The notes below the pieces were generated by a model. The model ran no database searches and was not told where the DNA came from. It worked only from the letters and a program-made list of their open reading frames with translations. From contig BFEA01000008.1 of NCBI GenBank assembly GCA_003427395.1, positions 5,201,209-5,265,208 on the forward strand: a stretch of 64,000 bases of DNA, read 5' to 3'. Shown here in pieces: positions 1 through 64,000 of this stretch (within the stretch, counting starts at the first letter, position 1; every line of letters begins with the position of its first letter). The DNA comes from Chara braunii (taxonomy: Eukaryota > Plantae > Charophyceae). Made by a program: the position numbers and the translations under genes.

Positions 1-228
1 TGATGTGGATGTTCACAAGGATGCCCAAGGAGAGCTGCGCTAGCACAGCATTCAGCAGGACGGCTAGCACGAACCATCCCATCAAAACAGTCATGACAAA
101 GGACATGTTGTCCACATGTCAAAAACACAGCAGGACGTTCATCACAGTGCGGCATCATACAGTTTTGATAGCGTCCTTCGGCACAATAGGGACAACGTAT
201 ATCTGTATATAGTCACATATATATATAT

Positions 229-337
229 CGTCACAAACAGAACTGCCCGGCAAACCGTAAGCAGAGAGAGAGAGAAGAGGACAACAAACGAAGGGCTGTG
301 ACAAACTGTTTCGTCGGAGTTTCACCGACTCATCAGG
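229..337 (-). mobile_element. Short non-autonomous element carrying a hammerhead-ribozyme core, copy 1, between (AT)n tracts
   Basis: The minus strand reads CTGATGA-GTCGG-tgaaact-CCGAC-GAAAC-agtttGTC, followed by a pyrimidine-rich tail shared with 552-658 and 849-952. Confidence 0.7.
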
Positions 338-339
338 AG

Positions 340-381
<42 letters not shown>

Positions 382-551
382 CAGAAAAACACAGATCAAA
401 CGGTTCAAGTCATGGAGACAACAAATACAGACATATCAATAATAAAATAAAAGGTAACGTCGATGTTTGCCTTGGAGGTGTCAGTGGGTGTTGTTTTATC
501 TGTGAGATGTAGCTGTTGCTTTCCTTCTTTCCAACGTGTATATATATATAT

Positions 552-653
552 CGTGACAAAAATAACTGCCCCATAAACCGTAGGCAGAGAGAGAGAGAAG
601 AGGACAACAAACGAGGGGCTGTGACAAACTGTTTCGTCGGAGTTTCACCAACT

Positions 654-658
<5 letters not shown>
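552..658 (-). mobile_element. Hammerhead-core short element, copy 2 (core degenerate, ATGATGA)
   Basis: Near-identical to 229-337 over about 105 bp and flanked by (AT)n. Confidence 0.7.
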
Positions 659-707
<49 letters not shown>

Positions 708-712
<5 letters not shown>

Positions 713-952
713 GGTGTGAACCGACAGTCTGTAGAGTTTTCCAATTGGTGTGGGTGAGTGATAGTCTACTTTGATTTTGGTTAAGGTAGATTATCATTTA
801 CAGTGTAATCAGTGAGGGGATTCTGCAGACTGTTGAGGGTTCAACCACCTGATGAATCGGTGAAACTCCAACGAAACAGTTTGTCACAGCCCCTCGTTTA
901 TTGTCCTCTTCTCTCTCTCTGCCTACGGTTTACCGGGCAGTTCTATTTGACG
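708..952 (+). mobile_element. Hammerhead-core short element, copy 3, inverted relative to copies 1 and 2, with an upstream rod-like hairpin
   Basis: CTGATGA at 849-855, stem II and GAAAC, then the same tail. 711-849 folds into a long hairpin. Bounded by (AT)n on both sides. Confidence 0.7.
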
Positions 953-977
953 ATAGATATATATATATATATATAGT

Positions 978-1054
<77 letters not shown>

Positions 1055-2322
1055 GTTACCTCTGACGTACGAGGCCTGACACGTGGAGGACAGGCAGAGC
1101 GCTGGGTACCCCCATCTCCGGGTGTCACAAGGTGCCACTTGCACGCAGCGTAAAGGCAAACAGGTAATGAAAGAAGCATGTAACGAAACCTCACGATGGG
1201 AAAGAAAGCCTATCACTAAAACAAAGGGAATGACACATCGCACAGACAATCCGATTGATAGAAACCATACTACCAATCCCACCGTTCAACATATTATTTG
1301 TACAGGAGGCAGTTGCTTCGTATTTTTTGTTCTTTTCTTCCTGTTTTATTTATTTTTTTATTGTTTTTTCCCATCTTCTTGTTCATTCGCGTATAGTCAC
1401 GCCGTGTGTCCGAACCGAAACGCGAACACGAAGCAAGACAAGGAAAACTGCAGGCACATGGATGAGAAGAGTCTTTCGCAAGGAGTGAAGTGCAACTACT
1501 AAAACGAAACCCTAAATAAAATAAGAAAGATTCACCAAAAAAAAAAAAAAAAAATAAGAAATAAAAAGAAATGAAAACCAAACCAAGAAATACACAAACA
1601 CACAAAAACAATCCGCCGACATATCCATTATGATCACGAAGTCACACCACCATTCATTGGAGCAGAAAGAGAATACACGTGGCACCAATGGCTGCGGTCA
1701 GTCGATGACGTCATGCCCACTACAGTATGGACACCTTATTCGCCAACCCTACACGCTATGAAGGCATAGCGTACCGATGAAAGAACCGAAAAAAGAAAGA
1801 TAGAACATCAAAAAAAAAAAATTTACAATATAACCCCAAAGGGACAAAAGTGAAGGCGACTAAAAAAATCCATCTACGCCGCCGGCACCGACTCCTCCAT
1901 CATCGCCACTATACTCGCCAACCTCCCCTGCGTCATCGCCACCGCCTCCCCCTTCCTCATCGCTCGTCGGCGGCAACATAAGGTATCCGTTTGGGGGGGG
2001 AATGTTTGCCTGTAGGTTTGGATTTCTATACGTCTCGGCTATGGCCGCCCACCCCCACGGACCGCGCGAAGCATCGCCCCCCCAACCCCCATTTCGCTGG
2101 GACAGTTCTCGCGGAAGGTGGCCCCATCCGCCTTCTCCTTGCAATTTTGTGTTCGCCGTCGATTGTCCCTCCTGGGCACCTGCCCCCCATCGCCAATCGC
2201 CGGTGACGAAAACGATGACGAAGGTTCTTGGGGGTGAGGCGAAGCGGTGGCCTGCAGTGTGCCAGATGACCCCCCTTCACCAGCTGCCACGGTCGGAGAC
2301 GGCATGCTGCTTTCGTCCGACA

Positions 2323-2386
<64 letters not shown>

Positions 2387-2480
2387 TCTCTCGCTCTCTC
2401 TCTCTTAAGAACGGGAGGAAGAAGGTGTCTGAAGAAGGGGAGGAAGAAGGTGTCTGAAGAAGAAGAAGAAGAAGAAGAAG

Positions 2481-2512
<32 letters not shown>

Positions 2513-3463
2513 CAAGAAGAAAGGCGACGAGGAAGGAGAAGCGTCGATGAAGCACTGCCGGCTGCTGCTACCGAAGAAAAAAATCATTGGCGAAGAAGAA
2601 GAAGAAGAAAAAGAAGAAGAAGAAGAGTCGGCGTCGTAGAAAAAAGCCCTGGGTGACGAAGCGGTGCTGGCCATGCAGACAAAGAAGAATAAAACGAAGA
2701 AGAAAAAGAAGAAGTAAACGAAGAAGAAGAAGAAGAAGAAGAAGAAGAAGAAGAAGAAGAAGAAGAAGAAGAAGAAGAAGAACAGGCGACGACGAAGCAC
2801 AAGTGCGGACGAAGCGGTGGCGTCGGCTCCAAACGAACAAAATAAGCGAAGAAGAAGAAGAAGAAGAAGAAGAAGAAGAAGAAGAAGAAGAAGAAGAAGA
2901 AGAAAAAGAAGATGATGAAACTCCGACGAAGCAGAAGTCCCGGCTCCAGAGTGGCGGCTGCAAACGAACACAAAAANNNNNNNNNNNNNNNNNNNNNNNN
3001 NNNNNNNNNNNNNNNNNNNNNNNNNNNNNNNNNNNNNNNNNNNNNNNNNNNNNNNNNNNNNNNNNNNNNNNNNNNNNNNNNNNNNNNNNNNNNNNNNNNN
3101 NNNNNNNNNNNNNNNNNNNNNNNNNNNNNNNNNNNNNNNNNNNNNNNNNNNNNNNNNNNNNNNNNNNNNNNNNNNNNNNNNNNNNNNNNNNNNNNNNNNN
3201 NNNNNNNNNNNNNNNNNNNNNNNNNNNNNNNNNNNNNNNNNNNNNNNNNNNNNNNNNNNNNNNNNNNNNNNNNNNNNNNNNNNNNNNNNNNNNNNNNNNN
3301 NNNNNNNNNNNNNNNNNNNNNNNNNNNNNNNNNNNNNNNNNNNNNNNNNNNNNNNNNNNNNNNNNNNNNNNNNNNNNNNNNNNNNNNNNNNNNNNNNNNN
3401 NNNNNNNNNNNNNNNNNNNNNNNNNNNNNNNNNNNNNNNNNNNNNNNNNNNNNNNNNNNNNNN

Positions 3464-3532
<69 letters not shown>

Positions 3533-3819
3533 AAGAGCAAAGAAGGGCTGCTGGCGGTGGTCGTGGGTCGACGGGTGTGGAGGGGTTGGGTTTGGGGTAT
3601 GGGGTTTCAATCGGGGTGCGTTCGGGTAGGACGGGGGGTTGGGGGGGAGGGGGGGGTGTTGAAGACAAAGTGAGAAAAAGTGAGGCCATCGGACTCACCG
3701 GCTGTCGTTGTCGCCGATGCCTGAGACGAGTTCTCGATAGACGACAAGACAATCGTCGAACTCCGATCTCGGAAGACATCGACGATGGCAACAGCCATCG
3801 TTTTATGTCCTTTCATCTG

Positions 3820-3868
<49 letters not shown>
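2323..3868. repeat. (CT)n, (GAA)n and (GA)n low-complexity block spanning an assembly gap
   Basis: Simple repeats and an N run at about 2977-3463. The long ORFs here are repeat or gap artefacts. Confidence 0.95.
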
Positions 3869-3871
<3 letters not shown>

Positions 3872-5187
3872 ACGTCGAAACCGCACGCTTCAAAGGCTCG
3901 CGACATTCGAATGACGTCATCCGAGCGAACCACGTCACCCATCCGACGCCTGCGTCGCCAGAGGACACGTGGGAAACGGCAACGTGCACGAAGACGTGCC
4001 ACCCAACGCCGTCTTCTCGCCACGTGATGGCTGCACGAACGTGCTGTGAAGCTCGTTGCCCGAAATGCCCATGTCGTTTCGGCCACAGAATAAAAAAAGG
4101 AAGAAAAAAAAAACAAAAAAAAATCCAACTAACAAAAGTGAAAACAACTGGAGAACAATAAAAATAAAATTCCTCGTTTTTTTTTCCACTTCTTTATTAT
4201 TTTTTCGTTATTTTTGCTGGCGGCCGGGTCACTTCCATGTCCGGATGCAACAAAGCGGACAGACCGGCAGGCCGATGGGTTTCCCTCAGCACGTGGCCTA
4301 CCGGGTCCCACATCTGAAAAAAAAACTGTGGGTGAGACTAGGTCATCCACGTCAAACCGGTCGCGCGGCAAAAAATGGGTGATCGAGGCCCACCAGTCCT
4401 TTGACAGTTTTTAACCGGCGGGGGGACCGGTGGTTTAAACCACGAGTACTTGGGCACTGTGCGCCACGCCGGCCGCACCTTTTTTGAAGCGGCACGGGCT
4501 GTCGATACGATTTATCGATGGCCCGCCGGTAGCGAAATTCTCGTAGCGTTAACGCTAAGGCGTCGCCCAAGTACTGGTGGTTTAACACCGGGCATGCTCG
4601 TGCAAAGAAAGCTTCCCACCAGAATCTTTTCAATCGGTTGGGGGTGTGACCAACCCCAAAAGAGGGTGGGGTCGGCCATAGGCCCACTGGTTTCTACTTT
4701 TTGTTGCGGAGTTTGGTCGACGAAGTGCTCGTTTCGGAGTTGGATTGTGAGGACTCAAACTTGTGACGGCAGTAGGGGACAACGTGCAGCCTGTTTTCTA
4801 GGGTTTAGTTGATGTAGTGTTCGTTGGATTGTGACTACAACTTGTGATGGCAGTAGGGGACAACGTGCAGCCTATGTGAATATTAGTTTTTTTATTATTT
4901 GTTGTCTTTTTTTTTTTTGTTTTTTTTTTCATTTTTTCGTCTTTCGAGTTCTCGGCCCTAAGATTGAGGCAGGTATTTGAGCGTATGAAGAGGCTGGTTT
5001 CCTTTTGAGAGATGAGGGAGTTTTGAACCTGTGACGTAACCTTCTGTGAACTTCTAGAACTGACTAGCTGATATTCAGGCCCTTCCGGCTAGCACTTAGT
5101 AAGCTTCTAGAACGACCTAGTCGATAGCTAGACCCTTTAGGCTAGTATATAACAGAAGTTACAATAACTCTCCCTACCGACTACTAA

Positions 5188-5236
5188 GACCCCTGATGAG
5201 GCTGGGCATTGGCGACCAGCCGAAACCGGTCGGGTC
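5188..5236 (+). ncRNA. Minimal type I hammerhead ribozyme
   Basis: GACCC-CTGATGA-GGCTGG-gcattggcga-CCAGCC-GAAA-CCGG-TC-GGGTC. Stems I and II are intact, helix III is palindromic (ACCGGT), and the cleavage triplet is GUC. Confidence 0.92.
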
Positions 5237-5301
5237 GTACGCCTTACTGTACTTAACAGNACTTAACAGAAGTCACAGTAACTCTCCCTACCGACTACTA
5301 A

Positions 5302-5350
5302 GACCCCTGATGAGGCTGGGCATTGGCGACCAGCCGAAACCGGTCGGGTC
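5302..5350 (+). ncRNA. Minimal type I hammerhead ribozyme, tandem copy
   Basis: Identical motif 114 nt downstream of the first. Confidence 0.9.
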
Positions 5351-6009
5351 GTACGTCATACTGTACTTCATCTTTTATCTTACGAAAACGTGTCGCGTTC
5401 GGGTTTTTGACTTGACTTCTGGCTCTCTTCCTCTTCCTCCTTCTTGCGTTCTCACTTTTTTTTTCTTTTTTGTTCGTCTGTTCTAACTCTGCGTCGTGGT
5501 GCGCCTTGATCGCAGCGATGGTAACTACAAGACTCTCCACTCGAGGCTTCAACCCGCCACCGTAACTGTATCCATAGTTCGCGAAATTGTCGCTCGTAGC
5601 TGGTACGGTCACTAATGCATTACTCTGTGCAGGAACGATCGTCGTGCTGCTGCTTGGATTAAGACGCCTATCAGGTAATGGACAAAAATGTGAGAAGTGA
5701 CCTGGCTGCCCGCAATTGTAGCACGTGCGGATAATTGAAGATGACGGTTAGTTGGACGCCATGCTGCACTCTCAGAACACGACTCGAAGCCACACATACG
5801 TAGTACAACTTCTACGACGGTTACCCCGGGAAAGGAAGTTGTCGATATATCGACGAACAATCCACGAGCTCAAAATGAGGACACACTGACTCGACCACTG
5901 AAACCGACGAAAATTCACTCGGAAGGAGGAGGAGGAAGATAAGAAGAAGAAGGAACAGGAGGATGAGCAAAGAAGGCAACGAGAGAAGAAAGATCGGGAA
6001 GAACTGCAC

Positions 6010-6975
6010 TTGAAGATCAATGAGAACATCAGCGGAAAGTTAGATGTAGTCAAAGAGATATTGGAGGCTAAGGTTATGAAGGACAACGAGAAGGACGAGG
6101 TGGTGAAGCTCAGAAAGGAGATTGAGGAATTAAAGAGAAATCAGTTGAAGAAACAAGACATCTGTTCCACGTCCGAGTCTGAATTCGAGAGACATAAACG
6201 GGATATGGAGGAGGAATGGGCAAGGCCCGAGCGACGGTTCGTTGCTATGGAGGAAGAGATCCCCCGGTTAAAGAGGGTGAATGAAGACGCTCTGAATTCT
6301 GTCGAGACTTGGAATGCCGAAGCCCTGCGTCCCGGCAACAAGCGAGGGTGTGTGGCCGTCACGCCTACTCCTATCCGCGTCACTCGGACTCGAGTGCGGG
6401 TTACACCAGTTCGGAAATCACCTTTCGAAGACGACCACGCCCAAGATCGAAGAAAGGATCAAAAACATTAGATCGAACTGTTAAAAGAATAGCGGTTGCG
6501 CGAGATGAACGACAGACGTGAAGCGGAACAGGAGTTCGGGATAGTTAAGGAGAAGCTAGCGAGGTTGGAGGTTGAACAAGAAAAGGGAAAACAAACACCA
6601 TTGGCATCGAACCTCAAGAATCGACTAGACAAGGTGGTTGGTGCTACTGCGAACAAGGGAAAAAAGCCAGTGACACCTGGTGACGTGGGTAAGGAAGCTA
6701 ATGATCGAAATGCCTTCATTACCGCGAGCAGGAAGGCGATGAAGTCAAAGTTGAAAAAGGACGTGTTGCTTATCTGTGAGAAAGAAGGCGTGGATTACAC
6801 GACATTGGAGAATACCAAAGAAGATATCATACAAAAACGTGTTGAGGCCGCATTCGGGAAGATGAAGGAGGCTGCGAAAGGAAGTGGAGGCGTGGTCATT
6901 CATGATGTCTCCATAGACGAAGGGGTTGGGCAAAGGAGCAGTGCAGAGGACGCCAGTGATTCGGCAAATTCGTAG
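6010..6975 (+). pseudogene. ORF1-like K/E-rich coiled-coil protein of the Penelope-like element, with in-frame stops
   Basis: ORFs 6010-6471 and 6496-6975 share a frame and a charged helical composition. There is a SAP-like segment LKKDVLLICEKEGVDYTTLENTKEDII. Confidence 0.6.
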
Positions 6976-7146
6976 GCCTACTCCCGAACGCGGCGTCTAT
7001 CTAGAGGATCCTTAGATCCTGTTGTAGAGTCTGTGCGTTATCGTGTGAGTGTTTACGATGTCGTCAATTAAATTCTTTAATGTGCATGCTGGTTCTCACG
7101 CTTATTGTTAGGTTAGATCCCATGGGGAATCAAGCTGTGCAGTTTT

Positions 7147-9770
7147 TTGTCTGAATTGGTCACGATGAATTTCGATTTCGACTCCTTGAAAGGAGCGGTT
7201 GTTTATGTGTTAATCTCACCATGGTGTCGACATCTTTATGTAGGCAGCACATCACGTGATCTTCACACAAGATGGAGAGAGTATGTTTATCGAGCCTGTA
7301 GTACGAAATTGATTGAGAAGGGTAGTCGTAATGAGAGACTGTACCGTTGGTTCCGAAGATGTGGACCGCACAATTATGTTGCGGTTCCTTTGGTTTGTTG
7401 TTCGAAGGAGAAACGTTTGATTTGTGAGCAATATTTTATTAGACTGTTTTCGTCGGCACTTAATAGACATAAACGAAGACGATCTAAGAAAAGCCGACCA
7501 GGTTTGAGGGAAAGGCTAAGGTGGGCAAAAGACAGGAGGTGCGTAGTACCAACGGGATTACCGGTGACAAGCTCACTTCTCACCTTCCATTCAAATATAG
7601 GTAATGCTTCATGTAGTTTACTGTCTATATTAGAATACTGTAGACCACACTCTCTTCATCATTGTGTTGTTGTATGTCACGGTGGGAATACGTTTGTTGA
7701 CAATTGGAAGCTGCTTAGACGTTTGTACGGAGGATCCATTGTTTGTTGTGCTTTGGGTCAGAGCTAACCGTCGACATGTAGAACGTTGTATTCATGGACA
7801 TTCGATTCTTTGGTTTTGTCATTTACGGCGATTGGAACTTTTCACGAAAGAAGGTCTAGAAGTCGCTTAAGGGTTATGTTGTCTCGGGTCATTTCGTTTA
7901 AATTTGGGGTGCACATTCAACAGTGATTGGTTGTGAAGATTGTGTATGATGAGAGAATCTGGAAAGCACGTGTGAGGAAGCTCTATTCGAAATTAGTCCA
8001 CTGTTTGGACATCCCACTTGTGTGGAAGGAAGTGATCGTGAGAAGAATGAGGGTTGTGTGGTGTAGAAACCGAACTGTTGGAGACATTTTGCATAACTTT
8101 CGACGGTTTGCTAAGATTGAGGATCCTGAGTGTTGTTGCCAGCATATGCCTGACGACCTCCAGAGGCAAAGGGGACACGTGGCTGTGCGGCTGTCATCTA
8201 TCCAGGGGATACCGGATTGGGCGAAGAACAACAAGAACATACTTAGACCGTCTCGTATTCACTCAGTGGCGTCATTAAAAAAGCAGATTTTGGAAGCGTT
8301 TGATTTTTTTTCCTCATTACCTCATCTGAACTCGAACCTCCCCATTCTTTCGGAGTTGAAGTCTTGTTTCAATAAGACTAGACTGGTTCACATAGGGAAT
8401 GAAGAATGCTGTGTAGATAATGTCAGTATCATTTCTACTTGATTGAAAGGGTTTGTGTGTTGCCCTCTGGACCATAATATGGGGGAAACCTTTGTCTGTT
8501 GCCCAGTGATGTATCACGAGGGGGAGGGGAAGATGTTTTTGAACAATTCGGCTTTTATAGACTGTCAGCGTGATGACCGTGCGGTGTTGGAGGTGATGCG
8601 ACAAACTTATGAGACACGGGGAGTGGGAAGCGTTGGGAAATGGCGTAGTGATGGTTGCCTTGGAAGAGCCTATTGTATCCCCAAACAGAAGGATACCGAT
8701 AGGTGGCGACCCATGTGCCCCTCCTTTGCTGAGTGTTGCGCTTATGGAGGTAAGCGGACTTCTCGGGCGGTTAACAGTATGTTGTGGAGTCTACCGGCAA
8801 AATCCAATTTGAACCTGCGATGTACCAAGGATTTGGTGAGGGAAGTAGTGGGGATGAACAGGAAGTTGAAGAAGGGCGAACAGTTGGTTGGGGTTTCTTT
8901 CGACATAAAAGAAATGTTTTCAAACCTTCCTCATAATTCAATTCTGAATGCATTGGAATGGGTTATTGATTTTTGGATGAGTCAGTAGTTCACTGCCGTC
9001 GTTGTAAAAAGCAGAGGTAGGGAGGCGAAGCTTGTAAACAGAACGAGAGAGGAGGGCTGGTTGTATTTTTTATTTCCTTTGATTTTATAAGTTGTACGAT
9101 TTGAATTGGAGAACACGTATTTGATTGCTGGATTGCTGCTGGACGGATGTTGCACCAAACGATGGGTATCCCCATGGGCAAATCCTCCAACCCTGCGTTG
9201 GCATGCTTACTGTGTGCGTACAATGAATTTCTGTTCATTTCATCTTTGGGAGCTGACCAAGCGCTGTTTGGAGGATTCAGGCTGGTCGATGATGTTTCGG
9301 TTTTTGCGGTTTATAAGGCACGAGATGTGAAATCCATCGAGCGAGCTACGAATATCCTGTCCGAATTTCAAAGGTGTTACGATGACAACTTGGTTCTCGA
9401 GAAGACCAATGTCGAAAGTTATTGGGATTATTTGGGCTGTGTATTGAAAATTCTTGAAGGGACGTCTGACTTGGCTTGCATGCCCTGCCATAAAAACCAG
9501 CGGGGTCCGGTCAATGGGAAGTTAACATATCAAAGTATTTAAGATTATTGTTCCTACTTCGGAAGACAGCAGAAAATTGCGGTCGTTGTCTCGTTCCTAC
9601 ATCGCGCTAAGAGGTTTGCGACAATTCCAGGAACTGAGCTCCCCTTCCTTTTTTCATTGAAGACTGAGTTGTGGCGACGTTCATATCCAGATGAAGTTTT
9701 TGATAATGCTATATTCAACTTTTCACGAAAATTCGAGGGATATGGGACCATTGGGTTTCAGTTCTGACAA
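7147..9770 (+). pseudogene. GIY-YIG endonuclease plus Penelope-type reverse transcriptase, disrupted
   Basis: VVYVLISPWCRHLYVGSTSRDLHTRWRE (GIY-YIG) precedes RT motifs FDIKEMFSNLPH, QTMGIPMGKSSNPALA, FRLVDDV and WDYLG. There are several in-frame stops and one frameshift near 9130. Confidence 0.9.
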
Positions 9771-9852
9771 AATGGGGGACTTGCACGAAGAGGACGCATT
9801 GATATGGTTTGCAGTAGGTCCTAGGTCTGCATCTTACGTATGGTGGTCCATA

Positions 9853-10510
9853 TTCTACTTTTTGTTGCGGAGTTTGGTCGATGAAGTGTTCGTTTTGGAT
9901 TTGGATTGCGAGGACTCGAACTTGCGACGGTAATAGGGGCAACGTGCAACCTATTTTTTGGGGTTTAGTTGATGTAGTGTTCATTGGATTGTGACCAGAA
10001 CTTGTGACAGCAGTAGCTATGTGAATATTAGTTTTTTTATTATTTGTTGTTTTTGTTTTTTTCATTTTTTTCATTTTTTCGTTTTTCGAGTTCTCGGCTC
10101 GAAGATTGAGGCACTGCCAGGTATTTGAGCGTATGAAGTGGCTGGTTTCCTTTTGAGAGATGAGGGAGTTTTAAACTTGTGACGTAACCTTATGTGAACT
10201 TCTAGAATCGACTAGTTGATATTCAAGCCCTTCCGGCTAATACTTAGTAAGCTTCTAGAACGACCTAGTCGATAGCTAGACCCTTTAGGCTAGTATATAA
10301 CAGAAGTCACAGTAACTCTTCCTACCGACTACTAAGACCCGTGATGAGGCTAGGCATTGGCGACCAGCCGAAACCGGTCGGGTCGTACGCCATATTGTAC
10401 TTCATCTTTTATCTTAGGAAAACGTGTCGCGTTCAGGTTTTTAACTTGACTTCTGACTCTCTTCTTCTTCATCCTTCTTGCGTTCTCTCTTTTTCTTTCT
10501 TTTTTGTTTG
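9853..10510 (+). repeat. 3' pseudo-LTR of the Penelope-like element
   Basis: Direct repeat of 4691-5480. Confidence 0.85.
10336..10384 (+). ncRNA. Hammerhead ribozyme, mutated copy (GTGATGA core, stem II mismatch)
   Basis: Same motif as 5188-5236 with a C-to-G change at core position 3. Confidence 0.8.
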
Positions 10511-11579
10511 TCTTGTCGGTTGTATCCGAGTGAATTCTCATCGGTTTCGGTGGTCGTGTCAGTGTGTCCTCATTTTGAACTCGTGGATTGTTCGTCGATA
10601 TACCGACAACAACAACCACTGGATATAAGATTTTCAGTATTTTACTTGTCGTTGTGCAATTATCTCATTGGGTGGAGCCCTCCTTCAATCACGGAGTATG
10701 TGGAGGGTGTCAGGATCACTCCTGACAGAAGTCGAGTTTATTCCAGAAAAAATGTGGCAGTTACTTGTTCACTGTTGTTGCAACCGCCACCATCAAATCA
10801 TCTGTGATCTGATGCCTGGGAACCACTCTGCCGTGATTTCCGGTGGCAGGTCTCTGTTTTTTGTTTTTTTTTGCCTTTCTCATGTTTTCTCAGCCCAGAA
10901 ATTCGTAATGAACCTGTCATCCCGTTGCCACCCAGTGTCACAGTGGATAGGCCACACCCCTATCCGACTGCTAATGGGACCATGCTCCAGGACGGAGGTT
11001 GACCCAGGTTGGTACCACAAAATTGCACTTTTAACCATCTACCGGAATGCACAAATTATGGACATACCCAGGCAAATTGTGGGCATGAACTCAACCCCTC
11101 CAGTGGGACATGCCCACGTGTGTGCACTTACCGGTAGCTACTACGTTCCCACACCACAAAAAGACCATGAAACGATGAGTTTTGTAAAATAAGTGCAGCT
11201 GTGGGTAGAGCACCGGGGCTAGGTCCCACTTGCACGAATTAAGAGATACTGACCCTAGATAGCAAAGATCAATGACCGAAATCTCCTAATTTGCGCAAGT
11301 GGGACCTTGCCCCCGGTTGGACATGCGCATTGTGGCTCGAGGTTCTGCGACCTCGTGCATGGACACCAACGGGTGTTGACCGATGCACCGGACGCACGAC
11401 TGTTCACTCCAATCCCTTGGGGGTATGTGTATAGTAAGGATTACAGACATTGCCTGCACCACCAAGGGATTTAGTCCAGGATTGTTGTATGTGGGGTCTT
11501 GGCTATGTGGAGGTTGCCTGAGGACGTTGGCCATAGATTGCTCTGATGATCTTAGCACATACAGTAGAGCACTGTTGTT

Positions 11580-11934
11580 ACATAATGATGAACACGGGTT
11601 GGAGTCTGGCTTGGGACTTTGGTGGGGGGTTCTAGCACAGATAAGGCCTATCATACACAGAACTGTACAACTCTCACACTACATAATGACTGTCTCTTAT
11701 ACACATCTAGATGTGTATAAGAGACAGACATAATGATGAACACGGGTTGGAGTCTGGCTTGGGACTTTGGTGGGGGGTTCTAGCACAGATAAGGCCTATC
11801 ATACACAGAACTGTACNACTCTCACACTACATAATGATGAACACGGGTTGGAGTCTGGCTTGGGACTTTGGTGGGGGGTTTTGGCACAGATAAGGCCTAT
11901 CATACACAGAACTGTACGACTCTCACACTACATA
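11580..11934. repeat. Three copies of an approximately 100-bp unit, probably partly an assembly artefact
   Basis: Near-identical units interrupted by an adapter and a single N. Confidence 0.7.
11690..11727. other. Nextera mate-pair junction adapter (Tn5 mosaic ends), a library artefact
   Basis: CTGTCTCTTATACACATCT followed by AGATGTGTATAAGAGACAG, flanked by the 9-bp duplication ACATAATGA. Confidence 0.98.
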
Positions 11935-12250
11935 GCACACACACACACAGCCTTTGACACATACACACGGCCAACAGGCATACACATAGCCTACGGACAC
12001 ATAAAAAGCTGGTACAAGTGTGATACTAATTAGGCAGGGTCTAGACCTGAAGCAGGATTGTGGGGGGTTAGCGTAGGGCAGCATGGCTATGTTCCTATCA
12101 AGGATGGATAAAACCGTCGAGTTAGTACAATCGTAATAACTAATTAGGCAGGATCTATGGACGATGCCTTAGCAGGACTTGGGGGTTGGATAGGGCCGCA
12201 CATAGTGGTGGCCCTAGACATAGATAGAACTCAGCTGTCAACTCTAACTA

Positions 12251-12360
12251 CCTTCTTCCCCTGAATACAACGTACGGTCATTACATAGCTGCTGTATTTG
12301 GGGCATCTTTTAGTCTACATACAGCTATTATGACCGTCCGTTGTATTCGGCGAAAGAAGG
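12251..12360. mobile_element. Tc1/mariner-type MITE of about 110 bp with TA TSD
   Basis: Imperfect TIRs flanked by TA. Same family as 46348-46521 and 48104-48208. Confidence 0.75.
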
Positions 12361-12746
12361 TAGCACACACAGCCTACGGGCACAACACACAACCTACGGG
12401 CACAATACACAGCCTACGCATATGCATATACAGCCTATGGCCACTTGAACGGGGGGAGTGAGGTACTGCCCGCTGCAAAGGCAGTCCCGTAAAGCAGTGT
12501 GAATGGCGAAGCCCTGCCTCACTGTCGAATGAGTCCCGAGTGGGCAACTCTAGTTTGGAGGGAAGCCATCACTTCATTGATTCTTGTAAGGTGCGCTAAG
12601 GAGTGGGGTGGACGACATGAGAGAGAAGGAAGAGTGATGGGGATGTGGCTGTGGGAAAGAGGTTGTGCGGGGGCGATGATGCATACGTAGTTGTGACGGG
12701 GACAAATTGTTGTGAGGGGAAACTACGTGGAAGTCATAAAAAATGA

Positions 12747-12880
12747 GTTATAATTGCAGTATGGGCCAAGATACAGTTTGCAATTGCAGTTTGGGCAATG
12801 TATACAACCCATCTTTGTGGCCAGGGAGGGTGCCCGAAGTGCAATTGCAAACTGTACCTTGGCCCATAGTGCAATTATAA
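12747..12880. repeat. Inverted repeat with arms of about 50 bp, likely part of a MITE
   Basis: ttataattgcagtatgggccaagatacagtttgcaattgc pairs with gcaattgcaaactgtaccttggcccatagtgcaattataa. Confidence 0.7.
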
Positions 12881-13315
12881 TTCGTTTTTGTGACTCTACT
12901 CAAGTAACCCCTTGTAATTATCGATCTTGAACGGGCAAGCTTGCACTTTGTCAACACGCGCTCACTACTTCTCTTTTTACTACGTTATTTTATTTCTCTT
13001 TTTTCTTTATCTTTGTCAGTTTGTATTTGGGACGAAAATGTGCCTAGGTGCATTTTATTCCTCCACGTGACTACAACCAGATACATTCGGGCCGATAAAG
13101 GGTAGAAGGAGAGAAGAAGGTGCAGTCGGGTTGAAGAGAGAGAGAGAGGTGTGCAGTTGGAAGAGACGAGCAGAGCAGCGGAGAGACGGAAAAAGGGTGA
13201 GAGGATGAAAGGAGAGGAGGAGCGGTACCGGTTGATGACGGGTCGGGAATGCGATGTGGGATGATGAGCCGAAAGTCGAGCTATGGCGTGGGCCAACAGC
13301 TCGAATGAGCGCGTT

Positions 13316-13400
13316 GTGGTGAGACAGTGAAACCCCGACGAAACAGTCTGTCACAGTCTCTCACTTACCATTCCCCACTCCCTCTCTGCCCATGGTTCAT
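13316..13400 (+). mobile_element. Degenerate copy of the short hammerhead-core element
   Basis: gtgaaaccccgacgaaacagtctgtcacag plus ctctctgcc matches the family at 229-952. The CUGAUGA core is lost. Confidence 0.55.
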
Positions 13401-13950
13401 TGTGCCCTCTTCCCTTTCCTTTTTCTTGCCGTCCTATTTTGTTTTTTTATTTATTATCGTTCATTTGTATTTAGGATGCAATCATGGCCAGATGCATTTT
13501 GTTGCCTGGTCGTTATCATAGTCTCGTTCATTCGGGGGTTCGACAACAGGGATGATGTTGGCAGACATGACCATAGTGGGAACGAAGATGCCTAAGTGAG
13601 CGGGCACGCACAAGGAGTGGAAAAGAGGAACAAAAAAGAAGAAAACGACGAAGAGGAACTCCAAGAGGAAGAAGGAGAGAGGATGACCGTGGTCATCTTT
13701 CTCACCATGTGCATCGTCTTCATCTCCCACAAGTCGTGGTCTTCTTCTTGGGGTCGTAATCGATATCTCCAACGCATCATGGTCATCTTCTTCATTTGAA
13801 AGTCGTCATTCATTCTCTCTCGCTCGATTTCATGGAGAAACGAGCGAGATAGTGCTTTCACCCCAACCATATTCACCATCCTCCTTCGCCGTCGTCCTCG
13901 TCTTCTTCGCCTTCGATCTGACAGCTTTCACGCAGCCTGGTCTTCTAGAC

Positions 13951-14184
13951 AACTCCAGTTATCCTAAGAAAAACTTCGGAGGGAACCAGCTACTAACGGT
14001 TTGACTAGTCTTTCACCCCTATATCCAGGTCCGGCGAATCGACCTGCATGTCGGTACTGCCACAAGCCTCCACCTGAGTTCCTCTAGCCTCGCCCTATTC
14101 AGGCATAGTTCATCATCTTATGGGTCCCCGCGGAGATGCTCACACTCAAACCTCTCACAGCAGATTGTGGTTGGCAGACAGTGC
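13951..14184 (-). pseudogene. Degenerate fragment of nuclear LSU (25S/28S) rRNA
   Basis: aaacttcggagggaaccagctacta, tagtctttcacccctata and tcaggcatagttcatcatctt are the reverse complement of a conserved LSU segment, with many substitutions. Confidence 0.88.
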
Positions 14185-14944
14185 TCTCACAACTGTGCAA
14201 CTTGGATCAAAGGCAGGGGCAAAACCCGACTCCACCTCAAAAAATAAAATAAAAATAATAATAAAATGAAAAAGGTAGTAGTGTTTCACTTGTGTCGTAA
14301 AACTCCCACCAGTGCAGCTCAAACTCAAGCCTAGGTTCCTACACCTGATAGGTCTACCAAATGAGCTAGGGCCATCGATTCCGAGGTCGGTCTCGGTACC
14401 GACACCAAGACCGAAATTGCTAGTGTGTCGCAGAGAACCGACCGAGGAAAAATAAAAATAAATCAATATTGTGGATACTGGGGGAACGGAGAGGGGGAGG
14501 GACCGCCTCGCACCTTGGTCCTGCCAATCGGGCCCATTATCGGGGCTGGTAGCAACATTAATGGGGATAGCTCCGTCGACCCTCAACCCCTCTATACTTT
14601 CATGTCGCTCCATCGCTCTTTGACATCGGTTACCAGTCTTGATCCCTGAACCTCCCAGTTGAAAATCCGACACTGTAACCCATAGTGCTAGGCCCAAAGT
14701 TGGCATTAGCACTAGCCATCATCCATATGAACAAGTATTACATCGCACGTAGGCCGTCCCAAGCTCCCCAAGGCCAGATCTTGGCTTACCGATTAGATCC
14801 GCGGGCGTTGAACGCCGACACACGTCGCACGAAAGAGCCAGGTGCCTCTCATAACCGCAGCACGCCTTATTCGTCACGCCAAACCGCTCCCATATCGTTT
14901 TAATGTCGAAAACTTAACTCTGATTAAACTGAACTTTGTTTGCC

Positions 14945-15200
14945 CACCCCCTCATTGAGACGGTGAAAAAACTCTCACTGGCTGGCGAACGCAACGAAAT
15001 ACCCTGTTACCCCGTGCTATGCAGGCCCCAAATTCATTTTAGTTAAAAAGAAAACAAAGATACATTTCCGTAAGAACTTGCAGCCCCTTATTGAGACAGC
15101 GAAAAGACTCTCACTGACCAGCGAACGCAACCAAATACCATATTACCGCGTGTTATGTAGGCCCCAAATTCGTTTCAGTTAAAAAGAAAACAAAGACGAA
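14945..15200. repeat. Tandem duplication, two units of about 135 bp
   Basis: The segment ttgagac...gcgaacgcaac...aggccccaaattc...agttaaaaagaaaacaaaga occurs twice. Confidence 0.8.
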
Positions 15201-15590
15201 TTTTTGTAATAACTTGTATCACCGGCGGTCAAACCTAATGTCGGCCATAGCAATGTGGCCTTTGTGCACGCCACTCACGCACGTACTATGGTCAACTATA
15301 CCGATCACATGAAAATTACTTAGTCCTAATTTAAATAAAAACAGAACGTTCGACCGACAAAGTGTCGGCTCTGTAATGTCAAGAAGAAAAATCATGCGCG
15401 CCTCAAAACTGCGTTACAAAAGAAAACAAGTTGCGGCTCGCACGACACACCCAACTTTCACTCCCAATTTTTGAATCAAAGTTTGTTTTGTATCTTGCAA
15501 AAACCAGAGTGGCTACCCTTATAAGCGTATTCGCACCGACATCGGGGTTAGCAGATGTAGGATCCCTCGCTTGGGTTTGAGCCCCAACCA

Positions 15591-17880
15591 AATCTTGTGC
15601 TGGCAGTCAAGGTGGTAGAAAACTTATGGGGAGAAAAAAATATTGGATGGATGATAGAGTTAGCTCTTGCAAAGCCGATGAACTTGATTATTGAACCCGC
15701 CACCATTGAAACAGTAGTGCAATTCGTGGGCGGTCACCTGTGAATGTACTACCTCTTGAATCCAGGAGACCGAAGAGAGCGGGAAGTTCGTTAAATGGTG
15801 CTTCAGATGAGACCTCAATTTGTTGTACGAGATGGTAATTTGTTTGTTCGTGACAATAGGGGACTGCCCAAATAAGTAGTCTTTGGCAATAATTGACAAG
15901 TGGGCGCGGTGACAGCTTTGCATGATGGACCGACTGGGGGTCACAGAGCATGGCAATCCACTTATTATACGACGATGGAGCTGTACTATTGGGAGAGTGT
16001 ATGAGATGGTGCGGCAGTATTGCAAATCCTGTGTACCTTGCTAAAAGGGATCAACCCTTAAGTGTAAGAAGTCGTTATATCCTCGGCATATAACAAAAGT
16101 AGGAGTCGTCGTACACCGGGATCTGCTAATGATGCCTGCAGAGATCGATAGGTTTAATTAGATCCTCGATGCAAGGGATAAACTTACCAGATTTGTTAAT
16201 GGCAAGGTCATTCACACTAACATAACTAGTCTTAGCGAAATGTATCGGAAAGTATTACCTTAGATACCCTTTGGTCGTCAAGTTCGCTATGGATTGCAGC
16301 TCAGAGTTTACGTGGGTAGAAGTAAAGTAGATGTTGACAAAGTTTGAACTAATGGGAAACTACACCACGAAGGTTCATCCAAAGGGAAACGGCCCCATGG
16401 AACGAGGGTACAATACCATCACCAACCTTCTTGCTAAGTGGACTACTAGAAAACCCAATCAATGGTCGAAGTTTTTACGGACTGTATTCTTTGTGAAGAA
16501 CGTGACAATCAAAAGAACGAATGGTTATACTTCAACCACATTGTGGTATGGTTGTCATGCTACGTTCCCAACAACATAAAAAATTCCCACAATTCAATAA
16601 TCATTCTATAGTAAAATTACACTGGCATTCTAACATTTTAATTTCCATTCCATCTTAAAAAATATCATTTCATTTTTGAAAATTTTCGTCTTACTTGAAA
16701 ACTTTCCTTCAAAAGATTTGGGTATGCCTTCTTATTTGAATTGCATGCTAGAGATAGAATGCAAGTCTGAGTGAGTTCATAAAATATTTTAATTGGACTG
16801 TCATTCATCTAAGGACTTTCAGTCATAAATAGGTTAAACCACTAGTACTTTCACCAGTGTTGGGAAATTACGAGGTTTTGCTAGTTCCCGAAAAAATCCG
16901 GGGTGGGACACAAGGTCGACAATGTCCCACAAATCTGAGTTTTATAGTGCCGCGAGTGAAAGAAAAATGAAAAAAAAAAATGTTTTAAAAGGATTTTTTT
17001 TTTTTTTCTCTACTGCAATCCTCCACAGAATGCACCTTACAGGTAAGGCACATTCTGAGTGTTACTGTTTTCTTTTTTTTCTTTGTCGTGTGTTTCTTAC
17101 GAGTCCCCTGCCAATGAGGCAGGAAAAAATCCGTGATCTGCTGAAGTTCTCCGTGATCTGCTCAAGTTCTCCATGAAGTTATGTTTTGTCAAAGGATTGC
17201 AAAGCTCATCACACTCATACTTCCAGTCATTTTCACGACCGGATTTGTGTGTCCATTTTTTTTCCCCTTCTAATCTTTTTTTTGAATCTGACAACTTGGT
17301 CACGGGGCTTAGATGCCCTCACTGAAGGCACACTCATACTGCCACTTCCAATAATGTATACAACTACAATCACAACCGAACTTTTATTTATTTATTTATT
17401 TATTTATTTTTCTCAGGTTCACGGTCGCAACTTTGGTTTTTTTTTCGTGAGAGTACTATAAGGAAAACGGAGTGGTACCCAAGCTCGGCAAACTCGGAGC
17501 GAAGTGAAATTCAGGGTCGACAAAAACAGGCTTGGAGCTACTAGCAGTTTAAACCAATCTAAATTAAAAGATATTTGTTGTAGTAGAATGAAAGTTTAAT
17601 TAAATAATTTAATGAACTCATTCAGACTTTCATTCTATCTTCGACATATAGATGTAGTTGGAAGGGAAAACTCATTTTTAGACAGAAACTTATCAAATAA
17701 AACCAGAAATCTTAGAATTTGATGACATTGGAATGATAATTTTTAAATGTGAAAGGTTTTTTTTTTTAATGGAATGTTTTTTCAACTTTCATTTCTTGTA
17801 GGAATTTTTCTGTTCATTGAGAGTTTCCTAAAAACTAAGAGGCGCAAGGATCTTAAGACCAATATGTCATTTGAAAATTT
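15591..17880 (+). pseudogene. Gypsy integrase remnant interrupted by a TIR element
   Basis: HHCC motif HDGPTGGH...YYW...CKSCVPC at about 15921-16041 and core HPKGNGPMERG. The reading ATFP continues as IESFLKT after 17815. Confidence 0.8.
16573..17814. mobile_element. Non-autonomous DNA element with long imperfect TIRs
   Basis: Ends aacataaaaaattcccacaa and ttgtaggaatttttctgtt. Inner inverted match between 16751-16794 and 17598-17640. It splits the integrase reading. Confidence 0.75.
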
Positions 17881-19984
17881 GTACTGGGCTCAACCCATGT
17901 AGTGGTATTAGCCCACCCCCGTATTATATTTAAAATAACATCGAGTTGTCTGTTGTAGTTCTGTTGTGGTAGACTCTCAAGCCTACATGGTTGCCCTGGC
18001 CCCATGGCTGAAGCTTATATTAATTCTTAACCCATACTCGAGTTGGCGATGGATACATCGCCTATGCTACATACTAACGTTGTCGAGCGCATCGGGAGGG
18101 TCCCACCCCGTTTTGTGCGGTGCCGGACCCTCCCGGCCGCGTCTTGTGCGGTGTCAGACCGATGCGCTCGACAACGCACTCGTCGTTCGTTTGCCTGATA
18201 AAATATTAACCTTATAAACCGCTCGGCCTCCACGACCGATGGGGTTTTAATAGGATAATACTCCTTAATTTTATCGAGTGTCGTAACAAGGCACGCGCCT
18301 AATACTACGTTTAAAACTTCATCGTCTTCCACCACTGAAGTCGGGGTACAGGTTAGGTTATACTAAACTTCCACCTTTGACTTTTGCGATCGAAGGGTAT
18401 TATTACTGATTCTAACAATCTTAGCACGCATCACGAGCGTGCGCATGCACACTAACCCAATTTATTTCTAGATGCACCTCGATCTCAATGGTCGAGGAAA
18501 CCATCTCAAAGAAACGTCCGAAGAGGCACAAAACTCCTTACTTCAGATCGGGTCCATCATGGTCACCGATGTTGTTTCTGTGTTGACAGCAAAAACATAG
18601 GCAAATACCCTTGTAAAGGTATTTGCTATGACGATGCGACTACCCTGAAATCTACAATATACGCCAATTACGAAGGGAGGAATGATGAGAGACAACGTAC
18701 ATAGTGCACAAAATTTTAAGTTTCCTCGCTCAAATAATGTCTGGTTCTACGCTGCGACTTGTACTCACCCCCGTACGAGTACGAGTTGTACTCATTTCTT
18801 TTATGCTACTCGTACTTAAGGCCCCGTACGACTTTTTTTAATTTTTTTTACTGTTTTTTTTTTCTCTCCAATTCTAGTAAAAATCTGCAGATAGTTCTCA
18901 GGCAAATGTTGTTTGTTTTGAGATGTTACAACACATATATTTTTTTTGGAGTTTTTGGATAAGTTTTTTTTTGTTTTTCCCCATACCATACGGGTCGTAT
19001 GGGGGCGTTGTCGGCGCGAATACCCTTACGAGGGTATCCGCCCTGGGTTTTTGCAAGTAACAGAAAATTGTTTGGTTTAAAGTTTAAGTATACTGCGCTA
19101 AGCGCGGCTGCGTCTGTAATTGCGTTGACTAGGTGGTTGACCACAATAGCGAGTGTGTAGGCGCTCAGGTTTAAGGCGCGCGTGATTCTTTTCTGTTGTT
19201 GATCGTAAAGCCGGCCCGGACCTCGGTCGTTTTGCTTGTGATATGATTATTATTTATTTATTTTTTATTAAGCAGGAATTAAGGATATTTTCGATTGATT
19301 GGTACATATTGACCGAGTCGAGCGCGCGTGCGGAAAAACGGCCCGACGACGGCATCAGCAATAACGGTGCGATTTCGTGCGGTGAGAAGGATGTAGTAGG
19401 ATGGCATGCGGGGCCATTATGACATGGTATAAGCAAGTCGGCGTGGGCACTGGGAGCCACGCAACCGGTTTTGTTGGCCCAAAGTGCCGCGCCGCACCGT
19501 CTTGTATGGTACTCTGCGGGCGCTGGTCTCAGGCTTGGGCTTAGCCCTATAGGTTACGACATTGGACTGACACTACGAAGGTTCGGGGATCGAGGCCGAC
19601 AAGCGTCGACGCAGCGGCAACGGAGCATCGAGGAGGGAGCCGATGGGGTTGAGGGCCCGACAGGGCTATCCCCCTCGGATTTTGCTGGCGAGCGTGGCGG
19701 CGGGCCTGCCCCGCGGGACTGGTGAGGTATACGCAGCCCCGCTGATCCNCGACACTATTATGTTTANTTATGTATTGCCTTTCTTTTTNGTTTTATTATT
19801 TTCGGATCCTCGTCGTATCGCGTCCCATTCAGGGACGCGAGGCTGCGATAAAGTCACATGGGGTGTGTTGCATTCGCGGGGGTTGCCTGAAGTGCAATTA
19901 CAAGCTGTTTTCGTGGCTGCGTCGGAGTTGCGCCTCGTCTTGTCTTGGGACGCGGCGAAGTGGGGTGCAGCAGGCCCTAAGGGC

Positions 19985-20045
19985 CTAACTCAGTGGGTAC
20001 ACCCGCGAACTGTTGAAATACAGGTCCGTGTTCGAACCCAGATGA
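19985..20045 (+). other. tRNA-like (SINE-head-like) sequence with A and B boxes
   Basis: taactcagtgggta...gaactgttgaaatacag...gtgttcgaaccc, homologous to 47345-47420. Confidence 0.6.
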
Positions 20046-20163
20046 TGGAACTTGATCTGTAAACTTTATCTGTAAAAACAGGCATTCTAAATTGTCTGGG
20101 ACCGGGGCAGGCTGACCCCGTGACCCCTGTGCTGGGAAAGCCACAGGGCATCGCCCCGGCCAC

Positions 20164-20256
20164 GTCCTTCGGGACATCCGTTAAAATTGGAACAATATAG
20201 AGAAGATTAGCACGGCCCCTGCGCGAGGACGGCCCGTATAAGTGGAAGCAGGCCCG
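20164..20256 (+). pseudogene. U6: U6 snRNA-derived sequence, near full length, diverged
   Basis: gtccttcgggacatccgttaaaattggaacaatatagagaagattagcacggcccctgcgcgagga matches plant U6. ACAGAGA is changed to ATAGAGA and there is no oligo-T terminator. Confidence 0.88.
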
Positions 20257-23200
20257 ACGACCGAATGCTATTGCCCAGCATTCAGTAGCGGTCGGGCTGC
20301 GCAGTTCAGGACGCCAACCTCTGTCGAGAAAGCAGGGAAGCGGGGCAGCAGAGAAACGGGCGCTAACGTTGTGAAGTAGGCAGGGCGAACCTGGTCGTAC
20401 GGGGGTGCCGGGTGCCTGCGCGCTGGCAGAGGGAGCGAGGGAGCGTAGGGCCGGCGGTGAGGTAGCGGGTGACTGGAGTTAGAGCCGCCAACAGTCAAGG
20501 AGGAGACTAGCAGCGGGCGAGGTAGGGGGCAAACGAATCGGGACCGGAACAGCGTCCAGGTACATGCGAGGAAGGAAGGGAGTGAGAGGAGGCGGGTGCA
20601 AAGGCTTTAGAGCTAAGCAGCGCAACAATGAAAGATGGGACGGCAGACGCTTAAAAGGACGGACGGAGAACCGGGGTAGCAAGACACAGGAAGGGAGTCG
20701 GGAGTGAACCCGGATGGGGTTTGAGCCAGGTGCATTCAAACGAAGGGGACAGTGAAGTAGACATGGCGAGGAAAGAGAGTTAGGCGCAGCGAAGGATGTC
20801 GAGTTCGCACGGCCCTTAGCGAGATCGAGTGAAGAAGGAGCCGGACTTGGGGTTTTGGCCCCGGGCGGATTCAATGGCGAAGTGGAAACGGTGGAAGGCG
20901 GAGTGTAGTCGGAGGTAAGAAGGAAACGACGTGCGCGACGCTATGGCGGAGGGAGAAAACGATGGGAGTGAAGAATCGAGATTACACTCGATTCTCGATG
21001 GAATCGAGTGAGAAAAGATGATAGACTAGCGTTTTGGGAGTAGGCGAAATCATTGACAAGGTCAGTTTGGAAAGAAAGTTAGTGAGTAGTGAGTGATTAG
21101 AAGAAAAGTGTGCGCTGGGCGTAGTGGGGAAAGACTACGAAGAGGAGACTGAGAAAAGTGGATGAACCCAGACTAGTTTCAGCGTCAGATCCATTCGCAG
21201 ACTTTGATGGCGGAACAGTGAATATGGCGGGCTATAAAATCCCGTAGTTCGCTCGATCCTTGCCGCAATCGGGCGAACCAGGAGTCGCTCCGGGGGTATT
21301 AGGCCGGGGCGAACGTGATTCTGAAGTTAGATTAGTAAGAAAGTTAGTAGGAGTGGAAGTAAGTAGAGAAAGTTGTGCGCGGGAGGAATCGGGAGCTATG
21401 GGAAAGGAAAGAAGAAGCTAACGAAATGCTCGTTTCGGATCAATCTCGACGAGCAAAGGCTCTATACTAAGGTTTCGGGGGACCGCGAGTCTAATAGTGT
21501 GGTCAGATCTAGTCCTAAGTTGGTAGAATAGAAGATAAGGAAGTATGGAGGTGCGCGGAGATGGTGGGAGGTGAGAGAGGAGAAGAGAGGAAAAGCGATA
21601 TCCCGCCCGTCTGTTGGCGGAACGGGCGTGGGAGAGTGCATGTTAGAGGTTCTCCGGTGCTGTGCTCGTGATGGCGGAAGCGGGTTTGGAAGTTAGTGGT
21701 TAGTGTTTGGGCTGTGAGGGAACGCGCCGGAAGGGGGAGACGTTAGTGTGGTGGTATATCTTTCCCCGTTTCGGACCCCGTTTCGGGGGAAGATTCGTTT
21801 CGCTTTTCCTTTCTTTTTGTTTCAGTATGTCGTTCACTTTTGTGTTCTCGTATGTTCTTGGTATCTACCTTGGAGCCGGTACAATGTTCATTTTGTCAGT
21901 CGGAGTAGCCCCCCCACTGGTGCGCAAGGAAGGAGGAGTAAGGTATAACTCCGGGCTCCAGTAGTAGACACTCGATTTTGCCCATCCCCCGGGGCGAAGT
22001 AGTGGGCGGACGGATGACGACGGCAGTCGGAGTTTTGAAAACTGCACGAATCGTCGCCGGTCGGGATTCTGGTTGGCCAGTGTGATTCCGGCCGCGCTAG
22101 TTTCCCCTCCTTTGGATTGGTGGGATCTCTGCCCCCAGTGCCGCAAAACTGGCCAGGTGCATTGGGGTGGTGAGTGATGGGGAGAGCGAGCGAGAGTACA
22201 TACTTACCTGTTTGACGACGCGTCGGTCACCCCTTCGTCGGGGGCAGCATGTTTATGGTGGTGTGGAGGTCTTCGGAAGCTACAGGAAGGGGAACGTGCA
22301 AGGGAGGCTTGGCAATGTATTTGGTCTGGTGCTACAGCAGGCTTATCCGGCCTTCCTCACCCTTTCTATGGGAGTAGCGGGAAGCAGGTCGCGCCGTTAG
22401 AAACTTATCTGCTGTTTGACTAATGTTCACCTCACGATTGGGGTAGACGACTTGAGAGCGCTGCCCGCTGTATTGACTAGAGTAGCCGAGAGTTAACTGC
22501 GGGCTTACCTATTGACAAGGGCCGGTATATTCTGCAGAATAGGCTGGCTGCGGGCAGGACAAGGAAGAGGGGACTGTTGTTGTGTGTTGGTATTGCGGAC
22601 CGGGCACGTGCTGCGGCTGGTTCTATTGGACCATCGTGGAGTACTTCTGCTGCGTTTGAAGGCAAAAATGGGCTGCAGTGCGGTACTGATCGCACTAAGG
22701 AGAGGTGTGAAGCTAAGGGGAGGTGACAAGGCTGGGCAACTAGAGGGTTAGTGCTGCAAATTAGGATGTTGCCAGGAGGTTGACTGCGGCAAGCTGACTC
22801 CAGAAGGTTGACCAAGCTGTCGGTTGGTCGTCATTGCGGGGGCCTCAGGCGTTGGAAGATAACAAGGCCCTCTCCCGCGAGTCAAAGTGCAACTCTCTTG
22901 TATCTGAGAGTCTCTACCTTCTACTTCTATCCCTTTCTTAATCTAAGTCTAGTCTACTGGTTACGAGAGGAAGGCGGCAAGCAGGATTGCAACCTGTAGG
23001 TCCGCGTCAAGACTCTGTGGGGAGTCCACCCACCGATTGCGGGAGCTTTGCCGGAACCTAGACGAGGTTCTGGAGGCAGGGAATCATCAGGTATACCATC
23101 TCCATCTGTACAACCTACTACTACCCATGTTTGCCTATCTCCCTGTAGTATGATTGCAGTATGCATGTGTTGTCCCTATGGTTTTTGCTTTCTCTTCAAG

Positions 23201-23340
23201 ACATAATCAGACTAAAAGGAAAGAATGTGTGAGAGTGAAGTTCAAGTTCCTTCTTTATTCTGACTGAAAGCAGACAAAGGGATAAACAGGGGGAAGGTGG
23301 GAGGAAGGCAGCTTTGCATGCGTTTGGAAGGGTCAACCAA

Positions 23341-24030
23341 AGCCTGAGCATTGTTTCTACTGTGAATGGCTCAGGGCTATGTTTATTTGGCTGTTTTCTG
23401 AAGGACCAGACATTGTTTCTACTGTGAATGACCTGGTTGCTAAGTTTATTTAGTTCTTTTCTGGAGGACCAGGCATTGTTTCTACTGTGAATGGCCTGTT
23501 TTTTCTTTAATTAACTGTGAGGGTTTGCCTGATTGAAGGGGTTTAAATTTTTGTTTATTCTGAGGGAGGATTTTTTGTCTAAGGCCAAGCATTGTTTCCA
23601 TGGTGAATGGTTTAGCCTGAAAACCACGCACATAAATTAAACTAAGTATACAGGAAAGTACCTTATGTATATTTGCATATGAACTGGCAGTTGGGCATTG
23701 TTTCTACTGTGAATGGTCCAGCGTTAAGTCATACCATTAAGAAAAGAAAAGGAAAAATACAATATATAAATGAAAATAGTCTGGCAAGCTGAACATTGTT
23801 TCTACTGTGAATGGTTCAGTCCCCTGCCCATATTTGCCTTTTCTTTTTGAAAACAAAGTCAGAGAAATACTAAATCTTTAGATATTAAACAGCACAGGGC
23901 GACTAGGCATTGTTTCCATGGCAAATGGCCTAGTTATCTGCCCAAAAGAAGAGAAAAGTAGTTGTGCAACCTGTTCGTGTATATTATAAAGACAAGCTGG
24001 GCATTGTTTCCATGACGAATAGTCCAACTC
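23341..24030 (+). repeat. Array of 8 hairpins with conserved loop CATTGTTTCYAYKGYRAATG and variable, co-varying stems
   Basis: Units begin at about 23341, 23404, 23467, 23582, 23690, 23788, 23901 and 23995. Confidence 0.9.
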
Positions 24031-24310
24031 TATGTCTTATGTAAGATGGGTATAAGGATTCAAGAACTTGAAGATTCACGAACTATTCGTATGGAATGAA
24101 CTTGGGATGGTGAGAGTACTTACATTCGTGGTTTGGTTTGCATGTGACTGAATGATATCGTTAGTTTGTTTGGGTTTATACTATAGGTAGTTGCTTTAGT
24201 TGCTCGCCACGTGCTAGAGTCATAGGAGTTAGTGTCAATTCCTGCATTTTCTGTAATAACTTTTTTTTACTTAGGTCAATTCCTGCATTTTCTGAGATCT
24301 TTTTCTTAGA

Positions 24311-24870
24311 CTTGGATTTGTATAAATCTTGGCAAGCTACTTTTCCTACGGGAAGCGCTGCCGAAATTTCTACAAATCCAAAAAGTTAGTCAACTTTTGA
24401 CTTGTCAAAGTTCAACATGTCTTTTCCATATATCTAGCTTAGTATAAATCTGGAAAGTCTTCTTTTCTAAAGGGAGTGCTGCCCAATTTTTTACTAAATC
24501 AGGGAGTTAGGCAAAATTGGACTTTGATAAGTCAAAGTTATTCTCAAATTTTGGACCTCGCTTTGTATAAATTTTGGGAAAACATTTTTCTAGAAGGAGT
24601 GCTGTCGAAATTTCTGCAAAGCTGAGGAGTTAGTTAAAAATCGTGTCTAAGTTAAACTCAAGTTGTCTTGTGAGTGTAAATCTGACTTAGTATAAATCTG
24701 GGAAGTCTCCCTTTCTAAAGGGAGTACTGCCAAAATTTCTACTAATTCAGAGAGTTAGACAGAATTTGACTTTCCAGAGTTAGAGATTATTTCTGTGTTC
24801 ATATTTGAGCTTATATATATTTTGGAAAGACACTTTTCCTACGGAAAGCGCTGCCGAAATTTTCTTAATT
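24311..24870 (+). repeat. Array of 5 units with a period of about 123 bp, each a hairpin of about 70 nt
   Basis: gtataaat...ggaagcgctgccgaaatttctac is repeated, and the basal stems co-vary. Confidence 0.85.
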
Positions 24871-26688
24871 TAGAGGAGATAGACTATATTTTAACAGGTG
24901 GCGATCCAGGCGATCCGCCCTGAATAGGGGAGATTCTGCAGTTAGTCTACCTTTGGCTTAAGCATTGGCTTAGAGGTAGACTTAGGCTTAGCTTATAGGG
25001 AGATTTTGAGTGAGTATGTATTATGGAGTTGTATTTTTCATACACTAATGATCTTAGCTTGGGGGTTGGTCTGCCGTGTGTTACATGTCTTTTTTATCAT
25101 TTGATTCAAGTTCAGGGCTAGATCCAGCTTCATCCCTTGAGGATCACTTTCTGTTATCATTGATAACAGGTCGGTTGCCGATTTGTCGGTTGCCGATTTG
25201 TCGGTTTACGACTCAATTTCAACTCACCCTTCACACTCAACCTAAAAGGCTTCAGCCCTGGTGAATTTTATTGTTTCATTATGGTTTCACCCGGACTTTT
25301 ATTGAATGGTCATTTAACAAAGGTACTGAGTATTTAATTAAGGTTGGTTGGACAAGAGGTTTTGGGGCTAGCATGACTAAAGCAAGGGGTATGAGTGTCG
25401 AAGGTGGTTGGGGTTGACTCCGTGGAGTGTGTGGGCTGTTGATTTGGTTCGTTGATGTGATTGCAGGTATGTGATGTGAATCAGATTCTGAATTTGGTTG
25501 CCTAAGATCACATATATACGTACTATTGTGAGAGACCCCAGTGAGACCGTGAGAAGTGATCATCACATACTTAACCCTTATATATGTATACATTGGTATA
25601 CTTGGGATGAATGTTTACATGGGTTAAAGAGCCCCCATACTAAAGTCCTACTCAGAAGCTGAGACTGAGGGGCTTAGGGGAGGCCTCTCCGTCTATTTTT
25701 ATTCTTGCTTTTTGATTATTTTTCTTAGTCGGATGTTTGGTCCTGGGCTGGGATTCGAGGTCCTTGTCAAGGACACCCCAAGCCCTAGGCTCTGCAGGGG
25801 AGGGGTTTTCCCTCGCGCAGAGCGTATTTGATTTGCCTACCGAGACACTCAGGTCGAGAGCCGGAGGTGTCGTGGCGGCTGCACAGCTATTCCTTCAGCC
25901 GTGCAATGTTGTGAAGGGTTAGGCCCTCACGACACTTCGAGTCTGACACTTGAGTGTCGTAAGCGGTACTCGGATCCACGAGGGACCGCTTGATTATGGG
26001 CACTCCATAGTACGCCATCATTGCGACTGTTTGCGTACGCCTGCATTGCAAGTCGATATGAGTAGGCTCTGCGTCCGTGCGGTTTTATACTAAGTCTCGC
26101 GCGCAACGCTTACCTGATTTCCTCGTCGGAAAGTTATGGGTCGGCTACCGAGGGGCTAGGAGCGTTGTCGCGTTGTTTGTGTTGTGCCGTTTCGTTTATG
26201 TGTTATTTTGTGTGTATGTGTGTTTGTAAAGTGGAGTGCACGTGGTGTGTGGGATGCGTCCTAGTCGACCGGCGACGAACCACGCTGGGGACCTCAGCTC
26301 CCCAAGATGTAGGTTCGTGTGCGGGTCCGATAGAGGCGTATTACCGCGCGTACCCCCTATGCTACAGCGAATGAGAAACGTCCTCGGCTGGTCCACCTCT
26401 GCGATTGCAACTGATTAGCTTTCGTACTATGGACTGGTAGCTCGGCGGGGATACGCCCACCGAAGGGAGGTGACAGCTCTTGTAAGGTGTAGGTAAGTCG
26501 TGCCTCGCGTAGGCCCTATCCTGTCATAGGGGCTCGCGAGAGGTATGGCTGGCACATTCGACCGGAGCGGCTTAAGGAAGCTCCACATGTATTATTTGCG
26601 ACGAAGGATTTAAACCGACTCCTGCGTGACGCGGCCGGGAGGGTCCTGCGCTGCCCTGGTGCGGTGCCGGACCGATGCGCTCAACAGG

Positions 26689-26706
26689 TGGCGCCGTTGC
26701 CGGGGA
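26689..26706 (+). promoter_or_regulatory. Primer binding site (tRNA-Asp type)
   Basis: TGGCGCCGTTGCCGGGGA lies two nt after an LTR end in CA. Confidence 0.88.
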
Positions 26707-27005
26707 TAACGGAAAGTCTGCCGTTGTCCCTGGTGGAACGACATCCGGGTATGAGAAGTAAATGATAAAAGGCACAAAGGAAGGACGAGAAAGTGACGAG
26801 AGATAATGAATGACTAAGTATAGGTGAGGAAATTTACCTACCAGAGTAAGGGAAGGTATGAAGAACGAACGTGTAGCATTGGATAAAAGTAAGTACTAAG
26901 GGTTAGGTAGGACGGATGGAATAGACCGGTCAAGGTGTAATGCTGAATAAAGGGATATGCTTGTTTTTCTCTTATCAGGGAGCTTGAAGAGAAAGGTCTG
27001 TCAAG

Positions 27006-27158
27006 ATGTCGCAGGGCGGCGGCGCATCGGGTGGTCCCAAGAAGGGCCTGACGCTCGATGACCTCATTGCGATCATTAACCGGCATGAAAGGAACCCGAG
27101 CAATATCCCTAAAGTCGATACCTTTCACTTTTGTGGGAAGAGGGTTTCAGAATGGTTG
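27006..27158 (+). pseudogene. Truncated gag-like N-terminus
   Basis: MSQGGG...LTLDDLIAIINRHERNPSNIPKVDTFHFCGKRVSEWL lies 300 bp after the PBS and is fused to the last 30 bp of the LTR. Confidence 0.6.
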
Positions 27159-28132
27159 GTGCGGTGCCGGACCGATGTGCTCGACAGCATACAGGTTCCC
27201 GTACAGATATTACCTATACGTTTCGTACGGAAAGGCCCCATACACTTACGTTCGGTAACGTAGGTCTGGTTTATAAAAAAAAAAAAAAAAAAAAACTCGC
27301 ATATATAAGAAAGATATCATTGTGTTTGAGATTTTTTTCTTTATTGTTTTTTGTTTGCCAAATAAGTTTTTATCACAGCCAAATGTATATGGTTACCCCT
27401 TATCCCACCTCACCTTACACTTTTCACCCCATTTTGATTATTGTCCTTGGCATGGGATTAGTAGTTTTGAACCCCTCTGAAAGGTAACATATAGCCAAAC
27501 CATGTGGTTTTACATGCCGGTTTCACTGCTTCTAACACTTCAAATCATGCAAAACTTTATGGTTTGGTTATATATTACCTTCTACAGAGTACCAAAACTA
27601 CCAAACCCACGTGAGGGACAAGAAGCAAGATGTGGTCAAAATCGCAAGCTGAGGTTGGGCGGAGGGGAAACCATATACAATTGGTCATGACAAAAACTTA
27701 TTCGACAGACATAATAATAAAAAAATAATATCACACATAATGATATATTTTTCACACATGCAAATTCTTTTATTTTTTTCTATGAAACAAACATTAACTG
27801 AGTGAGAATACATGAATTTTTGTGCACTCCCCTCCCCCCTCCTTCCACACGCGCTGATACCAGCCACTTGTATAGGTGGTTCAAACCACCACCCATACTA
27901 AACCTCGATTTTCAAGCCAATACTTTTTATCATGGGTTTATATAATACTTCAATGAATTCATGACCTTCTAGTACGAAGGTCATGGTCTTCTAAGATTAT
28001 TAAATGCAATAGTGGTTTGGAATAGTGTGTTGCACCAGTTGTTAATGTTTTACTATGATTGTAAACCCTTATGAGCATTATGTTCGTGCTTAAAACATGT
28101 ACACTTATATAAAGAGCCAAATGTGTTATTTC

Positions 28133-28455
28133 CTAGGTTACCAATGGTCCGGAGACCGGACATCTCCCCCGGACGTCAGATACCCCCGTCGTCCAGATTT
28201 CCGGACGACGGATTCTTACCACAAAAAAAAAAAAAAAAAAACAGTGTTACCATGCCCTAGAGACCCCTTACAAAAATTTTCAGATTTTTTTTAGCATTTG
28301 GTGATAGTGTGGTATTTGGGGGGGGGGGGGGGGGGNNNNNNNNNNNNNNNNNNNNNNNNNNNNNNNNNNNNNNNNNNNNNNNNNNNNNNNNNNNNNNNNN
28401 NNNNNNNNNNNNNNNNNNNNNNNNNNNNNNNNNNNNNNNNNNNNNNNNNNNNNNN

Positions 28456-28501
<46 letters not shown>

Positions 28502-28586
28502 GCTAAGTCGGACATACCCGGTCCGGTCCGACGTCGGTCATCCTGGACGGTTAGGGGGGTCCCGGATGTCCGATCCAACAACCTAG
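28133..28586. mobile_element. hAT-like MITE (contains an assembly gap)
   Basis: TIR CTAGGTT/AACCTAG, 8-bp TSD GTTATTTC at 28125-28132 and 28587-28594, and subterminal CCGGAC motifs. Confidence 0.7.
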
Positions 28587-28654
28587 GTTATTTCCTAACT
28601 TATTAATAACATTAGTACAACAATGTAGATTGAAAATGTCAATACTAGTAAATA

Positions 28655-28995
28655 AGGCAGGCAAGTGGCATTCAAGAGGTCTTGGGTTCAATCCCCATTG
28701 GCCTCATGCACCTTCCTGGGCAAGCTTGGCGCCCGCCACCTAGAGATATATCATTGGTCCCCCCGAGTGGCATTGAGCAGAGACTGCTAATGTTCATAGG
28801 GGGAGGGGACCGAAGAGGAGGCATAGTGACCGGCCCATTGAAGAAGCTCGGTCCTGATGCCAACCACTAACACCTGGCCAGTATCGTCCACCAGTTGTAG
28901 CAGGTACCGCACCTGCTGGTGGGAGCAGCTCCTGCATATTCCCTAGTTGGAGGCTTGAGCACGGATGAGGCTGCTACGGGGTTTCTCGTAATACT
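28655..28995 (+). mobile_element. Possible tRNA-derived SINE
   Basis: B-box-like gaggtcttgggttcaatcccc starts a GC-rich island in AT-rich DNA. No clear A box or TSD. Confidence 0.35.
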
Positions 28996-31598
28996 ATAAT
29001 GACAGTAAAAAAGGTATGAAAGGCTGTCCTGTCCAGATTCGACAGGTAATTCAATTGGTTGGGCTTAAAGAATTAGCCTTCGAAAAAATAAAATAAAATA
29101 AATATCAATATTCATAAAGGTATATCATAATATGACAATTAAAGTCTATGTTCAAAAGTTTATATAAAACGATATGATTCTCTTATGTTCATGTACTCTA
29201 ATCCGTAGGCTTCAATGCTGCTTTTCAGTACATCTTATAAAAAACAACACTTATCCATTTTTCATTACTTCTTATGTTTTATTATATTCGAATAGTTACC
29301 AAATAATTTATCAGTATCGAATTTATCATAAATTAATATAAATAATATATACAAGTTTATTTTATCAATTACATTCATATATTATTAAAATATGATATTT
29401 GTTTGATAATCAAAAGGTTAATTGTTTTCACAGCTATAAGTTAATGAGTACGTAATTTTTGATTAAATAAATAAAATAATATGTATTTTGCAATAAAAAC
29501 AAGCACTAGCGAAATAGCAGAATTCAATATTACAAAATCACAGTCAACAATTGTCCAGAAAGCATAAATGCATTGATGTAACACCGAAAGAAAACGAAAG
29601 TTGCGAACTCAATTGTTAATGAAAGCATACTCTTACCACCACCAACAATGCAATCGAAGTTTTTCCCCCTATTAACGCTCAACGTCCAGATTACAATCCT
29701 ACAACTACTCTACTAGCCTGCAAAGTGATGAAACAACCAATTTAAGTCGACAGCAACAACAAAAGTACACGCAAATGTCAAACATGCAGACTTCCTCCAA
29801 TACAAGGGACGTGCCCTCACATAATATCTCATTTCTCCCTTCTCTTTCTTACCCTCGTCTTCTTCTCCCATGCCCACCTCCTTTCGAGGATCACTATTAA
29901 GACCCCACCAGCTTACTTTCAAGCCCAAGCCCGACATTGAGGGTAGGGCTATAGCGTTGCCTACTTGTTGCACCCTCTCTCTCTCTCCAGAGCCTATGAA
30001 CGCTATCCCACACCTAGCACCACCGATCGCTAGCGATTGCTCAAATGACGCTGGCGTCTTACACCCAAGTGCCCGAATGCCTCATCGACTAGTTCCAAAA
30101 ATAGGAAGTGCTCGCCCTCTTTGCTGCTGGTCTCAGCCGCGTGTGTGCCCTCTAGCTTCGAGTTGGGCCAAAGTGTCTGAGCCCAAACCCTTCATACAAT
30201 CCCCACCGCAATGTGAGGAGACCCCTTCTCCCCTGCGTTACTAGAAGAGCCTATAAAACTCACAAATATTTTTGATTCTCAAGAGAAGGGCGGATGTAAC
30301 CAACCGGCGGGTAGTATCTGTCTGAAGGCCGCCAAGACTTGCAAAATTAACAAATTCAGGCATCGTTAAGATTCAATGGCCCGCCTTCGCTTAGGGTTGG
30401 CACATGCTTTCTTATAGGGGTCATATACAGGTATGTCGAAAGTTCAAATCCTCACACTCCCTCCTCCTTTACTTCAATAGTCCCCATAGAAGTCTTAAAT
30501 CAGCAGGGTGCTTTCCTTTCAACCTTCTCTCATATCCAAGAATAACCTACGGAGCAATCTTCATTAGCTCTTCTCTTGTGAACCACCGGTCTTCTTTAGG
30601 ATCAAAATGATGTCTGAACCGCACTCTGTACTGCATCAGGGTGTCCCTTGCCTGGAGGCTTGGGCACAAACATCAAGTTGTGCTCAACTATATCATCCAT
30701 GTCCACGTGCCCGTCCATGGTTGTGAGCAACATTGATGTCCTTGACGCCCTTGCACTGGCCAACATCGTTCTAGCATCGACCATCCATAAACCAGTTGAG
30801 TATAACGACGTCAATGCGGCTACGGATGAACTACTACTCAACACCGCCGGGGTCACCTAGGTTCTAGTTCATTTGATGGTAGGAGTATTCATGAGACTGG
30901 TCATGATTAACGACATCAATGAGGGCTTCAATGTGGCTTCTGATGAACTACTAAACCCCGCCTCCACTCTTACAAAGACATAGACCAGTCGTGATTAACA
31001 CACCCAAGACCACCCATCTATCTCGTTCTCCACACTCCAGCAAGACTTACTGTAACCGAGTCACCATCTATGTTGTTGCTACGCCCTCATTCCATCCTAT
31101 CAGCAAGACGAGTGTCATCCCACCATCAACTTACCCCACTCATGCGACACTCATCCCTACATATACGCCCCCGACACAGAGGAGTAAGCTGGAATCAAAT
31201 CCCCCCGACATGCTTTTCCACAACCAGCATGCTGGAGATCCCAAAAAACATAAGCACCCAAAAAAACTAAAAGTTCAAACATATACCAGAGCCACCTAGT
31301 CATCACCCTCTAGCTCCATAGCAAAACATCAACCTCTCTCACTGTGGAAGTAGACAACCTTCTGCCACCATTTGCATCCGCCAGGGGTTACCAACCCTAG
31401 CCCGATAGGAAATCAAACCTTAATTCCGCCATTACCCCGCCAGAAGCAAGCACTTCCCTGCATGATACCACCTTTGCTGGGCAAGGCTTCCTCCCCATAT
31501 ATGTGACAAAAGATCGATGGTGCGTGATGATGACTCTTGCAGAGTAGCCACTGAAGATCGCCTCCTTCATCATAGGATAAATATCCCCCCGTCCGTAC

Positions 31599-32568
31599 TG
31601 CAATCAGACTCGGTTTTTCTTCTTCTCTCACACATGCAAACAGATGGCAACTCACACTGGTGCCAAGCGCTCACTCAAAGCTCAGAGGTATGGAAACCGA
31701 GAACACAGTTCAGATGCAAACTCGCTTCAACAGGCTTATGGCGCATCAGCGCCTCTACATCCCAACTCTCGTCACTGTGTCCAACACCACTGTTCGCACA
31801 CACTCAACTCTGGATCACTTGGAATACCCCACACTCGTTCACTGTATCACACACGCGTACACACACTAACACCTAACGCTAGCTATGGCGGCTATGGCCG
31901 CCAACTACTACTAACTATGGCGCACTACTTCTTCAAGCCCACTTCGACCTCGGGCAACCGCAGGCCACCTCGCACAAGACGCTCGGGCAATGCTTCCGCA
32001 TGGCTTACGCGGGAATGAATGAATGGTTGGAAGCTGCCTCTTGATTTCTACTTTTGTAAGTCGTTGGTCTGCCCGTTTCCATCAGGCCCGTGGTGCACAC
32101 AATCCCTCATGGTACTTGTTGACTGTACAAAGTGAGACTGGGACTGGGTACCGCTGACTAAGTGAAATTGGACCCACCACTAGCCCACTGGCCTCTGGTC
32201 TGCTATGTCTAACGTGAGAAGACACTTGAAAGGCCACTTCTGGACCTTCCGAAAGTTTGTGGACTTGGCCTTTCAAGACTGTAGCAGCTACGACCTTGAC
32301 CTTTCAGGACTGTAGCAGCTACGAACTTAACCTTTCAGAACTACTACAACTATGACCCTTATGCAGTTATGACCCCTACTTCGAAATGTCTAAGGTTCAA
32401 AACTCGCCAACTACTCAGCCCTATGACAGACAACTTCCAACTACTAACACAAAGGTCATAGGTTCAAGGCACACAGGGTCGACTTGATACTGTACATAAG
32501 TAAGGTAAGGTGAGGTCTGGGGATCGAGCCCTGGGGTCTGCATCTGTGTCTAGGTGAAAACCGTTTCA
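31599..32568 (-). repeat. 3' LTR
   Basis: TG...CA termini and a direct repeat of 39587-40522. Preceded on the minus strand by the purine tract agagggag (32569-32576). Confidence 0.93.
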
Positions 32569-32687
32569 CTCCCTCTGGCCTAAATTTGAGGCCCTCCGAG
32601 AATACTTCAATCTAAAGCAGGACTTTTTGCTTTCTTATCTCTTTCGTATGCTCGAACTACTTCGGGAGTTGTCTCTCGAAGTTTTCT

Positions 32688-35600
32688 TCACGTAAACCAG
32701 TGGTCGTCCTCTGGTTCTTGAAAACCGAACCTCGCCTTATATTGTTTCTGTGGATGACCCCTACCTCCCGTTCTGAAGACATCTTCACCTACGATGGCGT
32801 CAATGTCGTACCTTTCGTCCATGTTCGGAGGGATCATGGACCTCCGTGATGGGAACTGTTGACTTGTCATACAAGGCAGCAACTTTGAAGCATGAAACAC
32901 CGGGTAGGTGTGAAGGTGCGCTGGAATTTCAACTGTGTAAAACGGTCCATCCTCTCCGCCTTTGACTTCGAATACCGGCCACGGTCCTCTATAGGCAGGC
33001 AATAACTTCTGCGAGATGTGCTCCTCAGGTGCAAACTCTTTAGACTTGACCCAAACTAAGTCGCCTACATGAAACTGTGATGGGCGACGGTGCTTGTTGG
33101 CTTGCTCTATCATTTGTTGGGCCTTGAGGTTCTATGTGATGGTAGCGGTCTCCTTTTCATAGTGTAGTGCAAATTCCCTAGTACTGAGGTTCTCTGTGAT
33201 GGTAGCAGTCTCCTTTGAATTTGATCCCGGTTCAATCCCGCAAACGGCCTACGCGGTCTAAAGGACTTATGTAACTCGTTGGGGGTGCGGCAAGTCGCTA
33301 AATGCACGCTATTATTGTATGCATTGGCTACCTTGGGAAGCATCGCTGATCGGGTCTAATATACATTCTAAGAACTTGTTGCAGAATTTTGTTCATATGT
33401 TCAGTCTAACCGTTGGTCTCAAGATGACGGTCAAACGGCATTAACAACCTAGAGCCATAGACTCTCATCAACTCCTGCCAGTTCTGACTAGTGAACCTGG
33501 TATCTCTGTCACTAACTATTGATAGCAGGAGACCATGCTCACTGACCAAATTATCACAGAACTTATCTATAACTAAGTGCGTATGTGCCTCTGCGAGCAA
33601 AGGAACATAAACTACGTATTTGCTGAATCGATCAACTATAATCATAATTTGCCTCTTGCCATGCCTACTCTTCACCCCAACATCCATGAAGTCAATGGAC
33701 ACAAAATCTCCGGGTCCTGTGGGAATAGGCAAGGGTCTGAGAAGACCAAGAGGGGCCCGCGTAGTGGTCTTATTCCGTTGGTAGACTTTGCAACTTCATA
33801 CATACTCTACGTAGTCGGCCTTCATACCTTGCCATGTATACGCGCGCATAAGGTTGGTTAATGTCTTTCGCCAACCAAAATGTCCCTCTATGTCGTGACA
33901 TTCCCCTAAGATCAGACTTCGGATCTCTTCACTATCGGGAATGCACAAACGGTCAGCTACGTTAGTCTTCTCAAATAATAACCCATTTATAGTGTGGTAA
34001 TCTAGCTCAGACTCTAGACACTCCCTAACTTTGTTGAGGAGATCACTATAAATAGGGTCCTGCGCATTTAACTTTCTGTTGGAGATCGCTCCCTATATCC
34101 ACATAGTGAACTATCGCTCCAAAGTAATCAGCTTTTCTACTTAAAGCGTCCGCAACTACATTTATACTTCCCTTTAACCGCTTTGAGCTCAAAGTCAAAT
34201 TGATCAATCTTTGTGGCCCACCTAACATCTTGGCCTATGTCTTCAGCCACCTCAATGTCTTGTGGTTTGAATACATTTTGAAGTGCCTCCCCAACAAATA
34301 ATGCTTCCAGTGATCTAAAGCTTGCCTGAGAGCGTAGAGTTCCCTCTCGTAGGTAGATGTTGGAACCTTCTCTAAAGGCATCCTAGCAGACATGAACTCT
34401 ACAGGTCTATAGCCATTGCCATCGTCTTGCTGTAGAACAACACCTATACCATACTGACTTTCGTAAGTGGTGACGACAAAAGGCAAGGATGGATTGGCTA
34501 CCTTGAGGGTTGAATTCTCTATCAAGGCCCACTTCAACTTTTTTAGGGTCGACGTACAATCTCTATCTCACTCCCAGATTGCTTTTTTCTTTAACAACTT
34601 GCAAAGGGGTGCAGCGATGGTAGAAAAGTTCCTCACGAACTTCCTGTAGTAATTTGTTAGACCTAGAAACGACCGCAACTCTTTCAACGTGCGGGGTGTT
34701 GGCCAATCTCTGATCGCTGCTATCTTGCTATCCTCAGGCTTTATGCCATCCCCATCTAAGACGTGGCCCAAATACAAACTTGCGTCTTGGCCCACTCGCA
34801 CCTCTTCGCACTAATCTTGAAGTTAGCTTCTCTTAGCTTCTCCAAGACCTGCCGCATATAACCCTCATGCTCCTGTAGGGTCTTACTAAAAACAAAAATA
34901 TCATCTAGGTATACTACCACGAATCTATCTAACCATGGCCTAAACAGATCATTCATACAACGCTGGAATGTAGTTGGTGCATTGGTTAGTCCAAAGGGCA
35001 TCACTATAAAGTTGTAATGCCCATATCGAGTCTAGAATGTTGTCTTATACTGATCATCAGAATGAGCCTCTATTTGATGATAGCCGGATTTCAAATATAT
35101 CTTTAAGAAATATTTGCAGCCCTACACCCGATTCAACAAATCATCTATACGGGGCAGCGGTTCTACATTCTTTATTGTGATAGCATTAAGACCCCTATAG
35201 TTGATATACATTCTAAGCTTTCCCTCCTTCTTGGGGACGAAAAAAACAGGTGCTCCGAATGGAGATGAACTGGACCTAATCCAACCCTTCTCGAGGAGCT
35301 CATCTAACTGTTCGCGCAGCTCCTCTAGGTCCCTTGGGGACATTCTGTAGATAGCTTCCTTAGGAGTCGTACTGCCAGACTCTATCTCAATACGATGATG
35401 GATAGGTTGCTGCAATACTTCTATAGGTGGCTTAGCTAACTTTGTATAATCCTCCAGCAGCTTGACGATAGTAGGACCTATAGGTTTCTCTTCCGTAGGC
35501 TTATTAACAGGCCTAAAATATGCTACAAAAACCTGTTTTTCTAACTGCTCCTTCACCAATCGCGCGAACGCAGGCGCACTAAGACAACAATGTGCCAGAG

Positions 35601-36144
35601 AGTTGTCTACTCCTGACACATGGAACAGACGAGCCGTCTTGACTTCGCCTGATGGACTAGGGAGCCTACACTCGTGCTCTCTCAAGTGGAGTGTGGTCGC
35701 TACTGCCTCTCCCCAGTCCATTCCTAAGACCGTGTCAAATAGGAGGTTGTCTTCTACGAGGAGAGTCATAGAATGAAAACTGTCCACCTTCCCATCCTTC
35801 ACTAGGCGATAGTACGCCTGGATTCCCTCTACGTAATCCTCGACTCACATCGTGCGATTGTCAGCTAGGATACTGACTATGCGATTTGCTAACTTATGGA
35901 CTTTCAAGTTCAGCTTCAGCTTCTGCAACGCTTTCACTAGGACTAGTTGTCCTTTCGCATTTTTCTTCATCTTGGCCCAGGCAAGCATTCTCTCCTTCAA
36001 CTCTTCTGCCACGTCTGTGAAGGTAGTGTCTAGAGAAACTCTAACACAAGCAGTCTCCGGACATCTAAACACCGACCAGCAACCTCTGCCATAGACACAT
36101 GTGGTTTTGAAGTTTTTCTCTGGTGCGCGCACTCTTCTCCACAT
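32688..36144 (-). pseudogene. pol remnants: protease C-terminal half, RT, RNase H, integrase, chromodomain
   Basis: FDTVLGMDW; [15 protein letters not shown]; MPFGLTNAPTTFQR and YLDD; ERELYAL; VSIDF and IVSDRDTRF; YRGPW; C-terminal YDIDAIV...QYKARF...DHW. Many stops and frameshifts. Confidence 0.93.
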
Positions 36145-36172
36145 GGTCTAGTGACAGGGGCAGTTGCAACCC

Positions 36173-38030
36173 CTACCGACGGTTGTCTTTTTCTGCCTGT
36201 GCAGCGAACCGGGCTTCTCTATATTTAGGACAGTAGTACTTTATGATATGGCCCGGATCACCGCAATAGACGCATTGATCCTCGTCTATTCGCCTTTGCC
36301 ACACAGTTTGTTCCAAGCCCAGATCTTCCCAAGGCCTGCCTTGTGGCAAACCAGGGTGCCATCCAAGTCTCCTAGAAGGTGACCGGTTAAAACGAGAGTC
36401 GTTTTGCAGGGAACCTTGACCCCTACCTCCCGCTTGGCGGCCTCCTCTACCTACCAACCCCCTGATCACTCTGTCCTCGACCACCGGAAGCCTGGCCCCT
36501 TTGGCCCCGACCTCCTCCTCTACCTTGCAGCCTCCCTCCAGTCGCAAGAACAACGTAAGTCCTCCTCTTACTATCGCCACTGTCATCCTCCTTCAGACCC
36601 CACTCTATATGGTTGTAAGGGACCTATTCCATACCACAATCATCTAATATAAGGATCAGGTGATCCTTGCCCTTAACCTAACCTGAGATGGTACAACCCT
36701 TTCACTTCTTACCCTTATCGAGGTCCTTATGCTAGAAAGTGAAAACTGGCATGGACCGTGCTTCAAACGTTACCACTTCCCTACTCAGAGAATCGTGGGT
36801 CATGGTAAACTTATAGCTCTTCTCAAAGAAGTGCCCTCGCAACGGCTCGGGCATAGCACAGAAAAACAGATTGACCAATCGAGTCTCAGTGAGCCCATGG
36901 TCGGAAACGGCCATCAATTCATCCATAACGCCCTTGAATGCTCTAGCACTCCTCCATTCGCGATAGTGGATAGTTTGCACTTTGTCAGAAGCTCTAACAC
37001 TACGTGTGATATCTGCAAACCTCTCACGCAATAACTTAAAAAAGTCACTGAGGGGGGTAATATGGGAATAGCCAACCATATCGTTATCGCACTTAGCAGC
37101 GCGGCAGAGAGATCTGGGGAAGCTAGCTGCTTCGTCTTTGAGGGCGTGGAAGGCGATGAGGACTTGTTCCTCAGGGGCTATCTTCTGAAGATGTACATAG
37201 GAGTTTACATTTGCCTCCCAATTATCAAAGTTTTCCTCCTTCCTGCTGTAGGAATCAAGGAATTTCACCTTCACATGCTCTCTACGAGGATGAACTTCGT
37301 CCTCCCTCGGAGCAGCAAGTTTCACGCCTTCTATGGCGCCTATGCAGAATTGTTCCATGTTCTCTAATCTCGCTTTCACCTCTGAGCCCACATGCATCAT
37401 CATTTCGTGTGCGAACTCTCTAAGCCCCAATCGTATGGAGCGCAGCGTCACATCCTGGCTTCTGGCGAACTGATACGGTTCGTCCCAAGCTTTGGCCAGG
37501 AGTTCGATATTCCTGGACATCACCTCCATCTTCCCCTATATATCCGCTTGCACCTCCATTTGCGCCCTTTCCTCCCTTATAGCCTCCAACACTCACGCCA
37601 TCTTGCTGGCCTCTTCCATTCGTTTTTTATTTTCCCTGGTCAGACAACTTCCATTCCAACTTCTTTTCCTCTTCTATGACGTTTGAGCGGATCTTCTTAT
37701 TTTCCAATCATGGGTCCTCCTCCTTCTTCGTGCCACTGGATTCCCCTTTGTCCCTGAAACTCTTTCTGAACAAGGGAACTTCCTCTTCTGCCTTTTTCTC
37801 TTCTTCTTCTTCTTCTTCTTCTTCCTTCACTGCTTTCAACTTTTCTTCCTCCTCCTTCAACCTTTCCAGCTCTTTCTACAACTTTTTTTTCTTCGCGGCT
37901 TGCTCCTCCAACAAGGCTAACTTTTTTGCCTGCTTCAGTACTTCTCTCTTCTCTTTCCCGGCCTTCTGCTCGGCCAGGATTCTAGCGGCCTCTTCCTCCT
38001 CCTCCTTCGTATAGGGAGTGGTACTAACAT
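36173..38030 (-). pseudogene. gag remnants with coiled coil, capsid-like region and zinc knuckle
   Basis: ORF 36732-37529, the motif CVYCGDPGHIIKYYC in 36173-36586, and an upstream E/K-rich segment. Confidence 0.85.
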
Positions 38031-38887
38031 CACCCCTCGTGTCAACTCTACACGTGAAGGCATTCCAGAAGCCTAATGGAAAGAGGAGACGCCAGAGTGT
38101 CCCCCACAAGGAGAATCCCACGAGCAAGTCGTACATTGGGTAGTCATCCATGGCATTAGGTGCACGACAAAGTTGTCCCACTCCTCACCACTTAGACCTA
38201 CCCACTCGACTGACTGACTGCCTTTCAAGGAGCACAAAGCCTTACCCTTTGATCCAACCACGTTACCACGATTGACGGAAGCTTTCGCCACCACTGTCCT
38301 TTACAATCCAGACCCAGATGCCGAACACCTGCGGTCAATCCCACCTAGCTTTCTCTCCGGTTCGGAACCCTATCAACTATGGTCACTAGCCTAGACCTAC
38401 TTCTAAGTTGTCACTACAGGACTTCAGCACTGCTCAAGAGGCATTTCAGGAGATCCCCCATAACTCCTCAGGAATTGTTTAACGTCGCAATCAGGACGGC
38501 GCGATCAGTAAGTCCTCTCAACACTTAGAACAGGTGGTTATGCAGCCCACAACTCGGATTTCGGGTCACCCATGCCACATTGTTCAACCCGCCAAATTGC
38601 ACGGGTCCTTGGGAGGGTTTGTCCTCCGGGACGTGTCAATCGTCACGATATGGAATTAAGCCCTACTCAGCCCGTGTGGGTTTGGTCATCGCAGCTCTAT
38701 GACCTCATATGTGGGTTTGGTCAACGCAACTCTACAACCTCATACACGGAGTTCCTATCACCTGGACAAAAGAGACTCGATACAGAAAGAAGCGACGGCC
38801 AGACTCAGTAAGTACCACGGGGTGAGTGCACATCCATCGGGCAAAGGAATAGGCTGAAGGCTTAACGAGAATATACCAACTCCAACT

Positions 38888-39125
38888 TGGTCAATTTTGT
38901 AATCAACAGCTCCGGTCAACGCCTTGGTCAACGCTGGTCAACCTCCCAATCAGCACTTCGGTCAACACTGGTCAACACCTTAGTCAGCACCTTGGTCAAC
39001 ACCGGTCAACCCCTTAGTCAACACCTCGGTCAACACCAATCAACCCCTTAGTCAACACCTCGGTCAACGCAAGTAAACTCCCGATCAACTCTCGATCAAC
39101 TCCTGGTCAACACCTTGATCAACTC
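38888..39125. repeat. Cluster of short GGTCAAC/AGTCAAC repeats in the retrotransposon leader
   Basis: 13 RGTCAA motifs counted in about 230 bp. Confidence 0.85.
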
Positions 39126-39390
39126 AGCTATGGCTGATGACCCCTTGTCTCCCTTCAACTTCCACTTCGCCTTCTCCGTCCTTCCTTCTTTCTCACTTTC
39201 TTTCTCCATCACCCCGGCTATGCATTTCTTTTCCTTTCTTCGTCTCTCCCTTCTCCTTCCCCGGCTATGACTTCCCTCTCATCCTTTGTCTCTCCCTCCT
39301 CCTTTACTCGTCTTTCTTCTTCTACCACCGTGTCTGGGCTCCACGGCTATGGCCGCCTTCTTCCTTGGACCGCACAACAATCTTCTATCG

Positions 39391-39440
<50 letters not shown>

Positions 39441-39572
39441 AATCTTTTTTACATGTACGCGGCACCTCACTTCAGTGGCGCAGCTATGGCGGACCTCCTC
39501 CTTCGATGGCGCAGCTTGAGCTATGGTGCCCAACTGTGAACAACGGCGATGGCGCGTGGAGTAACGGAAACC

Positions 39573-39585
39573 AGCTCCGATATCA
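39573..39585 (-). promoter_or_regulatory. Primer binding site, degenerate tRNA-iMet type
   Basis: The minus strand reads TGATATCGGAGCT, versus canonical TGGTATCAGAGC, next to the LTR end. Confidence 0.75.
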
Positions 39586-39586
39586 A

Positions 39587-40522
39587 TGCAATCAGACTCG
39601 CTTTTTCTTCTTCTCACACACATGCAAACAGATGGCAACTCACACTGGTGCCAAGCGCCCACTCAAAGCTCAGAGGTATGGAAACCGAGAACACAGTTCA
39701 AATGCAAACTCACTTCAACAGGCTATGGCGCATCAGCGACCGTACATCCCAATTGTCATCACTGTGTCCAACACAACTGTTCGCACACACTCAACTCTGG
39801 ATGACCCTGAATACCCCACACGCGTTCACTGTATCACACACACGTACACACACTAACACCTATCGCTAGCTATGGCGGCTATGGCCGCCGACTACTACTA
39901 ACTATGGCGCACTACTTCTTCAAGCCCACTTCGACCACGAGCATCTGCAGACCACCTCGCACAAGACGCTCAGGCAGCGTTTGGGCTTACGCAGGAATGA
40001 ATGAATGGCTGGACGCTGCCTCTTGATTTATACTTCTGTAAGTCGCAGGTCTGCCCTTTTCCACCGGGCCCATGGTGCACACAATCCCTCATGGTACTTG
40101 CTGACTGTACAAAGTGAGACTGGGACTGGGTACCGCTGACTAAGCGAAGTTGAACCCACCACTTGCCCACTGGCCTCTTGTCTGCTATGTATAATGTGAG
40201 AAGAAACTTGAAAGGCCACTTCTGGACCTTCCGGAAGTTTGCGGACTTGGCCTTTCAGGACTGTAGCAGCTACGACCTTGACCTTTCAGAACAACAGCAA
40301 CTATGACCCCTATGCAGTTATGACCCCTACTTCGACAGGTCTAAGGTTCAAGACTCGACAACTACTCAGCCCTACGACAGACAACTTTCAACTACTAACA
40401 CACAGGTCACAGGTTCAGGGCACACAGAGTCGACTTGATACAGTAGACAGGTAAGGTAAGGTGAGGTCTGGGGATCGAGCCCTGAGATCCGCATCTGTCT
40501 GCAAACGGTGAAAACCGTTTTA
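39587..40522 (-). repeat. 5' LTR
   Basis: Direct repeat of 31599-32568. Confidence 0.93.
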
Positions 40523-41792
40523 GTACACTGCTCCCGCCGAGAGGAACCACCCTTCTCCTCGTCGGCCTCGGTTCAGGACAGCCGCCTAAATGGTCACCAG
40601 GTCACCCCCACTCCCTCAACGACATCATGATACAGTCCCTACCCCGTGAAGCATGATTTCCCCCCTCCCTCCGTCCCACCCCCTCGCAGTAGAACAGCCC
40701 ACTAAAGTTCACTCCCCATTGTCTCTACCTTCCCCTGCCAAGGCTGATCCAACTTGAACCCCAAAGATTGGCCTGGCCCCAAAGGAGAACAAAACCTCAA
40801 CTCTGCCACCTACCCTCTCAAGGACAAACACCACCCACCTTGTGTAGCCCTTGCAGAATAGGGCTCCCATCCTCTGGGTCAAAAGACCCAACTCCGAAGG
40901 AGATGATCCAGGGCAAGGACTACAAACCCCGCGGCCTGGAACGCCCATCAATCATGAATGCAAGAACGTACATCTCACAGCAATCAGATTGCACACTTCA
41001 TCAGACAGAAGTGAGAGTGAAACACGGTGTATGAGAACTGTGAGGATTGGTCAAAAAATTTATACAACAGGTCTGCTTATCCTATGGTCGCGAGCAACCA
41101 CAAGAATGAGCTCACCTTTTCTCTCTCACACTCTCGCTCTCGTTCAACTACAGCCACGGCACCCAGCACCCGTTGGCCAAACTGTTCGATTGCCTCACTC
41201 CAGCCTCACTCAAGTCTGGCCATACAATACTCCAACAGCGCTTCCACAGCACTGAAGTAGGAAGACATTGATGCAAACCACCGCTCCACTTTTGCATCCA
41301 ATGCTTCAGTTGGACAACCTTTCCGGATACAGTCCCTCCCTTGCTGGACAAGGCCCACCTTTGACCCATCCAAGATCCATTGACATTCTTGTGACTTGGG
41401 CCTATGCATGGACTGGTCTGGACTCTTGCTGTATGTAACCCACGGCCTATCGAATCCACAGGCTCAGACTTGACCTATCCACCTACCAGACTGAGAGTGT
41501 ATGGTACACATTGGACTTAGAACCATGGGACTAGGCGTGGGACAGGACACTGATATGCGTAAAATCCTTTCAGCTCCTTTAAAAACATCTGTGAAATTGC
41601 AACAATCAATCTTCTACGAAGCATTGAACTGGCACATAGAAAGAACCGTCCATGGACAAAAGCTGTATTGAAACCTGGCGGTTACAGATTCGTCCGTGCC
41701 GTAAAGGGAAGGAACAGGGAAGGTCACAAAAGGAGAACTACCCCAAACCAAACCAACCCACCAAACCACGCGAGAACACATGCGCACACAAG

Positions 41793-41884
<92 letters not shown>

Positions 41885-42272
41885 NCCAGCAATGGTAAAG
41901 GCATGAAACCAGTCCCGTTCTCTGCCTAAAACAGGTGGGACAAGCTCCGGAAAAATGTGGGACGGCCCGGTACCTGGGAACGGACAGGTACCGACGCAAC
42001 ACAAGTGCTTATTAGGCTATTACAAGCTACTGCCCTGACTCCACTGCCAGCCTGAGTTACAACCTCCTTTTTGAACTCAGGCCATGACAAAGTTGCTGCT
42101 GCATGTTTTTTAAGCCAATTACGAACTCTGATGTGACATGAATGTACTTCCCTCAAAAAAAAAAAAAACCGCGGCCTCCGACGTTCAGACGTGCACTGAT
42201 GGAGAGAAAGAGAGAGAGAGCACCATAGGGAGAGAGAGAGAGAGAGGGAGAGGGAGAGAGAGAGAGAGAGAG

Positions 42273-42351
<79 letters not shown>

Positions 42352-42650
42352 CAGACTGATAGGCACTGGCATCTAGAATTGCTCTCCGCAGTAATCTTTG
42401 ACTCTAAAATTGCCTCTTCTGTTCGCAATATTCTTTACGTTTCAAAGAAATACTTTTATTTTCATCTTTTTCCCTCTTGGAGTTTCTCGTGTTCCCTCTG
42501 CCTTCCCCGCTAGCATGGTAACGGCATGCCTCCTCAAAACATAAAAAAGTTTAAGGCAGAGTAGCCAGTGCTACTCCGCACAACTACAAGCCTGTGCAGT
42601 GGGCTACAGTTACAGTTGCCCTCTCCTTGTGAAACAATCTGGAATTCCTT

Positions 42651-43468
42651 CAAACCTGCTGTTCGTTTTGCTTGCTTGTTTTCAAATTGTTCCCTCGCTC
42701 CTTTGTTATGCTTCTCTGTTCTTGAATTCTTTCCTCGTTCCTTGTTCTAGCATTCTTCTGCTGTTCCTTGCCAACCGCTGTGCCTCATGACATCATCCGT
42801 CATGAAACGCACTCGCGCTCTGCTGCTCACGTCTCCTATGCGTCTCAAGTTCTCTCCCACTTCCTCACCCACTGCTTCTTCTCATCCTCACATTCTGTGT
42901 TTCAACGCGCACACGAAATGTGAGGATGAGAAGGAGTGAAGTGAAGTGAAACTTACTCCAGACAGCAATCTGTCCGTCCGCACCGATGCAAGGATCGAAC
43001 ACGTGACCTCTCCGTCAAGAGGCAAACACTCAACCAAACGGCTAAGTGGACTGGGGTGAAAGTTGAGCCCCAAGATGAGTACTTAACCCCACCCCAGCAC
43101 GGGTACTCGTTTTTCCCCACGACCCGGTGTACCCAGAAGCAGTGGGTGCGGAAGTGGGAGAGAGCTTGAGACCATACCTTTTTCAGCGTGCACACAAAAT
43201 GCGAGGATGAGAAGCAGCAGTGGGTAAGGAAGTGGGAGAGGAGTTGAGACTTCGCCTTTTTTCGCAGATTGATAGACGCATAGGATACGGGAGCAGCAGA
43301 GCGCGAATGCGTTTCAGGACGGATGACGTCATGAGGCACGGCGGTTGGCAAGGAACAGCAGAAGAATGCTCGAACAAGGAACGGGGAAAGAAGTCGAGAA
43401 CAGAGAAGCAGAACAAAGGAGCAAGCGAACAATTTGAAAACAAACAAGCAAAACGAACAGCAGGTTTG
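42651..43468. repeat. Long inverted repeat, arms of about 260-280 bp
   Basis: 42651-42908 is the diverged reverse complement of 43186-43468. Confidence 0.85.
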
Positions 43469-45358
43469 CGGGTAGTGCAGTATCATGTGACGTACTGAAT
43501 CGGGCACTACTGCAGTAAATCAGACAAAGAGAAAACATGATCTCAGCCACTGCATCTGGTGTTCGCAGCAGTGCCTCGTCATACACCCTACCGCCACTCC
43601 ACCCGCCATCTCTCATCTACCCCAACCACAATCCAATCCCTAGGAGTATGACAACGTTCCAGCAGATCTAAGAGTTTCTGTGCAGTGAAGGCTGGATGGG
43701 AACATGACTTACACCACCAGCACTTCCGCGGCACATTTCTCCGGGGCAGCAAACACCCTGTGTGCCAAACAAAGCACGGACCTCCTTTTGGCTGGTGCCG
43801 CCAGCCGAGCCCCGAATGTTGCGGTCCTTCTTTGGCTGGGAAACGTGCCCGTGGTTCAAGTGCCAATCAAGAGCGCACCGTAGCAAAGAGCAGAGCATTT
43901 CTGAGAGTGGTAATGAAGTGGAGAAAGGTGGCTGCCAATCCATGGCATTGGGAACAGAGACATGGCCAAGAAAGATCACTCATGTCGAAAAACAAAAGAT
44001 CGATGAGACTCACAACTTTCCATGGCAACAGCGTCTCCAGCCCTGAAGCCAAATGTGAACTGCTCCCCATCGTCATGCAGCACCTGTGGCTCGGCAGTGG
44101 GTTTCCCCAGTGGTTCAGCAGGTTGGCAAAGCTTCAGCAGCAGTACTTCAGCAGCAGGTGCAGCAACTTTCTCTGCTTCCTGAGGAGATGTGTAGCAAAC
44201 CTGGGTCCTTGTCCCACTCCATAAATTGCACATTCTGTGCTGCAAGCTGGGTCCGCGTCAGCTCTGGAGTGTGTGGCTTTCCTAGTCGTCAGCCTAACAA
44301 CGCGTGGAGGGAGTGTCCTTCACGACGTAGACGCTGGCTCCATCTTCATCAACACAACAAGTGGGCATTGTTTGTTTCCGTGGCCATAGCCATGAATCGG
44401 ACTTACTCCGTTTGATGCAATTATATGATGAGCACCCATAAAAAAAATAAAACAATAATAATAATAAATAAATATAAAATAATAAATAAAAATGATGAGC
44501 ACCCATCAGCAAGAGGAACCAACCATTTCCTCTTCAAGCTACAAAATGGTCTCTCCCTTCGTCTGTTTGTGGGTCATCTTGGACCAAATGCTATCTGAAC
44601 CCCTCAGAGATAAATGGGGGTAAGAGCGTCAACCTCAGAATTCAGAAATCGAGAGAACAAGGAGCAGCAATCAAACTGAACAGAGGGGGGCTCAAAAATT
44701 GTTGACGAGCAATTAAAATCTACTCCAACGCACATTCAACTTTTCGTCGTCCTTTTTTTTTGTTTGTTTGTTTTTTTTCCCTCCCATTGTTGAGAGGAGG
44801 GAGACCTCTCATCGCACGTGTGCTAAAAACTTAGCTGTTTCTTAATCCCCCTGCATGAGCCAAAATCGCCTCCCTACCTGCCCGTTTTCATTTGGCACTG
44901 CCCCTGCCCTCCCTCCGTTTTCCCTCTCTCCATTTTCCCTCTCTCCGTCTGTCTTCCTTTCTTCCTGCTACGTCATCTGTATTGTTCTCTCTTTAGTATC
45001 CCCCCCTTCCCCTCCCCTTCTCCCCCTCCTTTTCCCCCCCTTCTTCCCCTCATTGAGTATATCGCGTGCCAGTTCCTCCTCGCTCCTCCCCCCTCCGGCT
45101 AACAGCCGTCTTTTCCGCAACATGCCATAACGACCACGTTCCTCACACACACACACGCAAGCACCCACCCATCCACACAAACATTGCCAAGACCATAGTC
45201 AGACTACGAACCTGGACGCACTTGACCACCACTACGGTCGCATGCACTCCACAACATCCAAGCTTGAGTACGCCCTTGGACTAAACTCTCTCTCTCCCTT
45301 TTTTTCTCACACACACACACACACACATACACGTGGACGCGCACATGCCCTCCACACA

Positions 45359-45410
<52 letters not shown>

Positions 45411-46347
45411 ACAACGCTTTGTCCCGAAGCCTTGTGATTCGTCTCCACAGCGGCAGGTAGAAAGACGGAAGCGATCGAAAGAGGGAGGGAGAAGGTGGTC
45501 GTTGCAAAAAGGAGGAATGAAAATTGGGAGATGCCACACTCCTCGCGAAAAGGGAGGAGGTGTCCGCCGCGAGACGACGGTGGCATCTGTGGCTGTTGGC
45601 CCTTTACGTCACTCGCACAACAAGGAGCACAGACGTGACCGCTCGGGAAACCAAGGAAAAGCAAAAGCCAAAGCAATTCTGGCGAATTGACCCCCCCCTT
45701 TTCCTCCCCAATTGGCAGTGGTACCCCTTTTTTTGGATCCTCTGCCTTCGTTTTTTGGGTCCTATGCCTTCTTTTTTTGGTCCTATGCCGATACGTCTCC
45801 ATTCTGAAGAGGAAGCAAGGAAGAAAAAGAATTCAAGAAGAAAAAAAAAGGGAGGAAGGAAGGAAGGGGGAAAAAAAATGGAAAAAAAAAAACCAGAAAA
45901 GGAAGGAAAAGAAGGAAAAGAAAAGAAAAGAAAAGAAGAAAGGAAAAGAAAAGAAAGGGAAAAAGAAGAAGAAGACGAAAAAAAAAAAAACTCCTCTCTC
46001 CCCCTTTATGGTGGTAGCTCATCTCACGTCGGATGGCATGCCACGTGGCACGCGACTGCTGGGTCAGAGCCAGCCAAGGTGGAAAGACTCAGAACCGCCA
46101 AATTGCAGAATTACCCCTGCGACGTCGTTTGTCCGCCGTTCATTTTGGCTGGGCATTCCACAAAGACATTCCGTGACGACGACCCAGAATTGTCAAATTG
46201 CGGAATTGCCCCTGCCGCAGTGCATGCAAAATCATATGCATGCTCCGTACCTGAGCATGCACCTTGGCCAGGTACATTCCCAGACGCCAGCAGTCGCAAA
46301 GATCCGCTTCTTTGATTGTTACCTTCTCCTTATATACTGAGATTCTA

Positions 46348-46521
46348 ACGTCTTCACCAGAATACGTGTACGGTCATTATACCCGTACCTGAATGTATTT
46401 GGGGCAACTTTTTTTTCTTTTTTTTTTTCTTTTTTTTTTTTTTCATTTTATTTATTTTTTCTTTACTTGGGGCAACTTAGATACAGCAATAATGACCCCA
46501 TTCGTTGTATTCGGGTGAAGA
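46348..46521. mobile_element. MITE, degenerate copy of the 110-bp TA-TSD family with an internal T-rich insertion
   Basis: cgtcttcaccagaatac ... gtattcgggtgaagat, with ttggggcaactt duplicated around the T-rich tract. Confidence 0.65.
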
Positions 46522-47079
46522 TACTTATTTTGGCCGCATGCCTTGACTACCTTTTTAATTGCAGAAGCTCCTTGAGGGATAGCTCCTCTCCTCCTCGGCG
46601 GAGATAGAAACATTAATGAAAAAAAAAAAAAAAACGAAAAAAAAAAAACATTAATGAAAAAAAAACATTAATGAAGAAAAAAAAAAAAGGGGCTCGGGGG
46701 AGAAAGAAAGACTCTCATCGCGTGACCCGATCCTTCTTCGGCAACTACGTTCCCCAGCGCTTCGCGCCTAACCGAGAGAACTTTTTTTTTAACTTTTTTA
46801 TTATTATTATTATTTTATTTTTTTTTGCTTCGCTCCTAACTGAGGGACTTGATTCTGTGCCCCTTCCGCCATTGCAAGGCATGAATGAGCTGCGAATTGT
46901 CGAATTGCAGAATTGCCCCTAATCGTCGAATTGCAGAATTGCCCCTGCCGCAGTCTTTCAATTTCTTCTACTAAAACGCACATTATTATTATCAATTAAA
47001 CTTTAAAAAAAAGGGTACAATATCCATTCTGCACCATTTCGTTTTCGAAGATGTGCTAGCAGACGACAAATAATCGAAG

Positions 47080-47220
47080 TTTTTTTTTTTTTTTTTTTTT
47101 TTTTATGATCCCTGCGCAGGGGCCATGCTAATAATCTTCGCTGTATCATTCCAAAAATTTTAAGGGATGTCCCGCAAGGACATATATATATATTTTTTTT
47201 ATTTTTTTTTTTTTTGGAAG
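47080..47220 (-). pseudogene. U6: Retroposed 3'-truncated U6 snRNA copy with poly(A) tail
   Basis: The minus strand reads gtccttgcgggacatcc...gatacagcgaagattattagcatggcccctgcgcagggat, then a poly(A) run. Candidate 15-bp TSD at 47065-47079 and 47221-47235 (13 of 15 identical). Confidence 0.88.
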
Positions 47221-47344
47221 GACATATAATCTAAGTTTCAAAATTTGCAAAAGAGAAAAGAGGAGAGACGATGAACAAAAATTTCGACAGTGTTGTCCCC
47301 GTAGGACAAAAGAGAGAGGGACCGACATGAAGGGAAGGACGAGC

Positions 47345-47420
47345 GGTAGCGTAGCTCAGTTGGTACACCCCCCCTGGACTGAACTGTTGAAATACAGACC
47401 TGAGTTCAAATCCAGATGCA
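47345..47420 (+). other. tRNA-like (SINE-head-like) sequence with A and B boxes
   Basis: gtagctcagttggta and gagttcaaatcc. No proper acceptor stem. Confidence 0.65.
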
Positions 47421-47489
47421 AACAGACGAGTGAAATACTAGCAAAATGAAAGAAAGAAAAAGCACGCAGAGAGGGAGGGCAGGCTGCTG

Positions 47490-48060
47490 AACGAAGGGAG
47501 AAGGGAGGGAAGAAAGAGAGAAGGGAGGGAAGAAGGAGAAGGTAAGGAGAGGGAAGTTAAAGAGGGGAGGGAAGAGGAAGAAGGGAGGGAAGAGGGAGAA
47601 GGGAGGGAAGAGGGAGAAGGGAGGAGGGAAGTGGGAGAAGGGAGGGAAGAGGGAGGGAAGAGGGAGAAGGGAAGAAAGAGGGAGACGGGAGGGAAGAGGG
47701 AGAAAGGAGGGACGAGGGAGAGAGGGAAGAGGGTAGAGAGGAGGGAAGTGGGAAGAGGGAGAAGAGAGGGAAGAGGGAGAAGAGAGGGAAGGGGGAAGAG
47801 GGAGAAGAGGGAGGAGGGAGAAGAAGAGGGGATGAAGGAGAGTGAAGGGAGGAAGTGAGAAAGAGAAGAGAGGGAGGAGGGCGAGGGGGGGAAGAGGGAA
47901 AAAGGAGGGAAGAGGGGCGAAGGGAGGGAAGGAGGGAGAGGAAAGGAAGACGGAGAAGGGAGGGAAGAGGGAGGGAGAAGGGAGGGAAGAGGGAGGGAGG
48001 AGGGAAGGAGAAGGGAGAGAACAGTGACAGATGGTAGAACAGGGGAGAAACGGAGAAGAG
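47490..48060. repeat. Polypurine (GGGA/GAAGA) low-complexity tract
   Basis: About 570 bp almost entirely G and A on the + strand. Confidence 0.9.
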
Positions 48061-48103
48061 GAGACGGATAACGAGCTTGTCCGCACCTTCTCAGGACTGA
48101 CTA

Positions 48104-48208
48104 CCGTCTTCACCCGAATAGAACGCCCGGTCATTATGGCTGTATTTGGTGCAACTTTCAGTCCAGATACGGCGATAATTTTCGGGCGTTCTATTCGGGT
48201 GAAGACGG
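48104..48208. mobile_element. Tc1/mariner-type MITE with perfect 26-bp TIR and TA TSD
   Basis: ccgtcttcacccgaatagaacgcccg and cgggcgttctattcgggtgaagacgg, flanked by TA. Confidence 0.85.
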
Positions 48209-48372
48209 TACTATGCGTGAACAGATGCAATGATTGGCTCATTGGGTACACACTGCATTCACTAGTTGATTGTTGATTGATTAACTCTTGATTCGGTCAT
48301 TCATTCATTCAGACAGACAGGCTTATTAATTTTCTGTTAAGGAGCAAGCGGCTATATCCCAAAGGGACCAGG

Positions 48373-48403
<31 letters not shown>

Positions 48404-49499
48404 AGTTCATCCACAGGAAGACGTTTACAAATCAAGAAACACTTGTTATATTACTAGTAATACTATATTTGCAATAATGAAACAGACGGGCGAGAAAAAA
48501 AGAGACAAAAAACGTTGAAAGCAACTGAAGCACTTTTTCCAACGGAAGCACCGATGCCGTCCAATTCGAATCCCAGTTCAATAATTGTTCTCTTTTTCGA
48601 CTAGAAAATCGTTCTGTCTGTCTCCTCTTTTTTTTCTTGTTTTTTTTTTTTTGTGGGGTAGAATTGTAGGGATTTTTTTCCGAATGGACACCGCAGAACA
48701 ATTGTTCAATTTTCTGTGCTCTCTAATGTTAGAAACATCTCTACAAGGAAAATGAGAGAGAACGATTGAACGCCTTTCAATAATTCTTATTATTTCACTT
48801 AATTAAAGTCATTCATCCACTCATTCATACTGTCAATAGCCTTAAAAAAAAAAAAAAAAAAAAGGAAATCAAAGNNNNNNNNNNNNNNNNNNNNNNNNNN
48901 NNNNNNNNNNNNNNNNNNNNNNNNNNNNNNNNNNNNNNNNNNNNNNNNNNNNNNNNNNNNNNNNNNNNNNNNNNNNNNNNNNNNNNNNNNNNNNNNNNNN
49001 NNNNNNNNNNNNNNNNNNNNNNNNNNNNNNNNNNNNNNNNNNNNNNNNNNNNNNNNNNNNNNNNNNNNNNNNNNNNNNNNNNNNNNNNNNNNNNNNNNNN
49101 NNNNNNNNNNNNNNNNNNNNNNNNNNNNNNNNNNNNNNNNNNNNNNNNNNNNNNNNNNNNNNNNNNNNNNNNNNNNNNNNNNNNNNNNNNNNNNNNNNNN
49201 NNNNNNNNNNNNNNNNNNNNNNNNNNNNNNNNNNNNNNNNNNNNNNNNNNNNNNNNNNNNNNNNNNTCTCTCTCTCTCTCTCACATCGATTAGTTGTTTC
49301 TCTACAATAGGCAGAGAGCATTGATAGACAACGATAGCCAGAAAGATTTTGAAGTTACCCACCGCAATTCACATAGAAACAGCAAGTAAGCATCCCTCCT
49401 CCCTTCCCTCTCCCCTCCCCCCTCAAAAAAAAAAAACAAGAAAAAAAAGAGCACAATGAACGTAACAGACGCCGTGCAGTTTACAAACATCTATCATGA

Positions 49500-50140
49500 G
49501 CTGCATTGATTGATTGACTGACGTGATTGATTGATTGAACAATCGACTGATTGATTGATTGATTGAACAATCGATTGATGATTGATTGACTGATTGATTG
49601 ATTGATTGATTGATTTTGGGTCGGGCTGATGATAAAAGGAGGAATTTGATTACACTTCTACTCACATTATAATTTTCCTCGTCTACCCGATCGTCCTAAT
49701 TACAGACCAGAAGGAAGGGGGGGAGGGGGGGGGGGGGGGGGGGGAATCAAGCAAGAGAGAAGTCTCCGAACACTCGATGATCCTTCTCATCTGCTGGAAC
49801 CCGATGATTGATATCATCATATCACCATCATCACGTAATGAAATCACCAATGATTGACATCACCAACGATCGAACCCGTCCATTGATTAGACGAGTGATC
49901 GAACACGCTGATGACTACTTCGACGCATGATTAAGCCGCTGATTGCTTCGATTGACTTTCAGACGCGGGATCGAACCCGATGATGATTGATTAGACGCAC
50001 GATTAGACCTCTGATTGATTGATTATACGTACGTGCCTCGATCGAACCCGATGATCGATTGGACGTGTGATTAAGCCGCTGATTCATTGATTAATTAATT
50101 GGACACGGGTTGTTGAGCCACGTGATTGATTAATCAGACA
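49500..50140. repeat. (GATT)n microsatellite and degenerate gatcgaacccg-containing repeats downstream of the gamma-CAL gene
   Basis: Directly visible repeats. Confidence 0.8.
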
Positions 50141-50168
50141 CGTCCGATCGATCCTATGATGATGGATG

Positions 50169-51191
50169 TCACGTGGCGGTGGCTTTCCCAGCAAGTGACT
50201 CCTTGAGCGCCTCTGCTTCCAAGTACGCTGAAGAGTAAGGCAGGAACTCCGACGCGTGCTCTCCTGCCACTGTATTCATTGCCACGGATAACGTCGGGAT
50301 CGCGGCGATCTCGTCGGTCGTCAGATCTCTCACGTATCGGGCAGGGTTTCCCCCCCACAACTTTTTCCCGCCAATCAAACGACCGGGCGGAACGACAGAC
50401 CCCGCTTCGAGGATCGCATTCTTCTCGACGACCGCTCCTTCCATCACCACGCAGCGGTCGCCGACGACCACCTGGTCCTCGATTGTGCAAGCGCGCAAGG
50501 TACACCCCGCTCCTACTGACACGTATCGCCCGATGACGGTATCAGACGCAACAGAGGAAGATACCCCCGCCGACTTCGGCGCGCTGTGAATCACACTCTT
50601 CTCCTGAATGCTGGAGTAGAACCCCACCTTGACTTTGCTGAGGTCGCCCCTCAACACACAACCATACCAAATCGTGGCCCGATCTTCGATTTCCACGTCA
50701 CCAATCAGCGTCGCATTGGGTGCCACGTAAGCATCAACAGCTACATCCGGTTCTTTGTCGTTTAGCACAACGATCTGGCGATGTCGATTATACAACTCCT
50801 GCGCGGCTCGATTACTGGTCCAGCCAGCGATTTGACGGCGGCCTTGCGTCAGAGAGGAGGAAGAGTGCCACGTTGCAGGTGGATGAGCCCTGACCACGCG
50901 GCGACACGCGGCTGTCATTCCTGGCACGTGGGAGGTGGAGAACGTGCGAGGGGAGGAGGAGCAAGAAGAAGCCGCCGTCGCCAAGGGAGGAGAAGCAGAA
51001 GCATCGCCGGCGGATCCGCTCTGAAGCTGCAATTGGCCGAACGCGCGCGCATGGCACGACACGTGGCTCTCTCTCGTCGCGGCGGCTGAAATGCCGCCTG
51101 CGGGAAGCGGACCCCCGCTGCCCCTTTCTAACACCACAGAGATGGAACGGATGACCGTCCGCGTACACCTTCTTCCCGCCATGGCCGCCAT
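50169..51191 (-). CDS. GAMMACAL: Mitochondrial gamma carbonic anhydrase-like protein (complex I CA domain subunit), single exon, 340 aa
   Basis: Hexapeptide beta-helix (DAYVAPNATLIGDV, IWYGCVLRGD, WGGNPARYVRDL) and C-terminal EFLPYSSAYLEAE. Lacks two zinc-ligand His (VGAGCTLRAC), as in gamma-CAL. R/S/A-rich presequence, first ATG at 51191. Confidence 0.93.
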   Translation of the reverse strand: MAAMAGRRCTRTVIRSISVVLERGSGGPLPAGGISAAATRESHVSCHARAFGQLQLQSGSAGDASASPPLATAASSCSSSPRTFSTSHVPGMTAACRRVVRAHPPATWHSSSSLTQGRRQIAGWTSNRAAQELYNRHRQIVVLNDKEPDVAVDAYVAPNATLIGDVEIEDRATIWYGCVLRGDLSKVKVGFYSSIQEKSVIHSAPKSAGVSSSVASDTVIGRYVSVGAGCTLRACTIEDQVVVGDRCVVMEGAVVEKNAILEAGSVVPPGRLIGGKKLWGGNPARYVRDLTTDEIAAIPTLSVAMNTVAGEHASEFLPYSSAYLEAEALKESLAGKATAT

Positions 51192-51619
51192 AGTTTTCGT
51201 CACCAAGGCCACGTGCGCCCGTTGTCCACGTGGCGCAATGCTGTGAAGACGAAGCACTGGGCTTGACTGCGCGTCCTCGCAGAACACTTCCCCTTAGGCC
51301 GTAATGAGCCACGCCCCAGTCTGAGGGGGTACTGAGGGTGAAACGCGCGGGGAACACTGTCAGCCACTCTCCCAAAACCGGCTACCCTCTGCGGTGTTCG
51401 CCCGCCCACACGTGCGCCCGTCCGCCCGTCCTTCCCCCCGTCGGGTATCCAGTTTGGCTGCGCTTAGGGCATACTCGCAACACGTAGGGCCTTTTTTTTG
51501 TTTTTTTTTAATCACGTATTTTATTTATGGACGTAATTGTGGTCATATACATGACAGAGCGGCCGTGAATGCAGTCCGATACATTAAGGATTGTATATTT
51601 TTTTTTTTTTGGGAACACA

Positions 51620-51822
51620 AACCACCAGTACCTCCGAGCCTATTTTCGACGTGGTACTGGCCAGTACCCGAACTTTTAGGAGGCCGGGCCCGACAACAGT
51701 CCGAGCCTATTTTCGACGTGGTACTGGCCAGTACCCCCCGACAACGGCGGCCGTCGTTTCGTTTCGGCCTCCTGAAAGGTCGGAGGCCGAGTATTTTCGA
51801 ACCGTCAAAGGTACTGGTGGTT
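51620..51822. mobile_element. MITE-like element upstream of gamma-CAL
   Basis: 14-bp TIR aaccaccagtacct/aggtactggtggtt and an internal direct repeat. Related inverted motifs at about 4427-4592. Confidence 0.6.
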
Positions 51823-52047
51823 GCGGTTTTCCATTTTTTCCCCTCAGAATTCGAATTCCATCCCTTTGGCAATTTGAGGCCGGGGTCCTCAACATTACTT
51901 GCCCCCGCTCGAAGAACAGTTGTGCTGGAAGCATCATCCAGCTTAGCTAACAAGCAACAAATGGCCTGCCGGCCTGTTTTCAATAGACCCCGCGGCTCAC
52001 AGGCTGCTTCCTAGCCTACCCCTAACCTGTCTAACCTACCAACCCGG

Positions 52048-52535
52048 GGCCGGGACCCACATGCACCGTGTAGTTGTAGTTTTCTACAGTGTGCGACGTG
52101 TGGGGGGCGGGAAAATCCAGAAAACTGCTTGGCTGTAAGTGGGGCATGGCGTCCGGTGGTTGGTGGCCAACCTCAATTCGAATCATCTTCCGTTTTGTGG
52201 CGGTAAAATCACAGTAAGATCCCTCCATAACTTCAAAGTGGCGGTAAAATCACGGACTTTCAACCAAAACAATCAACGCAGAGGACCGCGGTCGTTAGCA
52301 ATCGCACTTTTCTTGGAATAGCTTTCTACCACGCAGAACATGGTCTCGCCTGGATACAAATGTGATACAAATATCCGAAAGACTCGGAAACCCCGCGCTC
52401 TTCTCACATCCGCGCGGGTTGACTGTGCGCATGTCCGATCCGGGTCCATCATGCATTCAGGATTCGCTGCCCGCAGCCGCCCGACGCCACCCGCTGCCGC
52501 CCAACTAAACTACACGGCGCATGTGGGTCCCGGCC
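52048..52535. mobile_element. MITE-like element with 28-bp TIR
   Basis: ggccgggacccacatgcaccgtgtagtt and aactacacggcgcatgtgggtcccggcc. Confidence 0.65.
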
Positions 52536-53441
52536 GCTTTCGTATAAATACGTGCCTTTTTTTCCCTTTTCCCATATTTCCTCTGGTCTTTCAAGAGCGT
52601 CCGGACATTATGTTCCCCAACCCCCGACACAAGAGGCACGTTAACGACTGCATCAAGATTTTTCGGTTGGGTGAGGTACTAGTGGTTTTTGTGCATGAAC
52701 GGGGTTATGAGCCCCTTCCTTTTTTTTTTGAAGCTTCTTCGACGACCACGCTCGAACTAATCCAGTTTCAATTCCTCTACTCGGCTCATATCGCATTCCT
52801 GCCAAATGGTCATGTCGGACTTCAGATTGTCTCCGTCAACATAGGGTTGTAATTTTGGTTTTACGAGCCCTCGCTATCTGCAAGGTTTGTCCTTGATTTT
52901 GAGGGCTCCGATGGACAGTCCACATCGGTTAATCTTGTCCATTCAATTTTGTAATTTTATGCATTGTCCTTATATTTGATTGCGATTTTCGCTCGGGTTT
53001 TACGTGCGTCTGAGCGTGGTCGAAATTATTTTTCTTCCACTTTCTCCAGATTCTAGAGATCACAAATGCATGTTCGAATACTTCACAATATTTTTTTTTT
53101 TTTTTTCATGTAAATTTGGGGGATGTCCCCATAAGCCCTGTGAAATTTTGTTGATGGAGAATAGAATAAGAATCGACGTAGGAATTCGTGCGCCTCAGGC
53201 TCAGCACTTGCACACATACTTTTAATTCGAGCTTTTCAATTTCAATTTGGCTTAAGTTTATGAATTAGGCGCAACTTCACTAACACTTTTGCATAAATGT
53301 TTTGATGCCTTTTTTCTTTACGCGAATGCATCTCTTTGTGCCCCAACCCCCTTTCTTTGCACCATCATTTGCAAATTGTAACTGTTTTCGTCTCCTTCTC
53401 TTCGCGCTCTTTCTTTCATCTTGGTCCTCTTAAATCTTGGT

Positions 53442-53720
53442 TTTGTTTCATACTACTTTTCGTAACCTCCTTTCCCGCATTCCTTTACACGAGAGGAGGC
53501 CTTGTTGATCCCCTAAGTAATCGTGGAAGTCATACGACAGTGTGTAAGGAGGCTATGAACTCCTCACTCTGCAATTATTTTTGGTCCCGTTGTCTTGTTT
53601 CATACTACTTCCTATAACCTCATTTCCCGCATTCCTTTACACGAGAGGAGGTCTTGTTGATCCGCTAAGTAATCGTAGAACTTGAAGTCATACGGCAGCG
53701 TGTAAAGCGGCTCTGAATTC
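53442..53720. repeat. Tandem duplication with a period of about 150 bp
   Basis: ttgtttcatactactt...tttcccgcattcctttacacgagaggagg...taagtaatcgt occurs twice. Confidence 0.85.
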
Positions 53721-55838
53721 CTTACTCAATCCGATTGGCTACGAAGTGCTTTGAGGAGATCGACATGACTCTCCCTCCTGCTTCTCTTTCTCTATTCCCT
53801 CTCCTCTCCTATCTGTCATCATCACCCTTTTTTCATCTCCTTCGCAACTATAAATTTTGCAACCGTATCGCTTTTGCTCTCTCGCAATGTATCTGCTAAC
53901 TCTGTTGGAGTAAAGGCTAGATGAGATGGTAATCAGCAAGTCGGAAACTCCTGACAAGTTGGTTACAACTGTAGGGGATTGCATGCTAGATCGCTACAAC
54001 GGACTACGAACTTTGGACGAATCCTCATAGTAGTTGACTTGACGGGGTGACAATCGTTGTGATTTAGAACTAAGTATATGGCGGTCGGGATCTTCAGTTT
54101 TCGAGCGAGGTAAGGTGTATTGATGGGTAGTTGGTCCGAGGCCAAAGCTAAGGAGCGAAAAGTCTTGTTTCTGTCATTTTCTTCCTCGTCTCGTATTTGG
54201 CAAGTTGAATGGCGAGACTCATGTTTCCCTTCTCAATCAAATTAGTGTGTATGTTTTTTTTCTCTCACTCTCATTTGGATGCATGCATGAGTGAATGGTG
54301 ATTGTACGTGTATGATGACTCACAATGGTTGTAAGTATGTAACCGCATGGAACTGTCTTCGAGTCTTACCCCTCACCCCGCTCTCTCATTTTTAGGATCT
54401 CGTTGGGCGTAAATCTTCAAAACGCGAGTGTCGGCGGAGGCTGGTCATCCGAATAAATGTCTCTACCAGATGATGATATATTTTCAATCCTTTGCATTTT
54501 TTTTTTAGAACGAATGTATCGAGGTGTAGGTGATGGCTGAATGAATTATTTTTTTTTTTTTTTTTTTTTTCGTAGTTATTATATTTTACGGTGGACAATC
54601 ACCGCACCCTTATTTAATAAAAGTCTGTAACTCTCTCATTACAATCTTTTACTTCTTCAAGTTGCAAGATGAATTATAACAAGCAGATTAATTGTGCCCA
54701 TGTGGGCTAAAGCCAAGAAGCACTCCAGTCGGCTAACGTCCTCATTGTAGTTTTCTCTCCTTAATTTTGAAAAAATGTCTTTAGGGATATTTTTTCCTTC
54801 TATTGATTTTCTATATCATGATGGGATGTTTAGTTTATATTGTTTGTGAATGATTGGATGAAGTAGCTATTTTTTTTTGTGTGACTCCCTGAAATTAATC
54901 CTTGTTTTTTTCTTTTGGATACTAGTAATTGTCTCTTCGAAAATCCATTTCTAAATTCATCCATTAGTTTCATGGATATCCCCCTTCGTAAAGGAACATC
55001 AAGCATAAAAATCACATCGTACTCCCTAATTTCGTCTATGCAGGCGATCCCCGAAGTTAATGGAGGCTAATCATATTGTTTTGTATATGCATCGGTTATG
55101 TGGACTAAACCAGGTGAATCATCGGGATGCCCACTTCTCGAGCATCCCCGCTCACGACCTTTCTCATACAACCAGGACAAGACACATGTTTGTAAGTGGG
55201 ATGTACACGAACTTGAGGTCGTACCCAAAATCAGTGACCTTTATCATTTTTCATTAAGTCGGTTTTTGCACTTATCGATGCTCATTTTTCTCCCTATTCC
55301 GTTTTGTTACCCTTTAACGAGCTGATTATCATCTGGAGGCTGACAGTTATTCCCCATTGAACCCATATTTGTTCAATGATTGTCGTCATACGGAACGATT
55401 CCGAACCTAGGGGTTTAACTATCAGATAAGTGACGATAAGGAATTCAACAAGAAAGCAATAAGACTGCGATTTTGAGCTCGACGAGGAACATCGTCGAAC
55501 CCTCGTGCGAAACCGAGATCCCACGTGTGTTCGCGCTCCTTTTCGATTCAGGAAAAAAAATCGCATTGCTCACGACAAAGTTCAAGGATATTTTTTGGAT
55601 TAGGTAGTCGTTGATTAGGGAATCTCTATCGACCTTCCGACCTTACTCATCGCTCCATATCAACGACGGAGACGGAGAAACAACCCTCCTCTTTCTTTTT
55701 TTATTCTTAAACCACCACTATCTTTGAGCGGTGTTGCACTTAGGAATATAACCTATACCACATATTTCGGGGGTTTGGCGGAGGCCAGACCCAATGACGA
55801 TCGTCATTGATAAATTGCATCGGCGGTAGTTATTGCGT

Positions 55839-56300
55839 TGTCGAGCGCATCGGCCTCCGTGTGAGCGAGGGCCCTCCCGGCTATGTCACGCTGAAGTTAA
55901 AATGAACAAAATCAGAGACAACTTAGGACGATGCACAATTAGTCCCATTAACCGCCGAGACGGACGCGTTTGCATTGCCCCTTCGTCGCTGTAGCCGGGT
56001 GCGCCAGCTGTACATCCCGGGGTCCCCTACGACAGGATAGGTTCTCGCAGGGCACGTCTTCCCTTCCCTAAGGGGCTGTCACCACCCTTAGGGGCGTATC
56101 CCTACCGAGGTACCGACCCACGTGCGAAAAGTTTTATATGCAGTCGCAGAGGTAGATCAGCCGAGGGCGTTTGCTCGTTCGCAGTAGTATAGATACACTT
56201 GGTTAACGCCAAGTGGACCTGAACGTCGCTCGTTCCTAGGGCACTGACCTCCCAGGTGTCGAACAAACGTCGGTCGACTAGGACGGTCTCAACCAAGCGT
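55839..56300 (-). mobile_element. LTR 3' segment homologous to 26260-26686, with TATA box
   Basis: The reverse complement aligns by eye with 26362-26686, ends in ccgatgcgctcgaca, and has TATAAAA at 56132-56138. Confidence 0.75.
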
Positions 56301-57749
56301 GAAACCCAACATTCATCCTAGTCCCTTTTACACACAATCAAAAAAAAGTTACAATATCCAGATAATTATATCAAAAGAAATCGACCGCAGCCGACACAAA
56401 TACATATATATTCAACCCAAAGTAACATCTAGGAGAATCCAAATCTTAATTTGATACGTCTAATAACACAAGACCAAAAATAATCCAACCTCTTCAGGTC
56501 GAATACCATAAACAATCAACATACAATCGCCAACGAGAAGTTGCATTAATGCAGCCGACAAGGTAGTCGGACTGCCTTAGTTTTGACTTGATGAGACACA
56601 CTGCCAAATTTTTTTTTCCAACTAGAGTCGACCTATGATTGAGCATGCATACGCCTGTCTTCATACATTCTCGATCTTCCTGGATGACATGTTGCTTCGC
56701 GGATGATTCTTGATCAGAGGCATTGCTTGACGTGCTGCATGCCTCTTCCTCTAGGAAGTGGTTACTGGATATTCCTTCCCCTCGCTTGAGCCCGAAGACC
56801 CAGATCTCAGAGGTTGGGCCGTCACCACCGAGTCGGCAAAGTACCACCCCCGACGAGTCGGGTCCACTCCAAGTCGATAGCAGGGCCGGCTCCGAAAGCA
56901 TACGGACCCCCGCCTTGGATGCTTCCTAGAGAAAAGGGAACGCGTTCACCCCAAGTAATTCTCAATTATTCTTATCCCTTCTCGGTTCATGGTAATTTAG
57001 GCGTAAAGAAATTAAATGAGGTAGAGAATGAGAATCACTTGGACAGGCATAGGTATAGAAGGTCATTCCGGTTAAATGCGTAAATCATGGGAAAATGCTA
57101 AGTCCAATTGACTGCATTTCCATTTTATTCGCAAGTTTTCTTTCATGGCACCTGTTGAAATTACTCATTTCATAATTCAGGTACTTTTGTCATGCAGGCA
57201 AGTGAAAGATAGAAACATGACAATCCCTTTCTCCATCCCAAATAGGCAATGTCAATCTCCATAGCAACATCCTCCTACCTACCTACACAACATGCAAAGA
57301 AAACAAGTTCAAAAGAAGATAGTACAATCCCATGCTCAAGTCAGACCTTTTCATTCACATGCATAATTCACACAACTTTCCTCTGCCTTTTCTTTTAAAC
57401 ATTCAAAACAACAAGGTCGAGCAAAGTGTGGTTTCACACAGGTGTGAAGGAAAATCCGAGTCATTCAACTGACCTTGAGTGAAGTTGAAATAGTACACTC
57501 AAGAAGACCGTATGAATTTTTTGCTCTCCTGACGAGAAGGTTGACGTACCCAGTCGTCTCCAAAGTGATCGACACCACTCTCCTGTGATGACCGCCTGCC
57601 GGAACACCCTCTCAGCACCCAATCGCTTTTCAATGCTCAGGCGGCGTTACCCTGTTACCACCACTTCAAAATGAAGACACAGTTTTAACACACCTCCACT
57701 GTGTCCACGCCCCACTTCCACTTAGTGCACAACTATTGTCGCTACTAGC

Positions 57750-57965
57750 GCCGTCACTGCAAAAAAAACGGCAGCGCTTTCGCCGCACCGTCAAGAAACT
57801 AATGCTGCAGTCGTAAGAATTCGGCAGCGCTTCCGCACCGCCACCAAGAAACCAAGTGCCGCCGCTGCAAAATTTCGGCAGCGCTTCCGCACCACCACCA
57901 AGAAAGCAAGCGCCGCTGCCAAGAAACCAAGTGCTGCCGCTGCAAAATTTTGGCAGCACTTCCTT
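57750..57965 (-). repeat. Tandem repeat of about 54 bp containing GGAAGCGCTGCCGAAATTT
   Basis: Four copies of cggcagcgcttcc-like sequence on the + strand. Confidence 0.8.
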
Positions 57966-59088
57966 CCCAAAAACACAGCGGCGCGACCCCCTATACAAAA
58001 AATCGTTGTCGTGAGCCGACCGTCGGGCAACACCTTCCCGTCGAAGCCCTTTGCCGCACGGTTCAGTCCCGCTGCCGCCTCACGGCTACCGCTTCCCCAT
58101 AGCCTGCAGCATAGCACAAAGGTGGGGCAAGGAGCTCCCAACCTCCAGCTATGGCTGCCTCCTCCTTCCTCCAAGTGCCCCTGCAGACGTCCAACACTTC
58201 GCCTCATCACACCAGTAGCCAACCAGCCAGCATCTACTCAAGTAGAATGCCCCAACAGCATTGCCACAAGTGTGAGGCTGCTGGGTGGCAGGCTAGCTTT
58301 TATAGCTGGCTGAAGGCTGAGGGCAGCTGCTTTGCCCCCAGCCAATCTCGGAATAGGGCCTGGCCCTTGATCGACCCTTGATCTAGACCTCGATCAAGGG
58401 CCAGAAAACTGGATGTTCCCCTAGGGGAACCAAGTTCTGAGCCCTGGCAATGCATCTGGCCCTCACCCGCGGCCAGACGCAGCCCAGAAATGGCTGAGTA
58501 CAGCCATTTCTCAGCAGACTGTTGAAACCAACAGTCTGCTGTCAATTCACAGTCCATATGCTTCTAAACTCGCATCTGGACTGAGGCTGCGGCTAGATCC
58601 GCGGCCATTTTTGTTTCCAAACTTCTTCTTCTTCTTCTCTGCCCTGTATCTACGCTAAGGGCCTGACCACATACGTGGCCGTTACTTTTCTCCACACAGG
58701 CCCTTCTACCAAGCCCAAAAGGGCTTCTTTTCCCTTGCAGTACCACGCGCCCGCACCCGACCACAACCAGTGCTAGGTTCGGGCTCTGTAGAGTGTTGCA
58801 GCCCGTTCTCGAAATCGGACAGGCACAGCCGCGACAACCTCAGAAACCAAAAAAAAAAATATAGAATCAAAGTTAAAGAAAAAAGGAACCAAAAGAAAAG
58901 AATGAAACAGACACTTACCTGTTCGTGGTCCCATTGCAGCCACCAGGTAAGTCGCTCCCCTTGTCGCCGTCGGCAGGTAAGGTCTTTTCTCCCTCTCTCT
59001 CTCTCCCACACACCACGACAACCCGAATGTAGCCGCCTTGGGCGGCAGATCCATTCGCCCATCCACAGATGGGCTATCGGGGCTCATC

Positions 59089-59127
59089 CCCCTGATGAGT
59101 CGGTAAAAGTCCGACGAAACAGTCGGG
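59089..59127 (+). ncRNA. Minimal type I hammerhead ribozyme, second family, intact core
   Basis: CCC-CTGATGA-GTCGG-taaaagt-CCGAC-GAAAC-A-GTC-GGG. Confidence 0.82.
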
Positions 59128-59393
59128 CTCAGTCATGCCCCTTTTCCTTTCGCCCGTTCGTCCGAAACGAACGGGCATATAGTTCTAAGTAATAGAGGAA
59201 AAAAAAAAAAAAAAGAATCTAAACAAAATATAAGAAAAGAAAAAAAATCTAACAAAATCTAAAAAAAAGGAAAAGAAAAAACTTGCCTAAATCGTGGCTG
59301 CCCGTTTTAAATGGGCGCCTATCGTTTCACTGGGGACTTTAAGTCCCCAGTCAGTTCAGGACGCGCCAGCTGGCGCGTCGTTTTTTCATTTCT

Positions 59394-59428
<35 letters not shown>

Positions 59429-60833
59429 CGTTGGCGTCAAGCCAACGTTCACCGTCACGTGGCTTTTCAGCCACGTCCTGTTGAGATACAGACCCAAGTT
59501 CGAATCTCGTAAGATTCGACGAAATTGCCCACTTTTTTTTTTTTTTTTTCCCCAAAAAAAAAACAGAAAAAAACTCGGGCCATTTCTCGATTTATGCGAG
59601 TCATCCTTGCCTTGGGGCCATGCCAATCTCGGCGCGACTGCTTTCAGCCGCGCGATCTTACAGATCGCACGACCGAAAATGGTCGCGCCAAAGGCTGGGC
59701 TGCTCCAAAAGGAGCTGGCCCAGTGGTACAGTTAGTCAAGTTTGATCCCCATGTCTGGGAGGTGATAATGTGATACTGGTACCTACTAGGCTAGCTCCTT
59801 CTCATAATATAAAAAGAGCAACCCTTCCATATGAAGGGCTTTTGGTGCCCAGCAGGCCCCTTTCCACCGCCTAGTAGGTTGTGCCTGCTAGCCAGCTTGC
59901 TGCCGTGGCCGACAGGCGGGGTTGGCAGCCGACAGCTTAATGGTTGCCCTACCTAGCCGGCCCCGACGCCTTCGCTCCTGGTCCTCGGCGCAAAAGCCCT
60001 GTGGACCCTGAACTATTCCTCAACGCCACGGTTCTTCCTTACCGCTGCGACCCTTTCTTAGCCCACTTAGGCTCTGAATCGCGCGGCTTAACAGTCGCGC
60101 GACACTATTTTACGTAGAATAGGTCTAATTCTACCGTTCCCATGTCCGCACATACCTGCGGCTTTGACAAAACGAAGCATTACCATTCACATCCGTTACT
60201 TCTAGACGCCATGCGCGTTCCGACTATCGTCCGAAACTCTTAGTCTGTCAGTCATAGGTCAGGTCTGAATAAACATTGGCAACATCAGTCTCATCAAGTC
60301 TCTCAATTCAGCGAGAAGGTCGGACAGCATCCGACGTTGAAAAAACAGGGCAAATACCCTTGTCAGGGCATTTGCCCCGACAACATTCCCGGACCCCATT
60401 GAACGACGTCCCCGTCGTTTACCATCAATATAGAAGTCAGGGTTCTTACAAAATGATTACAATACATAACAATTTTACAATCTGCTTAAACTAAGTTGAA
60501 GCCTAATTCCACTGACAACCACTCAAAAAAAAATTATTTCTTAGAATGGTATCGGAAGCCCTCCGACTAGTTTCAAGCTACATCCATTCAGTTGATACTA
60601 TCATTTATCCAAAAAAAAATAGGATTAACCCCCTGATAGGTCTTTCGAGTCATTATGAACCCCCTGACGGGTCTATCGAATGTATCAACCTCCTGGAGTC
60701 GTTCAGACAAAGTCTGAATAATCAAATATGTATACGTATATATATACATACGTATTACTCAATATCACACATTAACTAAGTAATAATTCGTAATAATTCA
60801 TGTCGCAACCCTTTTCTTTCATGTAAGTTCTTG

Positions 60834-61525
60834 AAGAGTGCACTGATGAAGACAGGTCTCCCTGTCGCATACTCTTACAAGGAACAAAGGAGAACATTGG
60901 TCAAGACAAATTTCACTGTCGCAAACGAACTCCTTTACTTTAGAAGAGAACACTGATCAAGACGGTTATCCCGCCGCAAATGAACTCTTCTCTCTCTCAA
61001 AAGAAAATGTCGATCAAGACAGGTTTCCCTGCCGCAGACAAATTCCTCTCTACCTGAAGCCGAGAACAAAACGCTGATCGAGACAAGTTTCCCTGCCGCA
61101 ACGAATTGCTCTCAATTAATTTTTGAAAGGAGATCTGATCAATACAGATTGCTCTGCCACAGATATACCCCTCAAAGATTGGAGGAGAACTTTGATCAAG
61201 ACAGGTTTTCCTGCCGCAGACGAACTCCTCTATTGTTCATTTAATGATTAAAATGAAGGAGAACGCAGTTTATGACAGGTTATCCTGCCACAAACGAGTT
61301 CCCCTATTAATCTGNNNNNNNNNNNNNNNNNNNNNNNNNNNNNNNNNNNNNNNNNNNNNNNNNNNNNNNNNNNNNNNNNNNNNNNNNNNNNNNNNNNNNN
61401 NNNNNNNNNNNNNNNNNNNNNNNNNNNNNNNNNNNNNNNNNNNNNNNNNNNNNNNNNNNNNNNNATGAAGGAGAACGCAGTTTATGACAGGTTATCCTGC
61501 CACAAACGAGTTCCCCTATTAATCT
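60834..61525 (-). repeat. Array of 8 hairpin units, period about 55-75 bp, mostly with GNRA-type loops
   Basis: Minus-strand core GGCAGG-GAAA-CCTGTC-TTGATCAG. The copy after the N gap duplicates unit 8. Confidence 0.88.
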
Positions 61526-61968
61526 GAGCTGCAACATAAAATTATTACATTGAACTTACTATAGTTTATATCATGTCAGAATCAGTCAGATGTTATCGAT
61601 CTCCCTGTGATATGCGTCGAGGAGTGGTGTAATCCTCTTTAAGGGATAACATCTCGACATCAAGCCCAACTTTAGATTCGATCCTCACCACATTCCCTCC
61701 GATTCCGATGTTGCGACCCCATCCATCGGCTACCTAATAGAGTAGGACAACCCCACCTCCCACAACCGAGGTTAGTGGGACCTCGGCTATGAAGGTGAGA
61801 TGACTCTGGTCGACACGCAGTTAGGTCACTACTCCTTCCCTTGTGGCGAACAGTAGTCGCCTCTTCTATAAGCAGCCTCTTGATGTGATCACATCACCTT
61901 CCTCCCTTTCAATGATAGTGTAGTCCTCGTTCCTTAAACCACATAGGATCCAAAAGACAACATCCCGC

Positions 61969-62300
61969 TGTCGCGCGCGACTGTCCCACACCCTAGACGC
62001 AAAGTAGTTTTTGGTGTTGGACCTCACGGTCGTGTCACGCAGGAGTCTCTTTTGTCACCTTAACGAAAATACCACTCCGACCGTGCGCGTGTGCTATACC
62101 TCTCGCAACTCCCTACGACAGGTTAGGGATCCCGCAAGGTACAACATACCTCCACCTGCGGGAGTTGTCACCATCTCTTAGGTGGGTGTATCCCTACTGA
62201 GCTACTGACCCACATACGACGGCTTTTATATGCAATCGCAGAGGTAGGCCAGCCGAGGGCGTTTTCTCGATCGTCGTAGCATAGGCATATGCGCGGTAGA
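61969..62300 (-). mobile_element. Third homologous LTR 3' segment, with TATA box
   Basis: Aligns by eye with 26362-26650, ends in gtcgcgcgcgaca on the minus strand, and has TATAAAA at 62224-62230. Confidence 0.72.
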
Positions 62301-63600
62301 ACGCCTTAAGACTGACCCGTTATGTCGAGACCGGAGTGGTAACTCCCCGGACCGACTATCTAACCAGGTCGACTTCTCGGACAGTCTTCCACGCTTAGCT
62401 AACTTAAGACAATGACTCTAAGTTTCCTTTGTTGAACTTATGAAAATGTCATAGTCAAGCCCTTAGTAATCTCTCATTCTTCTCAAAAGAAGCCCCAAAC
62501 AAATGACTTTCTAGGCACCGACTGACCTACTATCTCATTCACAAGTATATATATATATATGTATGTATGTAAATCAGGGGAGCTGACTGAGCAGTGGATC
62601 TCACTTTCACGATTGTCGTGCCCCTTTGCCTGAATTTCCAGAAGATCCCAAACTCAGGAGACAGTACAAATGTTCAACACCTGCGCATATACAGGAAAAA
62701 CACATACACACATACAAATGCAGACACAGAATGCGCTACGAGCGTCAACCTTTAACCCATTCATGACAAGCCACTCACGCCCCAAACCCTTGAAAACAAC
62801 ATTCCTTCATAACCCTGACTCCATTTTACCCCAGCCCCACACATTTTGAAGACTCCTGGGTGTGATTTGGACAATGTAGGCATAGATACAGGGGGAAGAT
62901 TTATCTGTTCCTTTCTTAGGTCTTGTCTTAGGTGTGGGTGCCAAACCATGGGTGGAAGTTGAGTCGGAGTTCTACCGACCTGTTATCCAGGGATAACAGA
63001 ATTGTTGTTCTTACGGATTCCCCCGTAAGTCCTCCGAAGTGTCGAAACCTGTAGACACAATACAGTCCAAGAGAATCTTAACATCCCTCTTCCTAACTGA
63101 GATCTAGAAAGTTCCTTCTTGACTCTGTGTCCTTTGTCTGACTCCTACTATTCTTAGCTAATTGTTTGGGCTGTTGCCCACTCCGCTTCAGGTAGTGAAT
63201 AATAATTCACTCCCGTTTTACTGTCACGATAATTCTCCATACTCCTTTTCACTATCTCATTCTTATCCCTTTTGAGACTATCCTATCTGAGGTCCCTTTC
63301 CTTCTCCCAACACACATGATCACATCATCAATCCAGCTTGTGGAAAGAATCTCATGGAAAGGAATCAGATGAATGGATAGTCTTTCTCTGAGGCAAGATC
63401 TCACTTCTCCCCTTTCAGTAGAATCAGAGATGGTTAGTTAGGACTCAACAATGCAGATTGTGGAGAAAGTTAGTGGTGGTATGGCAGACCATTCAGGATA
63501 TATCCATCTGTTACTGGAGCTTTGTTTGATAAAGGCAATCTTGTGGGTCTTGGCCACTGCGTGCCAAGCACATTTAGCGGTAGACTTATCCTATGGCTAG

Positions 63601-64000
63601 CCACTGATAAGGCAGGTGTCCTTGAAACCTCGCTACTTCTTATATCGGATTAGTCACTGATAAGACAGGATTCCCCTGCTACTCTTATCACTGACTAACC
63701 CTCAATAAGGCGGGTGCCCAAGGATCCTTGCTACTCTTATCACTGACTAAGTTCCAGGATGTTTATTGATAAGGCATGTGTCCTTGAAACCTCACAACTC
63801 TTATATCAGACTAGTCATTGATAAGACAGGATTCCCCTGCTACTCTTAACATTGGCTAGCCCTCAATAAGGCGGGTGTCCAAGGGTCCTTGCTTACTCTT
63901 ACCACTGAAAAGAATGTTAGGTTTAATCAGTGATAAGGCAGGTGTCCTTGAAACCTCACAACTCTTATATAAAACTGGTCACTGATAAGACAGGATTCCC
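63601..64000 (-). repeat. Higher-order hairpin array: three subunits per period of about 163 bp, running off the window
   Basis: gataagrcagg...cctgctactcttatc subunits, with periods starting at 63606, 63768 and 63932. Confidence 0.85.

Follow-up and report, generated by a model that had tools for sequence, protein, structure and literature searches.

Across the 64,000 nucleotides of Chara braunii DNA analysed here, referred to as the window, the forward strand carries an internally deleted Ty3/Gypsy retrotransposon, most likely of Chara, and the reverse strand carries two related LTRs (Table 1). The forward-strand LTR ends at 26686 and is followed by GG and then by the PBS, in agreement with the LTR end and PBS that the first-pass annotation had reported; it has TG...CA termini with a short inverted repeat and a PBS directly after the LTR, as Ty3/Gypsy elements do. 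Behind the PBS, the beginning of gag survives with a best identity of 90% to its matches.

Table 1. Features of the forward-strand element and its relatives in the window
Feature	Position	Strand	Remarks
Scrambled LTR remnant, outside the LTR starting at 19009	18081..18633	-	inverted LTR end, forward LTR end, inverted LTR start
LTR of this copy	19009..26686	+	7,678 bp; TGTCG start, CAACA end
Conserved LTR start with short hairpin	19009..19058	+	left flank GCGT
tRNA-like A/B-box piece, SINE-head-like	19981..20045	+	no cloverleaf; at +973 in the LTR
U6 snRNA pseudogene	20164..20262	+	Rfam RF00026, 63.9 bits (gathering score 44)
TATA-box candidate	21231..21239	+	the one further GCTATAAAA in the window has the corresponding offset within the second LTR
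Start of high-copy unit	22872..23103	+	sense poly(A) RNA of relatives peaks here; may be the R region or a first exon
Donor-like GT	23091	+	within 22872-23103
Array 1, eight hairpins	23342..24029	+	fixed 20-nt upper part, covarying lower stem, spacing 62-116 nt
Array 2, five ~70-nt hairpins	24311..24875	+	123-bp units; 3'-arm 19-mer common with the second-LTR array
Structured terminal module	26257..26570	+	conserved; two complementary hairpin loops, possible kissing pair
PBS, tRNA-Asp type	26689..26707	+	19/19 match to the PBS in PMC2844528
Acceptor-like pyrimidine tract and AG	26962..26978	+	28 nt before the gag ATG; candidate, from sequence
gag, first 50 codons, cut by the deletion	27006..27155	+	37 matches, 37/37 named Chara braunii
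Last 30 bp of another LTR	27157..27186	+	right flank GCAT
Second LTR, related subfamily	55839..60382	-	4,544 bp; start motif to LTR end
Third LTR, 3' part	61969..64000	-	161-bp array and module

Boundaries and content of the LTR

The region ahead of the LTR end had been described as up to 8.6 kb long, starting at 18081 and free of credible open reading frames. The last of these statements holds, as the longest ATG-initiated frame in 19009-26686 (139 aa) is no sign of coding when compared with the shuffled median of 138.5, a frame at least as long being obtained in 100 of 200 shuffles. The start had to be revised: 18081-18633 is a separate scrambled remnant and was rejected as an LTR start, and the real start at 19009 reduces the length to 7.7 kb. 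The 19009-type start motif is common to four loci, and elsewhere an RT gene model is split by such a start at exactly that base (17/17 residues). We infer that the start at 19009 and the end at 26686 delimit one family-typical LTR. GCGT on the left and GCAT on the right would be compatible with a 4-bp target duplication in which one CpG has changed; the right-hand LTR comprises only 30 bp, and the 5-bp flanks mismatch. Among the terminal flanks, 6/9 are NCGN and 3/9 are the CpG-decay product of NCGN, the background dinucleotide frequencies being 0.044 and 0.17, respectively. The GCGT left of 19009 could be read as an NCGN target or else as the tail of a PPT-like G run.

The second LTR contains the 3' half of a U6 copy, an inverted tRNA-like piece, a TATA at +2079, a 54-bp hairpin array and the module, and in both LTRs the start is followed in the same order by the U6 piece, the TATA, the array motif, the module and the LTR end. 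In a metagenome scan for relatives, one locus (L001) was retrieved, which matches 61938-61736 and has no long ORF in the 890 bp after its PBS; a viral scan gave 0 matches, and the two bacterial matches of a prokaryote scan were taken as chance. The assignment to a Gypsy lineage with very long LTRs, made on first inspection, is upheld by the gag matches and by the domain order of related Chara proteins, which is protease-RT-RNase H-integrase in 3/4 and RT-RH-INT, with no protease match, in the fourth. All RT matches that carry names are from Chara, the remainder being generic RT families.

The tRNA-like piece, previously regarded as the head of the region, lies about 1 kb inside the LTR and is pseudogene-like: ARAGORN found 0 genes, the fold z-score is -0.22, and a tRNA gene was rejected on the ARAGORN result and the missing cloverleaf. 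The U6 copy is indeed present at the score given in Table 1, yet a role as a working module is not supported, and it looks like a pseudogene: the Rfam alignment reveals an altered ACAGAGA box and no terminal U run, and a functional U6 gene was rejected on these grounds. Both pieces are most likely pseudogene passengers captured in a fast-changing U3, and the DNA adjoining them downstream (20320-22639) is near single-copy.

Hairpin arrays and terminal module

Two different hairpin arrays had been claimed for the LTR, and both were recovered, with eight and five units, respectively. In the stems of array 1, 88 of 96 cells are paired and 14 double changes occur; values as high were reached in 0/500 shuffles for pairing, in 0/500 for double changes and, for pairing, in 0/2,000 neutral-decay simulations. 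Compared pairwise, the units differ by 0.145 in the core, by 0.54 in the stems, which nevertheless stay paired, and by 0.69 in the flanks. For array 2, the observed pairing was reached in 1/1,500 and 0/1,500 neutral-decay runs under two tree shapes. The covariation in this analysis derives from 8 (array 1) and 5 (array 2) paralogous units of one copy. Pairing in excess of neutral decay supports the conclusion that the structure of both arrays has been kept by selection. A preference of G-U pairs for the LTR strand had also been proposed. Counting them on sense-derived structures proved largely circular for both arrays, because no bias is left once the opposite strand is used to derive the structure (G-U:A-C of 5:5 in array 1 and 12:14 in array 2); the lower stem of array 1 alone gives 8:5 (p = 0.29). 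Searches of the window and of L001 with the array models picked up antisense echoes of array 2 and a single match at E = 0.65, but no additional units.

The arrays might alternatively have no selected role, their units having arisen and spread by template switching in reverse transcription, which also repairs palindromes, and their motif having been homogenised by recombination. Such an origin would suit the differences in array type among subfamilies, the lack of an unbiased G-U strand signal in arrays 1 and 2, and the finding that Watson-Crick pairing alone in array 2 is matched by 382/1,500 star-tree simulations; illegitimate recombination or abnormal strand transfer has been proposed for Ogre arrays in the available text of PMC7004042. 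It is harder to reconcile with array 1, in which conservation is highest in the loop and stems and spacers have diverged, and whose double changes split the units into conflicting groups, so that several independent events are needed. As the neutral simulation left out palindrome repair, these observations only weaken an explanation that we nevertheless regard as improbable.

Equally hard to sustain is the proposal that array 2, possibly together with array 1, is a cluster of small-RNA precursors serving the element as decoys or against silencing. The ~70-nt units of array 2 are imperfect hairpins with z-scores down to -6.0 and an MFEI of 0.93-1.04 in 3/5 units, and the 19-mer of their 3' arm is identical in the second LTR, where, however, it sits on a 9-bp stem that is too short for a precursor. 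The hairpins of array 1 measure less than 40 nt, and none of the miRNA families in Rfam came out above E = 0.77; miRNA and snoRNA matches that fell short of their gathering scores were set aside. We hold out little hope for this proposal.

Further copies of the terminal module lie at 56285-55987 and 62319-62072, preceded by arrays ~1.3-1.7 kb upstream, which bears out the earlier description of two related minus-strand LTR ends with arrays ahead of the same module. The idea of interchangeable arrays is likewise supported, as subfamilies differ in the type of array but have it at a comparable distance from the LTR end. The module folds to -92 kcal/mol in sense and -55 kcal/mol in antisense orientation; besides the module, only the array at 61310-60830 folds clearly better in sense (-13.7 versus -4.6). 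The two loops of the possible kissing pair are complementary in 4/4 module copies, with 3/4 pairs invariant and no compensatory (two-sided) change among the four pairs in the four copies.

Copy number, length and transcription of the LTR

Reads and DNA contig depth were mapped on 20320-27260. The summed DNA contig depth amounts to 20,000-648,000 across all 17 bins of 22872-26815 and to only 16-184 across the 10 bins of 20320-22639, which are thus near single-copy. In the DNA contigs, a single uninterrupted unit of 3.8 kb, which is very abundant, spans both arrays, the terminal module and the LTR end, and whole array units are gained or lost at contig joints. Because the depth stays high over 22872-26815, the arrays belong to the repeated unit; they are part of the element, as had been supposed, and not unrelated nested insertions.

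Since the upstream part covered by the mapping is near single-copy, the full length of this copy may be chimeric. This concerns length only and is compatible with any role of the arrays: the 7.7-kb LTR would be a local chimera or contain ~2 kb of extra DNA, a view that, with all its versions taken jointly, we rate at somewhat less than even odds. In the chimera version, an older element would have contributed the start of its 3' LTR together with U3, the abundant element the R-U5 joined to them, and the family LTR would then measure ~4.5-5.7 kb, which the 4,544 bp of the second LTR would support. Besides the depth profile, this account draws on a contig that links 21006 to 22965 (with only 21 letters on its short side), on degenerate internal duplications at 20763-21488, and on an older integrase remnant just upstream on the same strand, 28-42% identical to six proteins whose gag matches this copy, together with a PPT-like G run before 19009. 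It is opposed by the GCGT/GCAT flanks with their fit to a target duplication, by the occurrence of 19009-type starts elsewhere as 5' ends, by reads that leave the high-copy unit upstream and run into related sequence without a new TG terminus, and by the lack of CpG depletion in the low-copy part.

With respect to transcription, the TATA candidate lies at ~+2.1 to +2.2 kb in two LTRs that are otherwise unalignable, and it presumably works as a promoter element. In the array bins, first mates on the minus and plus strands stand at 6.5 and 0.6 in X6 and at 5.1 and 1.2 in X8, a bias that would indicate sense RNA provided that the libraries follow the usual stranded protocol; in X7, antisense reads over the arrays exceed sense reads (338 versus 138) and the profile tracks DNA depth (Spearman 0.88). 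Only 8/178 (X6) and 18/327 (X8) RNA reads reach an identity of >=95%, and the RNA therefore stems from relatives of this copy. Over the arrays, poly(A) RNA is low in 2/3 runs, sharp RNA starts or ends are absent and no separately processed RNAs were seen, which gives no support to the polycistronic scaffold that had been envisaged. Among 15 joints examined of 231, none was a spliced RNA joint. X6 and X8 have 0 reads at 26816-27047, and splicing to this gag exon was hence not seen. For short motifs taken from the RNA loose ends at 23083, neither the window nor L001 offered a convincing partner for splicing, and the consensus there reaches an agreement of only 0.52-0.64, which may reflect subfamily divergence.

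The first-pass annotation had placed the arrays in a U3/3' UTR, which is unproven; the TATA candidate at ~+2.1-2.2 kb and the RNA peak at 22872-23103 favour R-U5, and this is the placement we prefer. Were the promoter instead in the module, ~290 bp before the LTR end, U3 would be ~7 kb long and the arrays would act at the 3' terminus of the genomic RNA, in its packaging, localisation or stability. TATAAAA is present in 3/4 module copies, the last 430 bp are the most conserved and most abundant stretch of the LTR, a short leader would remove the problem of upstream AUGs discussed below, and variable arrays are known from Ogre/Tat 3' UTRs according to the accessible part of PMC7004042. Yet this copy lacks the module TATA, a contig variant seen 66x also reads differently there, and the fold that places the TATA stretch in a hairpin loop is far better on the sense strand. 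Moreover, poly(A) RNA from the module is low and comes from both strands despite a DNA depth 7-fold above that of 22872-23103. On balance, we find this placement unlikely.

A putative signal on unspliced RNA and its relation to known systems

Our main reading, to which we assign a probability of roughly 0.5, is that the arrays are putative cis-acting sites at which proteins would dock repeatedly along the unspliced genomic RNA and so label it for export and packaging. If transcription starts downstream of the TATA at ~+2.2 kb, the arrays would lie inside an R-U5 leader of 3.6-5.4 kb. Such a leader would carry 68-86 AUG triplets before gag, making scanning hardly possible, and the translated mRNA would therefore have to be spliced. 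The gag mRNA could be formed by joining the donor-like GT at 23091 to the acceptor-like AG at 26978, so that arrays, terminal module and PBS would be retained solely in the unspliced RNA. The DNA over the arrays, between these two sites, is T-rich with 34-39% GC. With a constant loop carried by exchangeable stems in 5-8 repeats, the arrays resemble a cooperative platform for binding and may serve Gag/nucleocapsid or a host export factor, while strand transfers in reverse transcription might alter unit number and array type. To our knowledge, little is known about how plant LTR elements choose their RNA for packaging. Tandem arrays of large plant retrotransposons are usually seen as by-products and satellite seeds; with pairing kept against neutral decay, the arrays become candidate RNA signals, and the 40-nt fixed-loop hairpin is directly testable.

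Purely functional analogies are offered by the available texts on BARE1, with separate pools of translated and packaged RNA (PMC3735527), on the CTE, of which four copies outperform one (PMC4829213), and on rice Retrosat2, whose 3.2-kb LTR has a 2-kb R (PMC3485330), as examples of RNA pools, cooperative sites and a long R-U5. A more elaborate picture, of which we are sceptical as a whole, would be a stonewort Gypsy lineage with LTRs of 4.5-7.7 kb, in which an R-U5 intron with swappable same-loop arrays labels the unspliced genome and Pol III boxes repeatedly captured in U3, together with U6 or rRNA pieces, provide a second promoter for packaged RNA. If an intronic R-U5 of several kb were real, the first DNA strand would have to be extended over 3.6-5.4 kb ahead of strand transfer.

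Non-chromoviruses are known to have long LTRs and tandem arrays. In the literature, which was covered largely without subscription papers, no covarying arrays in such a long LTR were found, nor any account of the present Chara family, of plant LTRs with covarying hairpin arrays or of an LTR containing U6. LARDs combine long LTRs with a non-coding internal domain; gag is present in this copy, and L001 shows no long ORF in the 890 bp behind its PBS. The OTA non-chromoviruses (Athila, Tat, Ogre), for which the available text of PMC6317226 gives LTRs up to ~5 kb and a survey limit of 6 kb, share very long LTRs, non-coding tandem arrays and the lack of a chromodomain with the Chara element. They differ from it in that the LTR here measures 7.7 kb, the target is a 4-bp NCGN and not 5 bp, and aRH is missing; the same text reports no covarying RNA structure in OTA arrays. 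An LTR of more than 6 kb falls outside the limits of that standard plant survey. With Athila, which uses tRNA-Asp/Asn, the element shares the tRNA-Asp PBS, in contrast to the target, as 9/9 flanks are NCGN or its decay product and Athila generates a 5-bp duplication without sequence preference. The 4-bp NCGN target is called unique to Phygy of Physcomitrella in the part of PMC6317226 available to us, where Phygy uses tRNA-Trp and measures 7.7-10 kb as a whole, a length that the LTR alone attains here next to an Asp PBS. An Athila-type primer and a Phygy-type target in one lineage bear on the classification of non-chromoviruses in the algal relatives of land plants. Unlike in Tat/Ogre, a second RNase H of the archaeal type is absent from 4/4 proteins scanned, these being gene models that may be incomplete.

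TRIMp3 elements (Cassandra, Helenus, Ajax) likewise hold a small-RNA-derived, Pol III promoter-like piece inside the LTR, as described in the available text of PMC10886601; according to the same text they are non-coding and 0.3-1.3 kb long, compared with LTRs of 7,678 and 4,544 bp in a gag-coding element here, whose pieces include U6 and vary in orientation. The 3' UTR arrays of Ogre/Tat elements are short and hypervariable in unit sequence and length among subfamilies (PMC7004042, available text). Arrays 1 and 2 differ from them in lying inside the LTR and in keeping their hairpin, secondary structure not being mentioned in that text, while the array at 61310-60830 occupies an Ogre/Tat-type 3' UTR position as defined there.

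Boundaries and kinship of the element

The long terminal repeat (LTR) of the internally deleted Ty3/Gypsy copy can be delimited by motifs common to related ends: a 15-nt motif closes the LTR 3' ends at 18173, 26686 and 27186 on the plus strand and at 55839 and 18081 on the minus strand, with a diverged end at 61969, and a start motif was found at 19009 (+) and at 60382, 15541 and 18633 (-). The reverse transcriptase (RT) of the Chara gene model P0168 is truncated by sequence matching the window from 19007 (17/17 residues), so 19009 is a genuine end of a mobile unit. The first-pass annotation had let the candidate begin at 18081; the start motif and the P0168 junction place the true beginning at 19009, and 18081-18633 does not belong to the main LTR but is a separate, scrambled remnant of its lineage. 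No coding signal was found in 19009-26686, in agreement with the long non-coding stretch originally proposed before the LTR end and primer-binding site (PBS). Separately, two outward-facing LTR 3' ends make up a 93-bp unit at 18081-18173, flanked by ACGT and ACGC; it contains an 18-nt inverted repeat without mismatch and folds with z = -5.9. The unit may have arisen by template switching or be a minimal mobile derivative.

The PBS at 26689 is identical in 19/19 positions to the tRNA-Asp PBS of FIDEL (PMC2844528, excerpt). The central dinucleotide of nine terminal flanks is CG in six and TG/CA in three; leaving out a palindromic twin and the 19009 flank, CG occurs in 4/7 (p about 1e-4). Within the available excerpt of PMC6317226, a 4-bp NCGN target preference is described for Phygy only. 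The 50 gag codons (27006-27155) match 37 of 42 candidate proteins, the best at 90% identity, all 37 being named Chara braunii gag or gag-pol. Related proteins show the Gypsy domain order (protease, RT, RNase H, integrase), complete in three of four, and neither a second RNase H nor a chromodomain was found in the four scanned. Three family gene models (P0003, P0016, P0022) carry an extra gag-like second ORF at their end, after the integrase.

Compared by features rather than by RT clade, the element behaves as a non-chromovirus whose non-coding DNA is expanded. It lacks a defining trait of Athila (target site), of Phygy (primer, size), of Tat/Ogre (the additional RNase H, aRH) and of TRIMp3 (size). 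Published work describes LTRs reaching about 5 kb, along with tandem arrays (PMC6317226; PMC7004042), and small-RNA pieces within LTRs (PMC10886601); the literature searched yielded no account of the Chara family, nor of arrays with covariation in LTRs of this kind. Our picture of the family is drawn from the window, one outside locus from a metagenome scan (L001), one DNA run, three RNA runs and gene models.

Positions of the LTR and of associated RNA-derived pieces
Feature	Position	Strand	Remark
LTR of main copy	19009-26686, 7,678 bp	+	start motif and end before PBS
Downstream of LTR	after 26686		in order: PBS, 300-nt leader, 50 gag codons, deletion, last 30 bp of another LTR
Array 1	23342-24029		inside main LTR
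Array 2	24311-24875		inside main LTR
Terminal module	26257-26570		
U6 + tRNA-like pair 1	20164-20262 with 19981-20045		
U6 + tRNA-like pair 2	47075-47183 with 47346-47419		
U6 + tRNA-like pair 3	59569-59630 with 59458-59510		
LSU rRNA fragment	13986-14318		within LTR-start region 15541-13800 (-)

Integrity and structure of the array-bearing LTR

Summed DNA contig depth, which is not copy number and serves solely as a roughly thousand-fold contrast, is 16-184 in ten bins across 20320-22639, rises to 1,502 in the bin that follows and reaches 20,000-648,000 in each of the 17 bins across 22872-26815. The two arrays thus travel with the module and the LTR end as one abundant unit, 3.8 kb long or more. 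Because the high depth is continuous, arrays 1 and 2 are not unrelated nested insertions, and the view that they are integral to the element is upheld. The LTR part upstream of this unit (20320-22639) is rare. Together with the remains of an older integrase in the same orientation (15573-17884) and with a G run ahead of 19009, this allows a chimeric origin of the main copy. Loose contig ends at 22935-22965 run on into related sequence; the main LTR contains no start motif other than the one at 19009. In the second LTR (60382-55839, 4,544 bp), start, U6 piece, TATA, array motif, module and end follow one another as in the main LTR, yet the greater part of its sequence cannot be aligned with the main LTR. 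That the family's LTR is shorter than the 7,678 bp of the main copy is plausible, if somewhat short of an even chance.

Array 1 consists of eight units with 13 invariant positions within a 20-nt core. Under a structure set by hand from the tested sequences themselves, 88 of 96 stem cells are paired, 14 with double changes, and neither value was attained in 500 shuffles; the numbers of pairs with a double change (230/500) and of pair types (438/500) do not exceed shuffles. When neutral decay from a perfect stem was simulated, none of 2,000 runs attained the pairing, whichever of two tree shapes was assumed. For array 2 (five units; 28 pairs, eight with a double change) the pairing was attained in 1/1,500 and 0/1,500 simulations, the Watson-Crick share alone being attained in 382/1,500 and 12/1,500. 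The array at 61310-60830 (-), immediately upstream of the second LTR's start and outside it, behaves similarly (eight units aligned, 0/1,500). The stretch 60830-61500 (-) holds about ten multi-stem hairpins, with the clearest sense-strand folding among all arrays and an assembly gap within.

Array 1 units were found neither in the rest of the window nor in L001. Array 2 shares its 3'-arm motif with the second LTR's 54-bp array, where the stem is shorter, and the unit of the third LTR (3' part at 61969-64000, -) differs, at 161 bp. As array types differ among LTRs and contig joints gain or lose whole units (cross-mapping of similar units being also possible), "interchangeable arrays" is a fair description. 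The G-U excess in arrays 1 and 2, once thought to mark the strand of the LTR end, appears only with the sense-derived structure and vanishes with the antisense-derived fold (5:5 and 12:14), so it cannot be used to assign their strand. For the terminal module and the 61-kb array the sense fold is much better than the antisense one. Across four module copies 95% of 240 cells are paired, with eight double-changed pairs (9/500 shuffles as high). Two of its hairpin loops are complementary in 4/4 copies, as a kissing loop would require, but their pairing contains no double change.

RNA profile and predicted role of the arrays

In two poly(A) RNA runs (X6 and X8) the sole peak lies at 22872-23103, 17-fold (X6) and 36-fold (X8) above the mean of the remaining high-copy unit, with first mates mostly minus (19.3 vs 1.5 and 50 vs 0.2). 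Array depth in these runs is low, with a matching first-mate bias. In the third run, X7, reads are 16-29 times more numerous; they fall on both strands with an antisense excess, and the profile follows DNA depth. RNA reads stem mostly from relatives of the main copy. Neither sharp RNA starts or ends (three runs, 20320-27260) nor a splice joint among the contig joints listed was found. The peak stops at a donor-like GT at 23091. In family contigs, a pyrimidine tract closes in AG immediately before 26230; the drop after 23091 could also reflect polyadenylation or expressed subfamilies with different downstream sequence. We lean towards an R region near 22.9-23.1 kb, a long R having an analogy in the 2-kb R of Retrosat2 (PMC3485330, excerpt); a location of the arrays in U3 is unlikely.

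A leader from the TATA box would place 86 AUG triplets ahead of gag, and one from 22900 would place 68, so translation of gag would require either splicing or a start close to the PBS. We favour a spliced gag mRNA; arrays, module and PBS would then be retained in full-length RNA only, where Gag or an export factor may dock cooperatively on the arrays. The separate RNA pools of BARE (PMC3735527) and the multimerised CTE (PMC4829213) offer analogies, and we assign this predicted arrangement a probability of about 0.5. As rival readings, neutral arrays maintained by palindrome repair and small-RNA precursors are both decidedly unlikely.

Captured RNA pieces and neighbouring elements

The tRNA-like head and U6 copy noted in the first-pass annotation are both present, but the U6 copy has an altered ACAGAGA box and no U run, and the tRNA-like piece retains A/B boxes without a cloverleaf. 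Each of the window's three U6 copies lies at most 170 bp from one of the three clear tRNA-like copies, and the arrangement differs each time; two of the pairs sit within an LTR, about 0.75-1.25 kb from its start. The pairs possibly represent a host U6 locus accompanied by a tRNA-like helper, or else a composite repeat. The LSU rRNA piece lies at +1224 relative to the LTR start at 15541, and a weak tRNA-like match (E = 0.56) comes before it; this start is inserted beside an integrase remnant, and its region carries a 136-bp tandem pair. The second LTR contains an antisense hammerhead ribozyme-like motif (59071-59125, +; E = 8e-5), part of a dispersed repeat with kin at 296-343, 619-658, 827-889 and 13317-13358. 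We read all these pieces as passengers.

Elsewhere, 4692-10513 is a decayed Penelope-like element with a weak GIY-YIG match (E = 0.002) before RT-like sequence and direct terminal repeats that, by eye, contain hammerhead-like motifs. A decayed Gypsy element of a different lineage (31599-40520, -) has two 970-bp LTRs, 88% alike, and, by eye, a chromodomain-like tail. Two large inverted-repeat (MITE-like) insertions occupy 27281-27779 and 16645-17756, the latter separating two pieces of the integrase remnant. A back-to-back adapter-like junction at 11690-11727, inside a 101-bp duplication and presumably of the Nextera mate-pair kind, is probably an assembly artefact. Finally, 50169-51293 (-) is an intact ORF with hexapeptide repeats (Pfam Hexapep, E = 7e-18), which we take to resemble a gamma carbonic anhydrase-like subunit.

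Follow-up and report, generated by a model that had tools for sequence, protein, structure and literature searches.

Results

The stretch of Chara braunii DNA analyzed here (64,000 nucleotides of contig BFEA01000008.1, hereafter the window) holds LTR retrotransposon sequence on both strands as well as a gamma carbonic anhydrase gene (50172-51191, minus strand). A promoter-like module is conserved at three places in the window, namely at 26334-26556 on the plus strand and at about 56192-56000 and about 62306-62093 on the minus strand. On the plus strand, a gag start was placed at 27006, with the N-termini of 64 representative relatives aligned.

Two LTRs on the minus strand delimit the region that concerns us. 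The downstream one, which we read as a 3' LTR, occupies 55839-60382; it starts with TGTCGGGG at 60382, ends with ...GCTCGACA at 55839 and has its module at 56192-55995. The upstream LTR runs off the window end, and its 3' part, at 61969-64000, is what the window contains. It ends with ...GCGCGACA at 61969, which is also the exact point where homology with the closest LTR found (that of the related element L007, minus strand) stops. Its module lies at 62306-62072, and a TATA-like GCATATAAAAG is present in the same orientation at 62233-62223, 254 nt before the LTR end. Between the end of the one LTR and the start of the other lies an internal, non-coding segment of 1586 nt (60383-61968, minus strand), which resembles none of the gag-pol proteins from related elements. 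Upstream of the array described below there is no pol, but instead the end of another LTR at 61969. Just before the downstream LTR, the segment contains a hairpin, AAACGAC-GGGGA-CGTCGTT (60402-60420, minus strand). The segment further holds the array itself: eight distinct units, each a hairpin, lie on the minus strand from 60827 to 61311, 446-1142 nt past the end of the upstream LTR and 452-1141 nt before the start of the downstream LTR, in sense orientation to both.

Each unit spans about 60 nt, made up of a hairpin of about 50 nt and a short spacer, and successive units are spaced irregularly at 54-74 nt. We number them u1 (low coordinate) to u8. All eight cores that an initial annotation of this DNA had read as hairpins were located where it had placed them, on the minus strand at 60851-60866, 60905-60920, 60961-60975, 61018-61033, 61082-61097, 61143-61158, 61200-61215 and 61274-61289. 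An assembly gap of 150 N (61315-61464) interrupts the array, which possibly comprises more than eight units given this gap. Beyond it follows a ninth unit, a copy of u8 (61462-61523, minus strand; core at 61486-61501). Because the 62-nt block at 61465-61526 is identical to 61253-61314 across the gap, this ninth unit is probably an assembly duplicate and not a true extra unit.

Tandem Repeats Finder did not report the array in the window because its units are less than 70% alike. It was recovered by a repeat search and by a covariance model, R1, built from the eight units. Across the 64-kb window, R1 detected nine units at E values of 1e-7 to 1e-18 and nothing besides these below E = 0.05. The same model found no homologue of the array in seven related Chara elements. 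Since copies were lacking both in the rest of the window and in those elements, we count the array sequence as family-specific. An exact-pattern scan of metagenome contigs for the unit gave no match.

Single-unit folds and the consensus fold agree on a hairpin of three tiers. The outer stem, P1, pairs a purine-rich 5' arm with a pyrimidine-rich 3' arm over 6-10 bp; the outer stems that had been quoted for the array (aagag/ctctt, aaaggag/ctccttt and gaggag/ctcctc) are present. The middle stem, P2, has 3-5 bp and changes in sequence between units (for example, CGUUG/CAGCG, UGUC/GACA, AUCUG/CAGAU, CGUU/AAUG and CAU/GUG). Next, the helix opens into an asymmetric internal loop, in which a 5' UGC (or a lone C) faces a 3' UUGAU(CA). 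The inner stem, P3, reads GGCAGG/CCUGUC, and its second pair is G.U in six units and A-U in two. Apical loops of 4-5 nt close the hairpins (GAGA, (U)GAAA(U), GAUAA, GAAA, GAAA, GCAA, AAAA and AUAA from u1 to u8), so that eight units carry six different loops. In u8, AUAAAC has taken the place of the 3' loop sequence and pairs with the opposite side, so that a continuous helix of 12 bp results.

Conservation is distributed unevenly over the unit. Best conserved are the inner stem and the unpaired letters UGC and UUGAUCA, with about 8-16% changed (84-92% kept). The apical loop, with about 22% changed, varies more than any other part of the core, and the flanks and spacers are the most variable regions overall, in length as well as in sequence. 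P3 is kept in sequence rather than covarying, with a double change in only one pair; the compensated closing pair pointed out in the initial annotation was confirmed in the 61143 unit, where A-U replaces G-C. What is conserved in the unit is its lower stem, together with the internal loop.

Tandem hairpins in a single orientation within a transposon could also be precursors of small RNAs, as a miRNA-like or siRNA-generating hairpin cluster. The anatomy of the units renders this highly improbable. The longest uninterrupted helix is 6-10 bp in seven of the eight units (12 bp only in u8), and together with the large asymmetric loop this is far from a Dicer-type substrate. A pre-miRNA is expected to have a near-continuous stem of about 20 bp, whereas the helices here measure 6, 3-5 and 6-10 bp. 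In addition, no miRNA family matched beyond chance: a search of Rfam 15 returned only two chance-level miRNA matches, both in AT-rich simple sequence outside the array, and no family on the array itself, either at gathering thresholds or at E values up to 10.

Every unit folds on the minus strand (z of -2.2 to -7.3), and in seven of eight units this fold is better than that of the plus strand. The whole 500-nt array attains -172.5 kcal/mol (z -5.0) on the minus strand, where it forms eight separate hairpins, compared to -123.0 kcal/mol (z -1.8) on the plus strand, a comparison in which the P1 arms, as purine and pyrimidine runs of low complexity, have little difficulty pairing on whichever strand is folded. 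We counted 26 G.U pairs in the helices, possible on the minus strand only, versus 5 A.C mismatches, which are the plus-only counterpart (binomial p = 2e-4), or 20 versus 5 once the inherited G.U at position 2 of P3 is removed; a transcription-linked mutation bias could contribute to this excess. Since G.U pairs outnumber A.C mismatches, we take the minus strand to be the folded strand, and the minus-strand specificity asserted in the initial annotation is thus upheld by pair counts and folding energies alike.

Strand asymmetry and compensation would be consistent with any single-stranded nucleic acid that has the polarity of the minus strand. The structure might accordingly act in single-stranded plus-strand DNA during reverse transcription, as a pause, priming or strand-transfer signal near the 3' LTR, and the position of the array, 450-1140 nt upstream of the LTR start and near an unusual hairpin where a polypurine tract would be expected, agrees with such a role. 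We nevertheless regard it as improbable, given that G.T pairs stabilize DNA little and yet are abundant here (26 cells), and that there is no known retroelement mechanism in which eight repeated hairpins are needed for priming.

We examined whether pairing is kept beyond what the units would have inherited, using the eight related sequences of one array copy, probably a dead one, on which all of the following statistics are based. In alignment A5, standard pairs account for 84.9% of pair cells compared to 80.7 +/- 1.5% after shuffling, and none of 500 shuffles attained the observed value. When partners were slid by 1-3 columns, standard pairs fell to 48-57%. Changes on both sides occurred at 8 of 16 pairs, as opposed to 3.3 +/- 1.3 in shuffles, with 0 of 500 shuffles reaching 8. 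For a flank swap, the 5' flank and core of each unit were joined to the 3' flank of every unit. Under the assumption of a star-like descent of units from the consensus, own flanks gave a mean of -20.5 kcal/mol and foreign flanks -15.8 kcal/mol (permutation p of about 5e-5). Because own flanks pair better than swapped ones, their complementarity is unit-specific and does not merely reflect a purine run facing a pyrimidine run. The units are 10-23 substitutions away from the consensus and fold equally well as the consensus (-18.2 kcal/mol) or better. When the same substitutions were placed at random within the same consensus regions, again assuming star-like descent, the summed MFE was -104.3 +/- 9.0 kcal/mol (minimum -135.9, n = 400) compared to -162.5 kcal/mol observed. 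The flank swap, the both-sided changes, the random-substitution test and the excess of G.U pairs over A.C mismatches agree with the earlier proposal of a repeated hairpin in which pairing is kept by compensation, and they support the conclusion that pairing was selected, with compensating changes beyond the inheritance of a founder hairpin.

The emphasis that the initial annotation had placed on GNRA tetraloops fared differently. Its count of five GNRA loops among eight is correct, but all loops are within one or two steps of GAAA. Five loops differ from GAAA and two of these five keep GNRA, which is near the drift expectation, considering that a random single substitution of GAAA preserves GNRA 4 times in 12. 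Neutral drift starting from GAAA would yield just such variants, and there is no sign that GNRA itself is selected. The specificity determinant of the unit, if there is one, is the internal loop together with the inner stem. The annotation had named freely drifting loops and a loss of covariation as observations that would speak against selected structure; the loops do drift freely, so that its GNRA part falls, whereas covariation is retained and that part stands.

For comparison, we fetched relatives from the same assembly. These carry gag-pol genes of Ty3/gypsy type with matches to RVT_1, RT_RNaseH, Integrase_H2C2 and rve. Their LTRs, of about 7.3-7.5 kb in L002, L006 and L008, begin with TGTCGG... 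and end with ...GCTCGACA. The module of about 250-350 nt contains a TATA-like box and ends about 115 nt before the LTR end, and the stretch between LTR start and module is unrelated between families. A primer-binding site, TGGCGCCGTTGCCGGGGAT, is located 2-3 nt after the 5' LTR and would probably match the 3' end of a plant tRNA-Asp. Non-coding sequence extends over about 2-3 kb from the gene model to the 3' LTR, and the leader is mostly a few hundred nt long. About 20 nt before the 3' LTR, the relatives have a conserved hairpin, AAGCGAC-GGGGA-CGTCGCTT; the hairpin at 60402-60420 in the window has its counterpart before the 3' LTR of L002, L003, L004 and L006 according to alignment, and the junction was matched in L007 and L008. 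As the relatives carry the LTR module and gag-pol on one strand, the minus strand at our locus is the sense strand.

At the place equivalent to that of the array, L003 and L004 have a tandem array of 47-49-nt units. The array of L003 is not significantly structured (z of -0.4 and -1.4), and on these grounds we rejected the notion that arrays at the position before the 3' LTR are always structured. L007 has three small repeats with a 7-bp hairpin, and in L002, L006 and L008 no repeats were detectable there by a repeat search and by Tandem Repeats Finder, which is weak for diverged units.

Arrays found at this place in only part of the relatives, one of them unstructured, would be in accordance with a neutral by-product of replication, as would the drift of the apical loops. 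Template switching or slippage of the reverse transcriptase at a hairpin-forming unit, as proposed for the 3' UTR repeats of Ogre, could have generated the array, and the hairpin would then be inherited and functionless. We consider this account rather unlikely, since it predicts neither the unit-specific complementarity of the flanks nor the full folding energy after 10-23 substitutions per unit, nor does it predict that unpaired bases of the internal loop are far more conserved than the spacers.

A gag-based search of relatives found no close relative of either flanking LTR. The two LTRs have only the module in common, at about 75% identity, and they are therefore not the two LTRs of one element. 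They come from different families; the locus is nested or chimeric, and ownership of the segment is ambiguous. We favor an assignment of the segment to the owner of the downstream 3' LTR, as its 3'-terminal non-coding region, for three reasons. First, the segment is succeeded by the pre-LTR hairpin and the LTR start in their usual arrangement. Second, no primer-binding site is present after the upstream LTR end at 61969, unlike in five relatives, which have TGGCGCCGTTGCC 2-3 nt after theirs; a search for an initiator-tRNA primer-binding site gave chance-level matches only. Third, it is the 3' non-coding region of the relatives that extends over 2-3 kb, and not their leader. A second array suggests kinship of the 60827-61311 array with the upstream-LTR element instead. 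This related, higher-order array lies inside the upstream LTR (63601-64000, minus strand), 1.3-1.7 kb before the TATA box, and has a period of 161 nt with three sub-units. R1 did not recover it, but its type-A sub-unit has the core GCAGG-loop-CCUGUC-UUAUCA in common with the units at 61 kb. Under either ownership, the array is part of the internal, non-coding DNA of a retrotransposon and lies on its sense strand.

The location of the 63.6-kb array in the upstream part of an LTR, where it reads GATAAG on the plus strand, is of relevance for a further possibility, namely that the units are sites in duplex DNA. As imperfect palindromes (GGCAGG N4 CCTGTC plus TGATCA, itself palindromic), they could be bound by a dimeric protein and serve as an enhancer, insulator or tether, and an inner stem that is conserved in sequence, with only one pair doubly changed, would suit such a role. 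For duplex DNA, however, an excess of G.U over A.C and a covariation of flanks without sequence conservation would be meaningless. Moreover, the array is outside the U3 of the LTR and its units are spaced irregularly (54-74 bp), all of which makes binding sites in duplex DNA a poor explanation.

Discussion

Plant Ty3/gypsy elements of the Tat lineage, such as Ogre and Retand, carry, in the stretch from pol to the 3' LTR, short tandem repeats that are specific to each family (PMC11963269, PMC7004042). These repeats are hypervariable between related elements, their origin and function are stated to be unknown, and they have been treated as DNA repeats and as seeds of satellites (PMC11963269, PMC7004042). 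Neither of the two articles mentions hairpins or secondary structure (0 occurrences in PMC11963269 and PMC7004042), and a full-text literature search for work linking such repeats to hairpins returned nothing relevant. The Chara array is similar to this region in that its tandem units are family-specific and lie in non-coding interior sequence, shortly upstream of what we read as a 3' LTR. It differs in that its units are hairpins with compensation and strand preference, in that its host is a charophyte alga, and in that no pol lies upstream of the Chara copy, the Chara relatives being typed as Ty3/gypsy only. By analogy, we consider that the array most resembles the hypervariable tandem-repeat region of the Tat elements and may represent a structured variant of it. 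The initial annotation had called the motif unassignable. This is correct with respect to Rfam families but otherwise too strong, as the array appears to lie where family-specific tandem repeats have been described in Ty3/gypsy elements.

We tentatively propose that the array is a cis-acting structured RNA of an LTR retrotransposon and that one RNA-binding protein docks on its units by recognizing the internal loop and the inner stem. We deem this plausible, if still somewhat short of probable. Transcription of the minus strand would place eight, or possibly more, three-tier hairpins on the sense transcript, within the non-coding region just upstream of the 3' LTR. Repetition of the unit could turn this region into a multivalent docking platform for a single RNA-binding protein. 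Such a protein would read the UGC / UUGAU(CA) internal loop and the GGCAGG/CCUGUC stem, while the outer stems would need only to pair and the apical loop would be free to drift. Among conceivable partners, the most plausible would be the element's own Gag/nucleocapsid, in selective packaging, or a host factor acting in the export or stability of unspliced RNA. The seven related elements without a homologue of the array, the unstructured array of L003 and the ambiguous ownership of the segment count against this reading.

A precedent for such recognition is the constitutive transport element (CTE) of MPMV and the related gamma-CTE, which are read through conserved internal-loop bases positioned on variable helices (PMC4174252). 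[quoted passage not shown] The array has in common with the CTE that it would be a structured RNA in or near the 3' part of the putative genomic RNA, that its internal loop is conserved and that it is repeated, but there is no similarity in sequence or in Rfam. AAGACA does occur in u1, u2, u4 and u7, but on the plus (antisense) strand only and with half of the motif inside a stem, and we dismiss it as a coincidence. Green plants have been reported to be without a clear NXF1 orthologue. A second point of comparison is retroviral Psi, in which several stem-loops on the genomic RNA allow a multivalent and family-specific recognition by Gag/nucleocapsid. Multiple small hairpins are common to both systems, but Psi belongs to the 5' leader, and its stem-loops are not tandem copies of a single unit.

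It is conceivable, though doubtful at present, that family-specific repeats of plant-lineage Ty3/gypsy elements more generally are selected hairpin arrays and not debris of careless reverse transcription, acting as address tags, with multivalent binding sites that co-evolve with Gag or another RNA-binding protein. If so, such tags would decide on the packaging or export of an RNA, and non-autonomous elements could use them to parasitize autonomous ones. If the units are RNA hairpins kept by compensation, the function of the repeats becomes testable by way of a binding protein and of the control of packaging, export or stability. Standard tandem-repeat finders overlook arrays of this kind with units less than 70% alike. 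C. braunii, in whose genome such arrays abound, would offer a natural system for their study.

Two known RNA motifs were considered as candidates for the unit and rejected. A kink-turn or box C/D motif needs an A for its tandem G.A pairs, and inspection of the internal loop shows none in the 5' strand. A hammerhead ribozyme would require a three-way junction, helix I and a GAAA next to helix III, none of which is present, and GAAA here is a variable apical loop. The sequence CTGATGA occurs once (plus strand, u1), and the other units have CTGATCA, which alters the catalytic G8. Elsewhere in the window, a Penelope-like element carries a hammerhead-like core.

Conserved features of the giant LTRs

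Near the 3′ end of giant LTRs that are otherwise unrelated, we observed a module that is strongly structured and about 250-350 nt long, in which a TATA-like box is followed by a tRNA-like stretch (GGTAGCTCGGTAGGGATAC). The module is located in the window at 26322-26570 (+), 56000-56192 (-), and 62072-62306 (-), and it is also present in the related Chara Ty3/gypsy element loci L002-L008. At 72-79% identity, it is the sole internal LTR part common to all families seen.

Two further conserved features adjoin the LTRs. In five relatives (L002, at about 9733, L003, L004, L005, and L006), the primer-binding site TGGCGCCGTTGCCGGGGAT, probably the complement of the 3′ end of a plant tRNA-Asp, lies 2-3 nt 3′ of the 5′ LTR; in the window, it occurs at 26689-26707 (+). 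Approximately 20 nt 5′ of every 3′ LTR, at the expected place of the polypurine tract, there is a hairpin, AAGCGAC-GGGGA-CGTCGCTT (window 60402-60420 (-); L002 about 21323-21342; L003, L004, and L006). This pre-LTR hairpin is tandemly doubled in L003 and L004, with a 33-nt period.

The element belonging to the giant LTR at 26 kb carries an internal deletion: at 27006-27186 (+), 50 gag codons are joined straight to the final 30 nt of an LTR (...GGTGCGGTGCCGGACCGATGTGCTCGACA, end 27186). The same LTR-end motif recurs at 18159-18173 (+) and, inverted, at 18081-18095 (-), where the motifs adjoin a hairpin of the pre-LTR type and an LTR start. The 18-kb site looks like a remnant of about 100 nt in which an LTR start is fused to an LTR end.

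Surroundings of the hairpin array

AAGACA, the loop motif to which NXF1 binds in retroviral constitutive transport elements, is found in four units of the hairpin array (60849-61203 (+)) and in each of the three type-A sub-units of the 161-nt-period array inside the upstream LTR (63662-63992 (+)). In every case it is on the plus strand, that is, antisense to the LTRs. A 150-N gap probably represents a contig overlap that was left unmerged, since identical 62-nt blocks (61253-61314 and 61465-61526) flank it.

A small hairpin-like unit (GACCCGUCAGGGGGUUC / GACCUAUCAGGGGGUUA) occurs as two tandem copies of 31 nt at 60624-60679 (-), between the array and the pre-LTR hairpin; the copies bear a loose likeness to the CCCC...GGGGG units of the arrays in L003 and L004. 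A further LTR-borne array, at 21965-22366 of L007, has a higher-order period of 119 nt and consists of 31-nt units that each contain a small GUGGC...GCCAC hairpin; it is located about 3 kb 5′ of the promoter module, in the LTR closest to the 62-kb LTR of the window.

Other elements and RNA gene copies

Positions 4692-10513 (+) probably represent a Penelope-like retroelement, with direct terminal repeats (4692-5254 and 9853-10402, 88%), a 114-nt tandem duplication (5150-5368), and a run of ORFs (6010-8988), one of which has a weak GIY-YIG match (7147-7767, E 0.002). Each copy of the duplication contains a hammerhead-like core, CUGAUGAG-GCUGG...CCAGC-CGAAAC-CGGUC (5193, 5307); an Rfam search with a threshold as lenient as E = 1 gave no hammerhead match for these cores. 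Chara braunii is named in a paper on Penelope-like elements of the green lineage (PMC8557442).

Two copies of U6 snRNA (20164-20262 (+) and 47075-47183 (-); Rfam scores, 63.9 and 56.1 bits), of which one is located within the giant 26-kb LTR, and a large-subunit rRNA fragment (13986-14318 (-), 90 bits) were probably captured or retroposed. Direct repeats of about 970 nt, 8 kb apart and 88% identical (31599-32566 and 39587-40520 (+)), may constitute a further LTR pair; the ORFs internal to them (35122-37529 (-)) had no Pfam match.
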